From: Blasia pusilla | Lineage: Eukaryota | Reading direction: 5' to 3' | DNA length: 64,000 bases | Assembly: GCA_050084515.1 (NCBI GenBank) | Contig: CM114271.1 | Span: 29,636,001 to 29,700,000, forward strand | In this document: positions 1 through 64,000 of the stretch, one piece after another | How positions within the stretch are numbered: the stretch's first letter is position 1 | Layout: each line of letters begins with the position of its first letter | The notes under the pieces: model-generated | The model's database searches: none | The model's input: the letters and a program-made list of their open reading frames with translations, nothing else | Told to the model about the DNA's origin: nothing | Made by a program: the position numbers and the translations under genes

Positions 1-165
1 TCTTCCTTCTAGATTCACGTTGGGAATTGCGTAGGGTAAGCAAACTGTAATCCATTGAGTAACTGGGGCATTCGTTGCATTCAGTACGCAAACCATTGAT
101 TCAGCCCTGATCATATCACTAAAAATCAGGTTTACAAAATCTGATGCTCTTTCCTTTCTTTGCAG

Positions 166-285
166 CATGATTATGACTACATCGTTGACGGATGGGAAGC
201 AAAGTTGAAAAGGTGTTCTCGTGGCGAGCAAAAATGGGGTCTCTTCCTCGCCCTCAAGCCTGGCTCAATTGTGAACGGGATCTAA
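166..285 (+). CDS. Last coding exon of phosphoethanolamine N-methyltransferase (PEAMT/NMT); rest of gene lies upstream of the window
   Basis: After acceptor tttgcag (ends 165) the frame reads [39 protein letters not shown], matching the plant PEAMT C-terminal pattern DY..IV.GW..KL.R....EQ.WGLF.A.K. Confidence 0.8.
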
Positions 286-1610
286 AAACCGCTAGGAAAT
301 GTGAGCTTTCTTTCACTGAATCGTGAAAGTTAACTATCTGGTGAAATTATGATGTAGGGAAGATGGATATTCCGGCGGAGAAGAATTGTCTTCATTCAGT
401 ACTCGTTGTTTCGCTGTGTTTATGGATGTAGATGTAAGCGGATTTTCATTTTGGATATCCAGATTAGTAATCTCTGGACATTCGTTCTTACGCTTTACGC
501 TTCCCAAGTCGGATCTGAGCTGTGATTGTGTGAACAGCTTCTAGAATTCCACCTTGACCTACAGACTTTATTCGCCAGTCTGGTCTTTTCATAATATGAG
601 CTATGGAGTGAGATCTTATGTGAGCGTGAAGCACACATGGAAAATCGCGGCGACTCTGACTCATTAATTGCCTTTCGTATAGGGGAATAATGAGTTTTCC
701 ACGGCACACAAATGGAAAGCATTATTAAAGTCCGTGTTTCGTCAAGTTCCACGTACCTACGGTGTTCTAAAAGCAGCGTACACAAGTGTCTAAAAGTAGA
801 TGGGGAATTCACAGGAATTATGAAAGGGGGACTTAACCTAATAGGGATTCACTTTTTTCCTTTTCAAAAGGAAACGGAGCCTCCTACAATTTAAACTCAC
901 CAAAAGAGCCTCTAGCAATGACATCTATTATTGCATGAACTTGAAACCGATTTGCTTGGGCATGTCACAATAGTATGGCAATGGTGATTATAGAAGATAT
1001 TTATAATAAAGACGATGTGGTAACTAGAAACCATCCATCTGAAAGTGGAGATAACTAAGTTCACTTAGTGAGGAATGAGCAAAATTTACCCCCATAACCC
1101 CGTGAATATCTATGGCTAGTAAGTCTAATCGATGTTCTTTGTGTGGACGAGTATAAAGTTGGATCTTCTTGATCATCCCTTCTTGCAACCTCCCTCTTAT
1201 GCTACCACGTGTGCTTGAGTAGACTTGTTTAGCATTTGTAATTACAACAGCCACCATCACCTCACCTTTCGTGTCAGATAAAAATTAACACAAAATTTTG
1301 CATGGAGCATTGCATTTTGCTTTGCACAAGAATTATGAGAAATATAAAATAAAATATCCTACAGAATGTTAGAGTAGTTGAGTGGTAATCCTCTCATCCC
1401 CAATTATACGCCAAGCCAAATGCACACAAAGAGAATCCAAACTTTGGTTACATTCATAATGTGTCGAACCAAACATGGATGGTTAAAGGAGGCGAAGACA
1501 CATCGCTGAAGTGAAAGGAAGTGGTATGATACGGAAAATCAAAATGAGAGGGCAAGCACAAGCATCCATCCATGAGCTTGCCCTCTTTTTGGAGTAAGAA
1601 CAAGTGCAGG

Positions 1611-2557
1611 CTTGAACCTCAATGGGAATACCCTCATTGAACATAGTACCTTGTTGGAATGAATCTTCACTCTTAGCAATTTATTGAGCTTGAGCTTGAA
1701 CATTACACTCCAATAAGTGTTAGAGAGAGTTTGTATAAGTGCAAGAGTGAGGGCGAGGAGAGAAAGAGCTTTTAGAACACCTATTGCATGTTCTTATGTT
1801 CTTGCCTCCCCTTGATAACATGAAGAATAACGCCCACCTAAATGTTTCTCCTTTGAGTTCTTTCCTACCTTGCGGGAAAACAAAAACGTCCTTGATTTTC
1901 TTTCCTTACCAAATCTTTTGGTGTGGTATCTTCTTTCCCTCCCTTGACACCTTCAAAATTTCCACATGCAAGTAAAAAATCTTGGTGTGCACTCCATATC
2001 CATGATCCCTCCACTTTATCAATCTCCTCTCCCTCCATCAAGGAACCTTGAGATCGTCACTAGCTACTAATCTCTTATTCACGGCCCTTGGGCTTGGGAA
2101 ATATCGAGTCTAAGCACGAAGCCTTAAACCCAACCATGGTTTGACATAGCATCGTGAAATGTTAAATGGCCACCACATCATCTTGCCATGTAACCATGTG
2201 ACCCTTCTTACATGCCATGTAATCTAAACGAGAGTAATTTATTTTGACGCTAAGTCATTTGAAAATTTTGACTAGACATCATTTTATTTTTATGACAAGT
2301 CTTTTGCAAATGAATTAGCAACCTTCACATTTCCAAAAATGAGCAAGGTTGTATACGGGAAAAGTGCCCGCAGTCATGTCCATGTCGATAGACGTATGTC
2401 TGACCTTGAACCTCAATGGGAATACCCTCATTGAACATAGTACCTTGTTGGAATGAATCTTCACTCTTAGCAATTTATTAAGCTTGAGCTTGAACATTAC
2501 ACTCCAATTAAGTGTTAGAGAGAGTTTGTGTAAGTGCAAGAGTGAGGGTGAGGAGAG
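1611..2557. repeat. Pair of ~150-bp direct repeats (1611-1762 and 2405-2557), probably from a decayed LTR-type element
   Basis: cttgaacctcaatgggaataccctc...gagtgagggYgaggagag occurs twice with few differences. Confidence 0.75.
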
Positions 2558-3192
2558 CCATAAGCCACTATTGCTCTACTTGGTCTCCTTCTATTATTGG
2601 TTGTGATAACAAAGAGCACCAGCAATCAATATCAATGAAATTTATTGTCTGATTACAACTTGCATAATTTACCCAAGAGAATATAGATGCAATTTTTGAA
2701 GGATCGGGATATAACAAGTCTAAGTGTTATAATTTTCCCTAGTATCTACCAACAGGAATTGTAACTATGTTGAATGGAATGGGAATGAGAGAGAAGGATA
2801 GTTGCACACCAAAAAGAGCAATAGCAGATTATACAGTAGTAGAGTATGCCGGAGTGAACTCTTGTGAATTTCCCGATATCTCTCGATAAGCGTTAGAGTT
2901 AGAAATACACTAAAGCAACGTAGTCCGAATATGGTTGAATTTGGTTGTGGGTTACTTGTAAAGATAATGATAGATAGCAAAGAGCAATAGTAGTAGTTGT
3001 GAAAGGAATTTATCTTGGTTGATGGCAACTCGCATAATCTCCCTAGGCGAATATAGATGGAATGGTTGAAAGATCAAGATAAAACATGTCTAAGTGACGC
3101 AATTCTCCCTAGTGTCTACAAACAAGAAGTGTAACTGTGTTGGACGGAACAAGAATGAAAGATGAAGATAGCAGCCAATCAAATAGTGCAAC

Positions 3193-4512
3193 TGTAATGT
3201 ACAACTCAAGGAAAAGGTACTCTTTTAATTGCAAAGTATTAAGTTCGTTCCCAAGAGATCACTGTTTCTTGAGTAAAGAGAGGTTTTGTAAGACGTATAA
3301 GGAATTTCTTCTTCACTAAGCACCTCACTAATTGCAACAACACTCTCTTCACTAGTACAAAAGATTAAATGGTTGTCTTCCCTCCAAGCACAACTCTTGT
3401 CAAGTGCAAGGGAAGAATCCTGCGAATCTTGGATACCAAAATTCCAATGAAGACCTCAAAGAGACCTCAAGAAGGTGGCGGCTCATCCTACTTTCAGAAC
3501 TGAATCTGTCATGGTAGGTTACTCACTGTCTAACAACTTTCCTATGCTCTTTTTGATTATCCTCCAGAATCCCGAGCGGAATCCTAAAACCAAAGACTCA
3601 ACTCTCATCCATACGGCAACCCAATAAGATTGGCATTCAACTCCGCACATCAGAAAGAATGAGAGAAGACACTTCTATTGCATCAAAGAGTGGAGGGAAC
3701 TAGAAAGTATTACAAGCTTCAGAGAGTACAAGACTCTTCGGCTTAGATCATCCCCAAAGACTTCTTCACAAAATCCACCAAAAGTACTTGGAAACTCAAG
3801 ACACAAGGGAATGACCCCATGCTCTTCTGCTCTATTCTTTAAATATTCTCTTATAATTATGGCTTTTTCTATTCTCATCTAAATTTCTAATTTTCAATCC
3901 CACGGTTCAAATCCTCCAACCCTTCACTTTCCTTAAGTCGGTTGGTGTTTCTTCCTCTTCCAACTAAACCATGGCGCCCTTCCATTTCTTCCTTCCGAAA
4001 CTGCCGGGACGGTTCATTTTTTACAATCTTTGCAGTCTTCACAATCTTTGCAGACTTCGCACTCTTCACAGCCTTCGCAGTCTTCACAGCCTTCGCAGTC
4101 TTTGCAATCTTTGTACGAAGACTTCCTTTGAACATATTTTGCAAAGAAGAAGTTATATACAGGTCATTGTTTAACAATCTTTACCATCTTCCAAAACTGC
4201 GGTCTTTGCCGTAGTCTTCGCTACGAAGCACCCGCGCCTCTCCTACTTCTTCCTTGTCCCTTCTTCTTTCCTCCACTTACAACAGTTCTCACTCCTCCAA
4301 GATAATTCCTTGATCTTCCAATCTCCTTGTCTTCTCAATAGGGTTTCAGTGATTAGCCTTATCAAGTACTCTTCCAACTATTCCTCTTCCTCTATTCATA
4401 TGTACAATCTTCTACAAAATCTTCAATCTTCAATCTTCCTTCATAAAGACTTTTACCTATTTCTGTACAAAAAACGTCCCAACTACAAAATTTTCAAAAG
4501 AGTGGGTTGTCA
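3193..4512. mobile_element. Probable solo LTR (~1.3 kb)
   Basis: TGTAAT...TTGTCA flanked by CAAC on both sides (3189-3192, 4513-4516); it interrupts the host tandem unit and has no retroelement coding domains. Confidence 0.55.
4020..4115. repeat. 9/18-bp minisatellite (gcagtcttc/acaatcttt-type units) inside the solo LTR
   Basis: Visible periodicity; gives the spurious KTAKAV ORF at 3887-4177. Confidence 0.8.
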
Positions 4513-6516
4513 CAACAGTAGTAGATCATACTGCTGTAGAGCAGGAGGTTTCCCGTCAATTTCCAGGTATGTCTCGATAATCGTCAGAGTTACAAATCCA
4601 CTAAAGCAACATAGTAAGAATATGGTTGAATTTGGCTTTGGGTTACTTGTAAAGGTACTGGTAGCTAAGAGCAATAGTAGTAGTTGTGAAAAGAATTTAT
4701 CTCCGTTGATGGAAACTCGTATAATGTGTCTAGATCAATACAAACTCAATGTTTAAGGGATCATGAAATATTAGCTATAAATGTTGGAATTTTCCGTAGG
4801 TTTTATCAACGATAAGTGTGACTCATGCGTTCTTTATGTTGAACAGAACGGGAATCAAAGATTAGAATAGTGGTAGACTAAATACAACAGTAGTGCCTTA
4901 TCTAGATCTTGTCATATCAATGATCATCTAGAGCGAAATAAAAAGTAAAGAGATTTCATAGAAAGCTTGAATGGTTTGTTATGCCGCTCACCTTTGGAAA
5001 TATGATGGTCAGTAACACGGTTGCAGAAGACCTGAGTAGCATGCAAGAAAATGCGTAAGGTGGAATCTATAAGCATATATCAAAGTGATTTCACAACACT
5101 TAGTGGAAATGTAGTATCTCAATCAATGTGATTTGAATGGGTGTAGCTACCAAAATGAGTGTGAGAATCAATAGATGAGCATCTAACAAAAATCCAGTGT
5201 AGGTGGCAACATTGTGCTATGAAAACCCCAAGTGAATAGTAGTGCTCAAGTCGTTTAATAATAGACGGCATTCATATGGCAAAGACTTTGGAAATTGAGG
5301 TGACACACAAATTTTAACACAACTCAGATTAAGTGGATATTATCAAGTCTTGGGGCTTATTCAAATGTTACTCTATGTATCTCTTGATTTCAACTCCTTG
5401 TATTTGCACTTTCCCAATCTGTTCGCCCATATCTCTCCTATTGAGATGTGTTCCTGCTACCTTTGATGCACGTAGTACTTTAGAGGGTCATAGGACATAA
5501 CGACAATCTTTAAAGCAAGAAATCATTGTAACTGAAGCCTTAGACAATTTGGAATGGCCACATCGTCCCGTTGTATATTTGGAAAGACACGTACTTGTTC
5601 AACGTGCTTCACTAGGATGTGGATGTGGGCCCTCCTGAAATGAACAAAAAAGATGACGTGTAAAGATGCACAACCCAAAAAAAAGATGGTGTGGGAAAAT
5701 TAGAGTTGTTTGAAATTTTGTGTGCTTCCCGCTTATGTAAAAAACGCAAGCAATGCTACAAAAGTAAGAAAGAAATGTTTGAAATCAATAGGCCATACCG
5801 TAACCGGATACCTTGCGGAAGCAAGCAAGAAATGCATGGTGCAAACAGTACAAGTGGGAAATGGGAGCAAAGAATTGCAAAGGGTCGGAGGCAAGTGACC
5901 AAAAATGGAAAGAAAAAAACTGACGACTCACAATACGGAATACCATTATGAAAGGATCGTGAAAATATTTGTCGCTGCGCAAGTTGGACAAGAGAGCCAA
6001 ACGGATTTCCAACTCTTACTTAGATTAGAAATTACACACCGGATGTGAACTTCAGGCGTCCGTCATTACTAGGTTGAAGAGATAAAAAAGGAATGAAACT
6101 ACGTAGTTTTTCCAAGTCCGTCTTCTTCATAGCCTCAAGACCCTGGACATTGGCGAAGTAATGTGTACAAGTTTTCCAAATACAACAAATAGAAGAATGT
6201 GATGAGCGAAACATGAATAAGTAGAGGGAGTCGACAAAATTCTTTTCTACATCTACGCTCTACGCAAGAGGCATGAAGCACAAAAACCGCGAGAAGACAT
6301 AAGCATTATGTTCAAACGTGAGAGCCCATCCAGATTCCCCAAATCCTTAAGGATCCCTTCCATCCGACGACACTCGGATAATCACATATAACAATGACTC
6401 ATAGATGCTCTACCTATGCTTTGCACTTGGATTTGACGTGTTGCCATGGGCATTCAAGGCTATCGTTATTACCTATTAGTAGGGGCCATAAAAAAATGCA
6501 ATGGACATAAGCATTA

Positions 6517-7027
6517 TGTCACGTCTTTTAGGATAGATCGATGAGATGTAGTAGAGCGCCTTGATGAGTAGTGGAGGACAGGCTCAATAGGTTGAGGATG
6601 ACCTATAGAGGCCCCGGGAAACCTGAGAGAGCAGGTTTCCCTTTTGTTTCGGCTCATTTGGAGCCATATTGAGGAGCTTACTATTTTAGGGAAGTACCAT
6701 TTTGAGTATATGATTATCTTTCTATTTTTGGTAAGTGGCCCTTGACCTCCTACATCAAGTCAAGAGCCAAGGAGATGACTTGGGAGAATAGGTTACCATG
6801 GAGACAGCTTGGGAGAGGAGAGGGATATACCTCAAGGAGAGAGAGCTTGAGAGCTCATTCTCTCTTTGTTGAACCTCTTGGCATGAGGCGGCGGAGCTAT
6901 GGTCCCTTGCCTTGTGAGTGTAACCCAAGCCTCTCATTAGGAGAGCGGCTTTGGTTTGACATGAGAGAGAGTGCACACCTTTGAGAGCTATGGTGTGAGA
7001 TGGTGTAGAGAGATTGGATCTTACTTT
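6517..7027 (+). repeat. Family A 5' terminal repeat, segment A1 only
   Basis: Matches 27747-28252 along its length, but is not followed by segment B. Confidence 0.9.
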
Positions 7028-7043
7028 ACAAAGAGAGAATGAG
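7028..7043 (+). promoter_or_regulatory. Putative self-priming primer-binding site, family A
   Basis: ACAAAGAGAGAATGAG directly after A1 is the exact reverse complement of CTCATTCTCTCTTTGT at 6854-6869, ~25-30 nt downstream of a weak TATA-like ATATAC (6825). Confidence 0.75.
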
Positions 7044-8236
7044 AGAATGAGAGAGTGAGAGAGCTTCATGGGGGACCTTGGTGGTCACTCACTTTTTTTG
7101 CAGGTTGGAGACCGTGTTCCCCGTTCAGCGGCTCATGGGAGTGCTCACCGGAGCAAGGGCTGCTTTGATTGTTCTTTGTATTTGCCAATTTTTCGTGTGG
7201 AAGAGTGACGCGCAGAATCGCTGCCCAATTTTGATAGAGATTGATTATGGGGGCGGATTGCCCCATGCCAGCGCTCTCAAGAGCACCATGTAGCTTGCTG
7301 ATTTTGTATTTTTACAGGTTTTATATTTTGGTTGGGAGAAATCAATGCGGAAGCGTTGCCAAATTTTGCGTAGGAGAAGAGACATTGGGCTTTAGGACAA
7401 TCCCCGTCAGTTTTTACTAAAAGGTTCAATTCCAAATATTTTTTGACATTGTCATAAATCGTGAAGCTGTACACATTGTGCAACAAATGGTGCACAATTT
7501 GGAGTTGTGAGTAAAACGTTATGGTCAATCTTGCAAAACTGCCATTGCTAGGCAATTTTTAGGGTTAAATTTTTCAAACTCTAAACCAGCCGCTACGCCA
7601 GCGGCAGCCGTCACCGTCATAGTTACCGTCAATGGTCTACGGTCAAGCGTCACCGTAAAAGATCAACATCATCATCAACGGTCAACCGTCACCGTCAATC
7701 GTCACCGTCCATTGGCCATCGTCGGCTGTTGCCGTTGCCCATTGTTGCTCAGAGCTGCATTCGGCCGTTGTCCATCCTTTGGTTGCCATTGCCGCCATTA
7801 CAAAGTGGAGGGTCTTCCACGACGTTCATTGATTCTCTGACTTGCATCGCCACCACGTACTTTGTTTAGGCCGCCACCGTCATCGAAGTTTTGTCGTCAA
7901 CCAATGATGGCAGATGACCTCCGGTTATGGTGTTTGAGTTTTGATTTCATGCTGCTATGTTGTGATTGGTAGCTGCTCGACGACGATCGAATACCGTGCC
8001 GTGAAGCCCGTAGCCGCAACGCGCCGTTGATTGCCAAGCCGTGCCACTCGTGGCCGCACTTCACCGTCTCGATCGCAGAGCCGCACCATCATTGTGGAGT
8101 AGAGTGTCAATTTATTGTTGATTGAGGAGGGTATGCCGTCGAGTGTTGCATCCCACCATCGAGGGACATGTCATTCGTAGCCGTTCCGTGCCGCCTGCAA
8201 CGCCGTACCGTTCCGCTCGAACTGCTTTGTCTATTA

Positions 8237-8743
8237 GCGGAGAGAGTTGTGTAGACGGTGAAGAGGGATTTACGCAAGTATGGCTTGCAGAGAGGTCACC
8301 TAGGAGATTGGGACCTCCACTTGCCATGGTTAGGGATGAGATACAGGTTCAACAGGCAGGCATCCTTAGCGTCTTTTTCACCGTACCTGCTACTTTATGG
8401 CCGAGATCCAGATTTACCTACGGCCATTCGTCGAGATGCCGGTGAGGTGCTGCACCTTGATGACCCAGATGTATGGGTGCGATTATGTTCTCAGAGGGCT
8501 GAGTTGTTTCAAAGAGTGATGCCCATGGCGTTCGAAAACTTGGCGATTGCGCAGCATCGAGATACGTTGAGGTATGCGACTATTCGGGGTGGTGGTTATC
8601 GACCAACTATCCGGAGGTTTCATCAGAGAGATTATGTCTATTTGCAGCTGATGGCACCGACGACGTTGGATGTGAGTGCAGGGCGCACTATCTTGAGAGT
8701 GCGTGACATTTTGGCATCCATTGTTCTCTTGCTGGAGGGACGC
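8237..8743 (+). pseudogene. Family A integrase C-terminal half; continues at 27196 after nested element C
   Basis: AERVV*TVKRDLRKYGLQRG...FSPYLLLYGRDP...LLLEGR; joined across the ACGC duplication it reads LEGR/DGMVWKDHVRNCAPCH. Confidence 0.9.
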
Positions 8744-10019
8744 TGTCGTATAGTAAAATCAGCCAGTGTGTAAACTCCTTCCTCGTTAAGTGTTAGATAG
8801 AGTTTTATAAGTATTAAATAAATTAGCTTAGGAAAAGGAAATCCCCATGTTTAAACCTCTTTATGATGCCTCTTTTATGCGGGCCCAACTTTAGAAAAGT
8901 GGTAATAAATAAAAGATGACTTTATAAAAGTAAAGTAGTGAGGTTTGTGCTTTAATGAAAATCAAAATTAGGCTTGGTTGGTGGCTAGGTTAGTTGGGGT
9001 AATTTGGAAAATATCAAGTGGGTAAAAGAGGATATTTTGGAAGAGATAAGAGGAAATCTACTTGTGTCAAAATGTGATTGGCTAAGCCTTGAGAGGAAGC
9101 CATGTGGCACAAGATAAGATTAGCTCTATTTCGTACTCTTGTGGCTCTCTTGTGAGTATATAAAGAGGAGGGACCTTCAAGGGTTCATCACCTTCTATTC
9201 CACATCTTGAGTCTTTCGTATCACTCTTGAGTGTATGACTTTGGGATTGCATGCTCTTCGTATGAGAGTGGATCACCCCTCTTGGGAGAGTAACTTGACC
9301 ATGGTCTATTCTTCGAGAGGTTTCTAGAGTGCGGTGTGTGTGTGGAGATGAGAGGTTTGTCACCTTAGAGGAGTTTAGTCATACTAAAATAGTGAATTTT
9401 TTGGCTTGTTACTTCCCCAATGAGAGTGGATTAGCCCTCTTGGGAGAATAACTCCGCCAGAACCCATTCTTGAGGAGAGTAGAGAATGTCTATCAAGCAT
9501 GGATATGGGTGGAGCACAAGTTGTGCCCGACTTTCCTTTCCTTAATCCATACTATGTCAAGATACTCTTTGTAGATAGGCACTGGTTCACTCGCTATTTA
9601 GTTTATCACTTTGGGGAGGCGTTCATAACCAGGTCATTCAATCTCCAACTACGGTGATCCTTCCAATCGTCACATATGGAAGGACATGGGATTATACTTT
9701 GTATGTCCTTATATAGAAATCCATGGACGTCAATAGGCCTGCTCAAGTAGGGTTTAATACTAGTTGTGCTATCTTCCTCGTATACAAGTTTAAAATACTC
9801 TATAGGGATTTTATAGTTAGGAATTTCGGGGCCCGATGTTACGAAGAAGTGATCGTCTCGGCACTTCCATTTGTGATACCTGTCTTGAGAGAATGGAGAG
9901 TATACATAATAATTTTATATTGAAAAAGGAGATCTTCTCAGAGAATTCATCTTGCATCAACCGCGTCTGCTGCAGCTAGAAGACCTGCCCTTACTCGAAG
10001 AAAGGCTCTCGACACGACA
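8744..10019 (+). repeat. Element C 5' LTR
   Basis: TGTCGTATAG...GACACGACA; near-identical to 25916-27191. Confidence 0.95.
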
Positions 10020-10021
10020 AA

Positions 10022-10039
10022 TGGTGCTTCCATTGAGAG
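10022..10039 (+). promoter_or_regulatory. Element C tRNA primer-binding site, probably tRNA-Thr(AGU)
   Basis: TGGTGCTTCCATTGAGAG 2 nt after the LTR; its complement CTCTCAATGGAAGCACCA resembles the plant tRNA-Thr(AGU) 3' end as I recall it (not searched). Confidence 0.7.
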
Positions 10040-10086
10040 CTCTTTGAGGCGGTAGATTGTGTTTGCAAGTTGGAGTCTTATCAAGA

Positions 10087-12382
10087 TGACTACTTTTGGT
10101 AGTACTTCATCAATGGAAAGTGAGGGAGCTAAGGATCTTCTCTGAAATTTGACAACATTGTTGAGTCAACAAGGAGGAGTTCACATAGGAGAGCAAAGAT
10201 CAACAAGGGCTCTTCAAGCGATTGTTAAGAAGGTGGGGAGATTTGATGGGAGGAACATCACCAATTATGTTCGAGAGTACGTATGTGAGATGGAGGTAAA
10301 TCGTGTACCCGAAGGTGATATGGTGTCAAGTTTTGAGTTAGCTGTAATACCAGAGATTCGTAATCAAGTGAAGAAATTGAGAGCAGAAAATCCGATCTTG
10401 TGGGAGGAGTATGAGCAGTTGCTGAAAGGAGAATTCTTCAATGATGATGTGGATGGGGTGACTAAGAGGAGTTTTTTAGAATGGATAGAGCAACGTCCAG
10501 GGAAGGGAATGACTCCAAATAAATTATTGCGTGAGTTTGAGAAGCGGTTTTTTCAACTTTCTTCTTCCGAAAGAGCAACTCTAGACTTGAGGAAAACTGA
10601 GTTATTCCTTGAGGCGGCTGACGAGAATTTGGAGGACAAGCTTTTCATAATGTTGGCGGACAAGACCGAAGAAGGAGGTGTCAACACTAATTGGAAGAAA
10701 GTGGAAGAAGCTGTTGCTATCCTTACAAAGCAAAATCGAAGTAGAGGTAGAACCGCACTATTCAAGTCGGAGGTATTAATTTCAAATCCATTGCCTAAGC
10801 CCGTTTCAACAAAACTTTAAGATTCCGCTATAGATGAGTTGGTGAAAGGTTTGAGAGAATTGAGAGTAGAAATGGCAGAGCTTAAACTTGACAGGAATCC
10901 TAGTGTTGGTGCTCCTTTGACAAGTAGGAACTTTGTGAGAAGATGTATATGGTGTGATAGTGTTGAGCATCAGCGTCGAGAATGTGAGGAGTTTTCAAAA
11001 GCTCTTAGGAATGGAATAGTAAACTTCAAAGATGGGAAGATTCATTCAACGTAGAATGGTATGCCGTTAAATACCAACTTTGGTAGAGGAGGAATGAAAG
11101 GCTTAGTGAGAAGTCAAGTAGGAGTTGCCACTACGGTATTAGATTCTGATACCTTTGCAGTAAAAATAGAAGTGCCTATTGTATCTGTAGCTAAAAGTGA
11201 ATCATTACAATTTCCTCGAAAAGTGATGATACGAGGGGCAGAGACTATCCATCATCTAATTGGATGGGATGATCCAGTGGAAGTTGGGTGTGTTAAAGCA
11301 TACCTAGCACAAGAGAAACATATGAGATGGCAAGATGCTAGTGTGGAGGAGAAGAGGAGACGCGACAATGATGGTGCTGATCTCGAGGAAGCTGCAAGAA
11401 GAGCAAGGACCGTAAGAAGGAAAGGGAAACCAGAGGCGCAACATCAAGAGAAGAAGGGCCTTCTACATCTGAATCTATGATGGATTCTCAAATGAAAGAA
11501 GATGGAATGAAGGAGAAAGAATTGAGGTCTTCCCATAAGACCAAGGGTAAGACTCCTACATACAAGTTGCAGTTTGATATAGAGACAAGCACGAATTTAA
11601 AGGAGATTCTTGAGGAGAGGATTTTGGATGCGAAAATAGAGTTTTCTTTGAGGGAAGTCTTGGGCATAGCCAAACGTGACTTTCATGAGTTGATCATAGA
11701 TGTGATCAAAAGGAAAAGATAGATGACTGCAGATATGGTGATGGTGAGGGCATTGGATACTGACATCACAGAAGAAGAAGATGAACAGCTTTGCCAAGTT
11801 TTTGGACAAAAGCTTGACTTACAAGAAGAAGAGGCGAGAGTAAGAGAAGCCTTGACAGAACAAGGTGAAGAAAGACACAATGGTGGACACTATTCTCGGT
11901 CATATTGGGCGCGTGCAACGACGGAGGCTAGAGTTCGACTCGGCTCTCTCCAAGAGTCAGTTCTGGCTCTCGTTGATCATGGTTCAGAGATCAACATCAT
12001 GTCGCGAAGTGTATACGACAAAGGGATGTGGCCAATTGATACAGGGCATGGATGGGTACTACGACCGGCTAACAACCAAAAAGGTGAACTCTACGATGCT
12101 TGTCCATCCGTCAAAACCCGTATCGGAGATGTGTTAATTGAGCAAAATTTCTTTGTTCAGAATGGAGTTGCTTATCCTTTGATTCTTGGGCAACCTTACA
12201 TCACAGCATCTAGAATGGAGACCAAAGTCATGGATGATGGGTCTCATTATGCCCGTATTAGAAGTCAGGATGGAATAAGATCAGTTCAATTCCTCATTGT
12301 ACGAGTAGGTCATGAAAGGAATAGAGAGAAGTTGAGAGATGGTCCTATGAAGGTAGAGAAAGAGTTTCGGATTTTTAGTTAG
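10087..12382 (+). pseudogene. Element C gag with CCHC knuckle and aspartic protease (disrupted)
   Basis: Gag-like GRFDGRNITNYVREY; knuckle CIWCDSVEHQRREC; protease ALVDHGSEINIMS...LILGQPY; several in-frame stops. Confidence 0.88.
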
Positions 12383-12458
12383 CACTCTTGTAGAGCGGGA
12401 ATATGGGGGTGCAGAGAAAAGAAAGAGTCTTCCGCTAGCATAAGGGGAAGAATCATAT

Positions 12459-15400
12459 ATGTTTAGGTGTGGGTTTTCTCAATGTTTTTCTTCGTGGTCT
12501 AGTAGATTCCAAATGATGAAAGAAATGAATGAAAGGAAAAGCCGTTTTATGAAAAAAAAAGAGGGTTTGTTAAAATGTGAGGGTGTTCTATTAGATGAAG
12601 AGTTCATTAGTGGGATGTATGAAGAAGAGGGTTTTGGAGATAGTCTTGAAGAGGTGTTTTCCCAGATGAGCACCAACCCGCTGGATACAAGTGTGATTGC
12701 AATTCACTCGCGTGAGTTGCATGAAGAGATATCAAGGTTCATGGAAGGAGAACATGAATATGAATCTACGGAGAAGGAAGCGGATGGGCACGTGTTTGAG
12801 TCTGACGAACATCCCATGGAGGCACAAGTGCACACAAAATACAAGAAAGTGGCCCAGAAGGTGAAACCAATGGCTACTCAACTACCAGAGGGTTGTGGGA
12901 GACAAGTAGAACGTGCATCAATAGAGCCAAGTCTGCAGGATGTCAAGATGATAGGACACAAGTTCACTGAAGAGACGCTAGATCATCTGCAAATCGGAGG
13001 GGCTGAGTTTCTCACAGAAATTGAAAGAAAAAGCTTTCTGGAGATGTTAAGGAGACATGGTAAGGCTTTCTCTTTTACTACACAAGAAATTGGTTGTGTA
13101 GACACGAGTGTGGTGGCACCGATGGTAATTTTCACAGTTCCACATGTGCCTTGGGATTTGAAACCCATACCAGTACCACGAGCTATGATTCCCAAGCTGA
13201 TTGAGTTATTGAAGAAGAAGATGCAGATGGGTATCTTAGAGCCATCTATGGGGCCTTACTCGAGTTGATGGTTCACTGTGCCGAAGAAATCAGGAGCTCT
13301 CCGATTCATTCAAGATATGCAATCGGCAAATAAGGTAACCATTCGAAATATGGGAGCGGGGCCTAGAATAGATGAAGTCGCAGAAGCTTTTGAAGCCCGT
13401 GCTATCTATTCTATAGGAGATTTGCACTCGGGATATGATCAATTCCAATTAGCTACAGAGAGTAGAGATATTACCACTATACGCACTCCACTTGGGCTTG
13501 TAAGAATGTGCACATTACCTCAAGGAGCAACAAATTCTGTCGCTCACATGCAGAGTGCAATGAATAAAATCTTGAGAGAGTTGATTCCTGAGAAGACCAT
13601 TGCTTTTGTAGATTATATTCCTATAAAGGGATGTGCAATAGAAGATAGGATTGAGACGGTTGTGAAAGATGGGTGTAGAAAGTTTGTGTCTGATCATATT
13701 CGTGATGTGGATATGATCCTAACAATACTAGAAGAGGTCAATCTTACTCTTTCCGGAGAAAAGTGTAGCTTTGGAGTTCCTCACATTGTGGTAGTGGGTC
13801 ATCTTTGTGGAGAGTTTGGCCGAAAACCAAATCCAGCAAAAGTTGATGTCATCGGAAAGATACGAGAATGCAAAAATGTCACCGAAGTGAGAAGGTTTTT
13901 AGGAGCTTGTGTGTTTTATCAGGTATGGATTCCTCATTTTGGCCACATATCTGATCCTTTGTATGAGCTGTTGAGAAAGAAGAAGAAGTTCACTTGGGAG
14001 AAGAAGCAAAGAGCGGCAATGATGCAGTTGAAGGAGGCATTGAAGTCGCCACCGGTTCTACGACAAATGAGCTACGAATGCGAAAGACCTATTATCATCA
14101 CAGTGGACACTAGCCCTATTGCTATCGGGGCGGTTAAAGGATGACGCGGAAGGAAGAAGATTTGCAACAAGGTTTGGAGCTCGTACACTCACGGAACGAT
14201 AGAGGAGATACCCTCAGGTAAAGAGGGAGCTTTGGGGAGTTGTAACTGCAATGAAAGCTGAGAAGGAGTATCTTATGGGAGCCTATGTATTGCTTGAGGT
14301 TGATTTTCTACCTCTGTTGGGTATGATTGCGAATTGTACGACTCCAGATATAGCCATGCTATGTTGGATAGCCTACATTAGGTCCTTGAATCCACAATTG
14401 AAGCATATAGCTGGGAAAGAGAACTCAGTAGCTGACATGTTGTCTAGAGCTAGATTTAGTCAAGAAGAAGATATGGAGGCAAGTGAGATAGATGAGGATG
14501 ATGCATATGTGTGGCAAGTGTTATCTCAAGAACGAGGTGGCATAGAGGATGTTCTAGCCTTCAAAGAGAATTTGTATGAGGGCAGGTTAAAAGAAATTGG
14601 GCGTTATTTAAGCACTCTGCAAAGAGATGGAGGGTGGACAAAAAAGTTCTTCAAGGAGATTCGGCATAAGGCGTATGGCTATCTACTACAAGATGGGTAT
14701 CTTTGGAAAAGGCCAAAGAGGAAAGATGGAATGCCCTTGAGGGTGGTGGATGACAATAGGACAAAAATGCAAGTGCTCAAAGAATTCCACAATTCTTTAT
14801 GGGCAGGACATAGAGGTACTTGGGCAACTTTCACCAAGATAAAAGAGAGGTATTGGTGGAAAGGCCTATATAAGGATGTTGAGAGATATGTTGGGTCATG
14901 TGTTGAATGTCAGTTTCAATAAAAAATCAGGGTGAGAGATGGACTTAAACCCACATATCCTTTGTCTATTCATCATCAATGGGTTAAAGATCTAGTTGCT
15001 ATGCCACTAGGTCTTTGGGGAATGCGTTACGTGGTCCTAGCACGAGAAGAGTTGTCCAACTTTGTAGAAGGGAGGGCTTTACGGGCTAAACCTATATGTC
15101 GTTTTATTCTAGAGGATATTGTTGCTCGATATGGGAGTGTCGGGAGAATCCGTGTAGATAGAGGTGAGTTGAATGCAGAGGAAGCACGAGAGTTCTTCAA
15201 GAGATATAGAGTCCAGTTGAGATTAACAACCTCCATGAATCCGGAGGCAAACGACAAGAGCGAAAGGGGACATCCGCCAATCATTCAAGCATTGGTAAAG
15301 GCGTGTGGAGATCGTTATGCTGACTAGCCTAGATTTCTTCCATTTGCTTTATGGGCAGATAGAACCACTCATGGCACCGTTACAGGGTTCATGCCTACAG

Positions 15401-15480
15401 AGTTGATGACAGGTCAAAAGTCGATAATTCCAGCAAAAGGAGATATACCCACTTGGATGGGATTGCCGTGGGAAGACGGG
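12459..15480 (+). pseudogene. Element C pol: RT, RNase H, integrase HHCC and core (disrupted)
   Basis: DLHSGYDQF, LPQGATNS, FVDYIPIKG (DD motif mutated), TVDTSPIAIG, NSVADMLSR, H..LWAGH...CVECQ, KSERGH. Confidence 0.92.
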
Positions 15481-16061
15481 TGTCGTGCAAATCCACATCA
15501 TCATACAACATACATCTCTGGCATACCATACTCACATACATACATAACATAGACGAGAGCATCCACAAACACAAGTGTACCACAATTGAAATCCATGAAA
15601 GACCTACTATCATAAAACACGTATAGAATCACATACAATCGAGCCAAACCCACTCCACGATGGGAGAATCTAGGTCGAAGCTTGCGGGAAACACCATAGC
15701 CAAGAGCTCTACTCACTACCAAGGCTAACTCCCAACGCAACAGGCTCAACTCAAAGAACTAACTGTTCTTTGAATGCACTCCACCTTATATCCTCCAACC
15801 TAAGAGCGGGCCCTACTGGAAAAGTCACCCTCAACTGAGTAACCCCCAACCCTATGTATGAAATCGCATCTCTACCTAGACACTACGGCCCTACATAAGG
15901 TATGGCCTCTACTAGCACACTATACTCTACGACATAATCCGTATGGTCATGAGAGCTGTCGTGCGAATCCACATCGTCATACAACATACATCGCTGACAT
16001 ACCTTACTCACATACATACATAACATAGAGGAGAGCATCCATAAACACAAGTGTACCACAA
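15481..16061 (-). repeat. Element B 3' terminus: B1 (16061-15957), GC, A2 (15954-15587), B2 (15585-15481)
   Basis: A 105-bp segment occurs twice (15481-15585, 15957-16061) around a 368-bp segment that matches 25068-25435. Confidence 0.92.
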
Positions 16062-16074
16062 CTCGCCCCCCTAA
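16062..16074 (-). promoter_or_regulatory. Element B polypurine tract
   Basis: TTAGGGGGGCGAG on the minus strand, immediately before B1. Confidence 0.8.
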
Positions 16075-16235
16075 CTGGCGGTTAGGTCCCTCTAACTCCC
16101 AGGTAGCCCTATACATCTACTACATGCTATACATTTTCTTGGGTGAACGAATCAGAAGGCCGGGTGCTAGGTTGCCCCATTGTTAGTCGCACATCTGTAA
16201 TCCATATCATGCAAAGATCAAGTCATCTACCTCTC

Positions 16236-17490
16236 CTAAGTACATCGAGGACAAACCCACCTTCCAGTAGGAACAACATCCATATGTGGAGTCAAACACA
16301 TCATGTGCGAACCCCTAGAACACCGATCACACACCAACATACGGGCTGCGTTACCAGCAGACCCACACAACATGCACCTCAAGCTAGCACGTATCATGAC
16401 TAAGCTTGGGTCAACAGTACCATCCACATTTGGAAGATGACATGGAGCACAATTACACACTCGGTCCTTCCAAACAACTCCATCACGACCCTCCAACATG
16501 AGAACTCCAGAAGCTAACACCTCACGCACTCGTAAAATAGTGCGGCCTGCCATCACATCCAACGTTGTTGGTGCAATCTGCTGCATATAGACATAGTCCC
16601 CCACATGGAACCTACGAATCAATGGTTGATAACCTCCACCCTGAATGGTTGCATACCGCAACGTATCCCTGTGTTGAGCAATGGCAAGATTCTCAAAGGC
16701 TGTTGGCATAACTCTCTGAAAGAGCTCTCCCCGCTGAGAACACATTCTCATCCACATCTCTGGGTCATCAAGGTTCACCACCTCACTAGACTCCCGATGA
16801 ATTGCTGCTGGCAAGTTTGGATCTCGGCCGTATAATATAAAATAAGGTGAGAAGGAAGCCAAGGATGCTTTGCGACTGAACCTATATCCCATGGCTAACC
16901 ATGGCAACTGAATATCCCGGTCTCAAGATGCCCCTTCTGTAGGCCATACTTGCGCAATGCCCTCTTCACCGTCTGAACCACACGCTCAGCCAAACCATCC
17001 GCCTCTGGATGATCTCGAGACGTGGTCCGATGATCAATCAACGCCTTATCACACAAGACCTGAAACTCACCCTGAAACTCTGTAAGCTGGTCGGTAAGCA
17101 CTTCAGCTGGTGCACCAAAATGACTAAGCACTCTATCAAGAAACGCATACGCCGTTCCCTCACTTGCCTTGTCAGGTAATGCCACCAACTCAATCCACTT
17201 GGAGAAGTGCTCCACCATCACCAACACATATTGATGATGTCGTACAGTCAACGATAACGGTCCCGCAAAGTCCACACTCCAATGATAACCCAACCCCATA
17301 ATAGGCAGGGGTGTAACTGTAGTGTAGGGGCATTGAATGATGCCCTCACCCGGTCACAAACTATACAACATGACACCAACTGTTGCACCTGAGTATGCAT
17401 GTCACGCCACCAATACTGACCAAGGAGTAAGCTATACGTACGCTTTACCCCAAAATATCCCAACTCCTCATGGGCATGTCGCACAATGCG
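16236..17490 (-). pseudogene. Element B DDE integrase with C-terminal PHD finger (frameshifted)
   Basis: HAHEELGYFG...CIVCDR; WSVDFAGP, LTDQ, AERVVQT; PHD CMLC...CDRC...H..C...WVCPRC at ~16240-16375. Confidence 0.93.
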
Positions 17491-17496
17491 CTCTCT

Positions 17497-19389
17497 CTAA
17501 GCCAAATGCGGCACTACTCGTACTCTACCATCCTCCCACACACGGAGAATATGTGATCCCTCCAATCGATACCTCTTAGCAAGTTGAAGAACACGGTCTC
17601 GCTCCTTGGCACTCACTATGCCTAGCACCCTACTGGTCCGTAGGAACTCCAACACCAACGCATCATCATGAATATCACGCTGATCCGTACCACCATCTCC
17701 AACCTTAGGATCTAAAGGTTGGCCATCTACCCTCTGACTAGAGTAAGATATCATGTGGTCATCCATACTAGAGTCCACCCCTAACCAACACAAAAAGGCG
17801 GATGCATGCCAACTTGGCACCATCTCCTCATCAACCTCGCCATGCCATCTAGCCCCAATTGTATCCTTTTGGCTAGTACATGGGTTCCTACTCAACCCAT
17901 CAGCATCAAGGTTGGCAACTCCAGGTCTATGTACCACTTGGAAGTCATACTCCTGTAAGATAAGAGCCCACCGTGCAAGCTTCCATGTAAGCTTGTGAGA
18001 CTCCATCAACCACTTGAGCGGCTGGTGATCAATAACAAGGGTAAACTATGTACCAAACAAGTAACACCTAAAGTGTGCCACAGCCCACACTACTGCCAAG
18101 CACTCTCCCTCATATGAACTATAGCGCGACTCCGCTGCATTATTCGAACAACTTGCATAGGCCACCACAAACTCCATGTGCTCATCATCATGTTGTGTCA
18201 ACACCGCTCCAAGTCCCAACCTACTCCAATCAGTGTGTAACTGAAATGGGCGCCCTCTGATAGGTCTCCTTAAGATAGGCGGCGCCACCAACTGGGCCTT
18301 AAGCTCCACAAAAGCTCTCTCATGATCATCTCCCCAGTGCCACTCTTGATCTGATTTCAGAAATTGGTTCAAAGGCTTTGCCATAGCACTAAATCCCTTC
18401 ACATACCTCCGATAGTAGTTCGCCAATCCCATGAATGCTCGAACTCTACTCACATCTACCGGACGCGGAATAAGTGCAATAGCCTCCACCTTTGCTTGCT
18501 GAACTCCCAAACCACCTAGATAGATCACATGACCCAAGTACTCAACATCCTCATGGAAGAACTTACACTTTCCTGGATGCAAACGTAGACCATGAGCTTT
18601 CAACCGCTCAAACATCATCTGCAAATGTATTTGATGCTCCTCCACCATGTTACTGAATACCAAGATATCATCAATGTAACATCGAACAAAATCCAACCAT
18701 GCTAGGATCCTGTCCATCACTCTCTGAAACTCGGCAGGTGCATTCTTCAACCCAAAGGGTAAGAATTTCCACTGGTACAAACAATCCTTGCCATGAGAGT
18801 TGACACCCCAAAATGCTGTCTTGGCCTTGTCACTCTCCCGAATCGGTAATTGATGGTATCCTGCCCGAAGATCCAAAATACTGAAAATCTTTGCCTGTCC
18901 CACCACATCAAAGATCTCCTTAGGTGTAGGCATGGCATACCTATCGGCCTTGGTTTGACGATTGATAGGACGGTAATCTCCACACATCTGCCTATCCGTG
19001 TAGTTGCCATTCATATCCTTTTTAGCAGGCATGACAGTGGCTGATGCATACTCTCCATGCGACAACTCCACTAATCGAGCCTCCAAAAGGTCCAACGTCC
19101 TACTCTAAATCAGGTCCCTCTCCATATCACTATATCGGTAGGGATGACGGAAGATTGGCGTATCACTAGCCAAATCAATCCGTATATCGGGTCCAACCAG
19201 AGCACCCAACTCCTTCATGCTAAAGGCAAAATAACTCCTATAAGCACGTAGGAACTGTCTCAAGCGTCGTTTCTTCACCTCCCGTAAGCTTGGGCCCAAG
19301 TAATGGCTCCCAAGTCTCCTCCACTGGCACACTAGAGGGAGAGGACGATGCCATTTGCTGCTACGCAAACCCCTCACAAGATGGTACAC
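17497..19389 (-). pseudogene. Element B reverse transcriptase, RNase H and linker
   Basis: DLRAGYHQ, LPFGLKNAP, YIDDILVFS, LHTDWS, YEGECLAVVWAV, NLDADGLSR. Confidence 0.95.
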
Positions 19390-19574
19390 CCTTAGCTACA
19401 CCATCATCTGAGCAACCAACTCCACATGCCCAACCATTACATCCCATTTACTCCAAGGATGCAAAATACTACTCTCCTTGCCCCCAGCCCATGCCTCTAC
19501 CGTCTTGGTAGCCATCGAGCTCATTACAAGGGGTGGAAGATCCACAAACGTAGTGCGGAGTCGTATTTTGGCCA

Positions 19575-20535
19575 TACCAAGACTCAAAATCCAAGTCAAA
19601 CAATTCAAGTCCATGGCCTGACCCAACACATGACGTCGTGAAGCCTCAGAAATGGAAGCAACCGTTGTCACACTAGTAGCAAATCCAATCACACGCTCTC
19701 TCTCATCAACGTTAGGCTCCACCAACTATCGTACATGAGAATCCCATACAAGCCCGGGACCACCTTCCCTGTAGGCATGTGACCAGGGAAAACTCACAAA
19801 TGTGGGTAGTGCCATCCTAGGCTAGCCCACACGGTTCACCACTGCCATGGGTGACCGATCAATAACCCTCACCACTTGAGAAAGTCGCCCAGTATCCAAG
19901 ATACTATCCACTGTAAGGCAAGGATCCTGCTGCACTGCATCATATGCTCGACGTAGAACCTCCCTAGGCAACAAGTTTGTCCACCATAAGCGTGGACGAT
20001 GTGCACGCGAGCCAACTCGCGCTGCATCCAACAACACCGCTGGTCCAATCCAAGACCGCACCTCATGAACACTCGCCATCATCCGGGTCCGAGTGTCACC
20101 CAACAATGGAACATTCTCCAGAATGTAAGCGGGAGCACGTGCCTGATGAACCTGAAGATGTCGTAACACCCGTAACATCTCCCAAAAAAATCGAGACCTA
20201 GGGTCGTGTAATCCCTCACCACGACCAGCACGTGTATGACCCTGACATGGCCATCCAGCAATCACCAATTCCACAGGACCAACCTTCTCAAAGTCATGCG
20301 CCCCCAACAATACAATGTGTGACGGCAAAGCACGCTGGTACCCACGAATAGCGGATGGCGGCAACAACTCAGGATATCTCCGCATCAACTGACCAATATG
20401 TCGGGATGAGACTCTCTGGGTCGTCTCATCTCGCTCCACATACATGTATCTCCGCACAGGAATACCGGCCTGCAACACTCCAGCCAAACCAGTGCTTATC
20501 CCACCAAAGAGATCTAACACACAAATGCCCTCCGG
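19575..20535 (-). pseudogene. DNMT3-like C5 cytosine DNA methyltransferase domain inside the polyprotein, between protease and RT
   Basis: Motif I VLDLFGGISTG, IV IAGWPCQG, VI ILENV, VIII DAARVGSRAHRPRLWWTNL, IX ERERVIGF, X RRHVLGQAMDL; two in-frame TAG stops. Confidence 0.92.
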
Positions 20536-20829
20536 CGGATACTGCCATACAATGGGTGTAGTATCCGAAGGGGATAACCCAACTGGACCAGAAGTAGGAG
20601 TCCGCCGTGGGGCCTCCTCTTCCTCGTGAGGTATATGACCTCACACCAAGCCTCTGCACTAGGCGTCGCCTCTGCCGTAATGCACCGCCTGAACTCCAAA
20701 GTGGCACATCCAACGATGAGGATGCCATTGCTGTAAAAATAGGGACCTCCTCTACCTCCTCATGCACAGGAGAATCCATAGCAGAAACATTATCCGCCAA
20801 AAAGTCTCCTGACCAAGTAACTACTCCAC

Positions 20830-21298
20830 TAAAACCAGCCACAAATGCTAACACTGTTGGGGAAGACCCTCTTGGTTGAGCCCCATAAATAAATCTCACA
20901 GGAACTTGGCTCATACGTCCATCCCCGGACTGCCAACCAGGTCTATAAGACGTTGTTTCAGTCCAGTAATCCATCTGAAAACCCATCAGGTACAATACTG
21001 CTCCTCCAACTAGTACATCATACGACTCGGCTAATGTGACTATCGCAGATACTCCCAACCGGGAGCTATCAATCACATGATCTGGTCTCAACTGTACAGA
21101 AAACTTCTCCCGTGTCATGAATTGAGACCTACCATTGGCTCCTCCAAGTGATGTTTGAATTTGGAATGGGCAAGGCTCAAGCTCTGACCTCCGAATACCC
21201 AAACCAATACATGCCGCCTTTCCCAACATCAAAGGTTGGGCACCAGAGTCTAACAAGACTCTATATGGTCTATACACCTGTCCTGTAGGACTCACCAA
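20830..21298 (-). pseudogene. Element B aspartic protease
   Basis: RVLLDSGAQPLMLG...YDVLVGG. Confidence 0.85.
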
Positions 21299-23434
21299 TC
21301 AGAATATCCCACTCCGATTGTCCAACATACATACACCAGGTGTAAGCCTCTCACGATCAATGGGTGGCCGGGTTGGTAATGCATCCATCTTCGCCGCTGC
21401 TGCCTCCCAAGTAGCACTGGTACTCAATGCTACACCTAATATAGAGGGTCCCTCCACCGCAACACCCTCATCCACCTCACCACGTGCAGCAGTAACATCC
21501 CCATGTTCACACAACGTGGCTGCTAGCTGAAATACAAGAGCTAAGTCAACCCCTAAAGCCATCAGCTCCGTTGCCGAAAATAATGGGGATCCCAACACTG
21601 GAGTTGCCATCCGCAATACTACACTAGATGCTGCATCCGTGTCTACTACACGCGATGTAGATGCCTCAATCCCCATTGTCGGCTCAATAGGCTGCGTAGG
21701 AACCATGGATGGAGTCCTAAGCACCTCAGACAACAAGAATGACTGGGGAAGCCTAGCCTGCCTCCTAGCCTCACCTCTCTGTGGATCCAACTCCATAGTA
21801 GCACCCCGTGGCTCTGACGCTCGAGTGGCTCCTCTCGTAACTGCAGTCGATGCCTCAACCTGTGCTGCACTCGCCATATAAGAGAGATCATCCCCTCCAT
21901 AAGAGGTGGAAGCCCCTGCTCCCGAACTCTATGTTGGATACCAGCCATAGTAGCCAACCTCTGCTCCAACTGCTCAATCCTGGTAGCCATAGTAGCCAAC
22001 TTCTGCTCCAATTTCTCAATCCTGGCAGCCATAGCTGACTCTGTCGTAGTGGTAGGGGTAGCCACTGTAGGCTCTCTAACCACTGGTCCACCTCTACCAC
22101 CCCTATCACCTCTAGCACCTCGGCCTCTTGGAGCTACTCCACCACGGCCGCAGCCTGATCTCAACTCTGGATGAAGATCAAAGCAACGCTCTCGAGGATG
22201 ACCTGGTCTCCCATAATGATCACACTAAGTTGGGGCCGACTGAGGCCCATCCTCCAAAGTCCGTCTCCCATCCTCTTGGGGACAAAACTTCCTAACATGA
22301 TCACCTCCACATGTCCAACATGCTTGTCCTTGCTGCGGGGCAGCAAATGAAGGCAATGGTCTCTACGCAAGTGTCCCTCTAGGACCTGATTGAGGTCGTG
22401 TGTACCCCCCACGACTCCCACTACTACTACCACCACCACTACTACGAGACTGTGAGGTGGGTTGCTGAACACGAGAAGTAGTAGTTGTATCCCTACCGAA
22501 TGCGGATGTCACCACTCTCTCCTTCACCATGTTAAGCTCAATCTTCTCAGATAGAGCAAACACATGGGTCAATGTGGATGAATCATCACTCAGAAGAGTA
22601 GCATCACGTACCCTGCGGCGCAACTCTCTGTCCAAGATCCCATATATCAAAACTGGAGTGTCTGAGCCTCAATCACACCCTGGGTGACTGAAATCAAGCG
22701 TCGCATACGAGTGTATGCCTCACGAAGACTCTCACCAGTCTTTCGCTCAAATTCTTGAAGACTCCTCAACTTCTCTATCTTCACTCCCTGATAGTTTTTC
22801 TTCAACCTCTTGAAGAACTCTGCAACCACGCTAAACGATGGTTGGGCACTAGTACACTAGTACCCCCACTGGTACCTCCACTGGTACTCCCACTCCGGCT
22901 CGTACTCGTACCACTCAACGTCGGGCTGGCTGGCATAGTAGGAGCACTACTACCAGTACCACCATGGGTGATAGACACATAGCCTGGTGACCAATATTGT
23001 CTCCATGCCTCAATCTCAGCAACATGGTCCTTCCTAAACTCATGGTAATCATCCATGGGTGGTCCCTCCAAGTGCTGAAACAACCCCTTCCAAGCCAAGA
23101 AGGGTGTAAACAACGTGGCGTTCCGCAACATCTGCATATCACACCACGTATCAAACTCCTGCATGAAGTCCTCCAACTCAATGGTGCCCACTGCACCCGA
23201 GTATCGTCGTGGGCCCTTCATGGCCCCATATATCCCATCCATGTTTCAAATCAATGGAGCTGCAACACTTGATAACAACGTAGAAGACTCGATGTTTGGA
23301 ACGCCCTCGTCCTCCTCTTCATCAACCGTCGGAAGTGGAAAAGGTAGCCGATACCTAAATCCACTCCGTGTGAAACCACCACTGTCCACACCACAGTCCC
23401 CAACCAGACCACCCGACAGCTCCATGATGACCAA
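21299..23434 (-). pseudogene. Element B gag, with two zinc knuckles, an RGG stretch and a coiled-coil repeat (fragmented)
   Basis: PRRYSG...LEDFMQEFDTWC; RKTGESLREAYTRM; knuckles CWTCGGDHVRKFC and CDHYGRPGHPRERC at ~22180-22325. Confidence 0.8.
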
Positions 23435-24202
23435 CGCCGATGCTGCACCATCACCACCAAATTATCACCACTAAGTAACCAAGTGACGTCGATGTCGCTA
23501 TACTATTCTAGCTCTACTAGCTATGGGTGTAGGCAACCTAACCTGTCATCACCACAAGAAGCCTCCCACGGTCTACTGGTCATCACTCTAGCCTCTATCG
23601 GTAGCACACAGGAGTAACACTACTCTGGAAATCAGCGTCAACCCTAACAATGGGCGCGCAAGCAAGAAGCAACGATGGAGGGGATCCAAACACAGGAAGT
23701 CCAACGACAACCCTCCAATCGCAAATGGAAATCAAGGTAACACAATCCACAAACATGGCGCCCCCTGAATCCACAAAACCCACCACAAAATTCTAACGCA
23801 ATAGCTACTGTGCCGCGGGTCGATGACGTGCTAGTCGAACTCGCAGCACCTGAAAATATCACCTGCATGGAGAGGCTACAGCGTACTACGCGCTAGAGGT
23901 CCATCAACCAAAACCCTGAGATGAGATGCATAAAGCGCCTAATACCTCTCCGAATAGCACCAAATGAGCTACACCAGTGTGTACATTGGCATAGTTAAGA
24001 ACTCAGCAATTAAGCGTCTTCCAGGCAGAATAGCCCAAAGATGGGTGACCACTTATGCAACACTCAAATCACAAATCCTGCAAAAACTACCTCATGCCCA
24101 AGCAAGCAAGCTTGCTTGCTTGCCCCTTGCTCCTTACTCTGCCTCTCATGCCCACTCGCCCCGAGCTACCACGAGTTGCCTCGAAGCCTCAAAACGCCGA
24201 GA

Positions 24203-24342
24203 AATGCCCTTATCGCCCCGTTCGGCATGCTTCGTTATGGAGAGAGGCCCAACCAAGGCGCCCCCAAATGCTCGAGACATGCCCCTATTGCCCCGTTCGC
24301 CACGCTTCGCTATGGAGAGAGGCCCAACCAAGGTTCCCCCAA
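24203..24342. repeat. Two ~75-bp tandem copies in the element B leader
   Basis: atgccc.tat.gccccgttcg.ca.gcttcg.tatggagagaggcccaaccaagg occurs twice. Confidence 0.8.
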
Positions 24343-25053
24343 CGGGATAGGCATCTCCAACAATGAACGAGTCACCAACCAACCAGCCCCTCCGATCTGC
24401 TGTCACCACCACCTTGAGCTATGTTTCGATCACAATTAAAAATCAGCAAAATTGAATCTGTTTTGACTAGAATTTAATTGACCACCATAGCTATGTTTCC
24501 ACAAAAAATCAGCTATAATTGAGCTCTGTACTCCGAGCTAAAAATCAAACAAACTTGCTGTCCATACACCTCAAGAATCACAGCGCTTTCGCCCAGTTTC
24601 ATGAACGCGGAAAGCCGCAACGCTCCACACACTCGAGCGGATATCTTCACATGAGATCACAATACAAGTAGCAATAGGAACCTCTCACCCGATCTGGATG
24701 AACTTCAACAGAACTTCCGCACTCCAAGCTCTCCACATCAGAAAACCGTCGAACACGAACCAAAATCTTCAATCCTTGATAACTTCCAACTCCCTTGACA
24801 AAATCCGGCGATCTAAAGCACGTTGGAAAGCTCTTAGCAAGGTGCTTCTTTCCCAACCAAACCACGCACCGTATTCACACCGCCGCCGCTCCTTGTAGCA
24901 GTCTCCCTTGTGCTACCACTTGGGGTCGCACCGCCTCCCGCGTAGGATCCGTCACTACAACATAGGCCACAAGCCACGAACATCCACGGCTGAGTACACA
25001 ATCAGCCCTAACTAGATCCTACTGATCCACAATCAAAGCTACCATCGATCTAG

Positions 25054-25068
25054 GTCAGTTCTTTGAGT
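25054..25068 (-). promoter_or_regulatory. Putative self-priming primer-binding site, element B
   Basis: Minus-strand ACTCAAAGAACTGAC abuts A1 and pairs (one G:U) with GTTAGTTCTTTGAGT at 25244-25230, just downstream of ATATAA (25272-25267). Confidence 0.75.
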
Positions 25069-25435
25069 GAAATCCGTGAAAGACCTAATATCATAAAACA
25101 CGTATAGAATCACATACAATCGAGCCAAACCCACTCCACGATGGGAGAATCTAGGTCGAAGCTTGCGGGAAACACCATAGCCAAGAGCTCTACTCACTAC
25201 CAAGGCTAACTCCCAACGCAACAGACTCAACTCAAAGAACTAACTGTTCTTTGAGTGCACTCCACCTTATATCCTCCAACCTAAGAGCGGGCCCTATTGG
25301 AAAAGTCACCCTCAACTGAGTAACCCCCAACCCTATGTATGAAATCGCATCTCTACCTAGACACTGCGGCCCTACATAAGTTATGGCCTCTACTAGCACA
25401 CTATACTCTACGACATAATCCGTATGGTCATAACA
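25068..25435 (-). repeat. Element B 5' terminal repeat, segment A1 only (368 bp)
   Basis: Matches 15587-15954; no B segment adjacent. Confidence 0.92.
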
Positions 25436-25439
25436 CGGG

Positions 25440-25841
25440 CTCGATAGGAAAGAGCTCCTAGCACTCCGAATGCAGCAGCTAGAGCGGCGGGAAGAAGATA
25501 TTGCAGAAGCATTAGTCAAAATGAAGGAAGCAAGGTTGAAAAATAAGGAGCGCTTTGACAAAACGCATCGACTTCGGAAGGAGCCTATAAGAGAAGGAGA
25601 TTGAGTCTTGGTGCACGACAATAGCCTCGACAACCAGCATAGTATAATTAAGAAGTTTGCACGTTGTTGGTTTGGTCCATACGTTGTAATCTTTGCTTTT
25701 GACAATGCCACTTATAAATTACGTGAACTAGATGGCACAATTCTCAAGTTGCCAATTGCAGGAAAAAGGGTCAAGATTTTCCGTAGACGTGAGGGATTTC
25801 TTGATTTCGATTCAATCTGTCTAGAGGCACAACAAAAATAA
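25440..25841 (+). pseudogene. Element C integrase C-terminus (GPY/F region; no chromodomain seen)
   Basis: LDRKELLALRMQQLERREE...WFGPYVVIFAFDNATYKLRELDG. Confidence 0.85.
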
Positions 25842-25915
25842 GTTTGAGTAAAATACCAAGAAGTCTCGATGTTTTTGGCACATATCGGAGGATGTGCAGG
25901 TTTGGAGGGGGTGAA

Positions 25916-27191
25916 TGTCGTATAGTAAAATCAGCTAGTGTGTAAACTCCTTCCTCGTTAAGTGTTAGATAGAGTTTTATAAGTATTAAATAAATTAGCT
26001 TAGGAAAAGGAAATCCCCATGTTTAAACCTCTTTATGATGCCTCTTTTATGCGGGCCCAACTTTAGAAAAGAGGTAATAAATAAAAGATGACTTTATAAA
26101 AGTAAAGTAGTGAGGTTTGTGCTTTAATGAAAATCAAAATTAGGCTTGGTTGGTGGCTAGGTTAGTTGGGGTAATTTGGAAAATATCAAGTGGATAAAAG
26201 AGGATATTTTGGAAGAGATAAGAGGAAATCTACTTGTGTCAAAATATGATTGGCTAAGCCTTGAGAGGAAGCCATATGGCACAAGATAAGATTAGCTCTA
26301 TTTCGTACTCTTGTGGCTCTCTTGTGAGTATATAAAGAGGAGGGACCTTCAAGGGTTCATCACCTTCTATTCCATATCTTGAGTCTTTCGTGTCACTCTT
26401 GAATGTATGACTTTGGGATTGCTTGCTCTTCCAATGAGAGTGGATCATCCCTCTTGGGAGAGTAACTTGACCATGGTCTATTCTTTGAGAGGTTTCTAGA
26501 GTGCGGTGTGTGTGTGGAGATGAGAGGTTTGTCACCTTAGAGGAGTTTAGTCATACTAAAATAGTGAATTTTTTGGCTTGTTACTTCCCCAATGAGAGTG
26601 GATTAGCTCTCTTGGGAGAATAACTCCGCCAGAACCCATTCTTGAGGAGAGTAGAGAATGTCTATCAAGCATGGATAGGGGTGGAGCACAAGTTGTGCCC
26701 GACTTTCCTTTCCTTAATCCATACCATGTCAAGATACTCTTTGTAGATAGGCACTGGTTCACTTGCTATTTAGTTTATCACTTTGGGGAGGCGTTCATAA
26801 CCAGGTCATTCAATCTCCAACTGCGGTGACCCTTCCTATCGTCACATATGGAAGGACATGGGATTATACTTTGTATGTCCTTATATAGAAATCCATGGAC
26901 GTCAATAGGCCTGCTCAAGTAGGGTTTAATACTAGTTGTGCTATCTTCCTCGTATACAAGTTTAAAATACTCTATAGGGATTTTATAGTTAGGAATTTCG
27001 GGGCCCGATGTTACGAAGAAGTGATCGCCTCGGCACTTCCATTTGTGATACCTGTCGTGAGAGAATGGAGAGTATACATAATAACTTTATATTGAAAAAG
27101 GAGATCTTCTCAGAGAATTCATCTTGCATCGACCGCGTCTGCTGCAGCTAGAAGGCCTGCCCTTACTCGAAGAAAGGCTCTCGACACGACA
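25916..27191 (+). repeat. Element C 3' LTR, preceded by PPT GGAGGGGGTGAA (25904-25915)
   Basis: Same length and termini as the 5' LTR. Confidence 0.95.
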
Positions 27192-27195
27192 ACGC

Positions 27196-27447
27196 GATGG
27201 TATGGTATGGAAGGATCATGTGCGTAATTGTGCGCCATGTCACCTTCCTAACATTGATGGTACATTAGATCCAAGCTTAGCAGTAGTTCCTGCAGGCTTG
27301 CGTTTTATGTTGTGTGGTGCGGCCATGATGCTAGTCTATGATGGATGTTCGAGAGGTTGGCATATGGCATGTCTGACGCCACCTCTCACTAGGGTTCTTT
27401 GGAGCGATGGATGTGTCCCAAATTTACATAGAGCAGATACTAGGTAG
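27196..27447 (+). pseudogene. Family A integrase tail with degenerate PHD finger
   Basis: DGMVWKDHVRNCAPCHLP...MLCG...DGCSRGWHMACLTPPL. Confidence 0.85.
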
Positions 27448-27617
27448 GTTTCGATTCTGACTTTTTCTGTGACATGGATGACAGGAAGGCCACTAACGAT
27501 GGGGCCACATGAGCACCGGGCTTTATGCTTTTAGCGTTATAGAGATGTATGTCGTGGTCGGTAGGGATGGATCGCTATCTGGAGTTAGAGGGACCTAATC
27601 ATCAGCTAGAGGGGCGA

Positions 27618-28379
27618 TTGGAGATATTTTGGTACTTCTCGCCTCTGTGTATGGATGCCATGAGTTAGCATGGGATCGTGTGTGTTTGTGTGTGTGTTCG
27701 ATGATAACGATGTATGTTGTGTAGCGATGTGTATACGCACGACAGCTGTCACGAGTGTTAGGATAGATCGATGGGATCTAGCAGAGCGTCTTCATGAGTA
27801 GTGGAGGACAGGCCGAGGAGGTCGAGAATGGCCTGTTGAGGCCCTGGGAAACCCGAGAGAGCAGGTTTTGCCTTCGTTTTGGCTCATTTGGAGCCATATT
27901 GAGGAGCTTACTATTTTACCATTTTGAGTATATGATTGGCTTTCTATTTTTGGTAAGTGGCCCTTGACCTCCTATATCAGGTCAAGAGCCAAGGAGGTGA
28001 CTTGGGAGAATAGGTTACCATGGAGAGAGCTTGGGAGAGGAGAGGGGTATACATGAAGGAGAGAGAGCTTGAGAGCTCATTCTCTCTTTGTTGAACGTCT
28101 TGGCATAAGGTGGCGGAGCTATGGTCCCTTGCCTTGTGAGTGTAACCCAAGCCTCTCATTAGGAGAGCGGGTTTGGTTTGACATGAGAGAGAGTGCACAT
28201 CTTTGAGAGCTATGGTGTGAGATGGTGTAGAGAGAGATTGGATCTTACTTTATTGGAGATATTTTGGTAATTCTCGCCTCTATGTATGGATGCCATGAGT
28301 TAGCATGGGATCGTGTGTGTTTGTGTGTGTGTTCGATGACAACGATGTATGTTGTGTAGCGATGTGTATGCGCACAACA
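27618..28379 (+). repeat. Family A 3' terminus: PPT (27608-27617), B1 (27618-27744), GC, A2 (27747-28252), B2 (28253-28379)
   Basis: A ~127-bp segment occurs twice around a copy of 6517-7027; junction reads CACGACA-GC-TGTCACG. Confidence 0.92.
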
Positions 28380-29130
28380 CACGCGTTAGCCTATTTAGGC
28401 ATGTTGGCTATGGAGAGCTAGAGTGTGGAGACTTCGATGGCGAGGTCTAGTGGAGAGTCCTTGGATCCCGAGGCCAATGAGGAGACCGTAGGTGGCCGAG
28501 ATATTCATGATAATGGAGTAGTCTTGGAGTACCTTTGTACTAGTAGCGTTGCGAGCACCGTGGGTGCTAGAGAGCGGGATCGGATCCTACAGCGGGCCAG
28601 ACGGTTCCGTTGGGAGGGGACACATGTTTTGAGGGTTTGGAAGGATGGTAGAGTACACGAAGTGCCGCATCCTTTGCAGAGAGCACGAATAGTGTAGCAT
28701 GCCCACGAGGAGTTGGGTCACTTTGGGATGAAGCGGACGTACAGCTTGCTCGAGATTCAGTATTGGTGGCGAGGCATGCAGACTGACGTTCAGCAGTTTG
28801 TTGCTAGGTGCATGGTGTGTGATCGGGTCCGAGCATCGTTTAATGCTCCAACTCCACAGTTGCATCCATTACAGATCATCGGCTTAGGGTATAGATGGAG
28901 TTTGGATTTTGCAGGACCTTTGCCTTTGATAGAGCGTTATTGTCGTTATGTGTTGCTGATGGTCGAGCACTTCTCGAAGTGGATCGAGTTGGTTGCATTG
29001 CGTGACAAAGCGAGTGAGGGAGTAGCTTATGCCTTCCTTGACAGAGTACTGAGTCATTATGGCGTACCGGCTGAGGTGTTGACAGACCAGGATAGCGAGT
29101 TTCACGGTGAGTTCCAGGCCTTGTGTGATC
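28380..29130 (+). pseudogene. Fragment of a second family A copy (post-RNase H linker, integrase HHCC and core)
   Basis: GGRDIHDNGVVLEYL...HAHEELGHFG...CMVCDR...WSLDFAGP...LTDQ. Confidence 0.88.
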
Positions 29131-29524
29131 AAGAGCCAAGGAGGTGACTTGGGAGAATAGGTTACCATGAGGAGAGCTTGGGAGAGGAGAGGCATATACC
29201 TCAAGGAGAGAGAGCTTGAGAGCTCATTCTCTCTTTGTTGAACCTCATGGCATGAGGCGGCAGAGCTATGGTCCCTTGCCTTGTGAGTGTAACCCAAGCT
29301 TCTTATTAGGAGAGTGGGTTTGGTTTGACATGAGAGAAAGTGCACACCTTTGAGAGTTATGGTGTGAGATGGTGTAGAGAGATTGGATCTTACTTTATTG
29401 GAGATATTTTGGTAATTCTCGCCTCTGTGTATGGATGCCATGAATTAACATGGGATCGTGTGTATTTGTGTGTGTGTTCGGTGACAGCGATGTATATTGT
29501 GTAGCGATGTGTATGCGCACGACA
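29129..29524 (+). repeat. Outer family A 3' end: partial A plus B (29398-29524)
   Basis: Joins the integrase fragment at a TCAAG microhomology; ends CACGACA followed by the ATTA duplication. Confidence 0.88.
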
Positions 29525-32092
29525 ATTATGTTCCAACGTGAGAGCCAACCAGGATTCCCCAAACCCCTAAGGATCCCTACCATCTGACAACACAATATTC
29601 AAGGATATTGTTACTACTACCTATGTAAATTTATATTATTATTGGTGAATGCCTCTTCATTTGGAGATCACCATCCTTTGGACACAGATCTTTTTTACTC
29701 AACAAAAACCATTTTCATTTAAATTAATAAAATTTCAAATTCAATTATACATTTAAGACGGATAATTCAAAATTATATATTCGCTTGCACGCCACTAGTA
29801 TTCGCTATAACATAACTAATTCCTTCCATCCACAACCAATTAACCTTATAGTGTTACATCAACGTTAGGGGAGAGCCCGGGTTGTTTAATAACCTAGCCT
29901 GATGAATTTCAAAATTACCGTTTTGGTTTCTCTACTCCGGCCAAAAACAGACGAAATAGTAATAGTATCAGAATACCATAAACCGAAGAAATATGTAGGG
30001 TCTTCTTTTGTATTAGTATCAAAATAGCTTACCGGAATGGGCAAACCTTCAAAATTTACCATCCTATTTTGTAACCGGAAAGGTACCGGTTACAAAATAG
30101 CCGGACCCTGTGTTACACTCATATACAGACTGATTACAGAGAATGCTTCCAGGTGGACGTATAAGTACGGTTATTAAGCCAGATTCTCTCCGTGCATGTT
30201 CGATTTCTCCTTTACGGATGCCCATCATCTTCGAGAAATGGGTTGTTCTCGGAATGGTCTCCAGGTGGCCAATGGGACTCGTGGGAAGTCTTAGTAGTAG
30301 TCATAGCTCTCTTGTTGTTGCTGATATTGCTGCTGTTGGTGAGTTTCATCGTTAGGGGGAATGCCCCTTCTTCCTTTTCTGGTCGTGTTTGGCCTTCAGG
30401 TTTTGATTGAGTCCCCTCTTTGTACTTCCTATGGGTCGTTTTTATCGAAGTGCATCTTTCTTCGTTCTCGGCGAGTCAGAACTCAGAAGTCAAGGGGAAC
30501 GAGCCATCCGGAATCCTTCCTGTGATTGGCGGCTGGTCATCGCTCTGCGAATCAAACAAAATAAACCAAAGGTCCTCCGCACGGAGCGCAGCCCTTGGGA
30601 CCTGTGCATGTACATATCAAGTCACAAGTCTGGACTCTGGGGCCTGGCCGCCTGGGCCTGTAATGCCGCTGCCCTGGCCATCGTTTTTTTCTCGTTTGGA
30701 GCCGGGACAAATTCTGGGTTATGGCAGAGATTCTGATACAGATGCTCACCGCCGAAGGCTGGCGTCTTGTCCGTTGGAGCGCCGTCGACGGGAATGGCGA
30801 GAGTACTCAGAGGCCCGTGTCATTCTCCTAGGGGTGCATAAATGCATTCCTGTCAGGTGCACAGACTCACACTTTCTGAGCTTCGGGCCTCTCGAGCCAA
30901 ACTGTACGAGGCGGATACGTTTCGAAAGCTCGTGGACCGACAGGCAGACAGACAGACATACAAACGTCTTCTTCACCTCCTCATCCAGCAGGTTACTCGG
31001 GATGTCAATGGGATGGTAAGGTCCCCCCCCCCTCCCCCACCTGAGGTTATGGCGACGTTGAGTGATGAAGGAACTGACCGCAAATCGGCGGTGGAGCGAG
31101 TCAGTGCATGATGTGGCCGCGATTCACCCATCTGTCCCGACCTCGAAGCGAGCCTACCTTGACTCAAAGGGCTCTCAATCCTTGCGCAAGGATTCAAAGG
31201 AGGAAGTTACGCTGCAGATCCAGCAAATAGTTGCTTCAAAGCTACTTAGTCCAGTAGATCCGGGGACCAAATGGGAACCACAAAATGTCACTCGATCAGA
31301 AACATGAGTCGCTGTGATATCAAATTGTACAATTATTTTTTACTCGAGTAGAAAATACATGCAACTGATTGAAGACAACAACCTCAGGAGAATTTACTAC
31401 ATTATTTCCACCCTCGACCTTCGGGCTTTGACCGCGAACACTGCCTACCGCTGAGAGTATTAATCAAAATACTAGAGTCGTAAATGTGTAAAGCAGGTAA
31501 TCTGCAGAAGCACTGGCATGGTAAGTTCGTCTATCGCTAGTTGAAAAAAAGCTCCGTCCTAATGGGCAAACGGTGTGATGAAGTTGCCAATTGAACATGG
31601 GACCTGGAAAATACACTAAATTCTCCAACTCAGATCCACTGGCAAGTACGAGAAATGAGAATGAAACGCTGAGCACGTTCTACGAGCTATCATGTCACAC
31701 GAAATCGTTCTTGGATCCACTGGGAAGTACAAGAAGTGAGGACGAAACTTTCAGTAACGTCACGCAGATCTTTGATAGATTTTCCTTGACGTCTGGGTTG
31801 CTAGCCTGGACTCGATTGCTCTCCTGTGTCCGAGTTCAGTCTGCCTACCAAAGGAAGACATCCTCATCAGGTCGCTAACTGTTTGAATCGCAGTAGACTA
31901 CGTCAAGCCACGCCGTCCGTTCTCGGACACCATTGGCATGTACCTGCAACATTGGTTCACGCGAATGTGTTAGCCACTCGGACGTCAGTGAGTTGGACCG
32001 TATCATGCATCGCCGCCTTCTGCGAGAGTAAGCAGGAATTCAAACCAATTCGGATTTTTCACACACGGCCTGCGGGAGTGAAGACTGAGGTA

Positions 32093-34685
32093 TCATCCCC
32101 CCGCTCTCGCTAAATAGTCAGAGAATCGCACAGTGAAATGTCCTCGCTGGTGGAGATCTAATGGGACGTCAGACTCAACGGACTTAAGAGCGTACATTCC
32201 CGCAAATGAATAGAGTAGCGTCCAGGATTCACAGGTGGCGTGGACGAACTTTGATTTGAACGTGGAGAGTCGGGTGGCAACATACTTTGTATAAAACGAG
32301 TTTACACCGCTTTTGAGTACTCGTGTTTGGATGCTTCCTCCATCCACTACCAGATTGTGCCCGCTGACATATGCTGCCATGTCTGAAGCAAGGAAAAGGG
32401 CAGCATTAGCGACGTCTCCAGTTGTTAAACATTTCCCGAGGATCATACTCTTCGCAGCAACAACTCTATCTACGTCCACCGCATTATCGGAATCGGCGCT
32501 TACTTCGGCGAGAGCATCGAGCGCGTACGCGGAGAGGGGAGTTGTAAGTAGCTCTGGTGAAATACAGTTCACTCTAATTCCGTAATGTCCAAGCTCTGCG
32601 GCCAGGGATTTCACCAAAGCTACAAGTCCACCTTTCGCAACTGTGTATCCATGGGGTCCCATGCCTCCTCGTAAACCCGCCACACTCGATGTTATCATTA
32701 TACTGCCCTTCTTTTGTGGTTTCATCACACGGACAGCATGCTTAATTCCCACCACCGCGCCGCGGAGGTCGACTGCTATGGTCGCGTCGTACTCATCGAG
32801 ATTCATCTGGTCAATAGGTCCAACCGATCCGATAATCCCAGCATTGCTATAGAAAATGTCCAGCTTATTCTCCAGAGAATAAGCCTCGTCAACAAGTTTG
32901 GCGAGATCCTCCTCTTTCCGCACATCACAAGGCACGAACGCAGCCTGAGGTCCAAGCTCCTTCAAGAGCTTCTCGCCAAGAGATATCTGAATGTCAGCTA
33001 TGACCACGCGTGCACCGTGATTTGTGAACAGCCGTGCTGTTGCTGCTCCGATCCCACTCGCACCTCCAGTGATAACGGCTACCTGTCCTTTCAGCAACCT
33101 GTTCCATGTTCAAGATGCTCAGTCCAGGGGGACGTACCTAGTACACGGTTTCAGTCTAGGAGAAATAATTCCTACGATTTGTCACCACCGCTGGCAACGA
33201 CGAAATGAAGGATATTTCTTGTCCGGACAATGGCCACTACATGAACCAACGAACGACAGTTTTGTTCCTGCGACGATCAGTGAATCGATAATCGAGAGGG
33301 CGAGGAACGAAGCCTCCACGACAATGAAATGACTTTCCCTAGTACATCCAAATATCCAGAGGGAAGTAGACAATTCAAACAGACAAATTTCTGAATAGTA
33401 GTGAACTATCATAGCAATTCATACGATGTTACTTTTGCTCGCTAGTTTGTCCATCCTACCGATTTCGGCAGCTGCCTACCAGGATGATGCTATTCGGCAT
33501 GAAACACTATCGATGATTTACTGATCGTTAACCAAAGACTTCACTCTCCAACGGCTTCAAACTTAGCTCGGAGAGTCTTGGACGATGTCTGGACGATATC
33601 CGTTCATCGACGCCACGAGAGGCAAATTATGTGCGTCATTATATCGAGACAAAAGGATCTAGATTCACGATGCCGTCACACGCATAAGATTAGTGGAGAG
33701 AAGATCGGCAGCAATTCAATGAGGCATAGGACAGAGACACGCAGATGAAGACAAATCGTAAGTGCAGAAAGGGCAGATCGTAAGTGGGCAGTTTAGGGTT
33801 CACAAAGTCACGAGAAATTGTTTGCCAACACGACCTCAAGTCAACCGATTCGGAAGAAGAAGAGAAAGGCTTGACGCTTTGAGAACCATTTGGACCCGAG
33901 TTTCGCAGAAAACCGGACAGACTTGGCAGCAAGCTGATCCTGTAAACAGAAATAATCTAATTAGTTGGCGTTTCCGGGCAATATCCCCAGATCTTATGAA
34001 GCGCTTGCACTGATCATGATAAATGCCGAAAAGTTAAGAGCTGCGAATCAGCAGATGTTCATAACAAAGCCTCGTAAGAATCTGCTGAACCTCAAGTAGA
34101 AACCTCAGCAGTTAGTCGTAATTCATGAAACCAACGTCCTCAATGATAATAGTCATAAAATTGTGCGCCTGAAAGCACATCGCACACCGTGCGAATTTCT
34201 CTGGCGATAGGAGGAATGCCCTTTGAAGGGCTTTCCCAGCGGACATGCACGAGACTCAATGCGAGTGATCGAGTGTCCGGGAACCACCCAACCTGTGACG
34301 CGTAACATCAGCCTGAGTCCTATATTTTAAAAGTTGAAGCCAGAGAAAACTTCTGCAGAAATCGGCGCTCATAGTCTAGTGTTCTCCGCGTTCAGAGCAA
34401 CACAAATTTTGAAAGTCAAGATAACCTCCCGACGACTATCCACATTCGAATTACACCTACTGCACACTAAAATCTTTGTCCGACAGATCTGACTCTCCAC
34501 ATAGCACATCATTTGTACCAGTCTGTTAGCGGAGTCAGCTGAACTACGGCGTTACACTTTCAATTCACATGTCTGCATCCCGTTCTTCCTCCTGTCCTTC
34601 CCCCTGGCCCTCCACCAACCTCAGACCAATCCCGACGACTGCACGCGGGATATCGTAAATACCTGCACAATCGGTAAGGAGCCAT
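32093..34685 (-). CDS. Classical short-chain dehydrogenase/reductase (plant ABA2/secoisolariciresinol dehydrogenase-like group); main exon 33098-32093, candidate first exon 34685-34663
   Basis: TGGASGIG, NAG, TSS, YTVAK, GIRVNCISP, GHNLVVDGG; AG acceptor at 33100-33099. The candidate exon ATG...TGC AG|GT gives MAPYRLCR-LLKGQVAV in phase. True 3' end uncertain. Confidence 0.88.
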
Positions 34686-36087
34686 GACGCCCGCCCCGCG
34701 AATCCCTTCTCTTCGGAAGCGTATGTGACCAGTGCTCTGAATTTCGAATCCAGATCTTAAGCCAGTGGCCCGGCAAACAGTCGCTCCTGTTATCTTCTCC
34801 TCTCTTCTTACGTATTTCTTCTGAAACACGACGACTCGAGAACTGTATCGCCAATGACTCCTCTCTGTCCCTCCCTCTTTCTCTCTCTCTGGTAATAAAT
34901 CAATTCATTCATTCTCTCGAAATATTTAGTATAATGACTCTATCGGTCCCGGCGACTACTCATACTTCGCGAAACATTCTCAGTCCGCGGGGAATTCCGA
35001 CATGTCTTCTAGTCATTTATCAACACAATCGAAAATGGAAAAAATAATTTAGTAATTTGTGATTAAGGGCGTTTGAATATAAAAAATATATTGAATAAAT
35101 TTTGTTAAGATATAGGATTAATGATAATGTGCACAAATTTATTTATTTTTAAATTTAATATGTGAAACATTTTCTTGCTATCTAATTCACATGTCTAATA
35201 GAGAAATGTTTGCATAAAAGGGTTTATTTTATATGTTCATTATTCAATTTCATGATAGAAATATAGAAATATATGCCAAACTAGTTGTACTTTTTTTACT
35301 ACAATGGGGTTTTTATCGGAAGCATTTTGTCGATATTTTTAATTTAAAAAAAGTGAGACATTCTCCATCAAAGTTAGTTATTTGACGGTGGGAGGAGAAG
35401 TTGTTTCTTGGTGTTGGGAGGAAGCCAAGGAAAAAGTGATGGAATTTTTGGATAGTGAAACTACTTTAAAGGTTGGAATCGAATTTACATCTCCATATGG
35501 TAAGTAGGATTGGTAGCTAAGTTTGGAATGAAATCAGATGATATTAGCCATGTGTTATGCAATCCACTAATAGAATAATTTTTACCAATGCTTGTATGGG
35601 TATTTTTCCTAGTTCATGATTATGGGAACATAAACATTGTATCCATTTTTAGTGGAATTCAAAATCTCATGTTAATATTTCTAAGACCTTTTAAATCCTA
35701 CTTCCATAAAATCAATGAAGGTTAATCTACGGAAATCTTTAGGAGAGAGCATGCTCCTCATATAACCATGCCCCTTCACAGATTATGTCTATGTTAAGAA
35801 ATTTGAAAATGTCTCTAGTAGCATGAGCACTCTTCATGGAACTATACCCCTTCATAAATTCTATCCATGCCAATAAATTTGTCCCCTAGAGGCATATGCA
35901 TTTAGTTTCAATAGTATAGATGAAGATGATGTTGATTTTAAAATTGTATGAATATATCTTATTTATAGAGGATATCAAATTATCTTCGAATTTTAAAAAT
36001 ATTTTCTCAAAAAGATAATTTATTTATGTAAATTTAGTTCTAAAAATATGAATATTAGTTAAATTTCATAATTTTTACACAACCTAT

Positions 36088-36495
36088 CAAGGTTGCACAC
36101 GGACAAAGTTTATTTTAGTAGACCTACGAACATGTCTATCATAGGAATTGACATTTCCGTTCTTAGGATAGACATGTTCGTGCGGGCCTAGGTCCCCGCT
36201 GCCTGTATCTAGGTATGACCCACCGATCCCATGCCCCAGTCTAGCGACGTGCCGCCTATTCTTGCCATCCATTTTATAGCCTGCACAAAGCCCATGCCAT
36301 GCTCATAGAGGCTTACACCGCGCCCACCTAGCTTGCTCAAGGGCCTAAGCTTGCCCCACGCGGTCATTGCGAGCCTGTTGCGGGTGTGGGCTAGGCACAT
36401 GCTTGCAACCCGCATACTTGTTTGATCCATTCTCGCCTTCCTTAATGCAAGCCCACATCTATTTTCAAGTCTCAAGCCTACGTGGATGACCAGGT
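36088..36495. mobile_element. Fragment of a hAT-like non-autonomous element
   Basis: Begins CAAGGTTGCACACGGACAAAG; internal similarity to 41517-41930 (inverted) and 57106-57498. Confidence 0.5.
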
Positions 36496-39404
36496 ATTGA
36501 AAAAACCAAGATGGAGGATTCATTGGGCATGCTCATGAATTTTTCCCCACTTCCCTCCAATAAAAGAACACTATATGGCAATACCTTGCATACTCTCAAG
36601 ATAGTGCGTCATGCTCTCACTTCCAATGTTGTAGGTATATCTGCTACAAGTATACATAGTCTCCTAGATAAAACCTCCAGATCTTCAATTGATAATCACT
36701 TCTATGAATAGTAACATACTTCAACATATCTCGATGTTGCGCACTCGCCAAGTTTTCTAACGTCATGAGCATATATAACTTTCTGAAACAACTCAACTCT
36801 TTTGAGAGCATGCTTGCATCAATACATTAGGGTCATCAAGATTCAATAACTCACCAACATTACGACAAATGGCCGTAGGTTAGTCAAGCTCTCAGCCATA
36901 AAGCAACAAGTAAGGTGAGAAAAACGCTAAATATGTCTACTTGTCGAGTCTGTATCCCATTGCCAACCTTGCAAACTATAGAAACTATAGATCCCAATCT
37001 CCTAGGTGACCTCTTTTCAAGCTATGCTTGCATGAAACTCTCTTCACCCTCTCAAAAACTATCTCTGCTAGTCCATCCGTCTTAGGATGACCTCCCGAAA
37101 TACTAGAGTGGTTGATCGGCGTTTAGTCACATAAGGCCAAATTCTCCCAATAAAACTATGTACCTTGGTCCGTCAACCCCTCAACTAGTTTTCCATGATA
37201 ACTCAGCATTCAATCTATGAATGCATAGGCTACTCCCTCACTTGATTTGTTAGGAAATGCAACCAGTTCTATCCACTTTGAAAAATGCTCAACCATCACG
37301 TACACCAACATATAATAACTATGGTGCTCCATCAAAGTAAGGGTCCTGCAAAATCCAAACTCCATTTATAACCTAAACCCATGATCGGTAGTGGATGTAA
37401 TTATGGAGTCGAAGCATTGAAAATGCTAAGACTTAATCTTACACCATGCATTTTGCAACAAATTGTTAAACATCAATCTACATGCCTCGCCACCAATACT
37501 ATATCTAGAGCGAGCGTCATTGTACTCCGCAACACTTTGGCTCTCCATAGCCAAAAAAACCCAAGTAATCTTATGCATGCCATCCAGGTACCATCTCCTC
37601 ATCACTCTCTCTACGCTAACAAACTCCAATCGAATCTCGTTAACTTAGGCATGGGTTACGACTCAACCCATTTGCATCTTTTTTGAACATCCTAGGTTTA
37701 TGAGCCACCTTGAAATATTATCCCAGCAATAATACATCCCACCTAGCAAGCTTCCCTATAAGCTTGACAAACTCCAAAAACCACTTAAATTTTTAATGAT
37801 TAACAATGATAGTAAGGAATGCCGAAAAGGTAATACGTGAAATACGTAACACCCTACACTACAGCCAAGCACTTACCTTAATACAAGATATAATATGCCT
37901 TTGCACCGTTGTTTGAGTGACTAGTGTAAGCCATCATGAACTCTCTATCCTCGTCATCATGTTGGGTAAGCAACGCTCAAAACCCCAACATGCTCCAATC
38001 TATATGCAACTAGAAAGGACATCCTCTAGCTAATATGTCTCTTTAGTATAGGCGTAGATGTCAATATGTCCTAGTGCCACTCGTGATCGACCTTGGTCAG
38101 CAATGCTAGTGGCTTTGCCATCAAGCTGAAACCCTTGACTTACCATCGATAGAAATTCGCCAATCCCATTATTACAAGAACTTGACTCACATTTGTAAGG
38201 TATGGAATGCGTAAGATTGCCTCTATCTTCATTTTTTGAACACCAAGGCCCCGTCGGTATCTTGTTTGATTCTAATACTCAATTTGATCGTAGAACAACT
38301 TGCCCTTTCCTAGATGTAGCTTCAGCCAATATAATTGCAATAGTCAAAACACCTCCTCTAGATGTCGCTTATGCAACTCTACCGTGGCTTGAAGACTATG
38401 ATGTTATCAATATAATACTTAGCAAAATCCAAACCTACCAAGATCGTATTCATGACCCTCTAAAACTCTACTTGGGCATTCTTTAACCCAAATGGTAAGA
38501 ACCGCCACTCGTAAAAACAATCCTCCATGTGAGGATCGATGTCCAAAAATGTCGTCTTCTACTTGTTCTCTAATCTGATTGGTAGTTGATGGTATCTAAC
38601 ACGAAGATCTAACCAACTGAAGACCTTTGCATATCCAATAACATCAAAGATCTCCTCACGAGTGGATATGGCATACATATTTTTTTCATATGCCGATTGA
38701 TAGGTTTGTAATCTCTACACATTTGCATATCCATCCACTTGCCATACACATCTTTCTTGGCAGCTTGGTCTTTCTTGGCAGAACCTTACTCTCCACATGG
38801 CATCTCCACTAGTTCTGCCTCAAAAAAGTCATGGCTTCTACTCTGAATCAAAGCCCTCTCCATATCACTATACATATAAGATCGTCGAAAGATTGGCGGA
38901 TCGCTAGACAACTCAATGAAGATTCCTTGACCCTTTCGTGTACCCAAATCATTCATACTAAATGCAAAACAACTCATATGACTCCTAAGGAAGTGATGTA
39001 TCCGGCGACGATCTTCTCTTGTGAATTTTGGGCCCTTATCTAGACCCCAAGTCTCCATCATGACTATTGTAGGACTCTTTGGTGCGGGTGGTTTTGATTT
39101 CTATGGTGTAATCCCATTCACAACTATGGTTGCTCTTTACAACCAACTTGAACATCTCATCTCTTAATGCTCCTCGATGTGCAAGACCATGAACCACAAT
39201 CGTTGTTGTGGGTGTCATCTTGTAGCTTACCTGCAACATATCCCAAGAAGTCCAAGGATGTCTCTCTCGATCACCTCTAGCATGTTGATCTCTTATATCT
39301 CACCCCCAACCATTGGCTGAATCTTGCATTTCAATAGGCATGAGGCTAACCACTCGAATAGAGATGACCTTTCGCAATTGCATCTGACATTGCCTGACTA
39401 CTCA

Positions 39405-40340
39405 TAAGCTAAGAATCCATATTAAACAGTTCAGATCCATCGCCTAACCAAAGACACAATGTTGGGATGCCTCTAACAGTAATAGTATTGCCATCATGCC
39501 TATGAGGAGCCCCATTGCTCGCTCTCTCTCATCTGCATTAGGGTCTACCAACCTCTATGCCTAATCATCCCAAACCAAGCCAGAAGCATCCTCCTTATAT
39601 GCATAGGAAGCAGGAAAACTAACAAATGTGGGAAATGTTGTTGGAGACATACCAATTCTGCTAACCATCGTCAATGGAGGTCGATCATCATGCCTCGCTG
39701 CCTATGACGGACATCCTGAATCCAAAATGGAATCCACAAATAAATGGGAGGGATGCTCTACTCTTGCATAAACCCTTTGCAAGACCTCGTGTGGCACCAA
39801 GTTGGTCCACCATGTAGCACCAAGTTACATGCAAGGAATATGTTTGTGAACCTACACTTGACCCATCCAAAAATATTTTTGGGCCAATCCATGCACAAAC
39901 CTGATGTGTACTCATCACAACATTCTCTAGAATATAATCTAGATAATGAGACCAGTGTTTTTGCAAGTGCCACAAGACCCTCATCATCTCCTTAAATAAC
40001 TTGGACCAAGTGTCAGCTAAACCACCACCTTGTCTAGCACTCGATTTGTCTTGAAATGACCAACCTGCATTGACCAAGGCAATAGTCTCAATTTAATCCA
40101 AGTCCCGCATCCCCAAAAAAGAAATATCCCTTAGTAAGAAACTTTGGTAACCCCATATGACCAACGTAGATAACAAGTCACAAAAAAAAGCGTAATTATA
40201 CTACATGTTAAAATGAGACACATCTTGCAACCTCATCATGCTCCATATACAAATATTATTCCACATGCACTCCTCCTTGAAAAATAGCAGCGAACCCCTA
40301 CTAATCCCTCCAAAGAGATCCAACACTCTAATACTCTCCT
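39405..40340 (-). pseudogene. Decayed DNMT3-like domain
   Basis: IRVLDLFGGIS, NAGWSFQD (PC lost), YILENV, WIGPKIFLDG, AMDLNCLIWIL. Confidence 0.82.
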
Positions 40341-40575
40341 CTAGGATGCGCCACATACTCGGTTTGGTGTACAAAGATGACATTGACGCACTCCCTACTA
40401 CCTTGGGCTCCTCTAACCCATCATGACCTGGTACAAAGGTCTTTTTCCACACCATCTGCATGTCCTCATCAGCTAAGCATTGATGCTCCTCACTCAAGCC
40501 CCACAAAGGCACCTCTCATCCATGAGATGATGTTCTTACCATAAAACTCCTCTCCTTAGGAGTATTAGTCATGGG

Positions 40576-40902
40576 CATGGTTACACAAAAACGGACAAGT
40601 CCTTCCTTAGGACGGACATGGATGGACAAGTCTAGATATGTCCATGGACATGGGTTCTAGGAGGTGGGACCCATACTTTTAGTCCATGATGGAAGGCAAG
40701 GCAAGGATGAGAGGAGGAGGGAGGAGGGATGGGAGGTGGAGGGAGAGAAGAAATGGGGGAGTATGGAACACGAAGGCAAGTAAGGGGAATGAGAAAGAAG
40801 GGAAAGGTGGGGCCCATTCGGACAAGTCCTTCCATAGGACGGACATAAGTCCACGGACATAGACATGTCCATAGACATGGACTTTTTCCACATGTAACCT
40901 TG
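40576..40902. mobile_element. hAT-like MITE
   Basis: Imperfect TIRs CATGGTTACAC / ATGTAACCTTG; 8-bp flanks GTCATGGG and ATCATGGG; internal repeats ggacaagtccttcc.taggacggacat. Confidence 0.7.
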
Positions 40903-41516
40903 ATCATGGGTGTGTCCTCTACATAGACATGACCCTCAACCCTCAAGCCAAGTGATGGTTCTTCTCAATTCTTCCAGAGTTGCCATCACTCCTAGCTAGT
41001 CATCGTTTGATCACTCCATTGGTGAATTGAATGGGTAAAGAGCTAAGTCACCCATTGCTTGATAACCATCCTAGTATATAGGATGGTGACTTCTCTAAGT
41101 AATCCAAGATAAACCCTATTGGATACAACATTGCTCGCAAACCAAGACGTCGTAGGATTCAGCAACTGTCACTGTCGCCTTGGCTTGCATCACCCACTCA
41201 TCTGACGAATGTCATGGTCAAATCCTCACAATGATCAAATGTTAGGTGATAGATTGTGTTGTGCTCATTCAACCCAAGGATGTTTGTATCCTAAATGGGG
41301 AACGATCTATATTGACCCTCATAAAGTCCAATCTTGTAAACGTTGCCTTCCCCAACATTAGGGGTTGCACTCTTAGATCCAACAGTTAAGGTTGCGTCGA
41401 TAATTCCTAGACTTACCAAATGGAAGCTCTCTCCGTGCAGGTTGTCTAGCAAGCTAGAAAACACAAGAAGAAACTAAAACACACTCTATTGCAAGTCTAG
41501 AAAGCATCTTTTCCAT

Positions 41517-41930
41517 TAAGGTTGCACAAAAATAAATTGGTCCAACATGCCCCATGAATTCCCCACTCCCAAATTCTTGATACCTCGATCACTTGCATAG
41601 ACTCAAGATACGGAAACAGATACTGACTTTGATTAATGAAGGTCAGGTAGGGACCGAACGGGTGTGTGGGCGGCACTACCCCATGACAGTCCATGTGAAG
41701 GCTTGTCGCGGGTCGGTGCAGGCCTCTACAAGCTAAGCGGGCTTGGTGCAAGCTATAAAATGGATGGTAAGAACATGTAACATATTTTTGGACTTGGTCC
41801 ATGCCAGCCAAGCCCGGATCTACATTGCGGATTGGACGAGCTTAAATGTGGGCCACGAGAACTCAAGCCTACACAGACATGTCCGTCCTACGGACAGACA
41901 TAAGTCCGCGGACACCAAATTTATTCATCT
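41517..41930. mobile_element. Fragment of a hAT-like non-autonomous element
   Basis: Begins TAAGGTTGCAC; shares ggacat/gtcc subterminal motifs and inverted similarity to 36260-36330. Confidence 0.45.
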
Positions 41931-42121
41931 ATAGTATTCTCTGCCATCCTAGCAGCCACAACTTGCCATGAGTATGAGGTAGACGGCTTGAACATAAGCT
42001 CCAAGGGCAAGTTTACCATCTCCTTTGTTACCATCTTTAAACGCAAGGCAATAACAACATCTCCAGACTCACATGGCAGCCAGCTAGAAAACCGTGCTGA
42101 GCGTACTTTTCAATATTATAA

Positions 42122-44474
42122 CATTACAATATAAGAAATCCTTGGTTTTATGACTAGGTTTTATGACTCATATAAGTCATATATCACCATATATGACTAG
42201 AAATTACTTATTACTTGTAGAGACACAAAAGCCAAGTCATATCTTTCACATAATTTGAATGACTAGCATGGTTTGTTGACATGGCATGAAAATATGAGTC
42301 ATATTCATGGACTAAAGCTCTTGTTCAACCATATGCCCCATCCTCCATCCGTTACTTCCATCCATGTGCCACACCTTCTATCAGGATCCCTTCCATCTTC
42401 CATCCATCCATCAATTCCGTTTCTCCATTCTTACTCCATCCATTTACCTCATCTATCCAAGTGCCCCACCAACCCTCCATCTGTCCATCAACACCTTCTC
42501 CATATACACTCCATCCATTAACCCCATCTGTCCATGCATTCCATTCCTGATCTACTTATGAACTTTGTCTCCATCCATCCATACGCCCCACCTTATATTT
42601 ATTATCTTGGTCTTCCAAATATATCTTGGGCAAGAATCGAACCTGCACTGTTATGCCCATATTGGAATCTTCTACCACTAGTCCACATATTATTGTATGT
42701 ATATGTGTAAAAAATTTAAATACATGTAAAAATATCAATTTTCCTTTTTTAATATTTATATTAAGAAACTCATATTTATATTAATTTGTTTCAAAAATAA
42801 TTCTAGACTCATATATTTATATTATTTTATTTTTAAATATTTAAGGAGCTAAAAATGCATACATAGAATATTAATTAATTATTTAATTTTTAAATAAATT
42901 TGAAATATTTGAAAATAAATGATAATAATTAAATCCTTCATATAATCCAATATGATAATTTATTGGATTATATTAAGTCTAAAAAATAATCTAATGGTTA
43001 CAAAAGTTATCATTGGAATTTGGTTTTAAAGTGAATCTTGTATTAAGTAAGAAAAATAGATTTCAATTATTGGTCCATCGATGGTGGGATATTTCTTGAT
43101 TCTAAAATTTGAAATGTGAAAATACTTATGGCAGAAGATGAATATAAAAATACTTACGACACTTGAAACATTTTCCTTTAAAGTTCCCAATTCTTCCTTC
43201 TTTTTTGATCCTTCTCTCCAAAAAGGAGTGCATAAACCATGCATCTTTGTCACAATATGTACTCGGATTCCACAAGTAGACCAAAAATAACCATCCAAGG
43301 AGGGAATTAAAAATTTTAAACTTTAAATTTGGTTTCCTAATTCTTGTCTCACCATAGAAGAGTATGTAGAAAATCTAAACCGTTCAAATGAGAGAAGGTC
43401 TTCCCAATATCAAGTCCTCTAACTTTCAGTTCAATCCAATGGTGGAAAGAATATTGTTGTACGATGAATATGAAAATGCTAAAAGTATTTAAAATATTTC
43501 CACTTAAAGTTATCCTCTTTCTCTTTGTATTGTATTTTCTTTTCTAACCTTTCTCTCGGACCATGAGTTCATAAATTATGTCACTTCATCACAATATGCA
43601 AAACTATTGAAATGATTGTCTAAGGAGGGAATTAAAATGGTAAACCCTAATGTAATCTCTTATTATGATTTCATCATAGAAGACTAAATGGAATATATGA
43701 TCAAGTAAAGTGATAGAGGATCTTACCAAAATCCACTTCTCCAAGTTTAAACTCAATCCAACGTTGGGAAGCAATGATGCTTCAAGATGAAGAAAAAACA
43801 AAGAAATATGCTCGTGAAATACCCGCTCAAAGACAATGATTAATACTATTATTGGACCTCCTCATTTATTGGCCCATCACTCAAACTATCTTAAAGACAC
43901 TAAATCTTACAAACATTCTCATATATATTCTCTAAGATGAAGAAATTTTTTTAATGAGAAATATGGATGTTTACCCACAAAATGGAATTGTAAAGGGAAA
44001 ATGGATATCTCAATTGAAAATTAAAATCTTTTTTTTTTTTAAATACCTAAAAATTTGGAGTGATATTAAATTTTATGTGGGCTTTCTTCCAAATCTTGAT
44101 ATGGCCATATATGGATCATTTATGCCAGAAAATGTTAGGGTCTTAGTGAAATAATGCCTTGATGCTTCACTACAAAAAAATGCCTAAAATAAATTATATC
44201 CCAAGATCAATAAGAAACATTGTATGACTAGAGGACGAAATGCTTAAAAACATAAATCATTGTTCATAACTCACAAATATTGGATAAGTGAGGAGATATG
44301 ACTTGTTTAGATCTAAAGGATATTGCTAACTACTTGGTTCAAAGAAAAATGACTAGATGAGTAACATAATCCTAAAATCAATGACTAAGCCATTTTAGTC
44401 ATAGTTTGAGTTATTCTCTCAAGCAATCATTTAAAGTCTAGTCATAAAAGTCATATATTTCTTCTTAGCTAGTG
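42122..44474. mobile_element. Possible non-autonomous CACTA element (AT-rich)
   Basis: Right end CTAGTG (CACTAG reversed), left end CATTACAA; clustered ATGACTAG/CTAGTCAT subterminal motifs at both ends; interrupts the decayed gag region; TSD not clean. Confidence 0.5.
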
Positions 44475-47400
44475 TTAGAAGCTAAAAACCAGGGGGTGTG
44501 ATGTGTACATGATAGTCGCTGCCCCTAACAACGTACTCGACACGGGCTCTGCATAAACATCAACAATAGGAGGCGTTGCACTCTCTTATTTCATCGCCCA
44601 TCCGAGCGCCCATCATGCTTGCACACCAACAACATCCACCCTCCAGGAACTCTGATCATGATCCATTGTTGGTATCCTTATTGCCTTGGACAAAGTAAGT
44701 GATTGAGGAAACCTGGTCTATTTCAAATTCTTGGCTTGCCCTCTTTATGGATCCAACTCTACGGTTGCTCCAGGTGTAACGACAATGACTACCTCCATCT
44801 ATGGGGCCTCGCACATCCAATCGGGATCCTTCGTATCACTAGATCATACTCAATATAAGGTCAATGCTACCAACTCAACATCAAGTAATCTCAATTGTTA
44901 CACCATCACAACAATATGTTGCTGTAACTACTCTGTGTGAGTAGCCATCCTTGCCTTATGCCTCCACTTCTCTTAACTCATCAAGGTGGTGGACCTCTAC
45001 CTCCTCCATGAGAGATCTATCTTCCCCATAGATGAAACCAACTCCTTACCCTCCTATAGGACCACTTGGCACACGACCTTTGGTCACGTTTGCACCACCA
45101 ACTTGCTCTACTACCCTCTCTAGCCCCCAATCTGAACGTAGCTAAGGATGTGAGCTAAAACATATAGTGTGTGTACGACCATACCGCTATCAATGGTCAT
45201 ATTGGAACACTTTTGGAAGGATTCCCTCTATTCCCCTAGGCTGGGGCATGCATCCACTACCTTAACGAGTATAATCCTACTAGCGATAGGCTCCATGACA
45301 TGCCCAAAAAATAACTCCTCGCTATTTTTACTTGCATATATTGACAATGATCGATGTGGCACATGTTGACGGTAACCTCATTAAGCTTTTGATGTCATAC
45401 TCACATTGATGCATTTGGTGGTGCAGGCAACCGTTGTAGCTCTTGCGAGTAACTTGTAGTTGTTACACTCTTCTCCGCCATGTTGCGCTCAATGCACTCA
45501 GCTATCTCAAAGACATCTTTTAACGTAGGTGAGTTGTGCAATTTGAGTATCGCATCACACATCCACTTTTGTAGATCTCATTCTGGCATCTCATATCATG
45601 TTTGAATGGCGTTGGGCTCTATTCCCCCTTGAATGATACTAATCAACCAACGCATGCGAGTAATTGCCTCTCGCAAACTCTCCCCAATGCGCCTATGAAA
45701 GTCGTGGATGCTCCACAACTTCTCAATCCATACCCCTTGGCAGCTCCTCCTCAATTCCACAAAAGACTTAGCCACAAGGTTGATGTTAGGATTTCATATA
45801 CAATTTTCTGCTATCTTGAATCTTTTCTCCATTTTTTTAGTTTTAACTATGGTTAGTTTTGCAAACAATGGTTGGAAGTTCACTATTGTTACAAGTTTCT
45901 CACTTCAGCTAGATTACTAGTTATTTCTTAACCATTCTTGTTAGTTTTGGTTATATTCATGGTGTTCATGGTGTGATGGTCTACCCGTATTGTGTTGGCA
46001 TGCGCTTGATGTCTTGGCCCTCCACCTAGCTCCTTCTAGGAAACTCTCTCTCTCTCTCTCATTCTTTAATTCACTTCTACTTCTGCCCTCTAAGGAAGCG
46101 TGTCTTGAGATTAGTTCCTACATACTTGAACCCCTACTGGTGCCTTGAACCACCTCTCTTCAGGTCTTGTGTATTATGATAAGGTGTTTCTTTTCCAAGC
46201 ACCCACTTCTCAATAGAAGTTGCATACTAGTTCCGCAAGCAATCCAAATTTTCGCTTTCAAGTTTGTAAGTGATTATCCTCACGTACATGGTTCAATAGA
46301 AGATGTTGTTGGGATCTATTATCTTTCTATGCTTTTAAAGTTTTTAAAAGAAGATCTAAGAGAAGTAGATTTATGATTTCAAGAGGGGTTGAACTTAGGA
46401 GAATCCCGACTGGATAATGCAACTACCCCAAAGTGACTCACCCCTCCATGACTCTCACTAGTGGCAAAGGAACTAGCCTCCCTTAGCTCCTCCTCCCTCC
46501 TCATTTTGAAACGGCTTATTGCATGAGGCAAAATGTGGGTCATAATAGTGTCTCCTTCTTGAATTTTGGGTGTGAACCTATTGGACCTGAAGTTTTTTTC
46601 CATTAACTTCGCTAATTGCAAGGTCTTACACCATTACGGATGAGTAACACTTGCAGCCAACATTGTTGCCTCTTTTGCGAAAACTATATATCCGAGATGG
46701 TGACGAACTCATGATTCTCGATTAACTTTCTGATGAACTATTCTCGGTCACCTTTCTGACCTGTGAACACTACCGTTCACGTGGTTTTGGATAGAGAGTC
46801 ACTGCATGCCAGGAGACAAGACTGCTGGGAGAGCAATTCACCGTGGGATGGTGCGCTGGGAATGCAAAATCTTCTTACGAGTTGAATGAATATGGTATTG
46901 CAAACGGTGCAGTACATTCAAGAGATGGCCCGTGAAATTGTGACGATATGCGCATGTGGAAAAAGTAGTATTCGTGCGTTGAGGAATCGTGATTTTGTGC
47001 AGTTGGCCGGTGAGATGGGGCAGAATATTTTAGAGCAATTTATTAGTTTGATGGACTGAGCTTTGGTAATTCCAGCGCGGAGCCTTGTCAGATAGCCCGT
47101 CTTCATCGACTAGAAGTGGTCTGAAAATTCCTACTTCTCCTTCATGTGTGGTTGTTTTCAGTCATCCAAAACATGAGGCCATCAGAGGATCAGTACAATC
47201 TTTAATGTGGTCTCTCATCAAAGCGCGGCGTCGTTGGTTCACCTCTCCGGCTTGAAATCACCGTGTCAACTTCAAGGTTTGGTTAGTCGAATGGTCTTTA
47301 GAAGATTCTTGAAGCATTTTGGAAAAATGTTTCGTTGTAAATGTTTCGTTGTGACAACGAAACTTCTTTGCTTGCTACTCCTAATTTCTTTCGATTTCAG

Positions 47401-50070
47401 TACCTGTGGAAGTTCAAGGTGACGGTTGATCAATAGACGTACACTGCTAGTAATCAATTCATCGTCTTGTCAAATATTGTCTGTTATTAAACTCCATGGC
47501 TGTCCTCCCCGTTCTATGGAAATAGATACTATCGACGCCAGCTAAAGCACTGCCACCGTAAAATGGGGTCAAGGGGATCATACTTGTCCAGACAACCAGT
47601 ACTCTATTTGATTTGCGCGCAGAACACAACGCTGGACAGTTTCGTTTTCCACTCGAAAAGTAGTCTTGGTCCTCGGACAGAGTGGTGGCATAGTAACCAT
47701 ACTCTTCTAGAACGACTACTATCTTGATTTCTGCTGATCATTAATCCATACGATATTTTGTCTTCAAGGAGAAGAGATCATTGAAAATTTATGACAGAAA
47801 GGGAAGAAACTGGAGTTTTTTTCCCGACGAAGTTCCAGATTGATTTTCTGACTAATAGAACTTAATTCACATGTAGTGTGTGAAGGGCAAAGATATACGA
47901 GCAATTTACGTCTTCGACTTTCTGCTTACGGATATTATCACTCCGCTTTGGGGAATCCGACCATGGGAAACCAATTGTTTAATTTCGCCCTGGCCCGGAA
48001 ATGATCTCAATATGGAAGTCTTGTGGGAAGGATTAGGAGCGAACTGACTTTTTTCTCTCATGCGGTCTGGATCCTGAATGCAAACCACGTGTGGAGGAGG
48101 AATGGGGAATCACAAAGCCGGCCGAATCTGATGGAGCTAGCGTTTAAGTGATGGACACACGAATCGACAACAGAAGTGGCATTGCGTACTGACTCCATGT
48201 TCAATGAATGTGACCAGTACACGGAGCACAGACCTACCACAGGGATTCTTGGTCTGCGAGCAAAGCCATCGAGAACTAATGATGAAATTGAGGATGATAA
48301 GCAGCATTGGTAACTGCCATTCCTGGATGCCGAAGCTCTAACCGGGCATGGCCGGCAGGCAGGGTAGAAGGAGAGTGGAGGAGGGGCGGGAGCAGATCCA
48401 AGACAGCAGAGCGAGGTATCAGGGGCAGCGCGCACGCCACAGCAGGGGTCGCCTCACGTCTCATCAGGTGCCCCCCTCACCCTCCCTGGCTCCTCCTCCC
48501 GTTCCCCCTACCTTTCTCGACATCTTGCCCTTCCATCTCTGCTCTCCCCTCCCTCTCTCTATCTCTCCGTCCTTTCGTCGCCTTCTCACTTCCGTATTAC
48601 TTCCGATTCTCCAATTTCCATTTGTCTCGTTTCCAGGCCATGATATTCGCGATTGTTATTTTTGTCCTTATTGTAAAGGATTTATCTCCCTATGTTTCAA
48701 ACTTTCCTTACTCGAGGATCTTGGTGCCCGTTTGGGGTCCATCCCGTTGTATCTCAAAATTGTGATCACACTTATGCCATCGACTCTTTAGTCCCTTGGA
48801 TTGGTGAGCAGTCCCATTGTTTGCTACACTCCGGATTTCGTCACCTGAGCAGTTGCTGTGTTTCACAACTCTCTCGATCTCATTCCTTACAGTGTTGCAT
48901 TTTCGCACCTCATCATCTCTAGGTGCCTACCGCTACCTCTGTGGCTTGACTAAACCTATGGACCCTGTTGTGTTTCACGAAACCGTCTTTTCCTTTTGCG
49001 TAGTTGGACTTTTAGTCCTAAATTCTCTTACAGCCCAAGTTACTTTATTCGGGTAATTCACAGAATTTCCCTTCTCAGCCTGTCATCTGACAGCCCTCTC
49101 TCTCGCTTTCACAACCTACCCTGTGCGCTTCGTGACTCCTTCGATGATCCCTTAGATTGATGGTATTCTGAATCTATATCATGCTACGAGTGCTAGATTA
49201 GTTCAGTTTGTAGATTTCTTACTGTCGTGCCTCCGTCTACTTTAGAATCGGTAGTGTTGTTCTTATTCAGGTTTCATACGTGATCCGTCTACTTCATGCA
49301 TTCCGCTCTTTGCCATCTGAAGATCCACAATTGTGGATCCGCTGGGCGTGTCACATGCCTTGGATTCTTGCTTTGTAACTTTACAGGTTCTTTGCTGCTG
49401 CTTGCAAATCTGGTAACGCTAGTGGCAGTCTTCGATAAGACTGACCCGTGCCCGGGCTTGCGGACCCTGGTTTGGGAAGTTCTTTCTAAGAAAGTTGTAA
49501 GATTCAAGTGACCTTCATGTACAACCCTTTCCAACATTCAGTCCTGCTTCTCTTTAATTCCTCGTGATTCTTATAATCACGAGGAATCTTCTCTTCTGCT
49601 TGTCACCAAGTGAACTAAGTGAACATACTCTCGATTGCTCATGTGGAGTGAGTCAGTAGCTTATACGTCGAATTTTCTTGCTTCAAAGCTCTCAGGACTC
49701 AATCTTCTCAAACATTTTCACCTCTCGCTTCTCAGGTGCTGATCAGTAATTCTCGTGGACTACGTCAACTACCTCGTCTGCTTGCTTCCTTTTCCTACAA
49801 ACATTTCTGTCTCATGGCCGTGATCAAATCAAGCAAGTGGCTCTCTTGCTTGTGGCGAAGATTGTTTTTTGGACTCCTTGTTGTCTATTGATCCCAACGT
49901 AGCCAATGTGGATTTCTGCGCTCCAGGATCAGTTGTGTGTGGCGAGACACTCGGTGATACTGGTTCTCATCCCAGCTTCTCTGCCACACCACCGATGTAT
50001 GGTGCTTGACAGCTGTGTGGAGAACTAGACCCTGTCGACAATCTCTCTACAGAGGTTTCAATCAAAGAGA

Positions 50071-53000
50071 ATGGCGGGAGGGCAGTTAGGGTCTCCCAAC
50101 TGTGAAGGGGTCGTTCTGAATTCATTCAATAGCCCTCGTTTTGATATTTCGGAATTTCTGAAAACTCCTAAAGATAACAACCCTGAAGAGCCCTTTTTCA
50201 ACTTCGCAGGCTTCAACATACCTACTCCTACCTTCAACTTGCTCAACCCTCTTCCACCCTTCAATACGCGTAGGAATCTAAGGGGTGAGGGCTCAGAACC
50301 TGATTTCAGTGCACTTTTGTTCGATAAAGGAGTGGAAAGTGAAGGGACTTCTGTAGATGACACTCTCAATGGAGAGCTGATTGCTTTTGACGAGATCGAT
50401 GCCGACATAGCCAAAGATTCATTCGCTCTCTTCAGTGGAACTCACGAGAACTTTCTAAACCATCCCATCTCGCCCTTGAGGATCAACGTTCCTTACCATC
50501 CTGCTGGAGGCAGATTACCCTTGAACTTTCCACCTCCCATGTTCACACAAGGATCATACTTGGGTGGTGAGGCAGGTGGGCTTATGGAAGTAGAGGATCG
50601 TGCGTTAGCCAGTATGGAGCATGGGGCCTCAACTTCTGGTGGTGCAAATCCTTTGACGTGTCCCAGCACACCTATGGATTGGAGCATGCCGAGAGAAGGG
50701 GGCCTACAGACCAATTCGTCACAGCAGCACAACACTTTGCAGTGTGATTCTTGCCAAATTCTGCGCCGAATCATTCATTCCAATGGTTTACCTGCTGAAA
50801 CCTTCAGACCATCTTCTTTACCTTCTGCTGTGGCCTCCTTTCGATGCACCGCACTAGTGGCAGATGTCTAAATCAGACAAACTGGGATGATGGCTGGGCC
50901 ATCTCTGCTCTGAATAAGCTGAGCAGCACTAGAACTGTACCGAATATGTAGCAAATGTCTAAGCGACGTCCAGAGCTAAAATTCATGAGCGACTTACCGC
51001 TTGCAGACTGTGTTTTCCGCTTCTTAGGTTTCTTCACTCTCTCTATACTTTTGGGTCTACAATTACGGGGAGTTTCTCCGAGACATGACAACTGTTTTGT
51101 CGCTTAGTTCCGTAAGACGTTTACACCTCCGTTCATGATGTTGGTCTTGTGTGAAATAGGTGTTCAAGACACAAAGCTTGAGATTCATGGGTGTGACGGT
51201 CAAAGCTACCATGCTGTGTTGCAGACCCGTTTTTGTATTGATGATGGATTTCCAGCTACATTGGAGCAACAGATGGTTGAGTGAGTTAGGATGCCTCGTC
51301 AGGTCCCTTCGAGTCTGAACAACGAAAAGAGCAATCTAAAGGAAATTGAACCAAATCTCGAAGAATCGTGTTGACCTTCCTTGACAGTTTGCAAACATGA
51401 TTCCATTTTGAGCGGATCCCACCTGTCTGTCTGCAATCTTGAGATTAAAAGCTCAAAAGCTCTCTGGGTCGCCATTCTCCGTTCACTGTTTCGATTGCTT
51501 GATGCAGGTTTCCAGTTGGAAACGCAGAGTACGTGAAGCAGTTCCTATTGCAGTATAGTCTTCTGCGGAGGAAGGAAGGTTTTGTGCTACGACATGATTC
51601 TCTCTCAGCCGGTACGGAGGGATCTTGCCTATCTGATCGTGTCATGGTTGCGTCTGGAATCCGTCTTCCCAAGCAACTGGGTCATAGTTCCCTCCCTGAC
51701 ATGCTTTGTACTTCTTCGGGTAAGTGAGTCCTTTCTAACAACCCATTTCACTTTCCGTTCACAGAACTGCCCTGCACTGCACATAACGAGTCGGTTTAGC
51801 GATTACCACTGAACTTTTTTGTTGAAAGTTATCTGCGGATGCATTAATTCCATCACTCAAACAGCGTTCAATATTTGATTCAGCCTTCAGATTTTGTCAT
51901 TAGTTTACTTAACTCAAAGCTTAAAGTAGAGCTACACAAAGTGCCACATGTGGGAGACAGCCTTCATTGAAAATTGAGACCTACGGCACACATGGATCCG
52001 ATTTCTCGTGTCGTTTTACTCTTTTTTTAAAAGACTTTACCTCAAAAAGAGTGTGCTTGGACTTCTCTAAATTATTGTAGTCTGGAGTAAAAAGTAAATC
52101 CTGAGACACCTTTAGTGGGTCAAACGATGTAACATAACCTAGAAAGTTGCATTAAACAATCGATCGATGTGCTGCACGATGCCTTGGGTGTCAAATGTCC
52201 TTTCACCATTTCGTGTGAATTGTCTTGGCTCTGTGTTCGAAATCGTAATTCATGAAGTACTTGACCTCTGGCTCTCCCTTAATGAGTCCTAGCAGTCTTC
52301 CTCGCGCCATGCATGACTTGATTCCAGGTCTCCTAGGCTATCTGTTCTCAAACATGTAACCACACCAGGTCAGAGCAAACTCCATAGGAGCGGCAGCCTG
52401 GACAGCGGGGACCATGCAGAGACTGCGATGACACCTGTTAAGCCTCCAAAAAGCAATGCAGCGGCACAGGTTGCTTGACACTCATCTACTTTCTATTATA
52501 CGTTCATGTTATGAGGCTGTATGTACCCCACCCGTGGCCACTCTGTAAATGGAGCAGTTTATCACAGATTTCTCTTCCATGAAACTATTCTTACGGACTT
52601 CTAATTTCCCATCCATGTACATGGGTAGTGAGATGGAGATCCTTGGACCTTCCTGCTGGTGGATGCTGTCTGGTTTGATATCCTTTCCATCTCCATTTGT
52701 TCGGAATCAAGTGCAAAGTTGTGCTATAAAAGGGAAGAAGGAAAGAAAAGGAACACATACGAACCATGACCAGATCTATCAAGTTCCAAGTTCCTTCATC
52801 CCCATTCTTTTGCGTTAAGGGATTCGTAGGGTTTATGATCACCACACACTTCGCACTCATACGTGGTGTGAACCCTATATTGTACATTGGCATGAGCACC
52901 AGTGCTGAACTTCATGAACTTCATGAATGGCAGAGGGAGAGAACAGGAAAGCTGAAAATGTCTGACTTGGCCCAGCATTTCCATCTCCCTATCAACGCAG

Positions 53001-53396
53001 CAGCCAAAGAACTTGGTATCTGTCCCACTGTCCTGAAAAAGATCTGTCGTCGAAATGGCATGCGCCGATGGCCTCATCGCAAGGTAGACTACCCCGTATG
53101 ATCCAGTTTCACACATCTGAAGGTCTTCAATCCTGCGTGGGGCTACACATATCAGTGTAGTGACAAGATCCTTGTACTTGACTCTTTCATAATCACAGGT
53201 GAACCCTAGTACTATCTACTCCCTAAGTAAACTCGTGTTTTTTCAACAGATCAAAAGTATAGAACGCATCATTGCAACTTTGGAGCAAACTATTGCTGAG
53301 GGAGCTGGCCAAGGGGATGAAGGTATCCGCATGGAGATTGCAATGCTGAGGAATGAACGTGCGCAACTCTGTGCCGGTCTCTTAGGTGAGACCTGA
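50071..53396 (+). CDS. RWP-RK transcription factor, RKD-type (no PB1 domain). Exons ~50071-50785, 51160-51280, 51508-51611 (or -51719), 52369-52469, 52934-53083, 53250-53396
   Basis: LAQHFHLPINAAAKELGICPTVLKKICRRNGMRRWPHRK|IKSIE; upstream CDSCQILRRIIHSNG and KLEIHG...HAVL; GT-AG junctions keep the frame. Confidence 0.9.
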
Positions 53397-54185
53397 CCAA
53401 CTCCAGATAACGGCAACTCAACTGCCAGCCGTTTCAACCAGTTGACTCTACGAAGGGAGCATCTTTTGATGTAAACTTGGAGAATCAACTCCTTCCCATT
53501 GTTTGTGTTTATCTATGCAGCTTACTCAGGGAATTGTCATCCAATTCTTTAGGCCTAAGCCTGTGTTATATCGTGTAGAATTCACACCTTATGTATGCAT
53601 CTTCTGTGAATCTGGCCTCTGGACCCTGCGCAGGGAACCAAGTTTGTAATGAGATTTACTTTGTATTGGCACGTAGAAACAAAATTGTTTCTAAATTATT
53701 CTGATTTGTGATAGATATTGAGGCTACGTCGAGAAAGCTTACGTAAAACTGTGAGGACTCAGTGTACTAATGGGGCCTCTGTTACAGATTGGCCTGGGAA
53801 CAAATAAAGCTTGAAGCTTGTCTCCTCTCTTGTTGGATGATGGTATTTTAGAGATTTTTCCTATCCAACAAATTCAAGCAACTCTCTTAAGTTGGTAGAA
53901 ACAAGAATGAAGTTTCAAGCCACATTTGTGCATAAGGTTAACATGTTCCCAGTACGAAAACCCCCGTGGGAAAGTTCCTCCGTAGGTCGTCCTCTTTGGA
54001 AATGTTTGTTAAGCCACGGTACAAATGCAACCTGATTAAACCAGAATAAGGATGGTCAGAAGCTGGGAAAGATGTAAGATGATGTTTATGTTGTTTTCTT
54101 GTTTATTCGCATTTCTTCCATGTCTAGTCCCCTCTAGGATCTCTGCCAAATTGCTCCCCAAATGAAGTTACATATACTAACAACA

Positions 54186-54255
54186 TGTGGTGAGTCCTTC
54201 TGAGCCTGCACTTGTGGTGAGTCCTTCTGAGCCTGCACTTGTGGTGAGTCCTTCT
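54186..54255. repeat. 27-bp tandem repeat, ~2.6 copies
   Basis: tgtggtgagtccttctgagcctgcact twice plus a partial copy. Confidence 0.9.
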
Positions 54256-56419
54256 TTCCTTGCTCTTTCTATATCGGTTGGTTATACAATTTATCAGGTA
54301 CAGTGAAGGGAAGGTAAGTATTAACCGTGCCCTCCGATACTCTACTTTTGTGTAACCTTACTTTGATCATGTGACAGATTTCTTCGAAAGGTCACTTTTT
54401 GATGGATACTAGTATCTAGATAGTCGTTTAGTAGTTAAGCTGAGTAGATAATAGGGTTCCCGTACAATTTTACCTTCAACTTAGAGAGTCAGCTTTGCTT
54501 TGGCGTTGTCACCAACGTTGTGGCAGGCATATATGGGGCACATGTTCCATTTTTTCTATTGTTTGGGAGTGACTAAAGATTGAAAATGGATTTAATCTAT
54601 GAGATTGTTTTCCTAAGCAGTGAATTTAAGTGACTGGCAAAAGAATCCGGATGGAGATACGTATAGACATGCAGGCAAGGGATAGAGGGGATGAAAGCTC
54701 CCATCACTGGCAGGTCCCTTGTGCAAAATTTACAATAAAGTAGTGCCCACCTGCACTGAATGCGATCGTCGTAATATATATCCAAATCTATTGCAGGAAT
54801 TACACAGTGTTTTGGGGATCTCATGAAATAATGTAGATAGTGTAGGGTAAAGAGTGTGATGTCCTGCCTTCATGGACGGGGTTGTCCTAAGAATAATCCC
54901 AAAAATAAATCCATTTTATTGTAATAACAAATCTCAAAAAGGGATAAAGAAAGGTAATAGTATCTCAAGAAGAGGAATAATCAAAAAATGCGCAATGGAA
55001 TGCACAAAGAAAATGGTAACAAGCCAACATACACACCAACTCTATGAGTTACACAATTGATAACTTGCACAAAACAAATCAGCATCATACTTAATTGTCT
55101 TTTTAATTCTTGTGGTTCATTATAACAAAATATTTTCTTGATGCACCATTATTATGTGTCAATTAAAGTGGTGTTTGAAAATTAAAAATTTATCCTCCTA
55201 TTGTAGTGGAGATATCATACTAAGTTTCCTCCACTATATGATGTCCTTGGCTACCGCTATGTTATTAGGGCTAGTTACAAAATTTATCACTTTCTCTCCT
55301 TCTCTCTTCTATTGCAAATTCATCCTTTTATTTTTTCCCTTCTCCTATTAAAAATCAAACACTTTGGAAAAATCATTGAAGCCCTTATTTATGGACAATT
55401 CATAATATTCTCTCTTCCCTCCCTTGTTAAAAATGTATCCCTTTCTCTTCCCCTCTTAATTCCTTATCTTTTGTTCCCTCTCATAATAAAAATATAACAC
55501 TTTTAGAAATCTCGCAATGAAGCTCTCTTTGGTTGAAATTTTTTTTTAAAAATTCCCTCCCTTATCGAAAATTAATTCCTAGACAAAATTTTGTGTAGAA
55601 ATTCTTGCATTGTTGGGAAAATATTCGTTTTCTTTGTCCCATTACTTAAGAATTTCTCCCTTTCTTTCTCCCAAGCACTCCTTTATTCAAATTCAAAAAA
55701 CCACTGATAATTTTTTTACGAACCTTCAACTTTATCGCTCCTCCCTTCTCTTATTGAAAATTTTAAACTTTTTAAAAAATTAAACCCTTCGAAAAAAAAT
55801 TCCTTGAGAAATCTTGTATTGTTGAAAACTTATCTCTTTTCTTCTTCCCCTTATTTGAGAAATTTTCTAGTTCTCTTGAATCCCCTCCATTGTTAAAGTT
55901 TAAAAGTTTCTTCATAAATTTCTTATGATGCGCAGAATACTGAGTATAAAAAAGAGTTGAAAATGATAGTACAACATATATAATGTTAAAAATAGCTTTA
56001 TCCATAATCACATTTTTTATGGTAAGAATTTACACTCCATAAGGGAGTTTCCTTCCACTCAAAGTTAATGTTTTCTCCTCTTCCTCTCTAAGAACCAATC
56101 ATTGTCCATGTTGTTATCCAATCTAGTCAAACGCCTCATCTACACATAAGAGAAGGAGGAGGGGATAATATGTTATATTTTTGATATATCAAGGAGGGAA
56201 AAAAATGGTTGAATTTTGAATTGGAGAACGGAAGAGAGAAAGGGATAAGTTTCAAACAAGGGAGCTTTACAAGGATTTTTGAAGTATTTTATTTTCAATG
56301 GATGAGGGACGATGAGATAAGCTTTAATTTTCAAAAAGGGAGGTAAAGGGGAAAAGGAATAATTTTCTCAAAACCTTTTCTTTGACTCTTTTTTTCTCAC
56401 AAGTTCATCTACATTTCTT

Positions 56420-58520
56420 TGCAAGTCAATGCTCATACCCCAAAATGGTGAAGAGGTCTCCACACCTTGGGAAGAGACACCCACCATGGTATATCTCTAT
56501 CTAGGACTTTTGGCTATTGGGATGTCCTCCACATGGGTAATACCCTCCATCTCCTAGCTAGCTAAAACTAGATGTGAATGTTGCTAATGTCGTCACAACA
56601 TCACCTTGTGGACTACCACTATGCCCCACAAACGGCACATGTACATGGCTAACTAGTCCATCATCTGATCGCCATCTTGGACGATAAGTAATAGTCTACT
56701 CCGAAAAATTGAGGATGAACCCAAGTTGGTACAACACTATACTCCCTACCAACATATTTTACAACTTTGCAAGTGTTGTACTCGTACGATTGTACACCAT
56801 CACACAATCTAAAGCACGTTTTGGTTGGAGTCTAACAACTAGCTTTTGTCGAGTCATGTATTATTTGGGTGATACATCCCCAATAGAGATATGTGTTTGA
56901 AAGGGACATGGCTCAATATCACCTTTCCATTATGCTTATACGAGAAAGTGTAGACATGTCGCCTTCCCTAGCATCAAGGGTTGTGCTCTTGAATCAAGTA
57001 AAATACGCTATAGGTGGTACTCCGTACCTGTTGGACTAACAAAGCGGAACACTTTGGATGATCCAACAACACCACACCAGGTGGCATCATAACTTGCTCT
57101 ATTGACAAGGTACCCGAGCCCATATTCCCCTCACCCCGCCAAGCCCATTGCATAGACTCGGGTTGGCCGAGCCGCACTCGTTTTATAGTCTGCACGCAAC
57201 CCGCAGCCAAGCCCGCGATTGCGCCTGCATAGGGCCCACAGGGCGGGGCTTAAGGCTTGCATACGGCGTGCTCAAGGCTCGTAGCCTACGTGGGTCCTCA
57301 ACCTGCTCTATGCAAGCCTTGAGCCCACCCTATGGGCCTTGAGCTTGCTTTGCGAGCATGGCTATGGGCCACAAAAATGGTGCGGGCTTGGGCAGCCTGG
57401 GTCTACACGATAGGCTTGGCGGGCTCAGGTGCAGGCCGTAGCACTCAAGCCCGCACGAACATGTCCGCGAACATGGACTTTATCTGTGTGCAATCCTGCC
57501 TATTGTTAGTCTAGTTGGCATATCCGTTAGCTTGGTCGCTATAGCCTGCCATGATTCACTAGAAGACATCTTACTCCAAGGGTAGGTCCACCACCTCCTC
57601 AACGACTATCTCTAAACAAGAGGAAATCACATCTTCATGCTCATACTACGTGATGGCCAGCCGGAACAACTGCTCCAACTCCCACTGTCGCCAAGTCCAT
57701 GGCGGAAAATAATGGAGCCTAGTGCAACATAATGGTCATCCCCTACAATGTGCTTAACCCTAGCTCCACTTGATCCAAATGGGAATCATCTCTCCAACTC
57801 CTCATGATGTCAACATACCCATCCCACTTGTGGGCACGAATGGTCATCTATGACGGTGTGGGCAATGCCTTTGACAACGTGAATGATTGGGGAAACTTGA
57901 CCTATAACCCATCCATCCCCTCTTGTGGGTCTATCTCAACTCCACCTCTCTATGACTTGATCATTCTCATAGTGCCCCAAGTCACAATAGTAACAACCTC
58001 TACTTTAGCCACATTGCAGATAAGCTTAAGCTAACACAGATGTCCTCTACTCCATGGCCCTCATCAATGTCATTTTCATTGCAGCAATTCTCTGCTCCAA
58101 CTGATTGATGCACGTGAGACGCATTGTTGCATGTGCACGTCCTCCATCTCCTTTGATTGGTGGCGGAAATCTGCCACCACGGTCATCAACTTCTCAACCT
58201 CCACCAACTCTTTAGCCCTCAGCCTATCTCTGGACGTATCTCTCATCAAATATTGGTACACCTATCCCTAGTGTGACCATATCGATAACAATGATCGCAT
58301 TGTGACTCTGGTGGAGCCATCCGAGGTGGCTAGTGAACAATATGAGGCACTCCTAGCCCTCTACCATGCCATGGGCAATCCCTCTATCTATGGGATCCAC
58401 CACACATCCAACACTCCAAATTTTGTCTATGTTGACCAACGTAGGTTGCAAGGGTTGTTGCCTTATAGGCTAACGATACTCACTTTGCTCTCTCTGCTAT
58501 AGGGGGTCAAGGGACACTTC
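56420..58520 (-). pseudogene. Decayed gag-protease fragment of the same retroelement group
   Basis: RILLDSRAQPLMLGK at ~56960-57005; PGVVLLD; knuckle-like remnants at ~58270 and ~58400. Confidence 0.65.
57106..57498. mobile_element. hAT-like MITE inserted in the decayed element
   Basis: Ends CAAGG...GTGTGCAATCCTG; 8-bp flanks TCTATTGA / CCTATTGT. Confidence 0.55.
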
Positions 58521-58549
58521 CTAAATTGGAAATTCAAATATACTCACAA

Positions 58550-60200
58550 AGGCAACTTACCCTAAAGAGTAAGTTTCTCTATATAGCTCCAAATGAGCCA
58601 AAACGAATGGAAAACCTGCCCTCTCAGGTTACCTGTGGCCTCATTAGGTCATTCTCGACCTCCTAAGGCTATTCTACACTATTCTCACAAGTGCTCTACA
58701 ACAGACTCGTCGATCTATCCTAAAGAAGTGACAGTTATCGTGCGCATACATATCGCTACACAACAAACATCGCTATCACCAAATACACACACAAACACAA
58801 AAATCCCATGCTAACTCATGACATCCAAACATTGAGACAATCAATTACCAAAATATCTCCAATCGCTCCTCTAGCTAGTATTTAGGTCTCTCTAACTCCA
58901 GATAGTCATCTATCCCTATCTACCATAACATACATCTGTATGAAGCAAAAAGGCTAGGTGCTCATCTGGCCCCATCGTTAGTTTTCGTCTTGTTATCCAT
59001 GTCATAGACACAAGTCAGAATCCATACCTACCTAGCCTCTACTCTATGTACATATATGGCATATCCTTCATCCTCGAAGAACCATAATGAGAGGTGGCGT
59101 TAGACATGCCATTTGCCACCCTCTTGAACATCCATCACAAACTAGCATAGTGGCTGCACCACGGGGAGAACCACACAACATACACCTCAAGCTTGCAAGA
59201 AATACTGCTAAGCTCAGGTCAATTATACCATCAATGTTAGGAAGGTGACATGGCATATATTTACGCATGTGGTCCTTCCAAACCATACCATCACGTCCCT
59301 CCAATAAGAGTACATCAAATGGAAAAATATCTTTCACTCTCACAATAGTGCGTCATGCCATCACATCCAATATCGTAGGTGCCGTCTACTGCAAGTAGAC
59401 ATAGTCTCCTTGATGGAACCTCTCGATAGTTTGTCAATAACCACTTCCCCGAATAGTCTCAAACCTCAGCGTATCCCAATGTTGCGCAATCGCAAAGTTC
59501 TCGAACACCATGGGCATCACTCTCCAGAAAAACTCAGCCCTTTGGGAACATGCTTGCATCCATATATCAGGATCTTCAAGGTTCAACATCTCACTCACAC
59601 CTCAACAAATAGCCGCAGGTAAATCAAGCTCTCGGCCATAAAGCAACAAATACGGTGAAAAAGATGTTAAGTCTGTCTACCTGCTAAATCTGTATCCCAT
59701 TGCCAACCACAGACACTATAGGTCCCAATCTCCTAGAGAACCTCTCCGCAACACATACTTAGGTAAACCTCTCTTCACCGTCTGCACAACCCACTCCGCT
59801 AGTCCATCCGCCTCACGATGATCTCATAAAGTGGTGCGGTGGTCAATCATTGTTTGATCACACAAGGCCTAAAACTCCCTGTGAAAATCCATACCCTGGT
59901 CTGTCAACACCTCAGTTGGCATGCCAAAATCACTAAGCACTTGATATAGGAAGGCATACGCTACTTCCTCTTTTGCTTTGTCACGCAATGCAACCAACTC
60001 TATCTACTTCAAGAAGTGCTCAATCATCACCAACACATAATAACTATGGTGCTCCATCAAAGGTAATTAAAGGTCTTGCAAAATCCAAACTCCATCTATA
60101 ACCTAAACTCATGATTGGTAGTGGATACGATTGTGAAGTTGGGGCATTGAATGATGCCCGGACCCGATATATCACACACCATGCACATGGCAACAAATCC
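58550..60200 (-). mobile_element. Decayed family A 3' portion: integrase-PHD, PPT, B (58863-58736), junction, partial A (58733-~58550)
   Basis: CMLCGSPRGAATMLVCDGCSRGW; the reverse complement matches B1 and A2 of 27618-28252 in the same order. Confidence 0.82.
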
Positions 60201-60201
60201 A

Positions 60202-62196
60202 TGTTTAAACACGGCTTGTGAAAGCCATCCCTCTCTCTCTCTTTTATACTCTTTAGAAAAGGAAAAAACACTTCCCCAAAAAATAGTCCTAAAAGCTATA
60301 ACCTGCACACACATATTAGCGGGTGATCATAGATTCTGTCAACGGATCATTCCACCCAAAACAGCAAGAGACAGAAATAGTCCTAAATGAAAATCCCAAT
60401 CCTAAACCTCATCTCGCACCTCAAGATAAAGTTATGCCCAAATATCTTGCTAACCCTCTATGTGGTTGACACAGTAGAACTCTACTTGTTAGCTAACTAA
60501 GATGTGATATTCTTTTCCGTAAATTCATAGATTTAGATATGTTACAATATCTTTATGTAAAGGGTAACATCTTTCAATGTTCCATCACTACATATAATAC
60601 TATTTTGGCTTACATACACTATATGCACATTGTGCTTTTAGCAAAGAGATATCACTCAAAACATAATATAGATATACAAGTAATCTAGATCTTAATAATC
60701 AATCCTAGCCCACTTTTAACTCAAGAGATTTTGTGATCAATACTCCAACACTGCCTTACAACAATGTACCACAAAGCCCATTCTCAAGGTTTGATATCTA
60801 AAGATGATATCTACATGAGCCTCCTCAAGGATACAATCCCCTTGAGCAACTCCATGGTAATATATGTATCCATGTCACTATCAACCTAGAGTAAATTATC
60901 TATTCACCCTCAACAACCTCTAGACCTAATCTTCTAATAAGAGAGGACATGCATGGTCCCAGGTTTGGTCAACAATGAAAGGCCTCTCACAAAAATACAA
61001 TCCCTCTTAGCCTATTAGGCTCAAGTGGAACCACAACATGCATAGCAGACAATAATATGACACCCTAAATATAAGGAAAGGATGACATATATAAATAGAT
61101 CATCTCTAAGATCTAGATTGAAAGTCATCACGATATCTTAAAATGTCATTGATTATTACAAAGAAACTCTCTAAGCCTTGAAGTAATCTCCCCCCCTACC
61201 TACCTATAGTAATAATCAAGTTTACAACACCTACCTCCCTTGGATCTGTTCCATAATCCTTTTCCAAAAACAATGTTTTCTCTATAGTATCGCATGTTTG
61301 GTTTAGGCTCCTTTTAAAGGTCAAGAAAAGGAACTTCGGTCAGTGTAAGGTGACACTTGTTTCTCCAAGCACAAAATATCATGCAGAAACTCCTTTCAAA
61401 CATCAATCTCTAGTGTTGCGGAAGTGTAGGTTCAGTAGGACACGGTCTCATTGTTGATCTACATCCAAAAACACTCACGTTAGTCTGGTCTAGGTCAATC
61501 AGCCTTCCAACTCACAGATTTCTCAACTTGGCACTTCATCAAGCTCAACCTTCCTAGTTCCTCACTTCCCAACACGGGCAAGTCTTTCGAGACTTGGGAC
61601 AGACTTTTTAGATAATCCAGGCACCTAAAATGGTCTTCGCACGTCTGGCGGTTCCAACTCTCCAATGGACCTTACATGAGCCCCTAATCAAGACACACTC
61701 AAATGCGTCGCACGTTAGAATCCAAAAGTGGCCTCGGAAATCCACTCTATTGGACTTGGTTCGGGTTTTGAATCCCAACGCCAAACTTTCGATCCATTCT
61801 GTGCCCTTGGACCTTGGTTCGCCCCGTGGTACCCTAAAGTGCCATTCGAGTCCCGAGCACTCTTGGAGACCTTTCCCCTTACTAGTACTTTTGGGGTTCT
61901 CTACCCTCCCCCTATCTTTTGAGAAAAGACTCTCAGACCCCTCTTTCTAGCCCTCAACCCAATTCCTTGTACATTTGTTTTCGGGAAATTTCTCAAGCTC
62001 TTCTTATGGGTTTCCTAAGATCTTTGATGCGTTTGGACCAAATTTGCATAAGCTTTGTAATGCCACCTTACTTGTCCTAAACACATCTTAGGAATAAAAT
62101 TTATGGTCCAAAATGTAGTCCAATCCCCAAACGCTAGTCACATTCCAAATCCGGTTCTCATATCTTTGGCAACCTCGCTTCCTAGACTAGAGTCCT
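60202..62196. mobile_element. Unclassified insertion, possibly a large LTR, interrupting the integrase remnant
   Basis: Abrupt switch from integrase sequence to non-coding DNA starting TGTTTAAAC; no partner end in the window. Confidence 0.35.
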
Positions 62197-64000
62197 TGTC
62201 GTGCGAATCCACATCATCATACAACATACATCGTTGACATACCATACTCACCTACATACATAACATAGACGAGAGCATCCACAAACACAAGTGTACCACT
62301 ATTGAAATCCGTGCAAGACCTACTGTCATAAAACACATATAGAATCACATACAATCGAGCTAAACCCACTCCACAATGGGAGAATCTAGGTCGAAGCTTG
62401 CGGGAACCACCATAGCCAATACCTCTACTCACTACCAAGGCTAACTCCCAATGCAACAGGCTCAACTCAAAGAACTAACTGTTCTTTGAGTGCACTCCAC
62501 ACTATATCCTCCAACCTAAGAGCGGGCCCTACTGGAAAAGTCACCCTCAACAGAGTAACCCCCAACCTTATGTATGAAACCGCATCTCTACCTAGACACT
62601 ACGACCCTACATAAGGTACGGCCTCTACTAGCACACTATACTCTATGACATAATCCAAATGGTCATGACAACTGTCGTGCGAATCCACATCATCATACAA
62701 CATACATCGGTGACATACCATATTCACCTACATACATAACATAGACAAGAGCATCCACAAACACAAGTGTACCACAACTCGCCCCCCTAACTGGCGGTTA
62801 GATCCCTCTAACTCCCAAGTAGCCTTATACATCTACTACATGCTATACACCTTCGTGGGTGCACGAATCATAAGGCCGGGTGCTAGGTTTCCCCATCGTT
62901 AGTCGCACATCTGTAATCCATATCATGCAAAGATCAAAACATCTACCCCTCCTAAGTACATCGAGGACAAACCCACCTTCCAGTAGGAACAACATCCATA
63001 TGTGGAGTCAAACACATCATGTGCCAACCCCTAGAACATCGATCACACACCAACATACGGGCTGCGTTACCAGCAAACCCACACAACATACACCTCAAGC
63101 TAGCACGTATCATGGCTAAGCTTGGGTCAACAGTACCATCCACATTTGGAAGATGACATGGCGCATAATTACGCACATGGTCCTTCCAAAAAACTCCATC
63201 ACGACCCTCCAACATGAGAACTCCAGAAGCTAACACCTCGCGCACTCGTAAAATAGTGCGGCCTGCCATCACATCCAACGTTGTCTGTGCAATCTGCTGC
63301 AAATAGACATAGTCCCCCACATGGAACCTACAAATCGATGGTCGATAACCTCCACCCTGAATGGTTGCATACTGCAACGTATCCCTGTGTTGAGCACTGG
63401 CAAGATTCTCAAAGGCTGTTGGCATAACTCTCCGAAAGAGCTCTGCCTGCTAAGAACACACTCTCATCCACATCTCTGGGTCGTCAAGGTTCACCACCTT
63501 ACCAGACTCCCAACGAATTGTTGCTGGCAAGTTTGGATCTCGGCCGTCTAACAGAAAATAAGGTGAGAAGGAAGCCAAGGATGCTTGGTGGCTGAACCTA
63601 TATCCCATGGCTAACCATGGCAACTGAATATCCCAGTCTCCAAGATGCCCCTTCTGTAGGCCATACTTGCGCAATGCCCTATTCATTGTCTGAACCACAC
63701 ACTCAGCCAAATCATCCGCCTCTTGATGATCTCGAGACGTGGTCCGATGATCAATCAACGCCTTGTCACACAAGACCTGAAACTCACCATGAAACTCTGT
63801 ACCCTGGTGGGTCAGCACTTCAGCTGGTGCACCAAAATGACTAAGCACTCTATCAAGAAATATATACGCCGTTCCCTCACTTGCCTTGTCAGGTAATGCC
63901 ACCAACTCAATCCACTTGGAGAAGTGCTCCACCATCACCAACACATATCGATGATGTCGTACATTCAACGGTAACGGTCCCGCAAAGTCCACACTCCAAC
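62197..64000 (-). mobile_element. 3' part of a second family B element: integrase-PHD, PPT, B1 (62777-62673), A2 (62670-62303), B2 (62301-62197); runs off the window
   Basis: Colinear and highly similar to 15481-17280, including the B-A-B terminus; PHD CMLC...CDRCSRGWHMMC...WVCPRC. Confidence 0.92.

Follow-up and report, generated by a model that had tools for sequence, protein, structure and literature searches.

Layout and coding capacity of element E1

The analysed window is a 64,000-nucleotide stretch of Blasia pusilla contig CM114271.1, in which self-blastn and repeat searches delimit, on the minus strand at 15481-25435, an element (E1) with the order A(368)-internal-B(105)-gc-A-a-B. The sole repeat at its 5' end, A1 (25068-25435), starts with TGTT and contains a TATAAGG motif (25271-25265) and a predicted RNA start and self-primer, AGTTCTTTGAGT (25241-25230). 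The putative self-priming primer-binding site (PBS), ACTCAAAGAACT (25057-25068), is complementary to this self-primer and abuts, or overlaps by one position, the last base of A1. The stretch between B1 and A1 covers 16062-25067 in the repeat search, and 16100-25056 when taken between the PBS and the polypurine-tract (PPT) block. This block (16062-16099), ending in AGGGGGGCGAG, lies directly upstream of the internal copy B1 (15957-16061, ending in GCACGACA), which is followed by the spacer gc (15955-15956), the 3' copy A2 (15587-15954) and, with a joint base at 15586 (15481-15586 in all), the terminal copy B2 (15481-15585), which ends in GACA at 15481. The B/A junction at 15951-15960 reads GACA-GC-TCTC, TG being mutated to TC in this copy. 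The outer ends on the minus strand are TGTT...GACA, i.e. TG...CA, and are bordered on both sides by a 4-bp duplication (CCCG on the minus strand, CGGG on the plus strand) at 25436-25439 on the 5' side, as placed by the empty-site joint described below, and at 15477-15480 on the 3' side.

Such TG...CA ends with a short (4-6 bp) target-site duplication (TSD) are a feature of Ty3/gypsy elements. The two identical LTRs of that group, with PBS and PPT in register with the integrated ends, are nevertheless lacking in E1, which instead carries the split direct repeats A1...B1A2B2 of the DIRS order (PAT/Ngaro type). DIRS elements are not known to make a TSD on insertion, whereas 4-bp duplications border both E1 and a second element, E2. 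Within E1, A1 and A2 are 98.1% identical over 364 bp and B1 and B2 93.3% identical over 105 bp (window self-blastn), B1/B2 differing at 7/105 positions against 7/364 for A1/A2 (Fisher p = 0.02). Two sites group B1 with B2 through bases specific to the element, and none group them by position.

Reads that join 15475 to 25435, skipping 9959 letters with 5 ambiguous ones, were found in RNA runs X22 (147) and X23 (154), and the same empty site was present in one contig of DNA run X3 and in none of run X1. They are paralogous empty sites of E3, the host element of E1. The joint fixes the E1 insertion as exactly A...B plus the 4-bp duplication. The ends proposed in the first-pass annotation, with A alone on the 5' side, B-gc-A-B on the 3' side, TG...CA termini and a CGGG duplication, were confirmed. 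The possibility that B2 was target DNA is ruled out by the empty site.

The reading frames of E1 are interrupted by stops and shifts, and their domains follow the order gag-PR-DNMT-RT-RNaseH-DDE integrase-PHD, all on the minus strand: gag with CCHC (about 21646-23245), protease (20426-21298), a C5 DNA methyltransferase between protease and RT (19822-20640), RT plus RNase H (17497-19104), integrase H2C2 (17248-17496), an rve core in whose translation D, D and E are legible (16895-17353), and a PHD finger (16236-16922). Pfam matches among the E1 ORFs include RVT_1 (1.4e-32), RT_RNaseH_2 (3.3e-29), rve (3.1e-14), Integrase_H2C2 (2.7e-14), PHD (1.2e-10) and, in ORF 19822-20640, DNA_methylase (1.9e-08). 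The translation of the latter contains DLFGG, PCQ and ENV, which we take to be C5 methyltransferase motifs. The best PDB match of the RT is Ty3 RT (4ol8, 4.2e-61), and the Ty3 Gag-Pol chain 7q5b is the top solved relative of both RT and integrase. The PR-RT-RNaseH-integrase order with DDE (rve) and H2C2 domains is that of Ty3/gypsy elements (Metaviridae), in agreement with the integrase type assigned at first pass. We class E1 and its relatives as LTR retrotransposons of the Ty3/gypsy type with this gag-to-PHD complement. No Pfam chromodomain match was found in the E1 ORFs, which carry the PHD finger instead. The closest named protein relatives belong to liverworts and a moss (Marchantia, 71-77%; Calypogeia; Sphagnum), and more distant relatives show 33-35%.

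Since the layout is that of tyrosine-recombinase elements, E1 might have been mobilised in trans by the tyrosine recombinase of a DIRS-like element, its own DDE integrase being irrelevant. Several observations make this highly improbable. No Phage_integrase match was found in the 20 ORFs scanned among the 84 of at least 50 aa; on the minus strand, the scan took in 12 of the 14 ORFs that reach 100 aa. The rve domain, which is absent from the DIRS order, is present in E1 with D, D and E retained, and the 4-bp target duplications and TG...CA ends resemble those of the canonical neighbour E3.

Related copies and the host element in the window

The region is a nest of elements. E3 (8744-27191, plus strand), into whose integrase region E1 is inserted, is a canonical Ty3/gypsy element with LTRs of 1276 bp (98% identity) and a TSD of ACGC, in which PPT, TGTCG...CGACA and PBS are directly adjacent. 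It serves as an internal control for PBS and PPT in register with the integrated ends, and it has the same duplication length as E1 and TGTC...GACA ends.

A second copy of the E1 family, E1b, is 94% identical to E1 and runs off the window (62197-63999, minus strand). It comprises B2 (62197-62301), A2 (62303-62670), the spacer GT, B1 (62673-62777) and a PPT block (62778-62815), so that B-A-B occupies 62197-62777. A second family, whose repeats are unrelated in sequence to those of E1, is represented on the plus strand by the composite E2 (6517-29524) and by E5 (27581-28379). E2 has A'1 at 6517-7027 with a self-primer at 6854-6869, a PBS at 7028-7043, a terminal A'(3' half)-B' at 29129-29524 and the TSD ATTA (6513-6516 and 29525-29528); around 6300-6330 there is a paralogous empty site for it. 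Its interior holds further, nested elements. E5 is the 3' end of another copy, including the PPT block, and reads B'1 (27617-27744), GC, A'2 (27747-28251), B'2 (28252-28379). On the minus strand, E4 (58494-58899) is the 3' end, again with the PPT block, of a third related family, with B'' at 58863-58740, the junction GATA-AC-TGTC and A'' truncated at about 58500. The recurrences that had been read from the letters at 62197-62790, at 27608-28379 with an unrelated repeat, and at 58550-58875 with truncation in A were thus all found again, the last as B''-A'' at 58494-58863.

Both 5' ends in the window carry A only, all four PPT-bearing 3' ends read PPT-B-A, and each of the three complete 3' ends reads B-A-B. 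In a region of nested elements, the layout might be suspected to stem from a single rearrangement, from the nesting of insertions or from faulty assembly. Such an origin appears extremely improbable, as the layout is shared by two copies of one family and by two further families with unalignable repeats, and an empty site exists. In addition, the A/B junction occurs in 7 contigs of the independent DNA run X1, and B-A-B is therefore not an assembly artefact, a point that the first-pass annotation had marked for checking.

Replication signals and the register of the repeat

The PPT block, GGAGTTAGAGGGACCTAA...GGGGGGCGAG, ends at B1 and has 4 occurrences in the window where 0.07 would be expected. 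Its conservation in several expressed families reaches exactly to the point where B begins (loose read ends at 16063 and 16066), a further loose read end at the block being 16099. At the other end of the internal region, the sequence abutting A is a perfect complement of an 11-16 nt stretch located 29-31 nt past a TATA-like motif. The letters of this self-primer/PBS pair differ among E1, E2, the L007-type and the L002-type, and the pair covaries across these four families, two of which come from metagenome contigs. Among 5000 shuffles each, only 4, 4, 4 and 7 (E1, E2, L007-type and L002-type, respectively) matched the self-priming complementarity, for which the RNA 5' end is a predicted one. 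No tRNA-type PBS was recognised downstream of A1 on inspection by eye. An arrangement like the one predicted here, an RNA 5' self-primer complementary to a site beside the 5' repeat, is described for Tf1/sushi elements and plant Tcn1 chromoviruses, and self-priming elements of the Tf1/sushi-Tcn1 type occur in bryophytes (PMC6317226). E1 differs from the Tcn1-type chromoviruses in having a PHD finger in place of the chromodomain, and permuted repeats are not mentioned in the account that this paper gives of self-priming chromoviruses.

The PPT borders B1 and the primer site borders A1, both as first noted; the reverse-transcribed repeat is therefore B+A, which upholds the replicated LTR proposed at first pass. 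This repeat is out of register with the integration ends (the start of A and the end of B). The PPT and PBS of E3 lie immediately next to its TG and CA ends, whereas those of E1 and E2 are displaced by one length of B, giving A-internal-B-A-B. Consistent with this register, the U5 end is fused at the A/B joint to the bases that immediately follow the PPT, so that the joint is exactly U5-end joined to U3-start. The joint letters vary, being ag and tag in the copies of run X1 and aa in E1.

It could be argued that the replicated LTR is A alone or A+B, with the PPT or PBS misassigned and plus-strand priming at the B/A joint, as A begins with TG and B finishes with CA in the manner of LTR ends. 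This is quite improbable, given that the end of B has no purine tract, that in several expressed families the conserved PPT block stops exactly where B starts, and that no B follows A1, which makes a terminal B impossible via minus-strand priming.

The B/A junction reads GACA-GT-TGTC in E1b, GACA-GC-TGTC in family 2 and GATA-AC-TGTC in E4; a GACA-NN-TGTC site is thus present in E1b and E5, with one change in E4 and with two changes in E1. In the distant relatives L002 and L005, L006 and L007, CGACA-GC-TGTC was found in the non-coding stretch after pol. Across families the B/A junction therefore reads as a conserved ...CGACA-NN-TGTC... site that matches the outer ends. Matches to the junction pattern were counted with 0-1 mismatch at predicted places only; a search of the whole window with the 15-nt pattern and at most 3 mismatches yielded 17 matches against 14.7 expected, which is the chance level. 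The metagenome relatives comprise 13 loci (L001-L013). The ends of L002, L006 and L007 overlap in the way that is typical of collapsed or circular assemblies, and such contigs show the internal site but no genomic ends for that reason. L001, L003, L004 and L008-L010 break off ahead of pol or shortly beyond it and likewise lack genomic ends, and L011-L013 have weak integrase matches only, L013 being an ordinary LTR pair.

With RNA strands assigned from the usual library convention and the RNA start taken from prediction, sense depth was 97-190 over PPT, B1 and A2, and 8.9 and 4.7 in the bin holding B2. Against the replication route proposed below, 28 molecules of run X22 have their end at 15793, which is upstream of the point where the RNA is predicted to start. 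The contigs and short reads of the runs do not span the 364-bp A. As a speculation, B might be a poly(A)-site element that follows the 3' A only.

These data also bear on a DIRS/PAT-style cycle, in which a near full-length RNA (A1 to B2) would be copied, its ends restored by template switching on the B1-A2 joint, and the A...B DNA inserted by the DDE integrase with no LTR regeneration. In its favour, the repeats follow the order that defines PAT/Ngaro elements (PMC4157794), the form found here is always A-internal-B-A-B as in those elements, and B1 and B2 of E1 have diverged more than A1 and A2. We nevertheless consider such a cycle rather unlikely: the conserved PPT at B1 and the covarying self-priming site at A1 are typical of LTR-type replication, the depth of sense RNA drops by a factor of more than 10 ahead of B2, element-specific bases are common to B1 and B2 with none grouping by position, and the A/B joint equals U5-end plus U3-start.

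Proposed route of integration and known systems

The reading that we prefer, with a probability of roughly 0.5, is that these are Ty3/gypsy elements in which the repeat made by reverse transcription is B+A and the integrase cuts an internal B/A site of a joined-LTR intermediate. Minus-strand synthesis would start by Tf1-like self-priming at the site abutting A and plus-strand synthesis at the polypurine tract abutting B, yielding a repeat in which U3 corresponds to B plus the first half of A and R-U5 to the second half of A. The ends of the linear cDNA, BA-internal-BA, would then be joined (A/B), giving a two-LTR circle or else a concatemer with tandem LTRs. Rather than the repeat ends, the integrase would recognise the conserved ...CGACA-NN-TGTC... 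at B/A inside the repeat, and would cut after CA on both strands, presumably at the PBS-proximal B/A site. Such a cut would release A-internal-B-A-B with TG...CA ends, to be inserted with a 4-bp duplication. Because the integrated ends lie inside the repeat made by reverse transcription, a joined-repeat DNA intermediate is implied, and a tandem-LTR intermediate cut by integrase is the likeliest cause of the register shift. The repeat anatomy, its conservation among families, the shifted register and the duplication with its empty site are observed directly; the intermediate itself, the integrase cut and the choice between two B/A sites are what we infer from them.

A two-LTR circle has two identical B/A sites, and copies of the form A-B-A-internal-B would therefore also be expected. 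This form was absent from the small sample of two 5' ends and four 3' ends in the window, and the circle model does not by itself explain the exclusive A-internal-B-A-B form. Nor would the excess divergence of B1/B2 over A1/A2 in E1 be expected if a single cycle had produced all four repeats.

In foamy virus, the palindrome at which the LTRs of a two-LTR circle meet is cut by the integrase to give processed linear DNA (PMC1180852), and E1 resembles retroviral two-LTR circles in having a CA-NN...TG junction as the putative integrase substrate. In the foamy-virus circles cleavage takes place where the two LTRs are ligated and brings back the usual linear form (PMC1180852), whereas in E1 the conserved site is inside each LTR and the ligated A/B joint stays in the provirus. 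The E1 arrangement shares with canonical Ty3/gypsy elements (E3 and yeast Ty3) the RT-RNaseH-integrase order, Ty3 proteins as best solved relatives and, for E3, similar TGTC...GACA ends and a 4-bp TSD. Cleavage of the two-LTR circle junction has reportedly been claimed for HIV-1 integrase as well.

With the PAT/Ngaro/TOC-type tyrosine-recombinase elements E1 has in common the split direct repeats A1...B1-A2-B2 (PMC4157794), but it differs from them in its DDE integrase, 4-bp duplication, TG...CA ends, PPT and PBS, and in that a tyrosine recombinase was not found in the scanned ORFs. The first-pass annotation knew of no description of this layout for a gypsy element. That view has to be withdrawn, as the legend of Fig. 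4c in de Mendoza et al. 2018 (PMC5890265) assigns to the KnitGypsy-Dnmt3 repeats of Klebsormidium nitens a DIRS structure with gypsy domains. Like E1, the Klebsormidium elements combine a gypsy-type Pol that includes a Dnmt3-like C5 methyltransferase with A-coding-B-A-B repeats, the likeness being one by description, while the nearest named proteins of E1 are from liverworts and a moss. The treatment of the repeats around that legend offers no analysis of PBS, PPT, junction or TSD, nor a mechanism. That sentence is the only prior description of the layout on a gypsy element found in a search that left aside subscription journals and Repbase. E1, with a C5 methyltransferase domain in a gypsy Pol, is thus a new bryophyte member of the KnitGypsy-Dnmt3-like kind, the layout itself having been noted before in an alga. 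The methyltransferase lies between protease and RT in E1, as opposed to the order RT-RNaseH-DNMT-integrase-PHD in the distant relatives P0036, P0037 and P0039.

A wider proposal, that a gypsy lineage found in both streptophyte algae and bryophytes can integrate only from a tandem-LTR intermediate of the two-LTR-circle type, its DDE integrase cutting CA-NN-TG inside the LTR, is held more tentatively and falls somewhat short of an even chance. If the mechanism is true, joined-LTR DNA as a substrate of a retroviral-type integrase would be revived for a natural element, and no tyrosine recombinase would be needed for a split-repeat layout that has been regarded as characteristic of tyrosine-recombinase retroelements. 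The mechanism would also bear on the origin of DIRS-type elements from LTR elements. If the tandem-LTR reading holds, circles or end-joined cDNA would be true integration precursors in a natural retroelement, and the lineage would be a present-day link from LTR elements to the DIRS/PAT/Ngaro elements, which share the A-BAB layout. As standard LTR finders expect two equal LTRs, such a lineage would be misannotated or missed. The E1 family is transcribed in public RNA runs that bear the same organism label as the window and has its nearest named relatives in the tractable model Marchantia, so that the question is open to experiment.

Structure and insertion site of E1

A blastn self-comparison of the window and a repeat search resolve the minus-strand Ty3/gypsy element E1 (15481-25435) into a single 368-bp segment A1 (25435-25068, starting with TGTT), an internal region of ~9 kb between A1 and B1, and a 3' end composed of the 105-bp segment B1 (16061-15957, ending in GCACGACA), a 2-nt GC spacer, A2 (15954-15587), a single joint base A (15586) and B2 (15585-15481, ending in GACA), all read on the minus strand, on which E1 is bordered on each side by CCCG. 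Self-comparison and the end sequences thus agree with the first-pass annotation in its coordinates, B-gc-A-B order, TG...CA ends and CGGG duplication. The two A segments are 98.1% identical and the two B segments 93.3%, with 7 differences in 105 positions for B1/B2 vs 7 in 364 for A1/A2 (Fisher p = 0.02). Two tandem repeats were also seen in E1, a 42-bp unit present twice in the gag region (21943-22026) and a 75-bp unit present twice in the 5' leader (24187-24336), one unit of the latter being absent from some DNA contigs (joint 24190-24266).

The insertion site (15300-25600) was compared with two raw RNA runs (X22, X23) and two DNA-contig runs (X1, X3) carrying the same organism label. Reads bridging 15475 and 25435, with 9959 bases skipped and 5 letters ambiguous, numbered 147 in X22 and 154 in X23, and the joint was found in one contig of X3 and none of X1. 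As their flanks mismatch the window at approximately nine positions, the bridging reads represent paralogous copies of the host element without E1, and they define the inserted unit as exactly A...B plus a 4-bp duplication. The possibility that B2 is target DNA is ruled out by the empty-site joint; B2 belongs to the element. RNA reads from the strand of the host element E3 cover the E1 flanks at a depth of ~90-110, their source being copies without E1.

Related copies and a canonical host element

A second copy of E1 (62197-63999, 94% identity) has an end reading PPT-B-GT-A-a-B, like E1, where PPT is the polypurine tract. A second family has repeats, A' (~510 bp) and B' (128 bp), that do not align with A and B, and its order at 27581-28379 is PPT-B'-GC-A'-B'. 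The outer element of this family has A' alone at its 5' end (6517) and A'-B' at its 3' end (29524); it is flanked by duplicated ATTA, and its paralogous empty site lies ~200 bp upstream. A third family is represented by a truncated PPT-B''-AC-A'' end (E4, 58494-58899). Within the window, 5' ends carry A only (2 of 2), 3' ends with a PPT read PPT-B-A (4 of 4) and complete 3' ends read B-A-B (3 of 3).

E1 lies within the integrase of E3 (8744-27191), which in turn lies within the family-2 locus. E3 is an ordinary plus-strand Ty3/gypsy element with LTRs of 1276 bp (98%) and a 4-bp target-site duplication (TSD), ACGC; its PPT and primer-binding site (PBS, starting with TGGTGC one base past the LTR) adjoin its TGTCG...CGACA ends. 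E3 is an internal control, having like ends and an equal duplication length but the canonical register. The family-2 locus (6517-8743, 27193-29524) is a composite, in whose outer element a deletion has brought mid-A' directly next to the integrase core (29133); the copy ending at 28379 seems to have lost its 5' part through recombination with this outer element. Further minus-strand gypsy integrase/RT fragments (36548-38917 and 59110-60166) are 72-75% identical to E1; repeat ends belonging to them were not found in the window.

Replication and integration signals in different registers

The PPT lies in a conserved 37-nt block, with a G-rich polypurine run at its end, that stops exactly where B starts and has four occurrences in the window, where 0.07 would be expected. 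RNA reads of other expressed families share this block and diverge exactly at the B start into B'-like sequence, with loose read ends marking the divergence at 16063 and 16066. The PBS of E1, ACTCAAAGAACT, directly adjoins A1 and is perfectly complementary to a stretch within A that starts 30 nt past TATAAGG. Family 2 has an equivalent PBS/primer pair in other letters (16 nt, 29 nt past a TATA-like motif), and pairs also occur in distant metagenome lineages (12 nt in the L007 type, 11 nt in the L002 type); shuffled controls reached such a pair in 4, 4, 4 and 7 of 5000 trials for E1, family 2, L007-type and L002-type, respectively. Judged from sequence, this arrangement appears to be the Tf1-type layout for self-priming, a prediction already made for Tcn1 elements of bryophytes (PMC6317226). 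With the PPT at B and the PBS at A1, reverse transcription should make the repeat B+A, i.e. BA-internal-BA.

The integrated ends are TGTC/TGTT at the A start and CGACA at the B end. These letters match the E3 ends and are kept across families between which the rest of the repeats cannot be aligned. The B|A boundary reads GACA-GT-TGTC in the second E1 copy, GACA-GC-TGTC in family 2, GATA-AC-TGTC in E4 and, mutated, GACA-GC-TCTC in E1; it consists of both element ends joined over 2 nt. At the A|B boundary the last U5 base is directly joined to the first bases past the PPT, and X1 contigs have the variants ag and tag vs aa in E1. The ends defined by integrase are offset from the repeat defined by reverse transcription by one length of B.

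By the simplest route, BA-internal-BA would become A-internal-BAB in two steps: the cDNA ends would be joined, giving the A|B joint in a two-LTR circle or a tandem-LTR template-switching product, and integrase would then cut at the PBS-proximal B|A site. We place the probability of this circle/concatemer-plus-integrase model at about one half. For foamy virus it is documented that integrase cleaves a palindromic site made of joined ends (PMC1180852), and the same has been claimed for HIV-1 (PMC1905944). Two observations count in support of the model: B1 and B2 have two element-specific bases in common and none grouping by position, and sense RNA, at a depth of 97-190 over the PPT, B1 and A2, drops in the bin with B2 to depths of 8.9 and 4.7 (strand from the usual library convention). 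The higher divergence of B1/B2 than of A1/A2 is unexplained if all repeats arose in one replication cycle. Also unexplained are 28 RNA molecules of X22 with their low-coordinate end at 15793 (adjacent depth 96; not flagged in X23); such molecules would have their 3' end a short way upstream of the A2 TATA motif. Counting against the model, no A-B-A-internal-B copies were seen in the small sample of the window, although a circle has two identical B|A sites. A DIRS-style template switch is an unlikely source of the layout, and other readings carry minor weight. Some RNA reads skip 16708-17714 (16 + 29, with 8 other letters between in the 29 X23 reads), 16626-23156 (5 + 5) or 16012-16110 (10 + 7); family members that carry deletions and are expressed, or spliced transcripts of the family, may account for these.

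Earlier descriptions, coding capacity and distant relatives

The interpretation given in the first-pass annotation is partly supported: it was right on the anatomy (PPT at B, PBS at A1, ends at the A start and B end) but not on its novelty for a gypsy element, as a figure legend of de Mendoza et al. 2018 (Fig. 4c) already notes that KnitGypsy-Dnmt3 of Klebsormidium nitens combines gypsy domains with repeats of DIRS structure, defined there as A-coding-B-A-B with no mechanism given (PMC5890265). A literature search covering the text of openly accessible papers found no further treatment of the layout and no mention for Marchantia. E1 is a new bryophyte member of a kind of element barely described before, with its C5 DNA methyltransferase (DNMT) in another position (PR-DNMT-RT). 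Added here are another family sharing the layout, proof from TSD and empty site, the predicted self-priming site with its covariation, the register argument, and a conserved internal CA-NN-TG site found in distant relatives too. E1 poses a sharp mechanistic question, testable in a tractable plant.

Pfam scans were run on 20 of the 84 ORFs that reach 50 aa, among them 12 of the 14 on the minus strand that reach 100 aa. They identified in E1 a gag (CCHC knuckle and a weak domain match), an aspartic protease region, a DNMT (1.9e-08), RVT_1 (1.4e-32), RNase H (3.3e-29), an integrase (zinc domain 2.7e-14, rve core 3.1e-14) and a C-terminal PHD finger (1.2e-10), and no tyrosine recombinase among the scanned ORFs. 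Ty3 proteins are the best solved relatives of both its RT and integrase. This copy is degenerate, with numerous stops and shifts. Annotated Marchantia polymorpha proteins share 71-77% identity with its DNMT ORF, which also matches Calypogeia and Sphagnum proteins; these matches point most probably to a liverwort or near relative as host. The DNMT of E1 (19822-20640) lies between protease and RT, whereas in three distant relatives (P0036, P0037, P0039; 33-35% identity) it lies between RNase H and integrase, suggesting either two captures or a domain move.

A profile from four relatives with RT-RNaseH-DNMT-integrase-PHD order yielded 13 metagenome loci. In L002 and the closely related L005, L006 and L007, CGACA-GC-TGTC occurs in the non-coding stretch from pol to the next gag-side ORF, on the upstream side of the TATA motif with its primer and PBS, against our own estimate of ~0.015 chance matches per stretch. 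Three of these loci (L002, L006, L007) are 13.5-13.8 kb long, encode gag-like, pol (2014-2106 aa) and extra ORFs, and have matching termini of 122-141 bases. They resemble assemblies, collapsed or circular, of a large DNMT-PHD gypsy element in which the internal site is visible and the genomic ends are not; from a canonical LTR element, such an assembly would lack a joined-ends site.

What the first reader, a model, noticed from the sequence alone, without database searches (positions are those of the whole stretch)
19575..20535. DNMT3-like cytosine methyltransferase embedded in a gypsy polyprotein
Seen: motifs I, IV (catalytic PC), VI, VIII, IX and X appear in standard order between protease and RT. 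DAARVGSRAHRPRLWWTNL and ERERVIGF parallel the DNMT3 stretches DAKEVSAAHRARYFWGNL and EMERVFGF. The order is not the circularly permuted one of plant DRM. Established: DNMT-carrying retrotransposons have been reported in Symbiodinium and in the charophyte Klebsormidium (de Mendoza et al. 2018, from memory). I am not aware of this being characterised in land plants. Inference: the domain is released by the protease, packaged, and methylates the element's cDNA or target. This copy has stops and a frameshift.
Basis: partly seen in the sequence, partly recalled or inferred. Interest (0 to 1): 0.88.

Follow-up and report, generated by a model that had tools for sequence, protein, structure and literature searches.

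The report
Retrotransposon carrying its own DNA methyltransferase
This is a decayed copy of a jumping gene that encodes its own DNA-methylating enzyme, a kind first described in a freshwater alga and seen here, with family members still transcribed, in a host whose closest named relatives are mosses and liverworts.

Summary
On the minus strand, window 15481-25435 is a 9,955-bp Ty3/gypsy-type element with a 4-bp target duplication. It is nested in another gypsy element. Its single gag-pol frame reads gag, protease, C5 cytosine methyltransferase, RT/RNase H, DDE integrase, PHD finger.

The methyltransferase (about 19561-20529) passes Pfam PF00145. Its best solved relatives, by sequence and by predicted fold, are DNMT3A/3B/3C, with motifs I to X in the unpermuted order.

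This copy is dead: two in-frame stops lie inside the domain, more lie downstream, and there are frameshifts. The domain is still a selected part of the lineage:
- 203 full-length homologues keep the catalytic Cys (200/203), ENV Glu (203/203) and RxR (199 and 202/203).
- dN/dS against 12 related loci is 0.25, versus 0.65 and 1.14 for frame-shifted controls.
- Stranded RNA reads of the same species label cover the whole element, almost all from other copies.

Named relatives are all bryophytes (Marchantia, Calypogeia, Sphagnum, Riccia). The termini have the unusual A-coding-B-A-B layout reported for Klebsormidium KnitGypsy-Dnmt3.

Verdict: a new member, from a land plant, of a known kind. What the enzyme methylates is inference.

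The parts
15481..25435 (-). Whole element, 9,955 bp, ends TGT...ACA. It is inserted in the integrase of an outer plus-strand gypsy element.
   Evidence: Self-BLAST and sequence. I read the outer integrase frame by eye; it is continuous once the insert and one copy of the 4-bp duplication are removed.
25436..25439 (-). Target-site duplication CCCG, 5' copy
15477..15480 (-). Target-site duplication CCCG, 3' copy
25068..25435 (-). 5' repeat B' (LTR-like), with TATAA at 25271-25267 and the self-primer stretch AGTTCTTTGAG at 25241-25231
   Evidence: 98% identical over 364 nt to 15587-15950
25057..25067 (-). Primer-binding-like site CTCAAAGAACT directly after B', complementary to 25241-25231
   Evidence: The same arrangement occurs with other letters in L021, and over 14-16 nt in L011.
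21646..23245 (-). gag region; zinc-knuckle remnant at about 22224-22183
   Evidence: ORFs; compared by eye with P0056 and P0014; no Pfam gag family matched
20641..21298 (-). Protease-like region (LLDSGAQ)
   Evidence: no Pfam hit here, but relatives P0037 and P0046 carry PF13650
19561..20529 (-). DNMT3-like C5 cytosine methyltransferase domain, interrupted by two in-frame TAG codons (19824-19822, 19728-19726)
17947..19104 (-). Reverse transcriptase (YIDD) and RNase H-like domain
   Evidence: RVT_1 1.4e-32, RT_RNaseH_2 3.3e-29, RT_RNaseH 1.4e-06
16895..17496 (-). Integrase: zinc-binding region and DDE core, with frameshifts
   Evidence: rve 3.1e-14; frames
16236..16922 (-). Integrase C-terminal region ending in a PHD finger (about 16376-16242)
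   Evidence: PF00628 PHD 1.2e-10
16062..16072 (-). Purine tract AGGGGGGCGAG directly upstream of repeat A'
   Evidence: the same tract stands before A' in L011 and L021
15957..16061 (-). Internal repeat A', ending ...ACA, followed by GC and then repeat B
   Evidence: 93% identical to 15481-15585
15587..15954 (-). 3' repeat B
15481..15585 (-). Terminal repeat A, ending ...ACA at the element's 3' end
62197..63999 (-). 3' part of a second copy of the same family (A-B-A, then the integrase end); it runs off the window
   Evidence: 94% identical to 15481-17282

Best explanation
**What it is.** Window 15481-25435 (minus strand) is a dead copy of a Ty3/gypsy-type retrotransposon family. Its single gag-pol frame carries a DNMT3-type de novo cytosine-5 methyltransferase between protease and reverse transcriptase, and a PHD finger after the DDE integrase.

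**Shown here.**
- The methyltransferase is an inherited, selected part of pol in this lineage, not a passenger of this copy.
- The family is diversified, its named hosts are all bryophytes, and relatives of this copy are transcribed in the host.
- It has the A-coding-B-A-B repeat layout described for Klebsormidium KnitGypsy-Dnmt3.

**Inferred lineage.** I read it as the land-plant branch of that Gypsy-DNMT3 lineage.

**How it most likely works (inference, about 40%).**
1. The polyprotein is cut by the element's protease.
2. The methyltransferase travels with RT and integrase in the particle.
3. It methylates the newly made cDNA, or the fresh insertion, so that the copy enters the genome already carrying the host's own mark.
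4. The PHD finger on integrase reads chromatin for target choice.
5. Reverse transcription is probably self-primed, as in Tf1.
For: **Domain identity**
- Pfam PF00145 is above its cut-off.
- PDB by sequence: DNMT3A 6.7e-13, DNMT3B 1.2e-10, DRM 2.3e-05, M.HaeIII 1.9e-03.
- PDB by family profile: DNMT3A 1.3e-30, DNMT3B and 3C 3e-28, DRM 2.7e-17 to 3e-15, M.HhaI 8e-10. No DNMT1 or CMT chain is among the 54 matches.
- AlphaFold model: pLDDT 86.7, pTM 0.86.
- All 35 Foldseek rows listed, down to rank 49, are DNMT3A, 3B or 3C. The best is 6w89_A, E 4.5e-18, target TM 0.83.

**Part of pol**
- The domain shares its frame with RT.
- Of the 56 metagenome loci, 36 show protease before the methyltransferase, 31 show RT after it, and 0 show RT before it.
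- The same order is seen in Marchantia, Calypogeia and Sphagnum proteins.

**Selection**
- In 203 full domains of 31-79% identity: catalytic Cys 200, ENV Glu 203, Asn 196, RxR 199 and 202, motif I Gly 202, motif II acid 203.
- dN/dS of the window against 12 non-redundant loci has a median of 0.25 (0.19-0.34). Frame-shifted controls give 0.65 and 1.14. The other domains give RT 0.16, IN 0.20, PR 0.26, PHD 0.32.

**Expression**
- In three stranded RNA runs of the same species label, depth over the three methyltransferase bins is 35-90 on one strand against 0-4 on the other.
- All 30 bins are covered in each of the three runs.

**Same lineage as KnitGypsy-Dnmt3**
- The layout B-internal-A-B-A is seen here, in L011 and in the distant L021, each with a 4-bp duplication.

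**Self-priming**
- An 11-16 nt complement of the site after B' lies within B. It is 29-30 nt downstream of TATAA in the window and L021; in L011 the only TATAA is about 130 nt upstream.
- L021 keeps the pairing with different letters.
Against: - No copy with an uninterrupted methyltransferase frame was seen in DNA. In the window copy and all 56 metagenome loci, the longest stop-free stretch overlapping the domain is 290 aa.
- Among the 10 non-redundant close copies (45 pairs), dN/dS for the domain is 0.59, no different from the frame-shifted controls at 0.57 and 0.66. Recent history is therefore neutral decay, and selection shows only on the deeper branches.
- Only 25-43 of about 4,400-4,800 RNA reads per run are at least 99% like this copy. 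I could not see whether the transcribed copies are intact.
- The direction of the RNA rests on the usual library convention, which I did not verify for these runs.
- I had no Klebsormidium or host DNMT3 sequence, so 'same lineage' rests on the repeat layout alone. One origin against two for the domain's two positions in pol is undecided.
- A third of the homologues (66 of 203) have Glu instead of Pro before the catalytic Cys.
- Nothing here shows what is methylated.
Confidence: 0.8

Rival explanations
1. The enzyme is active, but it serves self-restraint or target marking rather than camouflage. It methylates the new insertion or neighbouring DNA so that the copy is silenced at once or sits in heterochromatin. 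This lowers harm to the host and so favours the family.
For: The PHD reader sits on integrase in the same polyprotein. The window copy and all 56 metagenome loci are heavily decayed. CpG observed/expected is 0.61 in the element, the same as in the whole window. de Mendoza 2018 raises this possibility in its Discussion.
Against: No methylation data were available. The family is transcribed, so silencing is not complete. The CpG depletion is not specific to the element.
Confidence: 0.25
2. The domain acts on RNA, or has a structural and non-catalytic role in the particle.
For: DNMT2 shows that this fold can methylate RNA; this point is recalled, not from a call. de Mendoza 2018 proposes RNA methylation for the LINE-borne enzyme that failed to methylate DNA in yeast. 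Of 203 homologues, 66 have Glu instead of Pro in the PC dipeptide.
Against: The nearest relatives by sequence and fold are DNA enzymes of the DNMT3 type. DNMT2 scores only 3.5e-06 against 1.3e-30 for DNMT3A. The catalytic Cys, ENV and RxR are nearly invariant.
Confidence: 0.08
3. An independent capture of a host DNMT3 by a bryophyte gypsy lineage, unrelated to the Klebsormidium elements.
For: The domain sits at two different places in pol in the wider set: PR-DNMT-RT and RT-DNMT-IN. A single branch separates the two, with support 98 on both sides of the midpoint root in FastTree and SH-aLRT 99 in IQ-TREE. Such domains have therefore moved or been captured more than once. de Mendoza 2018 itself documents recurrent capture.
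Against: The rare A-coding-B-A-B layout combined with a DDE integrase is shared with the description of KnitGypsy-Dnmt3. RT, integrase and PHD of both architectures are clearly homologous, with RT E-values of 1e-67 to 1e-103.
Confidence: 0.12
4. An artefact or one-off: a host DNMT3 gene broken by transposon insertions, a chimeric assembly, or a neutral passenger of this copy alone.
For: This copy has stops and frameshifts.
Against: The domain shares the RT's frame, with no repeat or junction between them. The same order holds wherever neighbours could be seen in 56 independent loci, with none reversed, and in proteins of four bryophyte genera. dN/dS is 0.25.
Confidence: 0.02

Closest known systems
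KnitGypsy-Dnmt3 of Klebsormidium nitens (de Mendoza et al. 2018, PMC5890265; passages and the Discussion read)
   Same: A non-permuted DNMT3-type domain inside the Pol frame of an LTR gypsy element. Repeats are laid out as in DIRS elements (A-coding-B-A-B) while the domains are gypsy-type. Key catalytic residues are kept. There is purifying selection: the paper gives Ka/Ks < 0.2; here it is 0.25 on the deeper branches.
   Different: The host relatives here are land plants (bryophytes), not a charophyte alga. The domain order of the Klebsormidium element is not given in the text I could read. The figure and the supplements were not available, so position in pol and sequence kinship could not be compared. 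The 4-bp target duplication, the PHD finger and the self-priming site are not mentioned in the passages I saw.
Animal DNMT3A/3B/3C catalytic domains (solved structures)
   Same: They are the best sequence and fold matches. Motifs I-X are collinear, with the shared stretches around RxR-W-xNL and E-x-ERxxGF.
   Different: Identity is only 20-24%. There is no PWWP or ADD domain beside it. The window's domain has a longer insert between motifs VIII and IX (about residues 225-305), with its own conserved ALPT stretch. It is part of a retrotransposon polyprotein.
Plant DRM (DRM2, NtDRM)
   Same: The next-best solved relatives (2.7e-17 to 3e-15 with the profile), from the DNMT3-related group.
   Different: DRM is circularly permuted. 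Only the part of the window's domain holding motifs I to VI matches, and it matches the C-terminal end of the DRM chains. The window's domain is not permuted.
SymbioDIRS-Dnmt3 and DIRS/Ngaro-type elements
   Same: The A-coding-B-A-B repeat layout, and a DNMT3-type domain in Pol for the Symbiodinium elements.
   Different: Those elements use a tyrosine recombinase. This one has a DDE integrase (rve) and makes 4-bp target duplications.
Tf1/sushi-type self-priming gypsy elements (recalled, not from a call)
   Same: A single gag-pol frame, and a site next to the 5' repeat that is complementary to the predicted first bases of the transcript.
   Different: A PHD finger stands where chromoviruses have a chromodomain. 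It carries the extra methyltransferase and has the split repeats.

Membership tests
C5 cytosine methyltransferase (Pfam PF00145) | Profile match above the curated cut-off | tested here: met
   34.6 bits against a cut-off of 22, E 1.9e-08. Only profile positions 62-120 of 324 were matched.
C5 cytosine methyltransferase (Pfam PF00145) | Motif I (FxGxG), IV (PC), VI (ENV), VIII (RxR), IX and X present in canonical order | tested here: met
   two in-frame stops interrupt the region between VIII and IX in this copy
DNMT3 group | Closest solved relatives by sequence and by fold are DNMT3 enzymes | tested here: met
DNMT3 group | Falls inside the DNMT3 clade in a phylogeny with DNMT1, CMT, DRM, DNMT5 and bacterial enzymes | not testable with these tools
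   No host DNMT3, DRM or other named eukaryotic sequences could be fetched. Only the best 150 of 2,928 hits were listed, and most of them are long polyprotein-sized sequences.
DNMT3 group | Companion reader domains beside the catalytic domain (PWWP/ADD in animals; a DUF in land plants, per PMC12344493) | tested here: not met
   Pfam finds only PF00145 in the 414-residue stretch. The only reader is a PHD finger far downstream, after integrase.
Plant DRM | Circularly permuted motif order | tested here: not met
   Collinear with DNMT3A. DRM chains match only with their C-terminal part.
Ty3/gypsy LTR retrotransposon | Pol order PR-RT-RNase H-IN with a DDE integrase | tested here: met
   the order is seen
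Ty3/gypsy LTR retrotransposon | Short target-site duplication and TG...CA ends | tested here: met
   CCCG here, AAGG in L011, TTTG in L021
Ty3/gypsy LTR retrotransposon | Two identical LTRs as the two termini | tested here: not met
   The termini are B...A-B-A
Gypsy-DNMT3 (KnitGypsy-Dnmt3) | DNMT3-type domain within the Pol frame of a gypsy element | tested here: met
Gypsy-DNMT3 (KnitGypsy-Dnmt3) | DIRS-like repeat layout A-coding-B-A-B | tested here: met
   against the paper's legends
Gypsy-DNMT3 (KnitGypsy-Dnmt3) | Sequence kinship with the Klebsormidium copies | not testable with these tools
   No hit carried a Klebsormidium name. The supplements were closed.
DIRS-type elements | Tyrosine recombinase, no target duplication | tested here: not met
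   rve integrase; 4-bp duplications

The most novel reading that the evidence does not exclude
Bryophyte genomes hold a diversified and still transcribed lineage of gypsy elements. Each carries a writer (a DNMT3-type enzyme) and a reader (a PHD finger). Each inserts, through a DDE integrase, a DNA that is circularly permuted relative to the ordinary LTR-internal-LTR product. The purine tract precedes A' and the primer site follows B', so reverse transcription should yield [A-B]-internal-[A-B]. The genomic form B-internal-A-B-A is what results if a two-LTR circle is opened at the internal ...ACA-NN-TGT... junction, which reads ACAGCTGT (a palindrome) in L011 and ACAGCTCT in this copy. If so, these elements would integrate from a circle junction and would methylate their own cDNA. 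Their enzyme could also add to de novo methylation in the host.
Probability: 0.15. Interest if true: 0.75.

Novelty: new member of a known kind. Interest (0 to 1): 0.5.

Why it matters
Cytosine methylation is the host's main weapon against transposons, so a transposon that carries its own de novo methyltransferase turns the usual picture round. Until now, the text I could read tied the gypsy form to one charophyte alga. Three consequences follow from finding a diversified family whose relatives are transcribed, in a host whose nearest named relatives are mosses and liverworts.
- The question becomes testable in tractable land-plant models such as Marchantia.
- Counts and trees of 'DNMT3' genes in bryophyte annotations contain transposon copies.
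- It gives several natural cases of the odd split-repeat termini joined to a DDE integrase. That replication puzzle has no worked-out mechanism.

Tried and rejected
- **Whole genome.** None is held for this window, so copy census, intact copies and host DNMT3 could not be sought in the host.
- **Naming the distant relatives.** The listing of cluster members on 10 proteins gave no organism names. The third homologue search, on P0150, gave 64 hits, none with an organism name. The hosts of the RT-DNMT-IN group stay unknown, and no Klebsormidium sequence was found.
- **Protein atlas.** The natural relative P0003 gave only C5-methylase clusters, the nearest one Streptophyta.
- **Sequencing runs.** No RNA holder was listed among the indexed runs. 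The RNA evidence comes from three raw-read runs of the same species label, laid.
- **Read variants at the stops.** Only 40 of 1,411 differences were shown, and none falls on the stop codons. Whether transcribed copies are open there is unknown.
- **Molecule ends at 15793.** I could not tell whether the pile of ends there (28 of 96 and 24 of 97) is a poly(A) site or reads clipped where copies differ, so I make no claim from it.
- **dN/dS among close copies.** It showed no selection (0.59 against controls of 0.57 and 0.66). Only the deeper comparisons do. Comparisons with the far families L014, L017, L021 and L025 were saturated in frame and gave no value.
- **Programmed frameshift.** I considered reading the protease/methyltransferase frame change this way and rejected it. 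Relatives P0002, P0004, P0124 and P0125 read through, and L005, L009, L010 and L011 keep one frame.
- **Canonical LTR readings.** LTR = A+B or LTR = B+A both fail. The 5' end lacks A in the window, L011 and L021, and the 4-bp duplications flank the start of B and the end of A.
- **Literature.** None found a paper describing these elements in bryophytes. The library lacks most subscription journals and the supplements were closed. The supplementary trees of PMC5890265 and PMC12344493 may include such copies.

Full report
**1. What is at the coordinates**

The minus strand of 16236-23245 carries a run of long frames. Pfam names four of them:
- PF00145 DNA_methylase in 19822-20640 (E 1.9e-08, 34.6 bits against a cut-off of 22).
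- RVT_1 (1.4e-32) and RT_RNaseH_2 (3.3e-29) in 18046-19104.
- rve (3.1e-14) in 16895-17353.
- A PHD finger (1.2e-10) at the end of 16236-16922.

The frame upstream (20426-21298) holds LLDSGAQ and aligns with relatives that carry an aspartic-protease family.

The methyltransferase frame runs directly into the RT frame. In-frame stops lie at 19824-19822, 19728-19726, 19398-19396, 19107-19105, 18048-18046, 17499-17497 and 17250-17248, and integrase has further frame changes. One frame change separates the protease and methyltransferase frames near 20645-20635. It is not programmed: relatives read straight through, and four related loci keep one frame.

**2. Which methyltransferase**

Read through with X at the stops (P0001), the domain's best solved relatives by sequence are DNMT3A (6.7e-13) and DNMT3B (1.2e-10). 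Plant DRM (2.3e-05) and M.HaeIII (1.9e-03) follow.

A profile of 45 family members sharpens the ranking:
- DNMT3A 1.3e-30
- DNMT3B and 3C 3e-28
- DRM 2.7e-17 to 3e-15
- M.HhaI 8e-10
- DNMT2 3.5e-06
- No DNMT1 or chromomethylase chain among the 54 matches.

The AlphaFold model is confident (pLDDT 86.7, pTM 0.86). All 35 Foldseek rows listed, down to rank 49, are DNMT3A, 3B or 3C, and the best has E 4.5e-18 and target TM 0.83.

So 'DNMT3-like, not permuted like DRM' holds by sequence and by fold. A clade test against host enzymes was not possible, because no host DNMT3 sequence could be fetched.

**3. The element**

Self-comparison and the sequence give, on the minus strand:

TGTT-B' (25435-25068), internal part, A' (16061-15957), GC, B (15954-15587), A (15585-15481) ending ACA.

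- B' and B are 98% alike over 364 nt. A' and A are 93% alike over 105 nt.
- CCCG flanks both ends (25439-25436 and 15480-15477).
- The interrupted host sequence is the integrase of an outer plus-strand gypsy element (LTRs 8744-9828 and 25916-27000, 98% alike). Read by eye, its reading frame closes exactly when the insert and one CCCG are removed.
- A second copy at 62197-63999 (94% alike) shows the same A-B-A at its 3' end.

The same layout, each time with a 4-bp duplication, is found in L011 (AAGG) and in the distant family L021 (TTTG). A-B-A 3' ends also occur in L016 and L017. This is the 'A-coding region-B-A-B' layout that de Mendoza et al. 2018 describe for DIRS elements. Their Fig. 4c legend says the Klebsormidium gypsy elements share it.

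The enzyme of integration here is a DDE integrase, not a tyrosine recombinase.

**4. Is the domain a selected part of the lineage?**

*Breadth.* The close search found 145 proteins. The search for longer proteins found 32, of which 14 are Marchantia polymorpha gene models and one is from Sphagnum fallax. All named hits are bryophytes: Marchantia, Calypogeia, Sphagnum and Riccia. The exhaustive search found 2,928 proteins at E<=1e-3 and 227 at E<=1e-30.

*Order.* Of the 56 metagenome loci, 36 show protease before the methyltransferase, 31 show RT after it, and none has RT before it. Six show the methyltransferase alone.

*Residues.* In 203 full-length domains of 31-79% identity:
- catalytic Cys 200
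- ENV Glu 203 and Asn 196
- RxR 199 and 202
- motif I Gly 202
- motif II acid 203
- the Pro before the Cys is Pro in 128 and Glu in 66.

Of the eight named bryophyte proteins with a full domain, four keep all 12 residues checked: Mp_4g09160, MARPO_0091s0058, MARPO_0008s0049 and the Calypogeia protein.

*Substitution rates.* The window copy against 12 non-redundant loci gives a median dN/dS of 0.25 (0.19-0.34) for the methyltransferase. The same columns read one or two bases out of frame give 0.65 and 1.14. For comparison, RT gives 0.16, integrase 0.20, protease 0.26 and PHD 0.32.

*Evidence against.* Among the close copies themselves (45 pairs) the value is 0.59, the same as the controls. Neither the window copy nor any of the 56 loci has a stop-free stretch over the domain longer than 290 aa. 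Selection is therefore visible on the deeper branches, where active lineages evolved. The copies in hand have since decayed neutrally. Open frames across the domain do exist among database proteins called on short contigs, namely P0002, P0003, P0124 and P0126.

**5. Expression**

The DNA run X1 holds 53% of the element's sampled words. At 90% likeness or more, 213,845 of its contig pieces lie on the element, so the family is abundant there. The tool warns that this is not a copy number.

Three stranded RNA runs of the same species label cover all 30 bins. First-mate-on-plus depth is 4-200, against 0-12 on the other strand. In the three methyltransferase bins (19535-20521) the depths are 35-90 against 0-4. 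By the usual convention this means RNA of the element's own sense; I did not verify the convention for these libraries.

Only 25-43 of about 4,400-4,800 reads per run are at least 99% like this copy, so the transcripts come from other copies. Some reads join 16708 to 17714, or 16626 to 23156, which shows that deleted derivatives are transcribed too.

**6. How it probably replicates**

Directly after B' lies CTCAAAGAACT (25067-25057). Its complement AGTTCTTTGAG lies in B' at 25241-25231, 30 nt downstream of TATAA (25271). L011 has the same pairing over 14-16 nt, although its only TATAA is about 130 nt upstream of the complement. L021 keeps the pairing with different letters (AATCACCAAAAGT and ACTTTTGGTGATT), 29 nt downstream of a TATAA. 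That covariation supports self-priming of the Tf1 type, where the first bases of the transcript fold back on the primer site. The Tf1 mechanism itself is recalled, not taken from a call.

A purine tract (16072-16062) precedes A', not B. Ordinary reverse transcription should then give [A-B]-internal-[A-B], whereas the genome holds B-internal-A-B-A. The internal A'|B junction has the form ...ACA-NN-T.T... It reads ACAGCTCT in this copy, ACAGCTGT (a palindrome) in L011, and ACAAATGT in L021. The genomic form is what one gets by opening a two-LTR circle at that junction. This is my inference and is not shown.

**7. Wider picture**

Among the fetched proteins the domain sits in two places in pol:
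- PR-DNMT-RT-IN-PHD, which is this family and all 56 loci.
- RT-DNMT-IN-PHD, which covers most distant hits.

In a tree of 147 domains, one branch separates 26 rows of the first type from 121 of the second. FastTree support is 98 on both sides of the midpoint root. IQ-TREE gives SH-aLRT 99 on a subset of 60 rows, with 87 rows left out by random choice. Ten of the 26 rows have no known neighbours and were assigned by the first tree. The tree is unrooted, so one capture plus a move, or two captures, remain open.

**8. Literature**

- de Mendoza et al. 2018 (PMC5890265; passages and the Discussion read) describe KnitGypsy-Dnmt3 in Klebsormidium. They report kept catalytic residues and Ka/Ks < 0.2, and they leave the role open: self-methylation of cDNA, protection from editing, effects on the insertion site, or self-restraint.
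- A 2026 preprint (10.64898/2026.05.21.726589, passages) writes 'streptophytes (Gypsy-DNMT3)'.
- None of my 10 searches found a description in bryophytes. Supplements were closed and may hold such copies.

**9. Verdict**

The copy is dead, but it belongs to a selected, diversified and transcribed family. It is a land-plant member of a known kind. What the enzyme methylates, and how the split repeats are regenerated, remain inference.

Noticed in passing
window 15481-16072 and 25057-25439; L011 1672-2017 and 10238-10805; L021 7245-7531 and 15075-15554: The termini are B-internal-A-B-A with 4-bp target duplications (CCCG, AAGG, TTTG) and TGT...ACA ends, together with a DDE integrase. The purine tract precedes A', not B. 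The internal A'|B junction is ...ACA-NN-T.T...: ACAGCTCT here and the palindrome ACAGCTGT in L011. No standard LTR replication scheme yields this form. It equals a two-LTR circle opened at that junction.
   Followed up: partly
window 25057-25067 with 25231-25241; L011 and L021 likewise: The bases right after the 5' repeat are complementary to a stretch inside the repeat. That stretch lies 29-30 nt downstream of a TATAA in the window and L021; in L011 the only TATAA is about 130 nt upstream. L021 keeps the pairing with different letters. This looks like Tf1-type self-priming.
   Followed up: partly
window 39234-40425 (minus strand), with RT near 38390-38917: A second, much more decayed gypsy relic carries a methyltransferase only 34-44% identical to the first. 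Its catalytic PC is changed to SF. Two divergent DNMT-bearing families therefore lie in one 64-kb window.
   Followed up: partly
window 8744-27000: The outer plus-strand gypsy element (LTRs 8744-9828 and 25916-27000, 98% alike) was split in its integrase by the DNMT-bearing element. This is a nested insertion.
   Followed up: partly
proteins P0148, P0150, P0160 and about 100 others: Most distant homologues have the methyltransferase between RNase H and integrase (RT-DNMT-IN-PHD) instead of between protease and RT. One tree branch separates the two arrangements. Their hosts are unnamed.
   Followed up: partly
alignment of 203 domains, column of window residue P131: Of 203 homologues, 66 have Glu instead of Pro before the catalytic Cys (W-E-C-Q). 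This is unusual for C5 methyltransferases.
   Followed up: no
window 15481-25435 and 9829-15480: There is strong strand asymmetry on the coding strand of both elements: G 30.8% against C 18.5%, and G 27.1% against C 15.6%. CpG observed/expected is 0.58-0.61 throughout.
   Followed up: no
window 16626-23156 and 16708-17714 (RNA joints): RNA reads join these points (5, 5 and 4 reads; 16, 29 and 45 reads in the three runs). Internally deleted derivatives of the family are therefore transcribed.
   Followed up: no
window 24187-24336 and 23438-24958: The long leader between B' and gag holds a 75-bp tandem duplication. It differs among copies: RNA joints skip 657 and 97 bases, and RNA depth is low there.
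   Followed up: no
window about 22183-22224 (minus strand): The gag zinc knuckle reads CDHYGRPGHPRERC, where the Marchantia relative P0056 has CDHCGRAGHTRDRC. The second Cys is lost in this copy.
   Followed up: no

Follow-up and report, generated by a model that had tools for sequence, protein, structure and literature searches.

The window, i.e., the whole 64-kb stretch of DNA that was analysed, carries copies of a repeat family with the palindrome GACA-GC-TGTC at an internal joint. The family is a Ty3/Gypsy element whose repeats are arranged A1-internal-B1-GC-A2-B2, that is, with a permuted LTR. The features of its copies are listed here.

6513..6516 and 29525-29528, plus strand: target duplication ATTA of copy 2, left and right
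6517..7027, plus strand: A1, the left end of copy 2, first letters TGTC, with TATA-like bases near 6825-6829
6854..6869, plus strand: putative self-primer of copy 2, complementary to 7028-7043
7028..7043, plus strand: putative primer-binding site of copy 2, adjoining A1
27608..27616, plus strand: polypurine tract (PPT; G-run then CG) of copy 2, immediately 5′ of B1, at the same place in relatives
27617..27744, plus strand: B1 of copy 2, 128 bp, ending ..CACGACA
27741..27750, plus strand: internal att-like palindrome GACA-GC-TGTC of copy 2, spacer at 27745-27746
27747..28251, plus strand: A2 of copy 2 (the second A), with a primer-like stretch at 28076-28091
28252..28379, plus strand: B2 of copy 2; the A2/B2 joint, 28251/28252, is the putative end-to-end joint
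28380..29524, plus strand: extra integrase-region fragment, 3′ part of A and third B (29397-29524), with the right end of copy 2
15481..25435, minus strand: copy 1, near full length, with stop-broken frames and target duplication CCCG
15951..15960, minus strand: junction of copy 1, spacer GC (B1 16063-15957, A2 15954-15588, B2 15587-15481, G-run 16071-16066)
25057..25068, minus strand: primer-binding site of copy 1, complement at 25230-25241
19825..20640, minus strand: DNMT3-like C5 methyltransferase domain of copy 1, upstream of the reverse transcriptase (RT)
18049..19104, minus strand: RT and start of RNase H, copy 1
16898..17353, minus strand: DDE integrase core (rve) of copy 1, best solved match Ty3 Gag-Pol
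16239..16922, minus strand: C-terminal part of the integrase with a PHD finger, copy 1
62667..62676, minus strand: junction of copy 3, spacer GT; B2 ends at 62197 and the copy runs past the window edge
58730..58739, minus strand: junction of copy 4, spacer AC; no B2 seen

Copy 1 also has gag-like and protease-like frames, the protease being recognised by a DSG motif without a Pfam match. Its methyltransferase is closest to DNMT3A, and among named homologs those nearest to the element proteins come from Marchantia, Calypogeia and Sphagnum. The domain order protease-RT-RNase H-integrase is that of Ty3/Gypsy, as are the DDE integrase, the TG..CA ends and a target duplication within the 4-6 bp of that group. 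However the two full identical LTRs of Ty3/Gypsy, with the PPT at the 3′ TG and the CA at the primer site, are not present; the left repeat lacks B, and the PPT lies before B1. Of 58 genome copies tried, 29 could be scored at both ends (the remainder being without an end in the stretch examined or without A2-B2), and 27 of these have target duplications of 4 bp.

An ordinary two-LTR Gypsy element (8744-27191) is nested in copy 2 and itself contains copy 1. Its LTRs are 98% alike and also start with TGTC and end with CACGACA; it has a 4-bp duplication and a TGG-type primer site, and its RT is only ~32% like that of the junction family. At the right end of copy 2, the third B (within 28380-29524, beyond B2) carries the target duplication. 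An older, more decayed relative, 65-73% alike, is present at 36548-40500 (minus strand), with no B/A repeats recognised at its 3′ end. The window also has host genes for a short-chain dehydrogenase (32096-33109, minus strand) and an RWP-RK domain protein (52730-53098, plus strand), and an array of a 9-bp unit at 4015-4122.

A sequence-only reading of this DNA had singled out four 10-mers as att-like junctions, and all four are found in the window letters where it had placed them. The one at 27741-27750 is indeed perfectly palindromic and lies where B1 meets A2 in copy 2. The other three (15951-15960, 62667-62676 and 58730-58739) are plus strand readings of minus-strand copies, with element-sense spacers of GC, GT and AC, respectively. 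The 10-mer by itself is not enriched in the 64-kb window (18 matches at two mismatches or fewer versus 24.9 expected), and its weight comes from position: all four lie at one and the same joint within a single repeat family. Genome-wide, the junction patterns of two subfamilies, with a spacer of 0-6 nt allowed, have 1205 and 594 matches; reversed control patterns have 0. Thus, although the 10-mer alone is not enriched, chance was rejected as its origin on position and conservation.

The integrated ends, ..ACA and TGT.., are without the spacer, as that reading had said, and the 4-bp duplications (ATTA in copy 2, CCCG in copy 1) are adjacent to them. Copy 1 departs from these ends: its A2 has TCTC, and its 5′ end has TGTT. 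The two bases that follow B2 are of 13 kinds among the 48 of 60 loci in which the end was found, and thus the spacer is absent from integrated ends. A junction consensus from many copies gives a nearly constant spacer length, 2 nt in 193 of 200 junctions (98/100 and 95/100, the first 100 matches listed for each subfamily). The proposal that the joint equals two integrated ends plus 2 bp is supported by this near-fixed length, by conservation in distant relatives, by the DDE integrase and by the 4-bp duplications. The palindromic junction is a real, conserved feature of a Ty3/Gypsy variant with an apparently different integration route, in which the integrase would make a staggered cut, CA^GC-TG.

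By hand tally, the 2-nt spacers among the 200 listed junctions are GC in 62, AC in 55, GT in 52, AT in 13 and other pairs in 11, and thus the perfect palindrome, with 62 of 200, is a minority state in the genome. The GT and AC spacers represent single C-to-T changes at CTG. In 20 A1/A2 pairs CAG/CTG is the most mutable class, ~12% per copy versus 5.7% for CG and 2.1% for CHH. The spacer is mutated at 14 of 40 sites versus 12% per CAG/CTG site (p=1.4e-4), two to three times the background rate and comparable with the most variable of the other CAG/CTG sites, which reach 36-40%. Double spacer mutants are scarce (pooled odds ratio 0.28, p=4e-4), which would fit, as a guess, a loss or alteration of intact sites only. 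A hot spot of GCTG or CAGCTG context was rejected: GCTG and ACTG behave alike, and CAGCTG elsewhere is changed in 1/19 and 1/20.

Inherited spacer lineages were also rejected. The spacer state has no tree signal, with 19 changes versus 18.8 after shuffling (39 of 58 loci, at least 84% identity) and, in a second set, 11 versus 9.7 (25 of 30 rows); both trees are star-like and of low power. In the copy-1 subfamily GC-spacer copies are younger and changed spacers are in older copies (p=0.002), and an age effect measured by sibling identity is absent in both sets. Since the spacer state has no tree signal and GC copies are younger in one subfamily, active copies probably carried the GC spacer.

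It had also been speculated that the element's own methyltransferase could decide which junction is cut. Such a switch, with the DNMT3-like domain methylating one junction, would be an addition to an integration route and does not exclude any. The raised mutation of the spacer and the rarity of double mutants suggest that something may act on the intact site, and the DNMT domain is kept in many relatives. However the spacer changes are C-to-T changes of the most mutable class, matched by other CAG/CTG sites, and in one subfamily they are found in older copies. In addition, the two junctions offered to the enzyme would be identical in sequence, and retrotransposon DNMT3s that have been tested methylate CG, in the accessible parts of the reports; a Klebsormidium relative was inactive in yeast, a result that its authors call inconclusive. 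The laboratory-active Gypsy-7a_cRei shares the layout, and its published legend (the legend, not its sequence, was consulted) lists no methyltransferase. The switch is therefore very unlikely, and the claim was not upheld.

The borders of the repeats indicate how the element may be copied. The G-run with its CG end adjoins B1, not A2, in three subfamilies and in relatives. On the other side, a stretch of A, ~30 nt below a TATA-like motif, is complementary to the bases right after A1. The complement is 15, 11 and 14 nt long in three subfamilies of differing sequence (0 of 500 shuffles each) and at least 9 nt in 22 of 29 A1 copies. Folding closes a self-primer helix with z of -3.6 and -3.3, values that are favourable since the windows were chosen to begin at the complement. 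In the test applied to metagenome loci, the complement is weak in 2 of 7 copies from the element's own genome, and among 19 metagenome loci the three with an A1 match all lack it (4-5 nt, the chance level), two of them with ill-defined ends. The complementarity suggests self-priming, with the RNA pairing with the site that adjoins A1. Under standard LTR reverse transcription, the placing of the PPT 5′ of B and of the primer site 3′ of A would give a linear DNA with B-GC-A repeats, whose ends are without TG..CA.

Such a permuted linear DNA would require a transfer of B from one end, the left, to the other, so the A2/B2 joint should resemble an end-to-end joint, and it does. Of 72 copies, 22 are unscored at this joint; among the 50 scored, 19 differ in its length, versus 0 of 28 at A1/PBS and 4 of 69 at PPT/B1. 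By hand tally, the first 100 of 1067 A/B joints are flush in 66, have one extra A in 22, have primer-site letters in six and are of other kinds in six. Genome-wide, primer-site letters are found in 32 A/B joints, with 8 or more letters in 11 of them, and polypurine-tract letters in 11; the parent element has both only away from the A/B joint. Unremoved primer sequence is a mark of retroviral 2-LTR junctions. Four leftover-bearing joints are tied to an upstream B1-junction (L014, L029, C1:23789618 and C1:9237057); most primer-remnant joints are not tied to one, and some of these may be solo repeats or deletions. On C1, primer-site joints are tied to a junction no less often than ordinary joints (1/7 versus 21/88). 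The A2/B2 joint thus appears to be a real end-to-end joint, made anew. In the earlier reading the internal junction had been both an att site and a copy of a circle joint; the first part stands and the second does not, since the junction sits inside the reverse-transcribed repeat B-GC-A and the end-to-end joint is apparently A2/B2.

If A2/B2 were inherited, the element could be copied in the manner of PAT and Ngaro: RNA would run from A1 to B2, the ends would be rebuilt from a B1/A2 template, and a circle with two junctions would be opened by one cut. PAT and Ngaro, with their split direct repeats, have this repeat order, as described in the accessible parts of PMC4157794 and PMC7192593. A few RNA reads span A/B, which would also fit. 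RNA depth across B1-junction-A2 is mostly one-strand, 62-88, and goes down to 3-8 past A/B, in three raw runs of the same species label of which 6-12% was read, with reads from other copies and a stretch that ends at A/B. In these partly read runs no defined RNA start or end was found. However this manner of copying gives no role to a PPT before B1 or to a primer site after A1, and it cannot place letters of either in the A/B joint. The joint type also has no tree signal (8 changes versus 8.0 shuffled, 22 rows, a star-like tree of low power), and no tyrosine recombinase was found in the 18 frames scanned, in which rve is present. We regard inheritance of A2/B2 by such copying as highly improbable. 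As a separate observation, the junction family is transcribed at 27400-28240, mostly on one strand, in the three RNA runs.

With A2/B2 made anew, the route of a permuted-LTR Ty3/Gypsy element in which the ends are joined before the integrase cuts the internal junction is probable. Judging from the anatomy, RNA would start in A1 and prime itself just after A1, and the plus strand would start from the PPT before B1. Ordinary LTR reverse transcription would then give a linear [B-GC-A]-internal-[B-GC-A], with ends devoid of TG..CA. The right end (A) would be joined to the left end (B) in a 2-LTR circle or a circle-like junction, giving A2/B2; this step is strongly suggested by the joints. The integrase would nick after CA on both strands at the GACA-GC-TGTC on the primer-site side, and the 2 bp would melt to 5′ overhangs and be lost. 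Insertion would yield A1-internal-B1-GC-A2-B2 with a 4-bp duplication, which is the outcome observed, and the uncut junction would be the template of the next round. The junction on the primer-site side might be chosen, at a guess, since it is double-stranded first and nearest the joined ends. The circle, the cut and the intermediate are predicted from the genomic record.

Against this end-joining route, the two junctions of a circle would be identical, and still no permuted copy was found (0 of 571), which the model alone does not explain. In one subfamily, with exact motifs, the internal-B-xx-A pattern has 564 matches and A-B-xx-TGTCA has seven, of which six are not junctions (no A follows the motif) and one is a tandem. 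Also against it are the joint in the copy-1 subfamily, which is nearly uniform (2 of 27 vary in length), the weak or missing self-primer in some loci and the share of joints that are unscored.

The permuted LTR and the cut could be the same with another order of events. The integrase would cut the left junction of the linear DNA, hold the released B and insert both CA ends, and host repair would seal A/B later; or RT would jump from end to end without a closed circle. A variable joint with primer leftovers is explained equally well, the linear substrate accepted for retroviruses (according to the accessible text of PMC11054761) is kept, and an end-bound integrase would favour an end-near junction, matching the missing permuted copies. 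However a B of only 6-8 nt, as in Gypsy-7a and Gypsy-9 in the supplement consulted, is a very small piece for the integrase to retain, and until joining the right half of att would presumably be incomplete. Cutting before sealing is a possible but unlikely order, and joining before cutting is preferred.

Odd forms of the element are also present in the genome. Two A-internal-B copies have a target duplication, exact in L137 and with one mismatch in L118; possible sources are a 1-LTR circle and recombination of B1 with B2. L103 is a probable solo A-B. Tandem forms are B-GC-A-B-GC-A (L104:857-2013) and internal-B-GC-A-internal (L036:1391-2429). Right flanks of six loci (L101, L102, L103, L105, L106 and L107) are NN-TGTCA, possibly a mild target preference.

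The layout is conserved far beyond this genome. Among metagenome relatives (80 loci, 69 examined, with five pairs that resemble one locus filed twice), the junction and B2 are both present in 23 loci of 40-78% protein identity, with spacers of GC in 13, GT in five, AC in four and AT in one, where the ungapped match presumes 2 nt. The G-run followed by GACAGCTGTC is found in 6 of 16 mostly GC-rich loci. In the GC-rich relatives L196, L204, L221, L222, L236 and L240 the DNMT domain is after RT, not before. Chlorophyte homologs are present, and the Pol of Klebsormidium nitens with a DNMT (P0196) is a homolog with 43% identity in RT; an RT tree leaves P0196 unplaced inside a 22-row group of support 84 (a quick tree with one long-branch outgroup).

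In the consulted part of the supplement of PMC9940879 (118 of 158 places, by eye), 12 of 21 Chlamydomonas Gypsy families have CA-gc-TG at the same place, with a B of 6-60 nt. These are families 2, 3, 5, 6, 7, 8, 9, 10, 11, 14, 18 and 21; families 1, 4, 12, 13, 15, 16 and 17 are ordinary, and 19 and 20 give no clear reading. Several families with the layout have a TGG primer site directly after A1. One member, Gypsy-7a_cRei, is active in laboratory strains, and the Fig. 6 legend of that paper shows its left LTR without the last 8 bp and a domain list without a methyltransferase (PMC9940879). The balance of this evidence tilts slightly towards a Gypsy clade extending across the green lineage, from Chlamydomonas to bryophytes, for which a 2-LTR circle or junction is the obligatory substrate, with att shifted into U3, cDNA ends that have to be joined and an internal CA^GC-TG palindrome opened by the integrase.

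In the accepted view, linear DNA is the form from which LTR elements integrate, and 2-LTR circles are dead ends. The genomic evidence suggests a large and old clade with linear DNA devoid of att ends and insertions scarred by end joining. If true, this would be a natural case of a route suggested for retroviruses in 1984 but since abandoned, and an extra replication route for the Gypsy group, with transposition dependent on end joining. It would also link two unexplained figure-legend remarks and explain elements that are mis-annotated by LTR finders. With Gypsy-7a_cRei, reported in the part of the literature consulted as active in the laboratory, the route is directly testable in algae that already carry an active element.

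IS3- and IS30-family elements resemble the present system in that a DDE enzyme cuts abutted ends with a short spacer; they differ in being DNA transposons with a transposase-made junction. HIV-1 integrase reportedly cuts an internal palindromic junction in vitro. The closest biochemical precedent is foamy virus, whose integrase cuts an internal palindromic junction in vitro (PMC1180852, as far as its accessible text goes). The foamy 2-LTR junction is palindromic and loses only 2 nt, and the integrase cut was proposed to yield both processed ends. However ligation in foamy virus takes place at the att junction itself, and the route is under dispute, with the circle route rejected for retroviruses (PMC11054761, in the part consulted); here att is template-encoded in the repeat and the ligation point is 6-200 bp off.

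PAT, Ngaro and SymbioDIRS also have split direct repeats, A1-coding-B1-A2-B2, with an internal junction of two ends (PMC4157794, PMC7192593, in part). They use a tyrosine recombinase, in contrast to the DDE integrase, TG..CA ends, 4-bp duplications, PPT and primer site found here, and the present A2/B2 appears to be made anew. Tf1/Sushi and Tcn1 (PMC7175516, PMC6317226, in part) have an RNA 5′ end complementary to a site after the 5′ repeat, the Tf1 type of self-priming (PMC7175516), and the present element resembles them in its complement. Those elements have ordinary LTRs and chromodomains, whereas this one has a PHD and no chromodomain match. Troyka was considered and rejected, since its LTRs are ordinary, with CG..CG ends and a 3-bp duplication (PMC12440569, in part), versus TG..CA and 4 bp here.

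The open literature searched gave no description of the junction or of the integration route, and a prior description elsewhere is possible. Two papers (PMC5890265 and PMC9940879) remark on odd repeats in figure legends, with no mechanism found in the parts consulted. KnitGypsy-Dnmt3 of K. nitens is a Gypsy Pol with a DNMT3-like domain and, by its Fig. 4c legend, a DIRS-like repeat arrangement (PMC5890265), and both properties are found here. The accessible text of that paper has no junction, PPT, primer site or mechanism, nor the word PHD; the present host is a land plant and probably a bryophyte, with >1,700 junction matches. In Gypsy-7a_cRei, Gypsy-14a and relatives (PMC9940879, in part), internal parts end PPT-B-gc, where B corresponds to the 3′-terminal 6-60 nt of the right LTR, and Gypsy-14a has the whole layout and the same integrase-PHD motifs, with homology judged by eye. 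The Chlamydomonas families differ in that B is far shorter, Gypsy-7a, -8 and -9 carry TGG-type primer sites in place of a self-primer, and Gypsy-7a lists no DNMT. New here are the PPT before B1, the putative self-priming site after A1 and the A/B joints with leftovers of either primer site.
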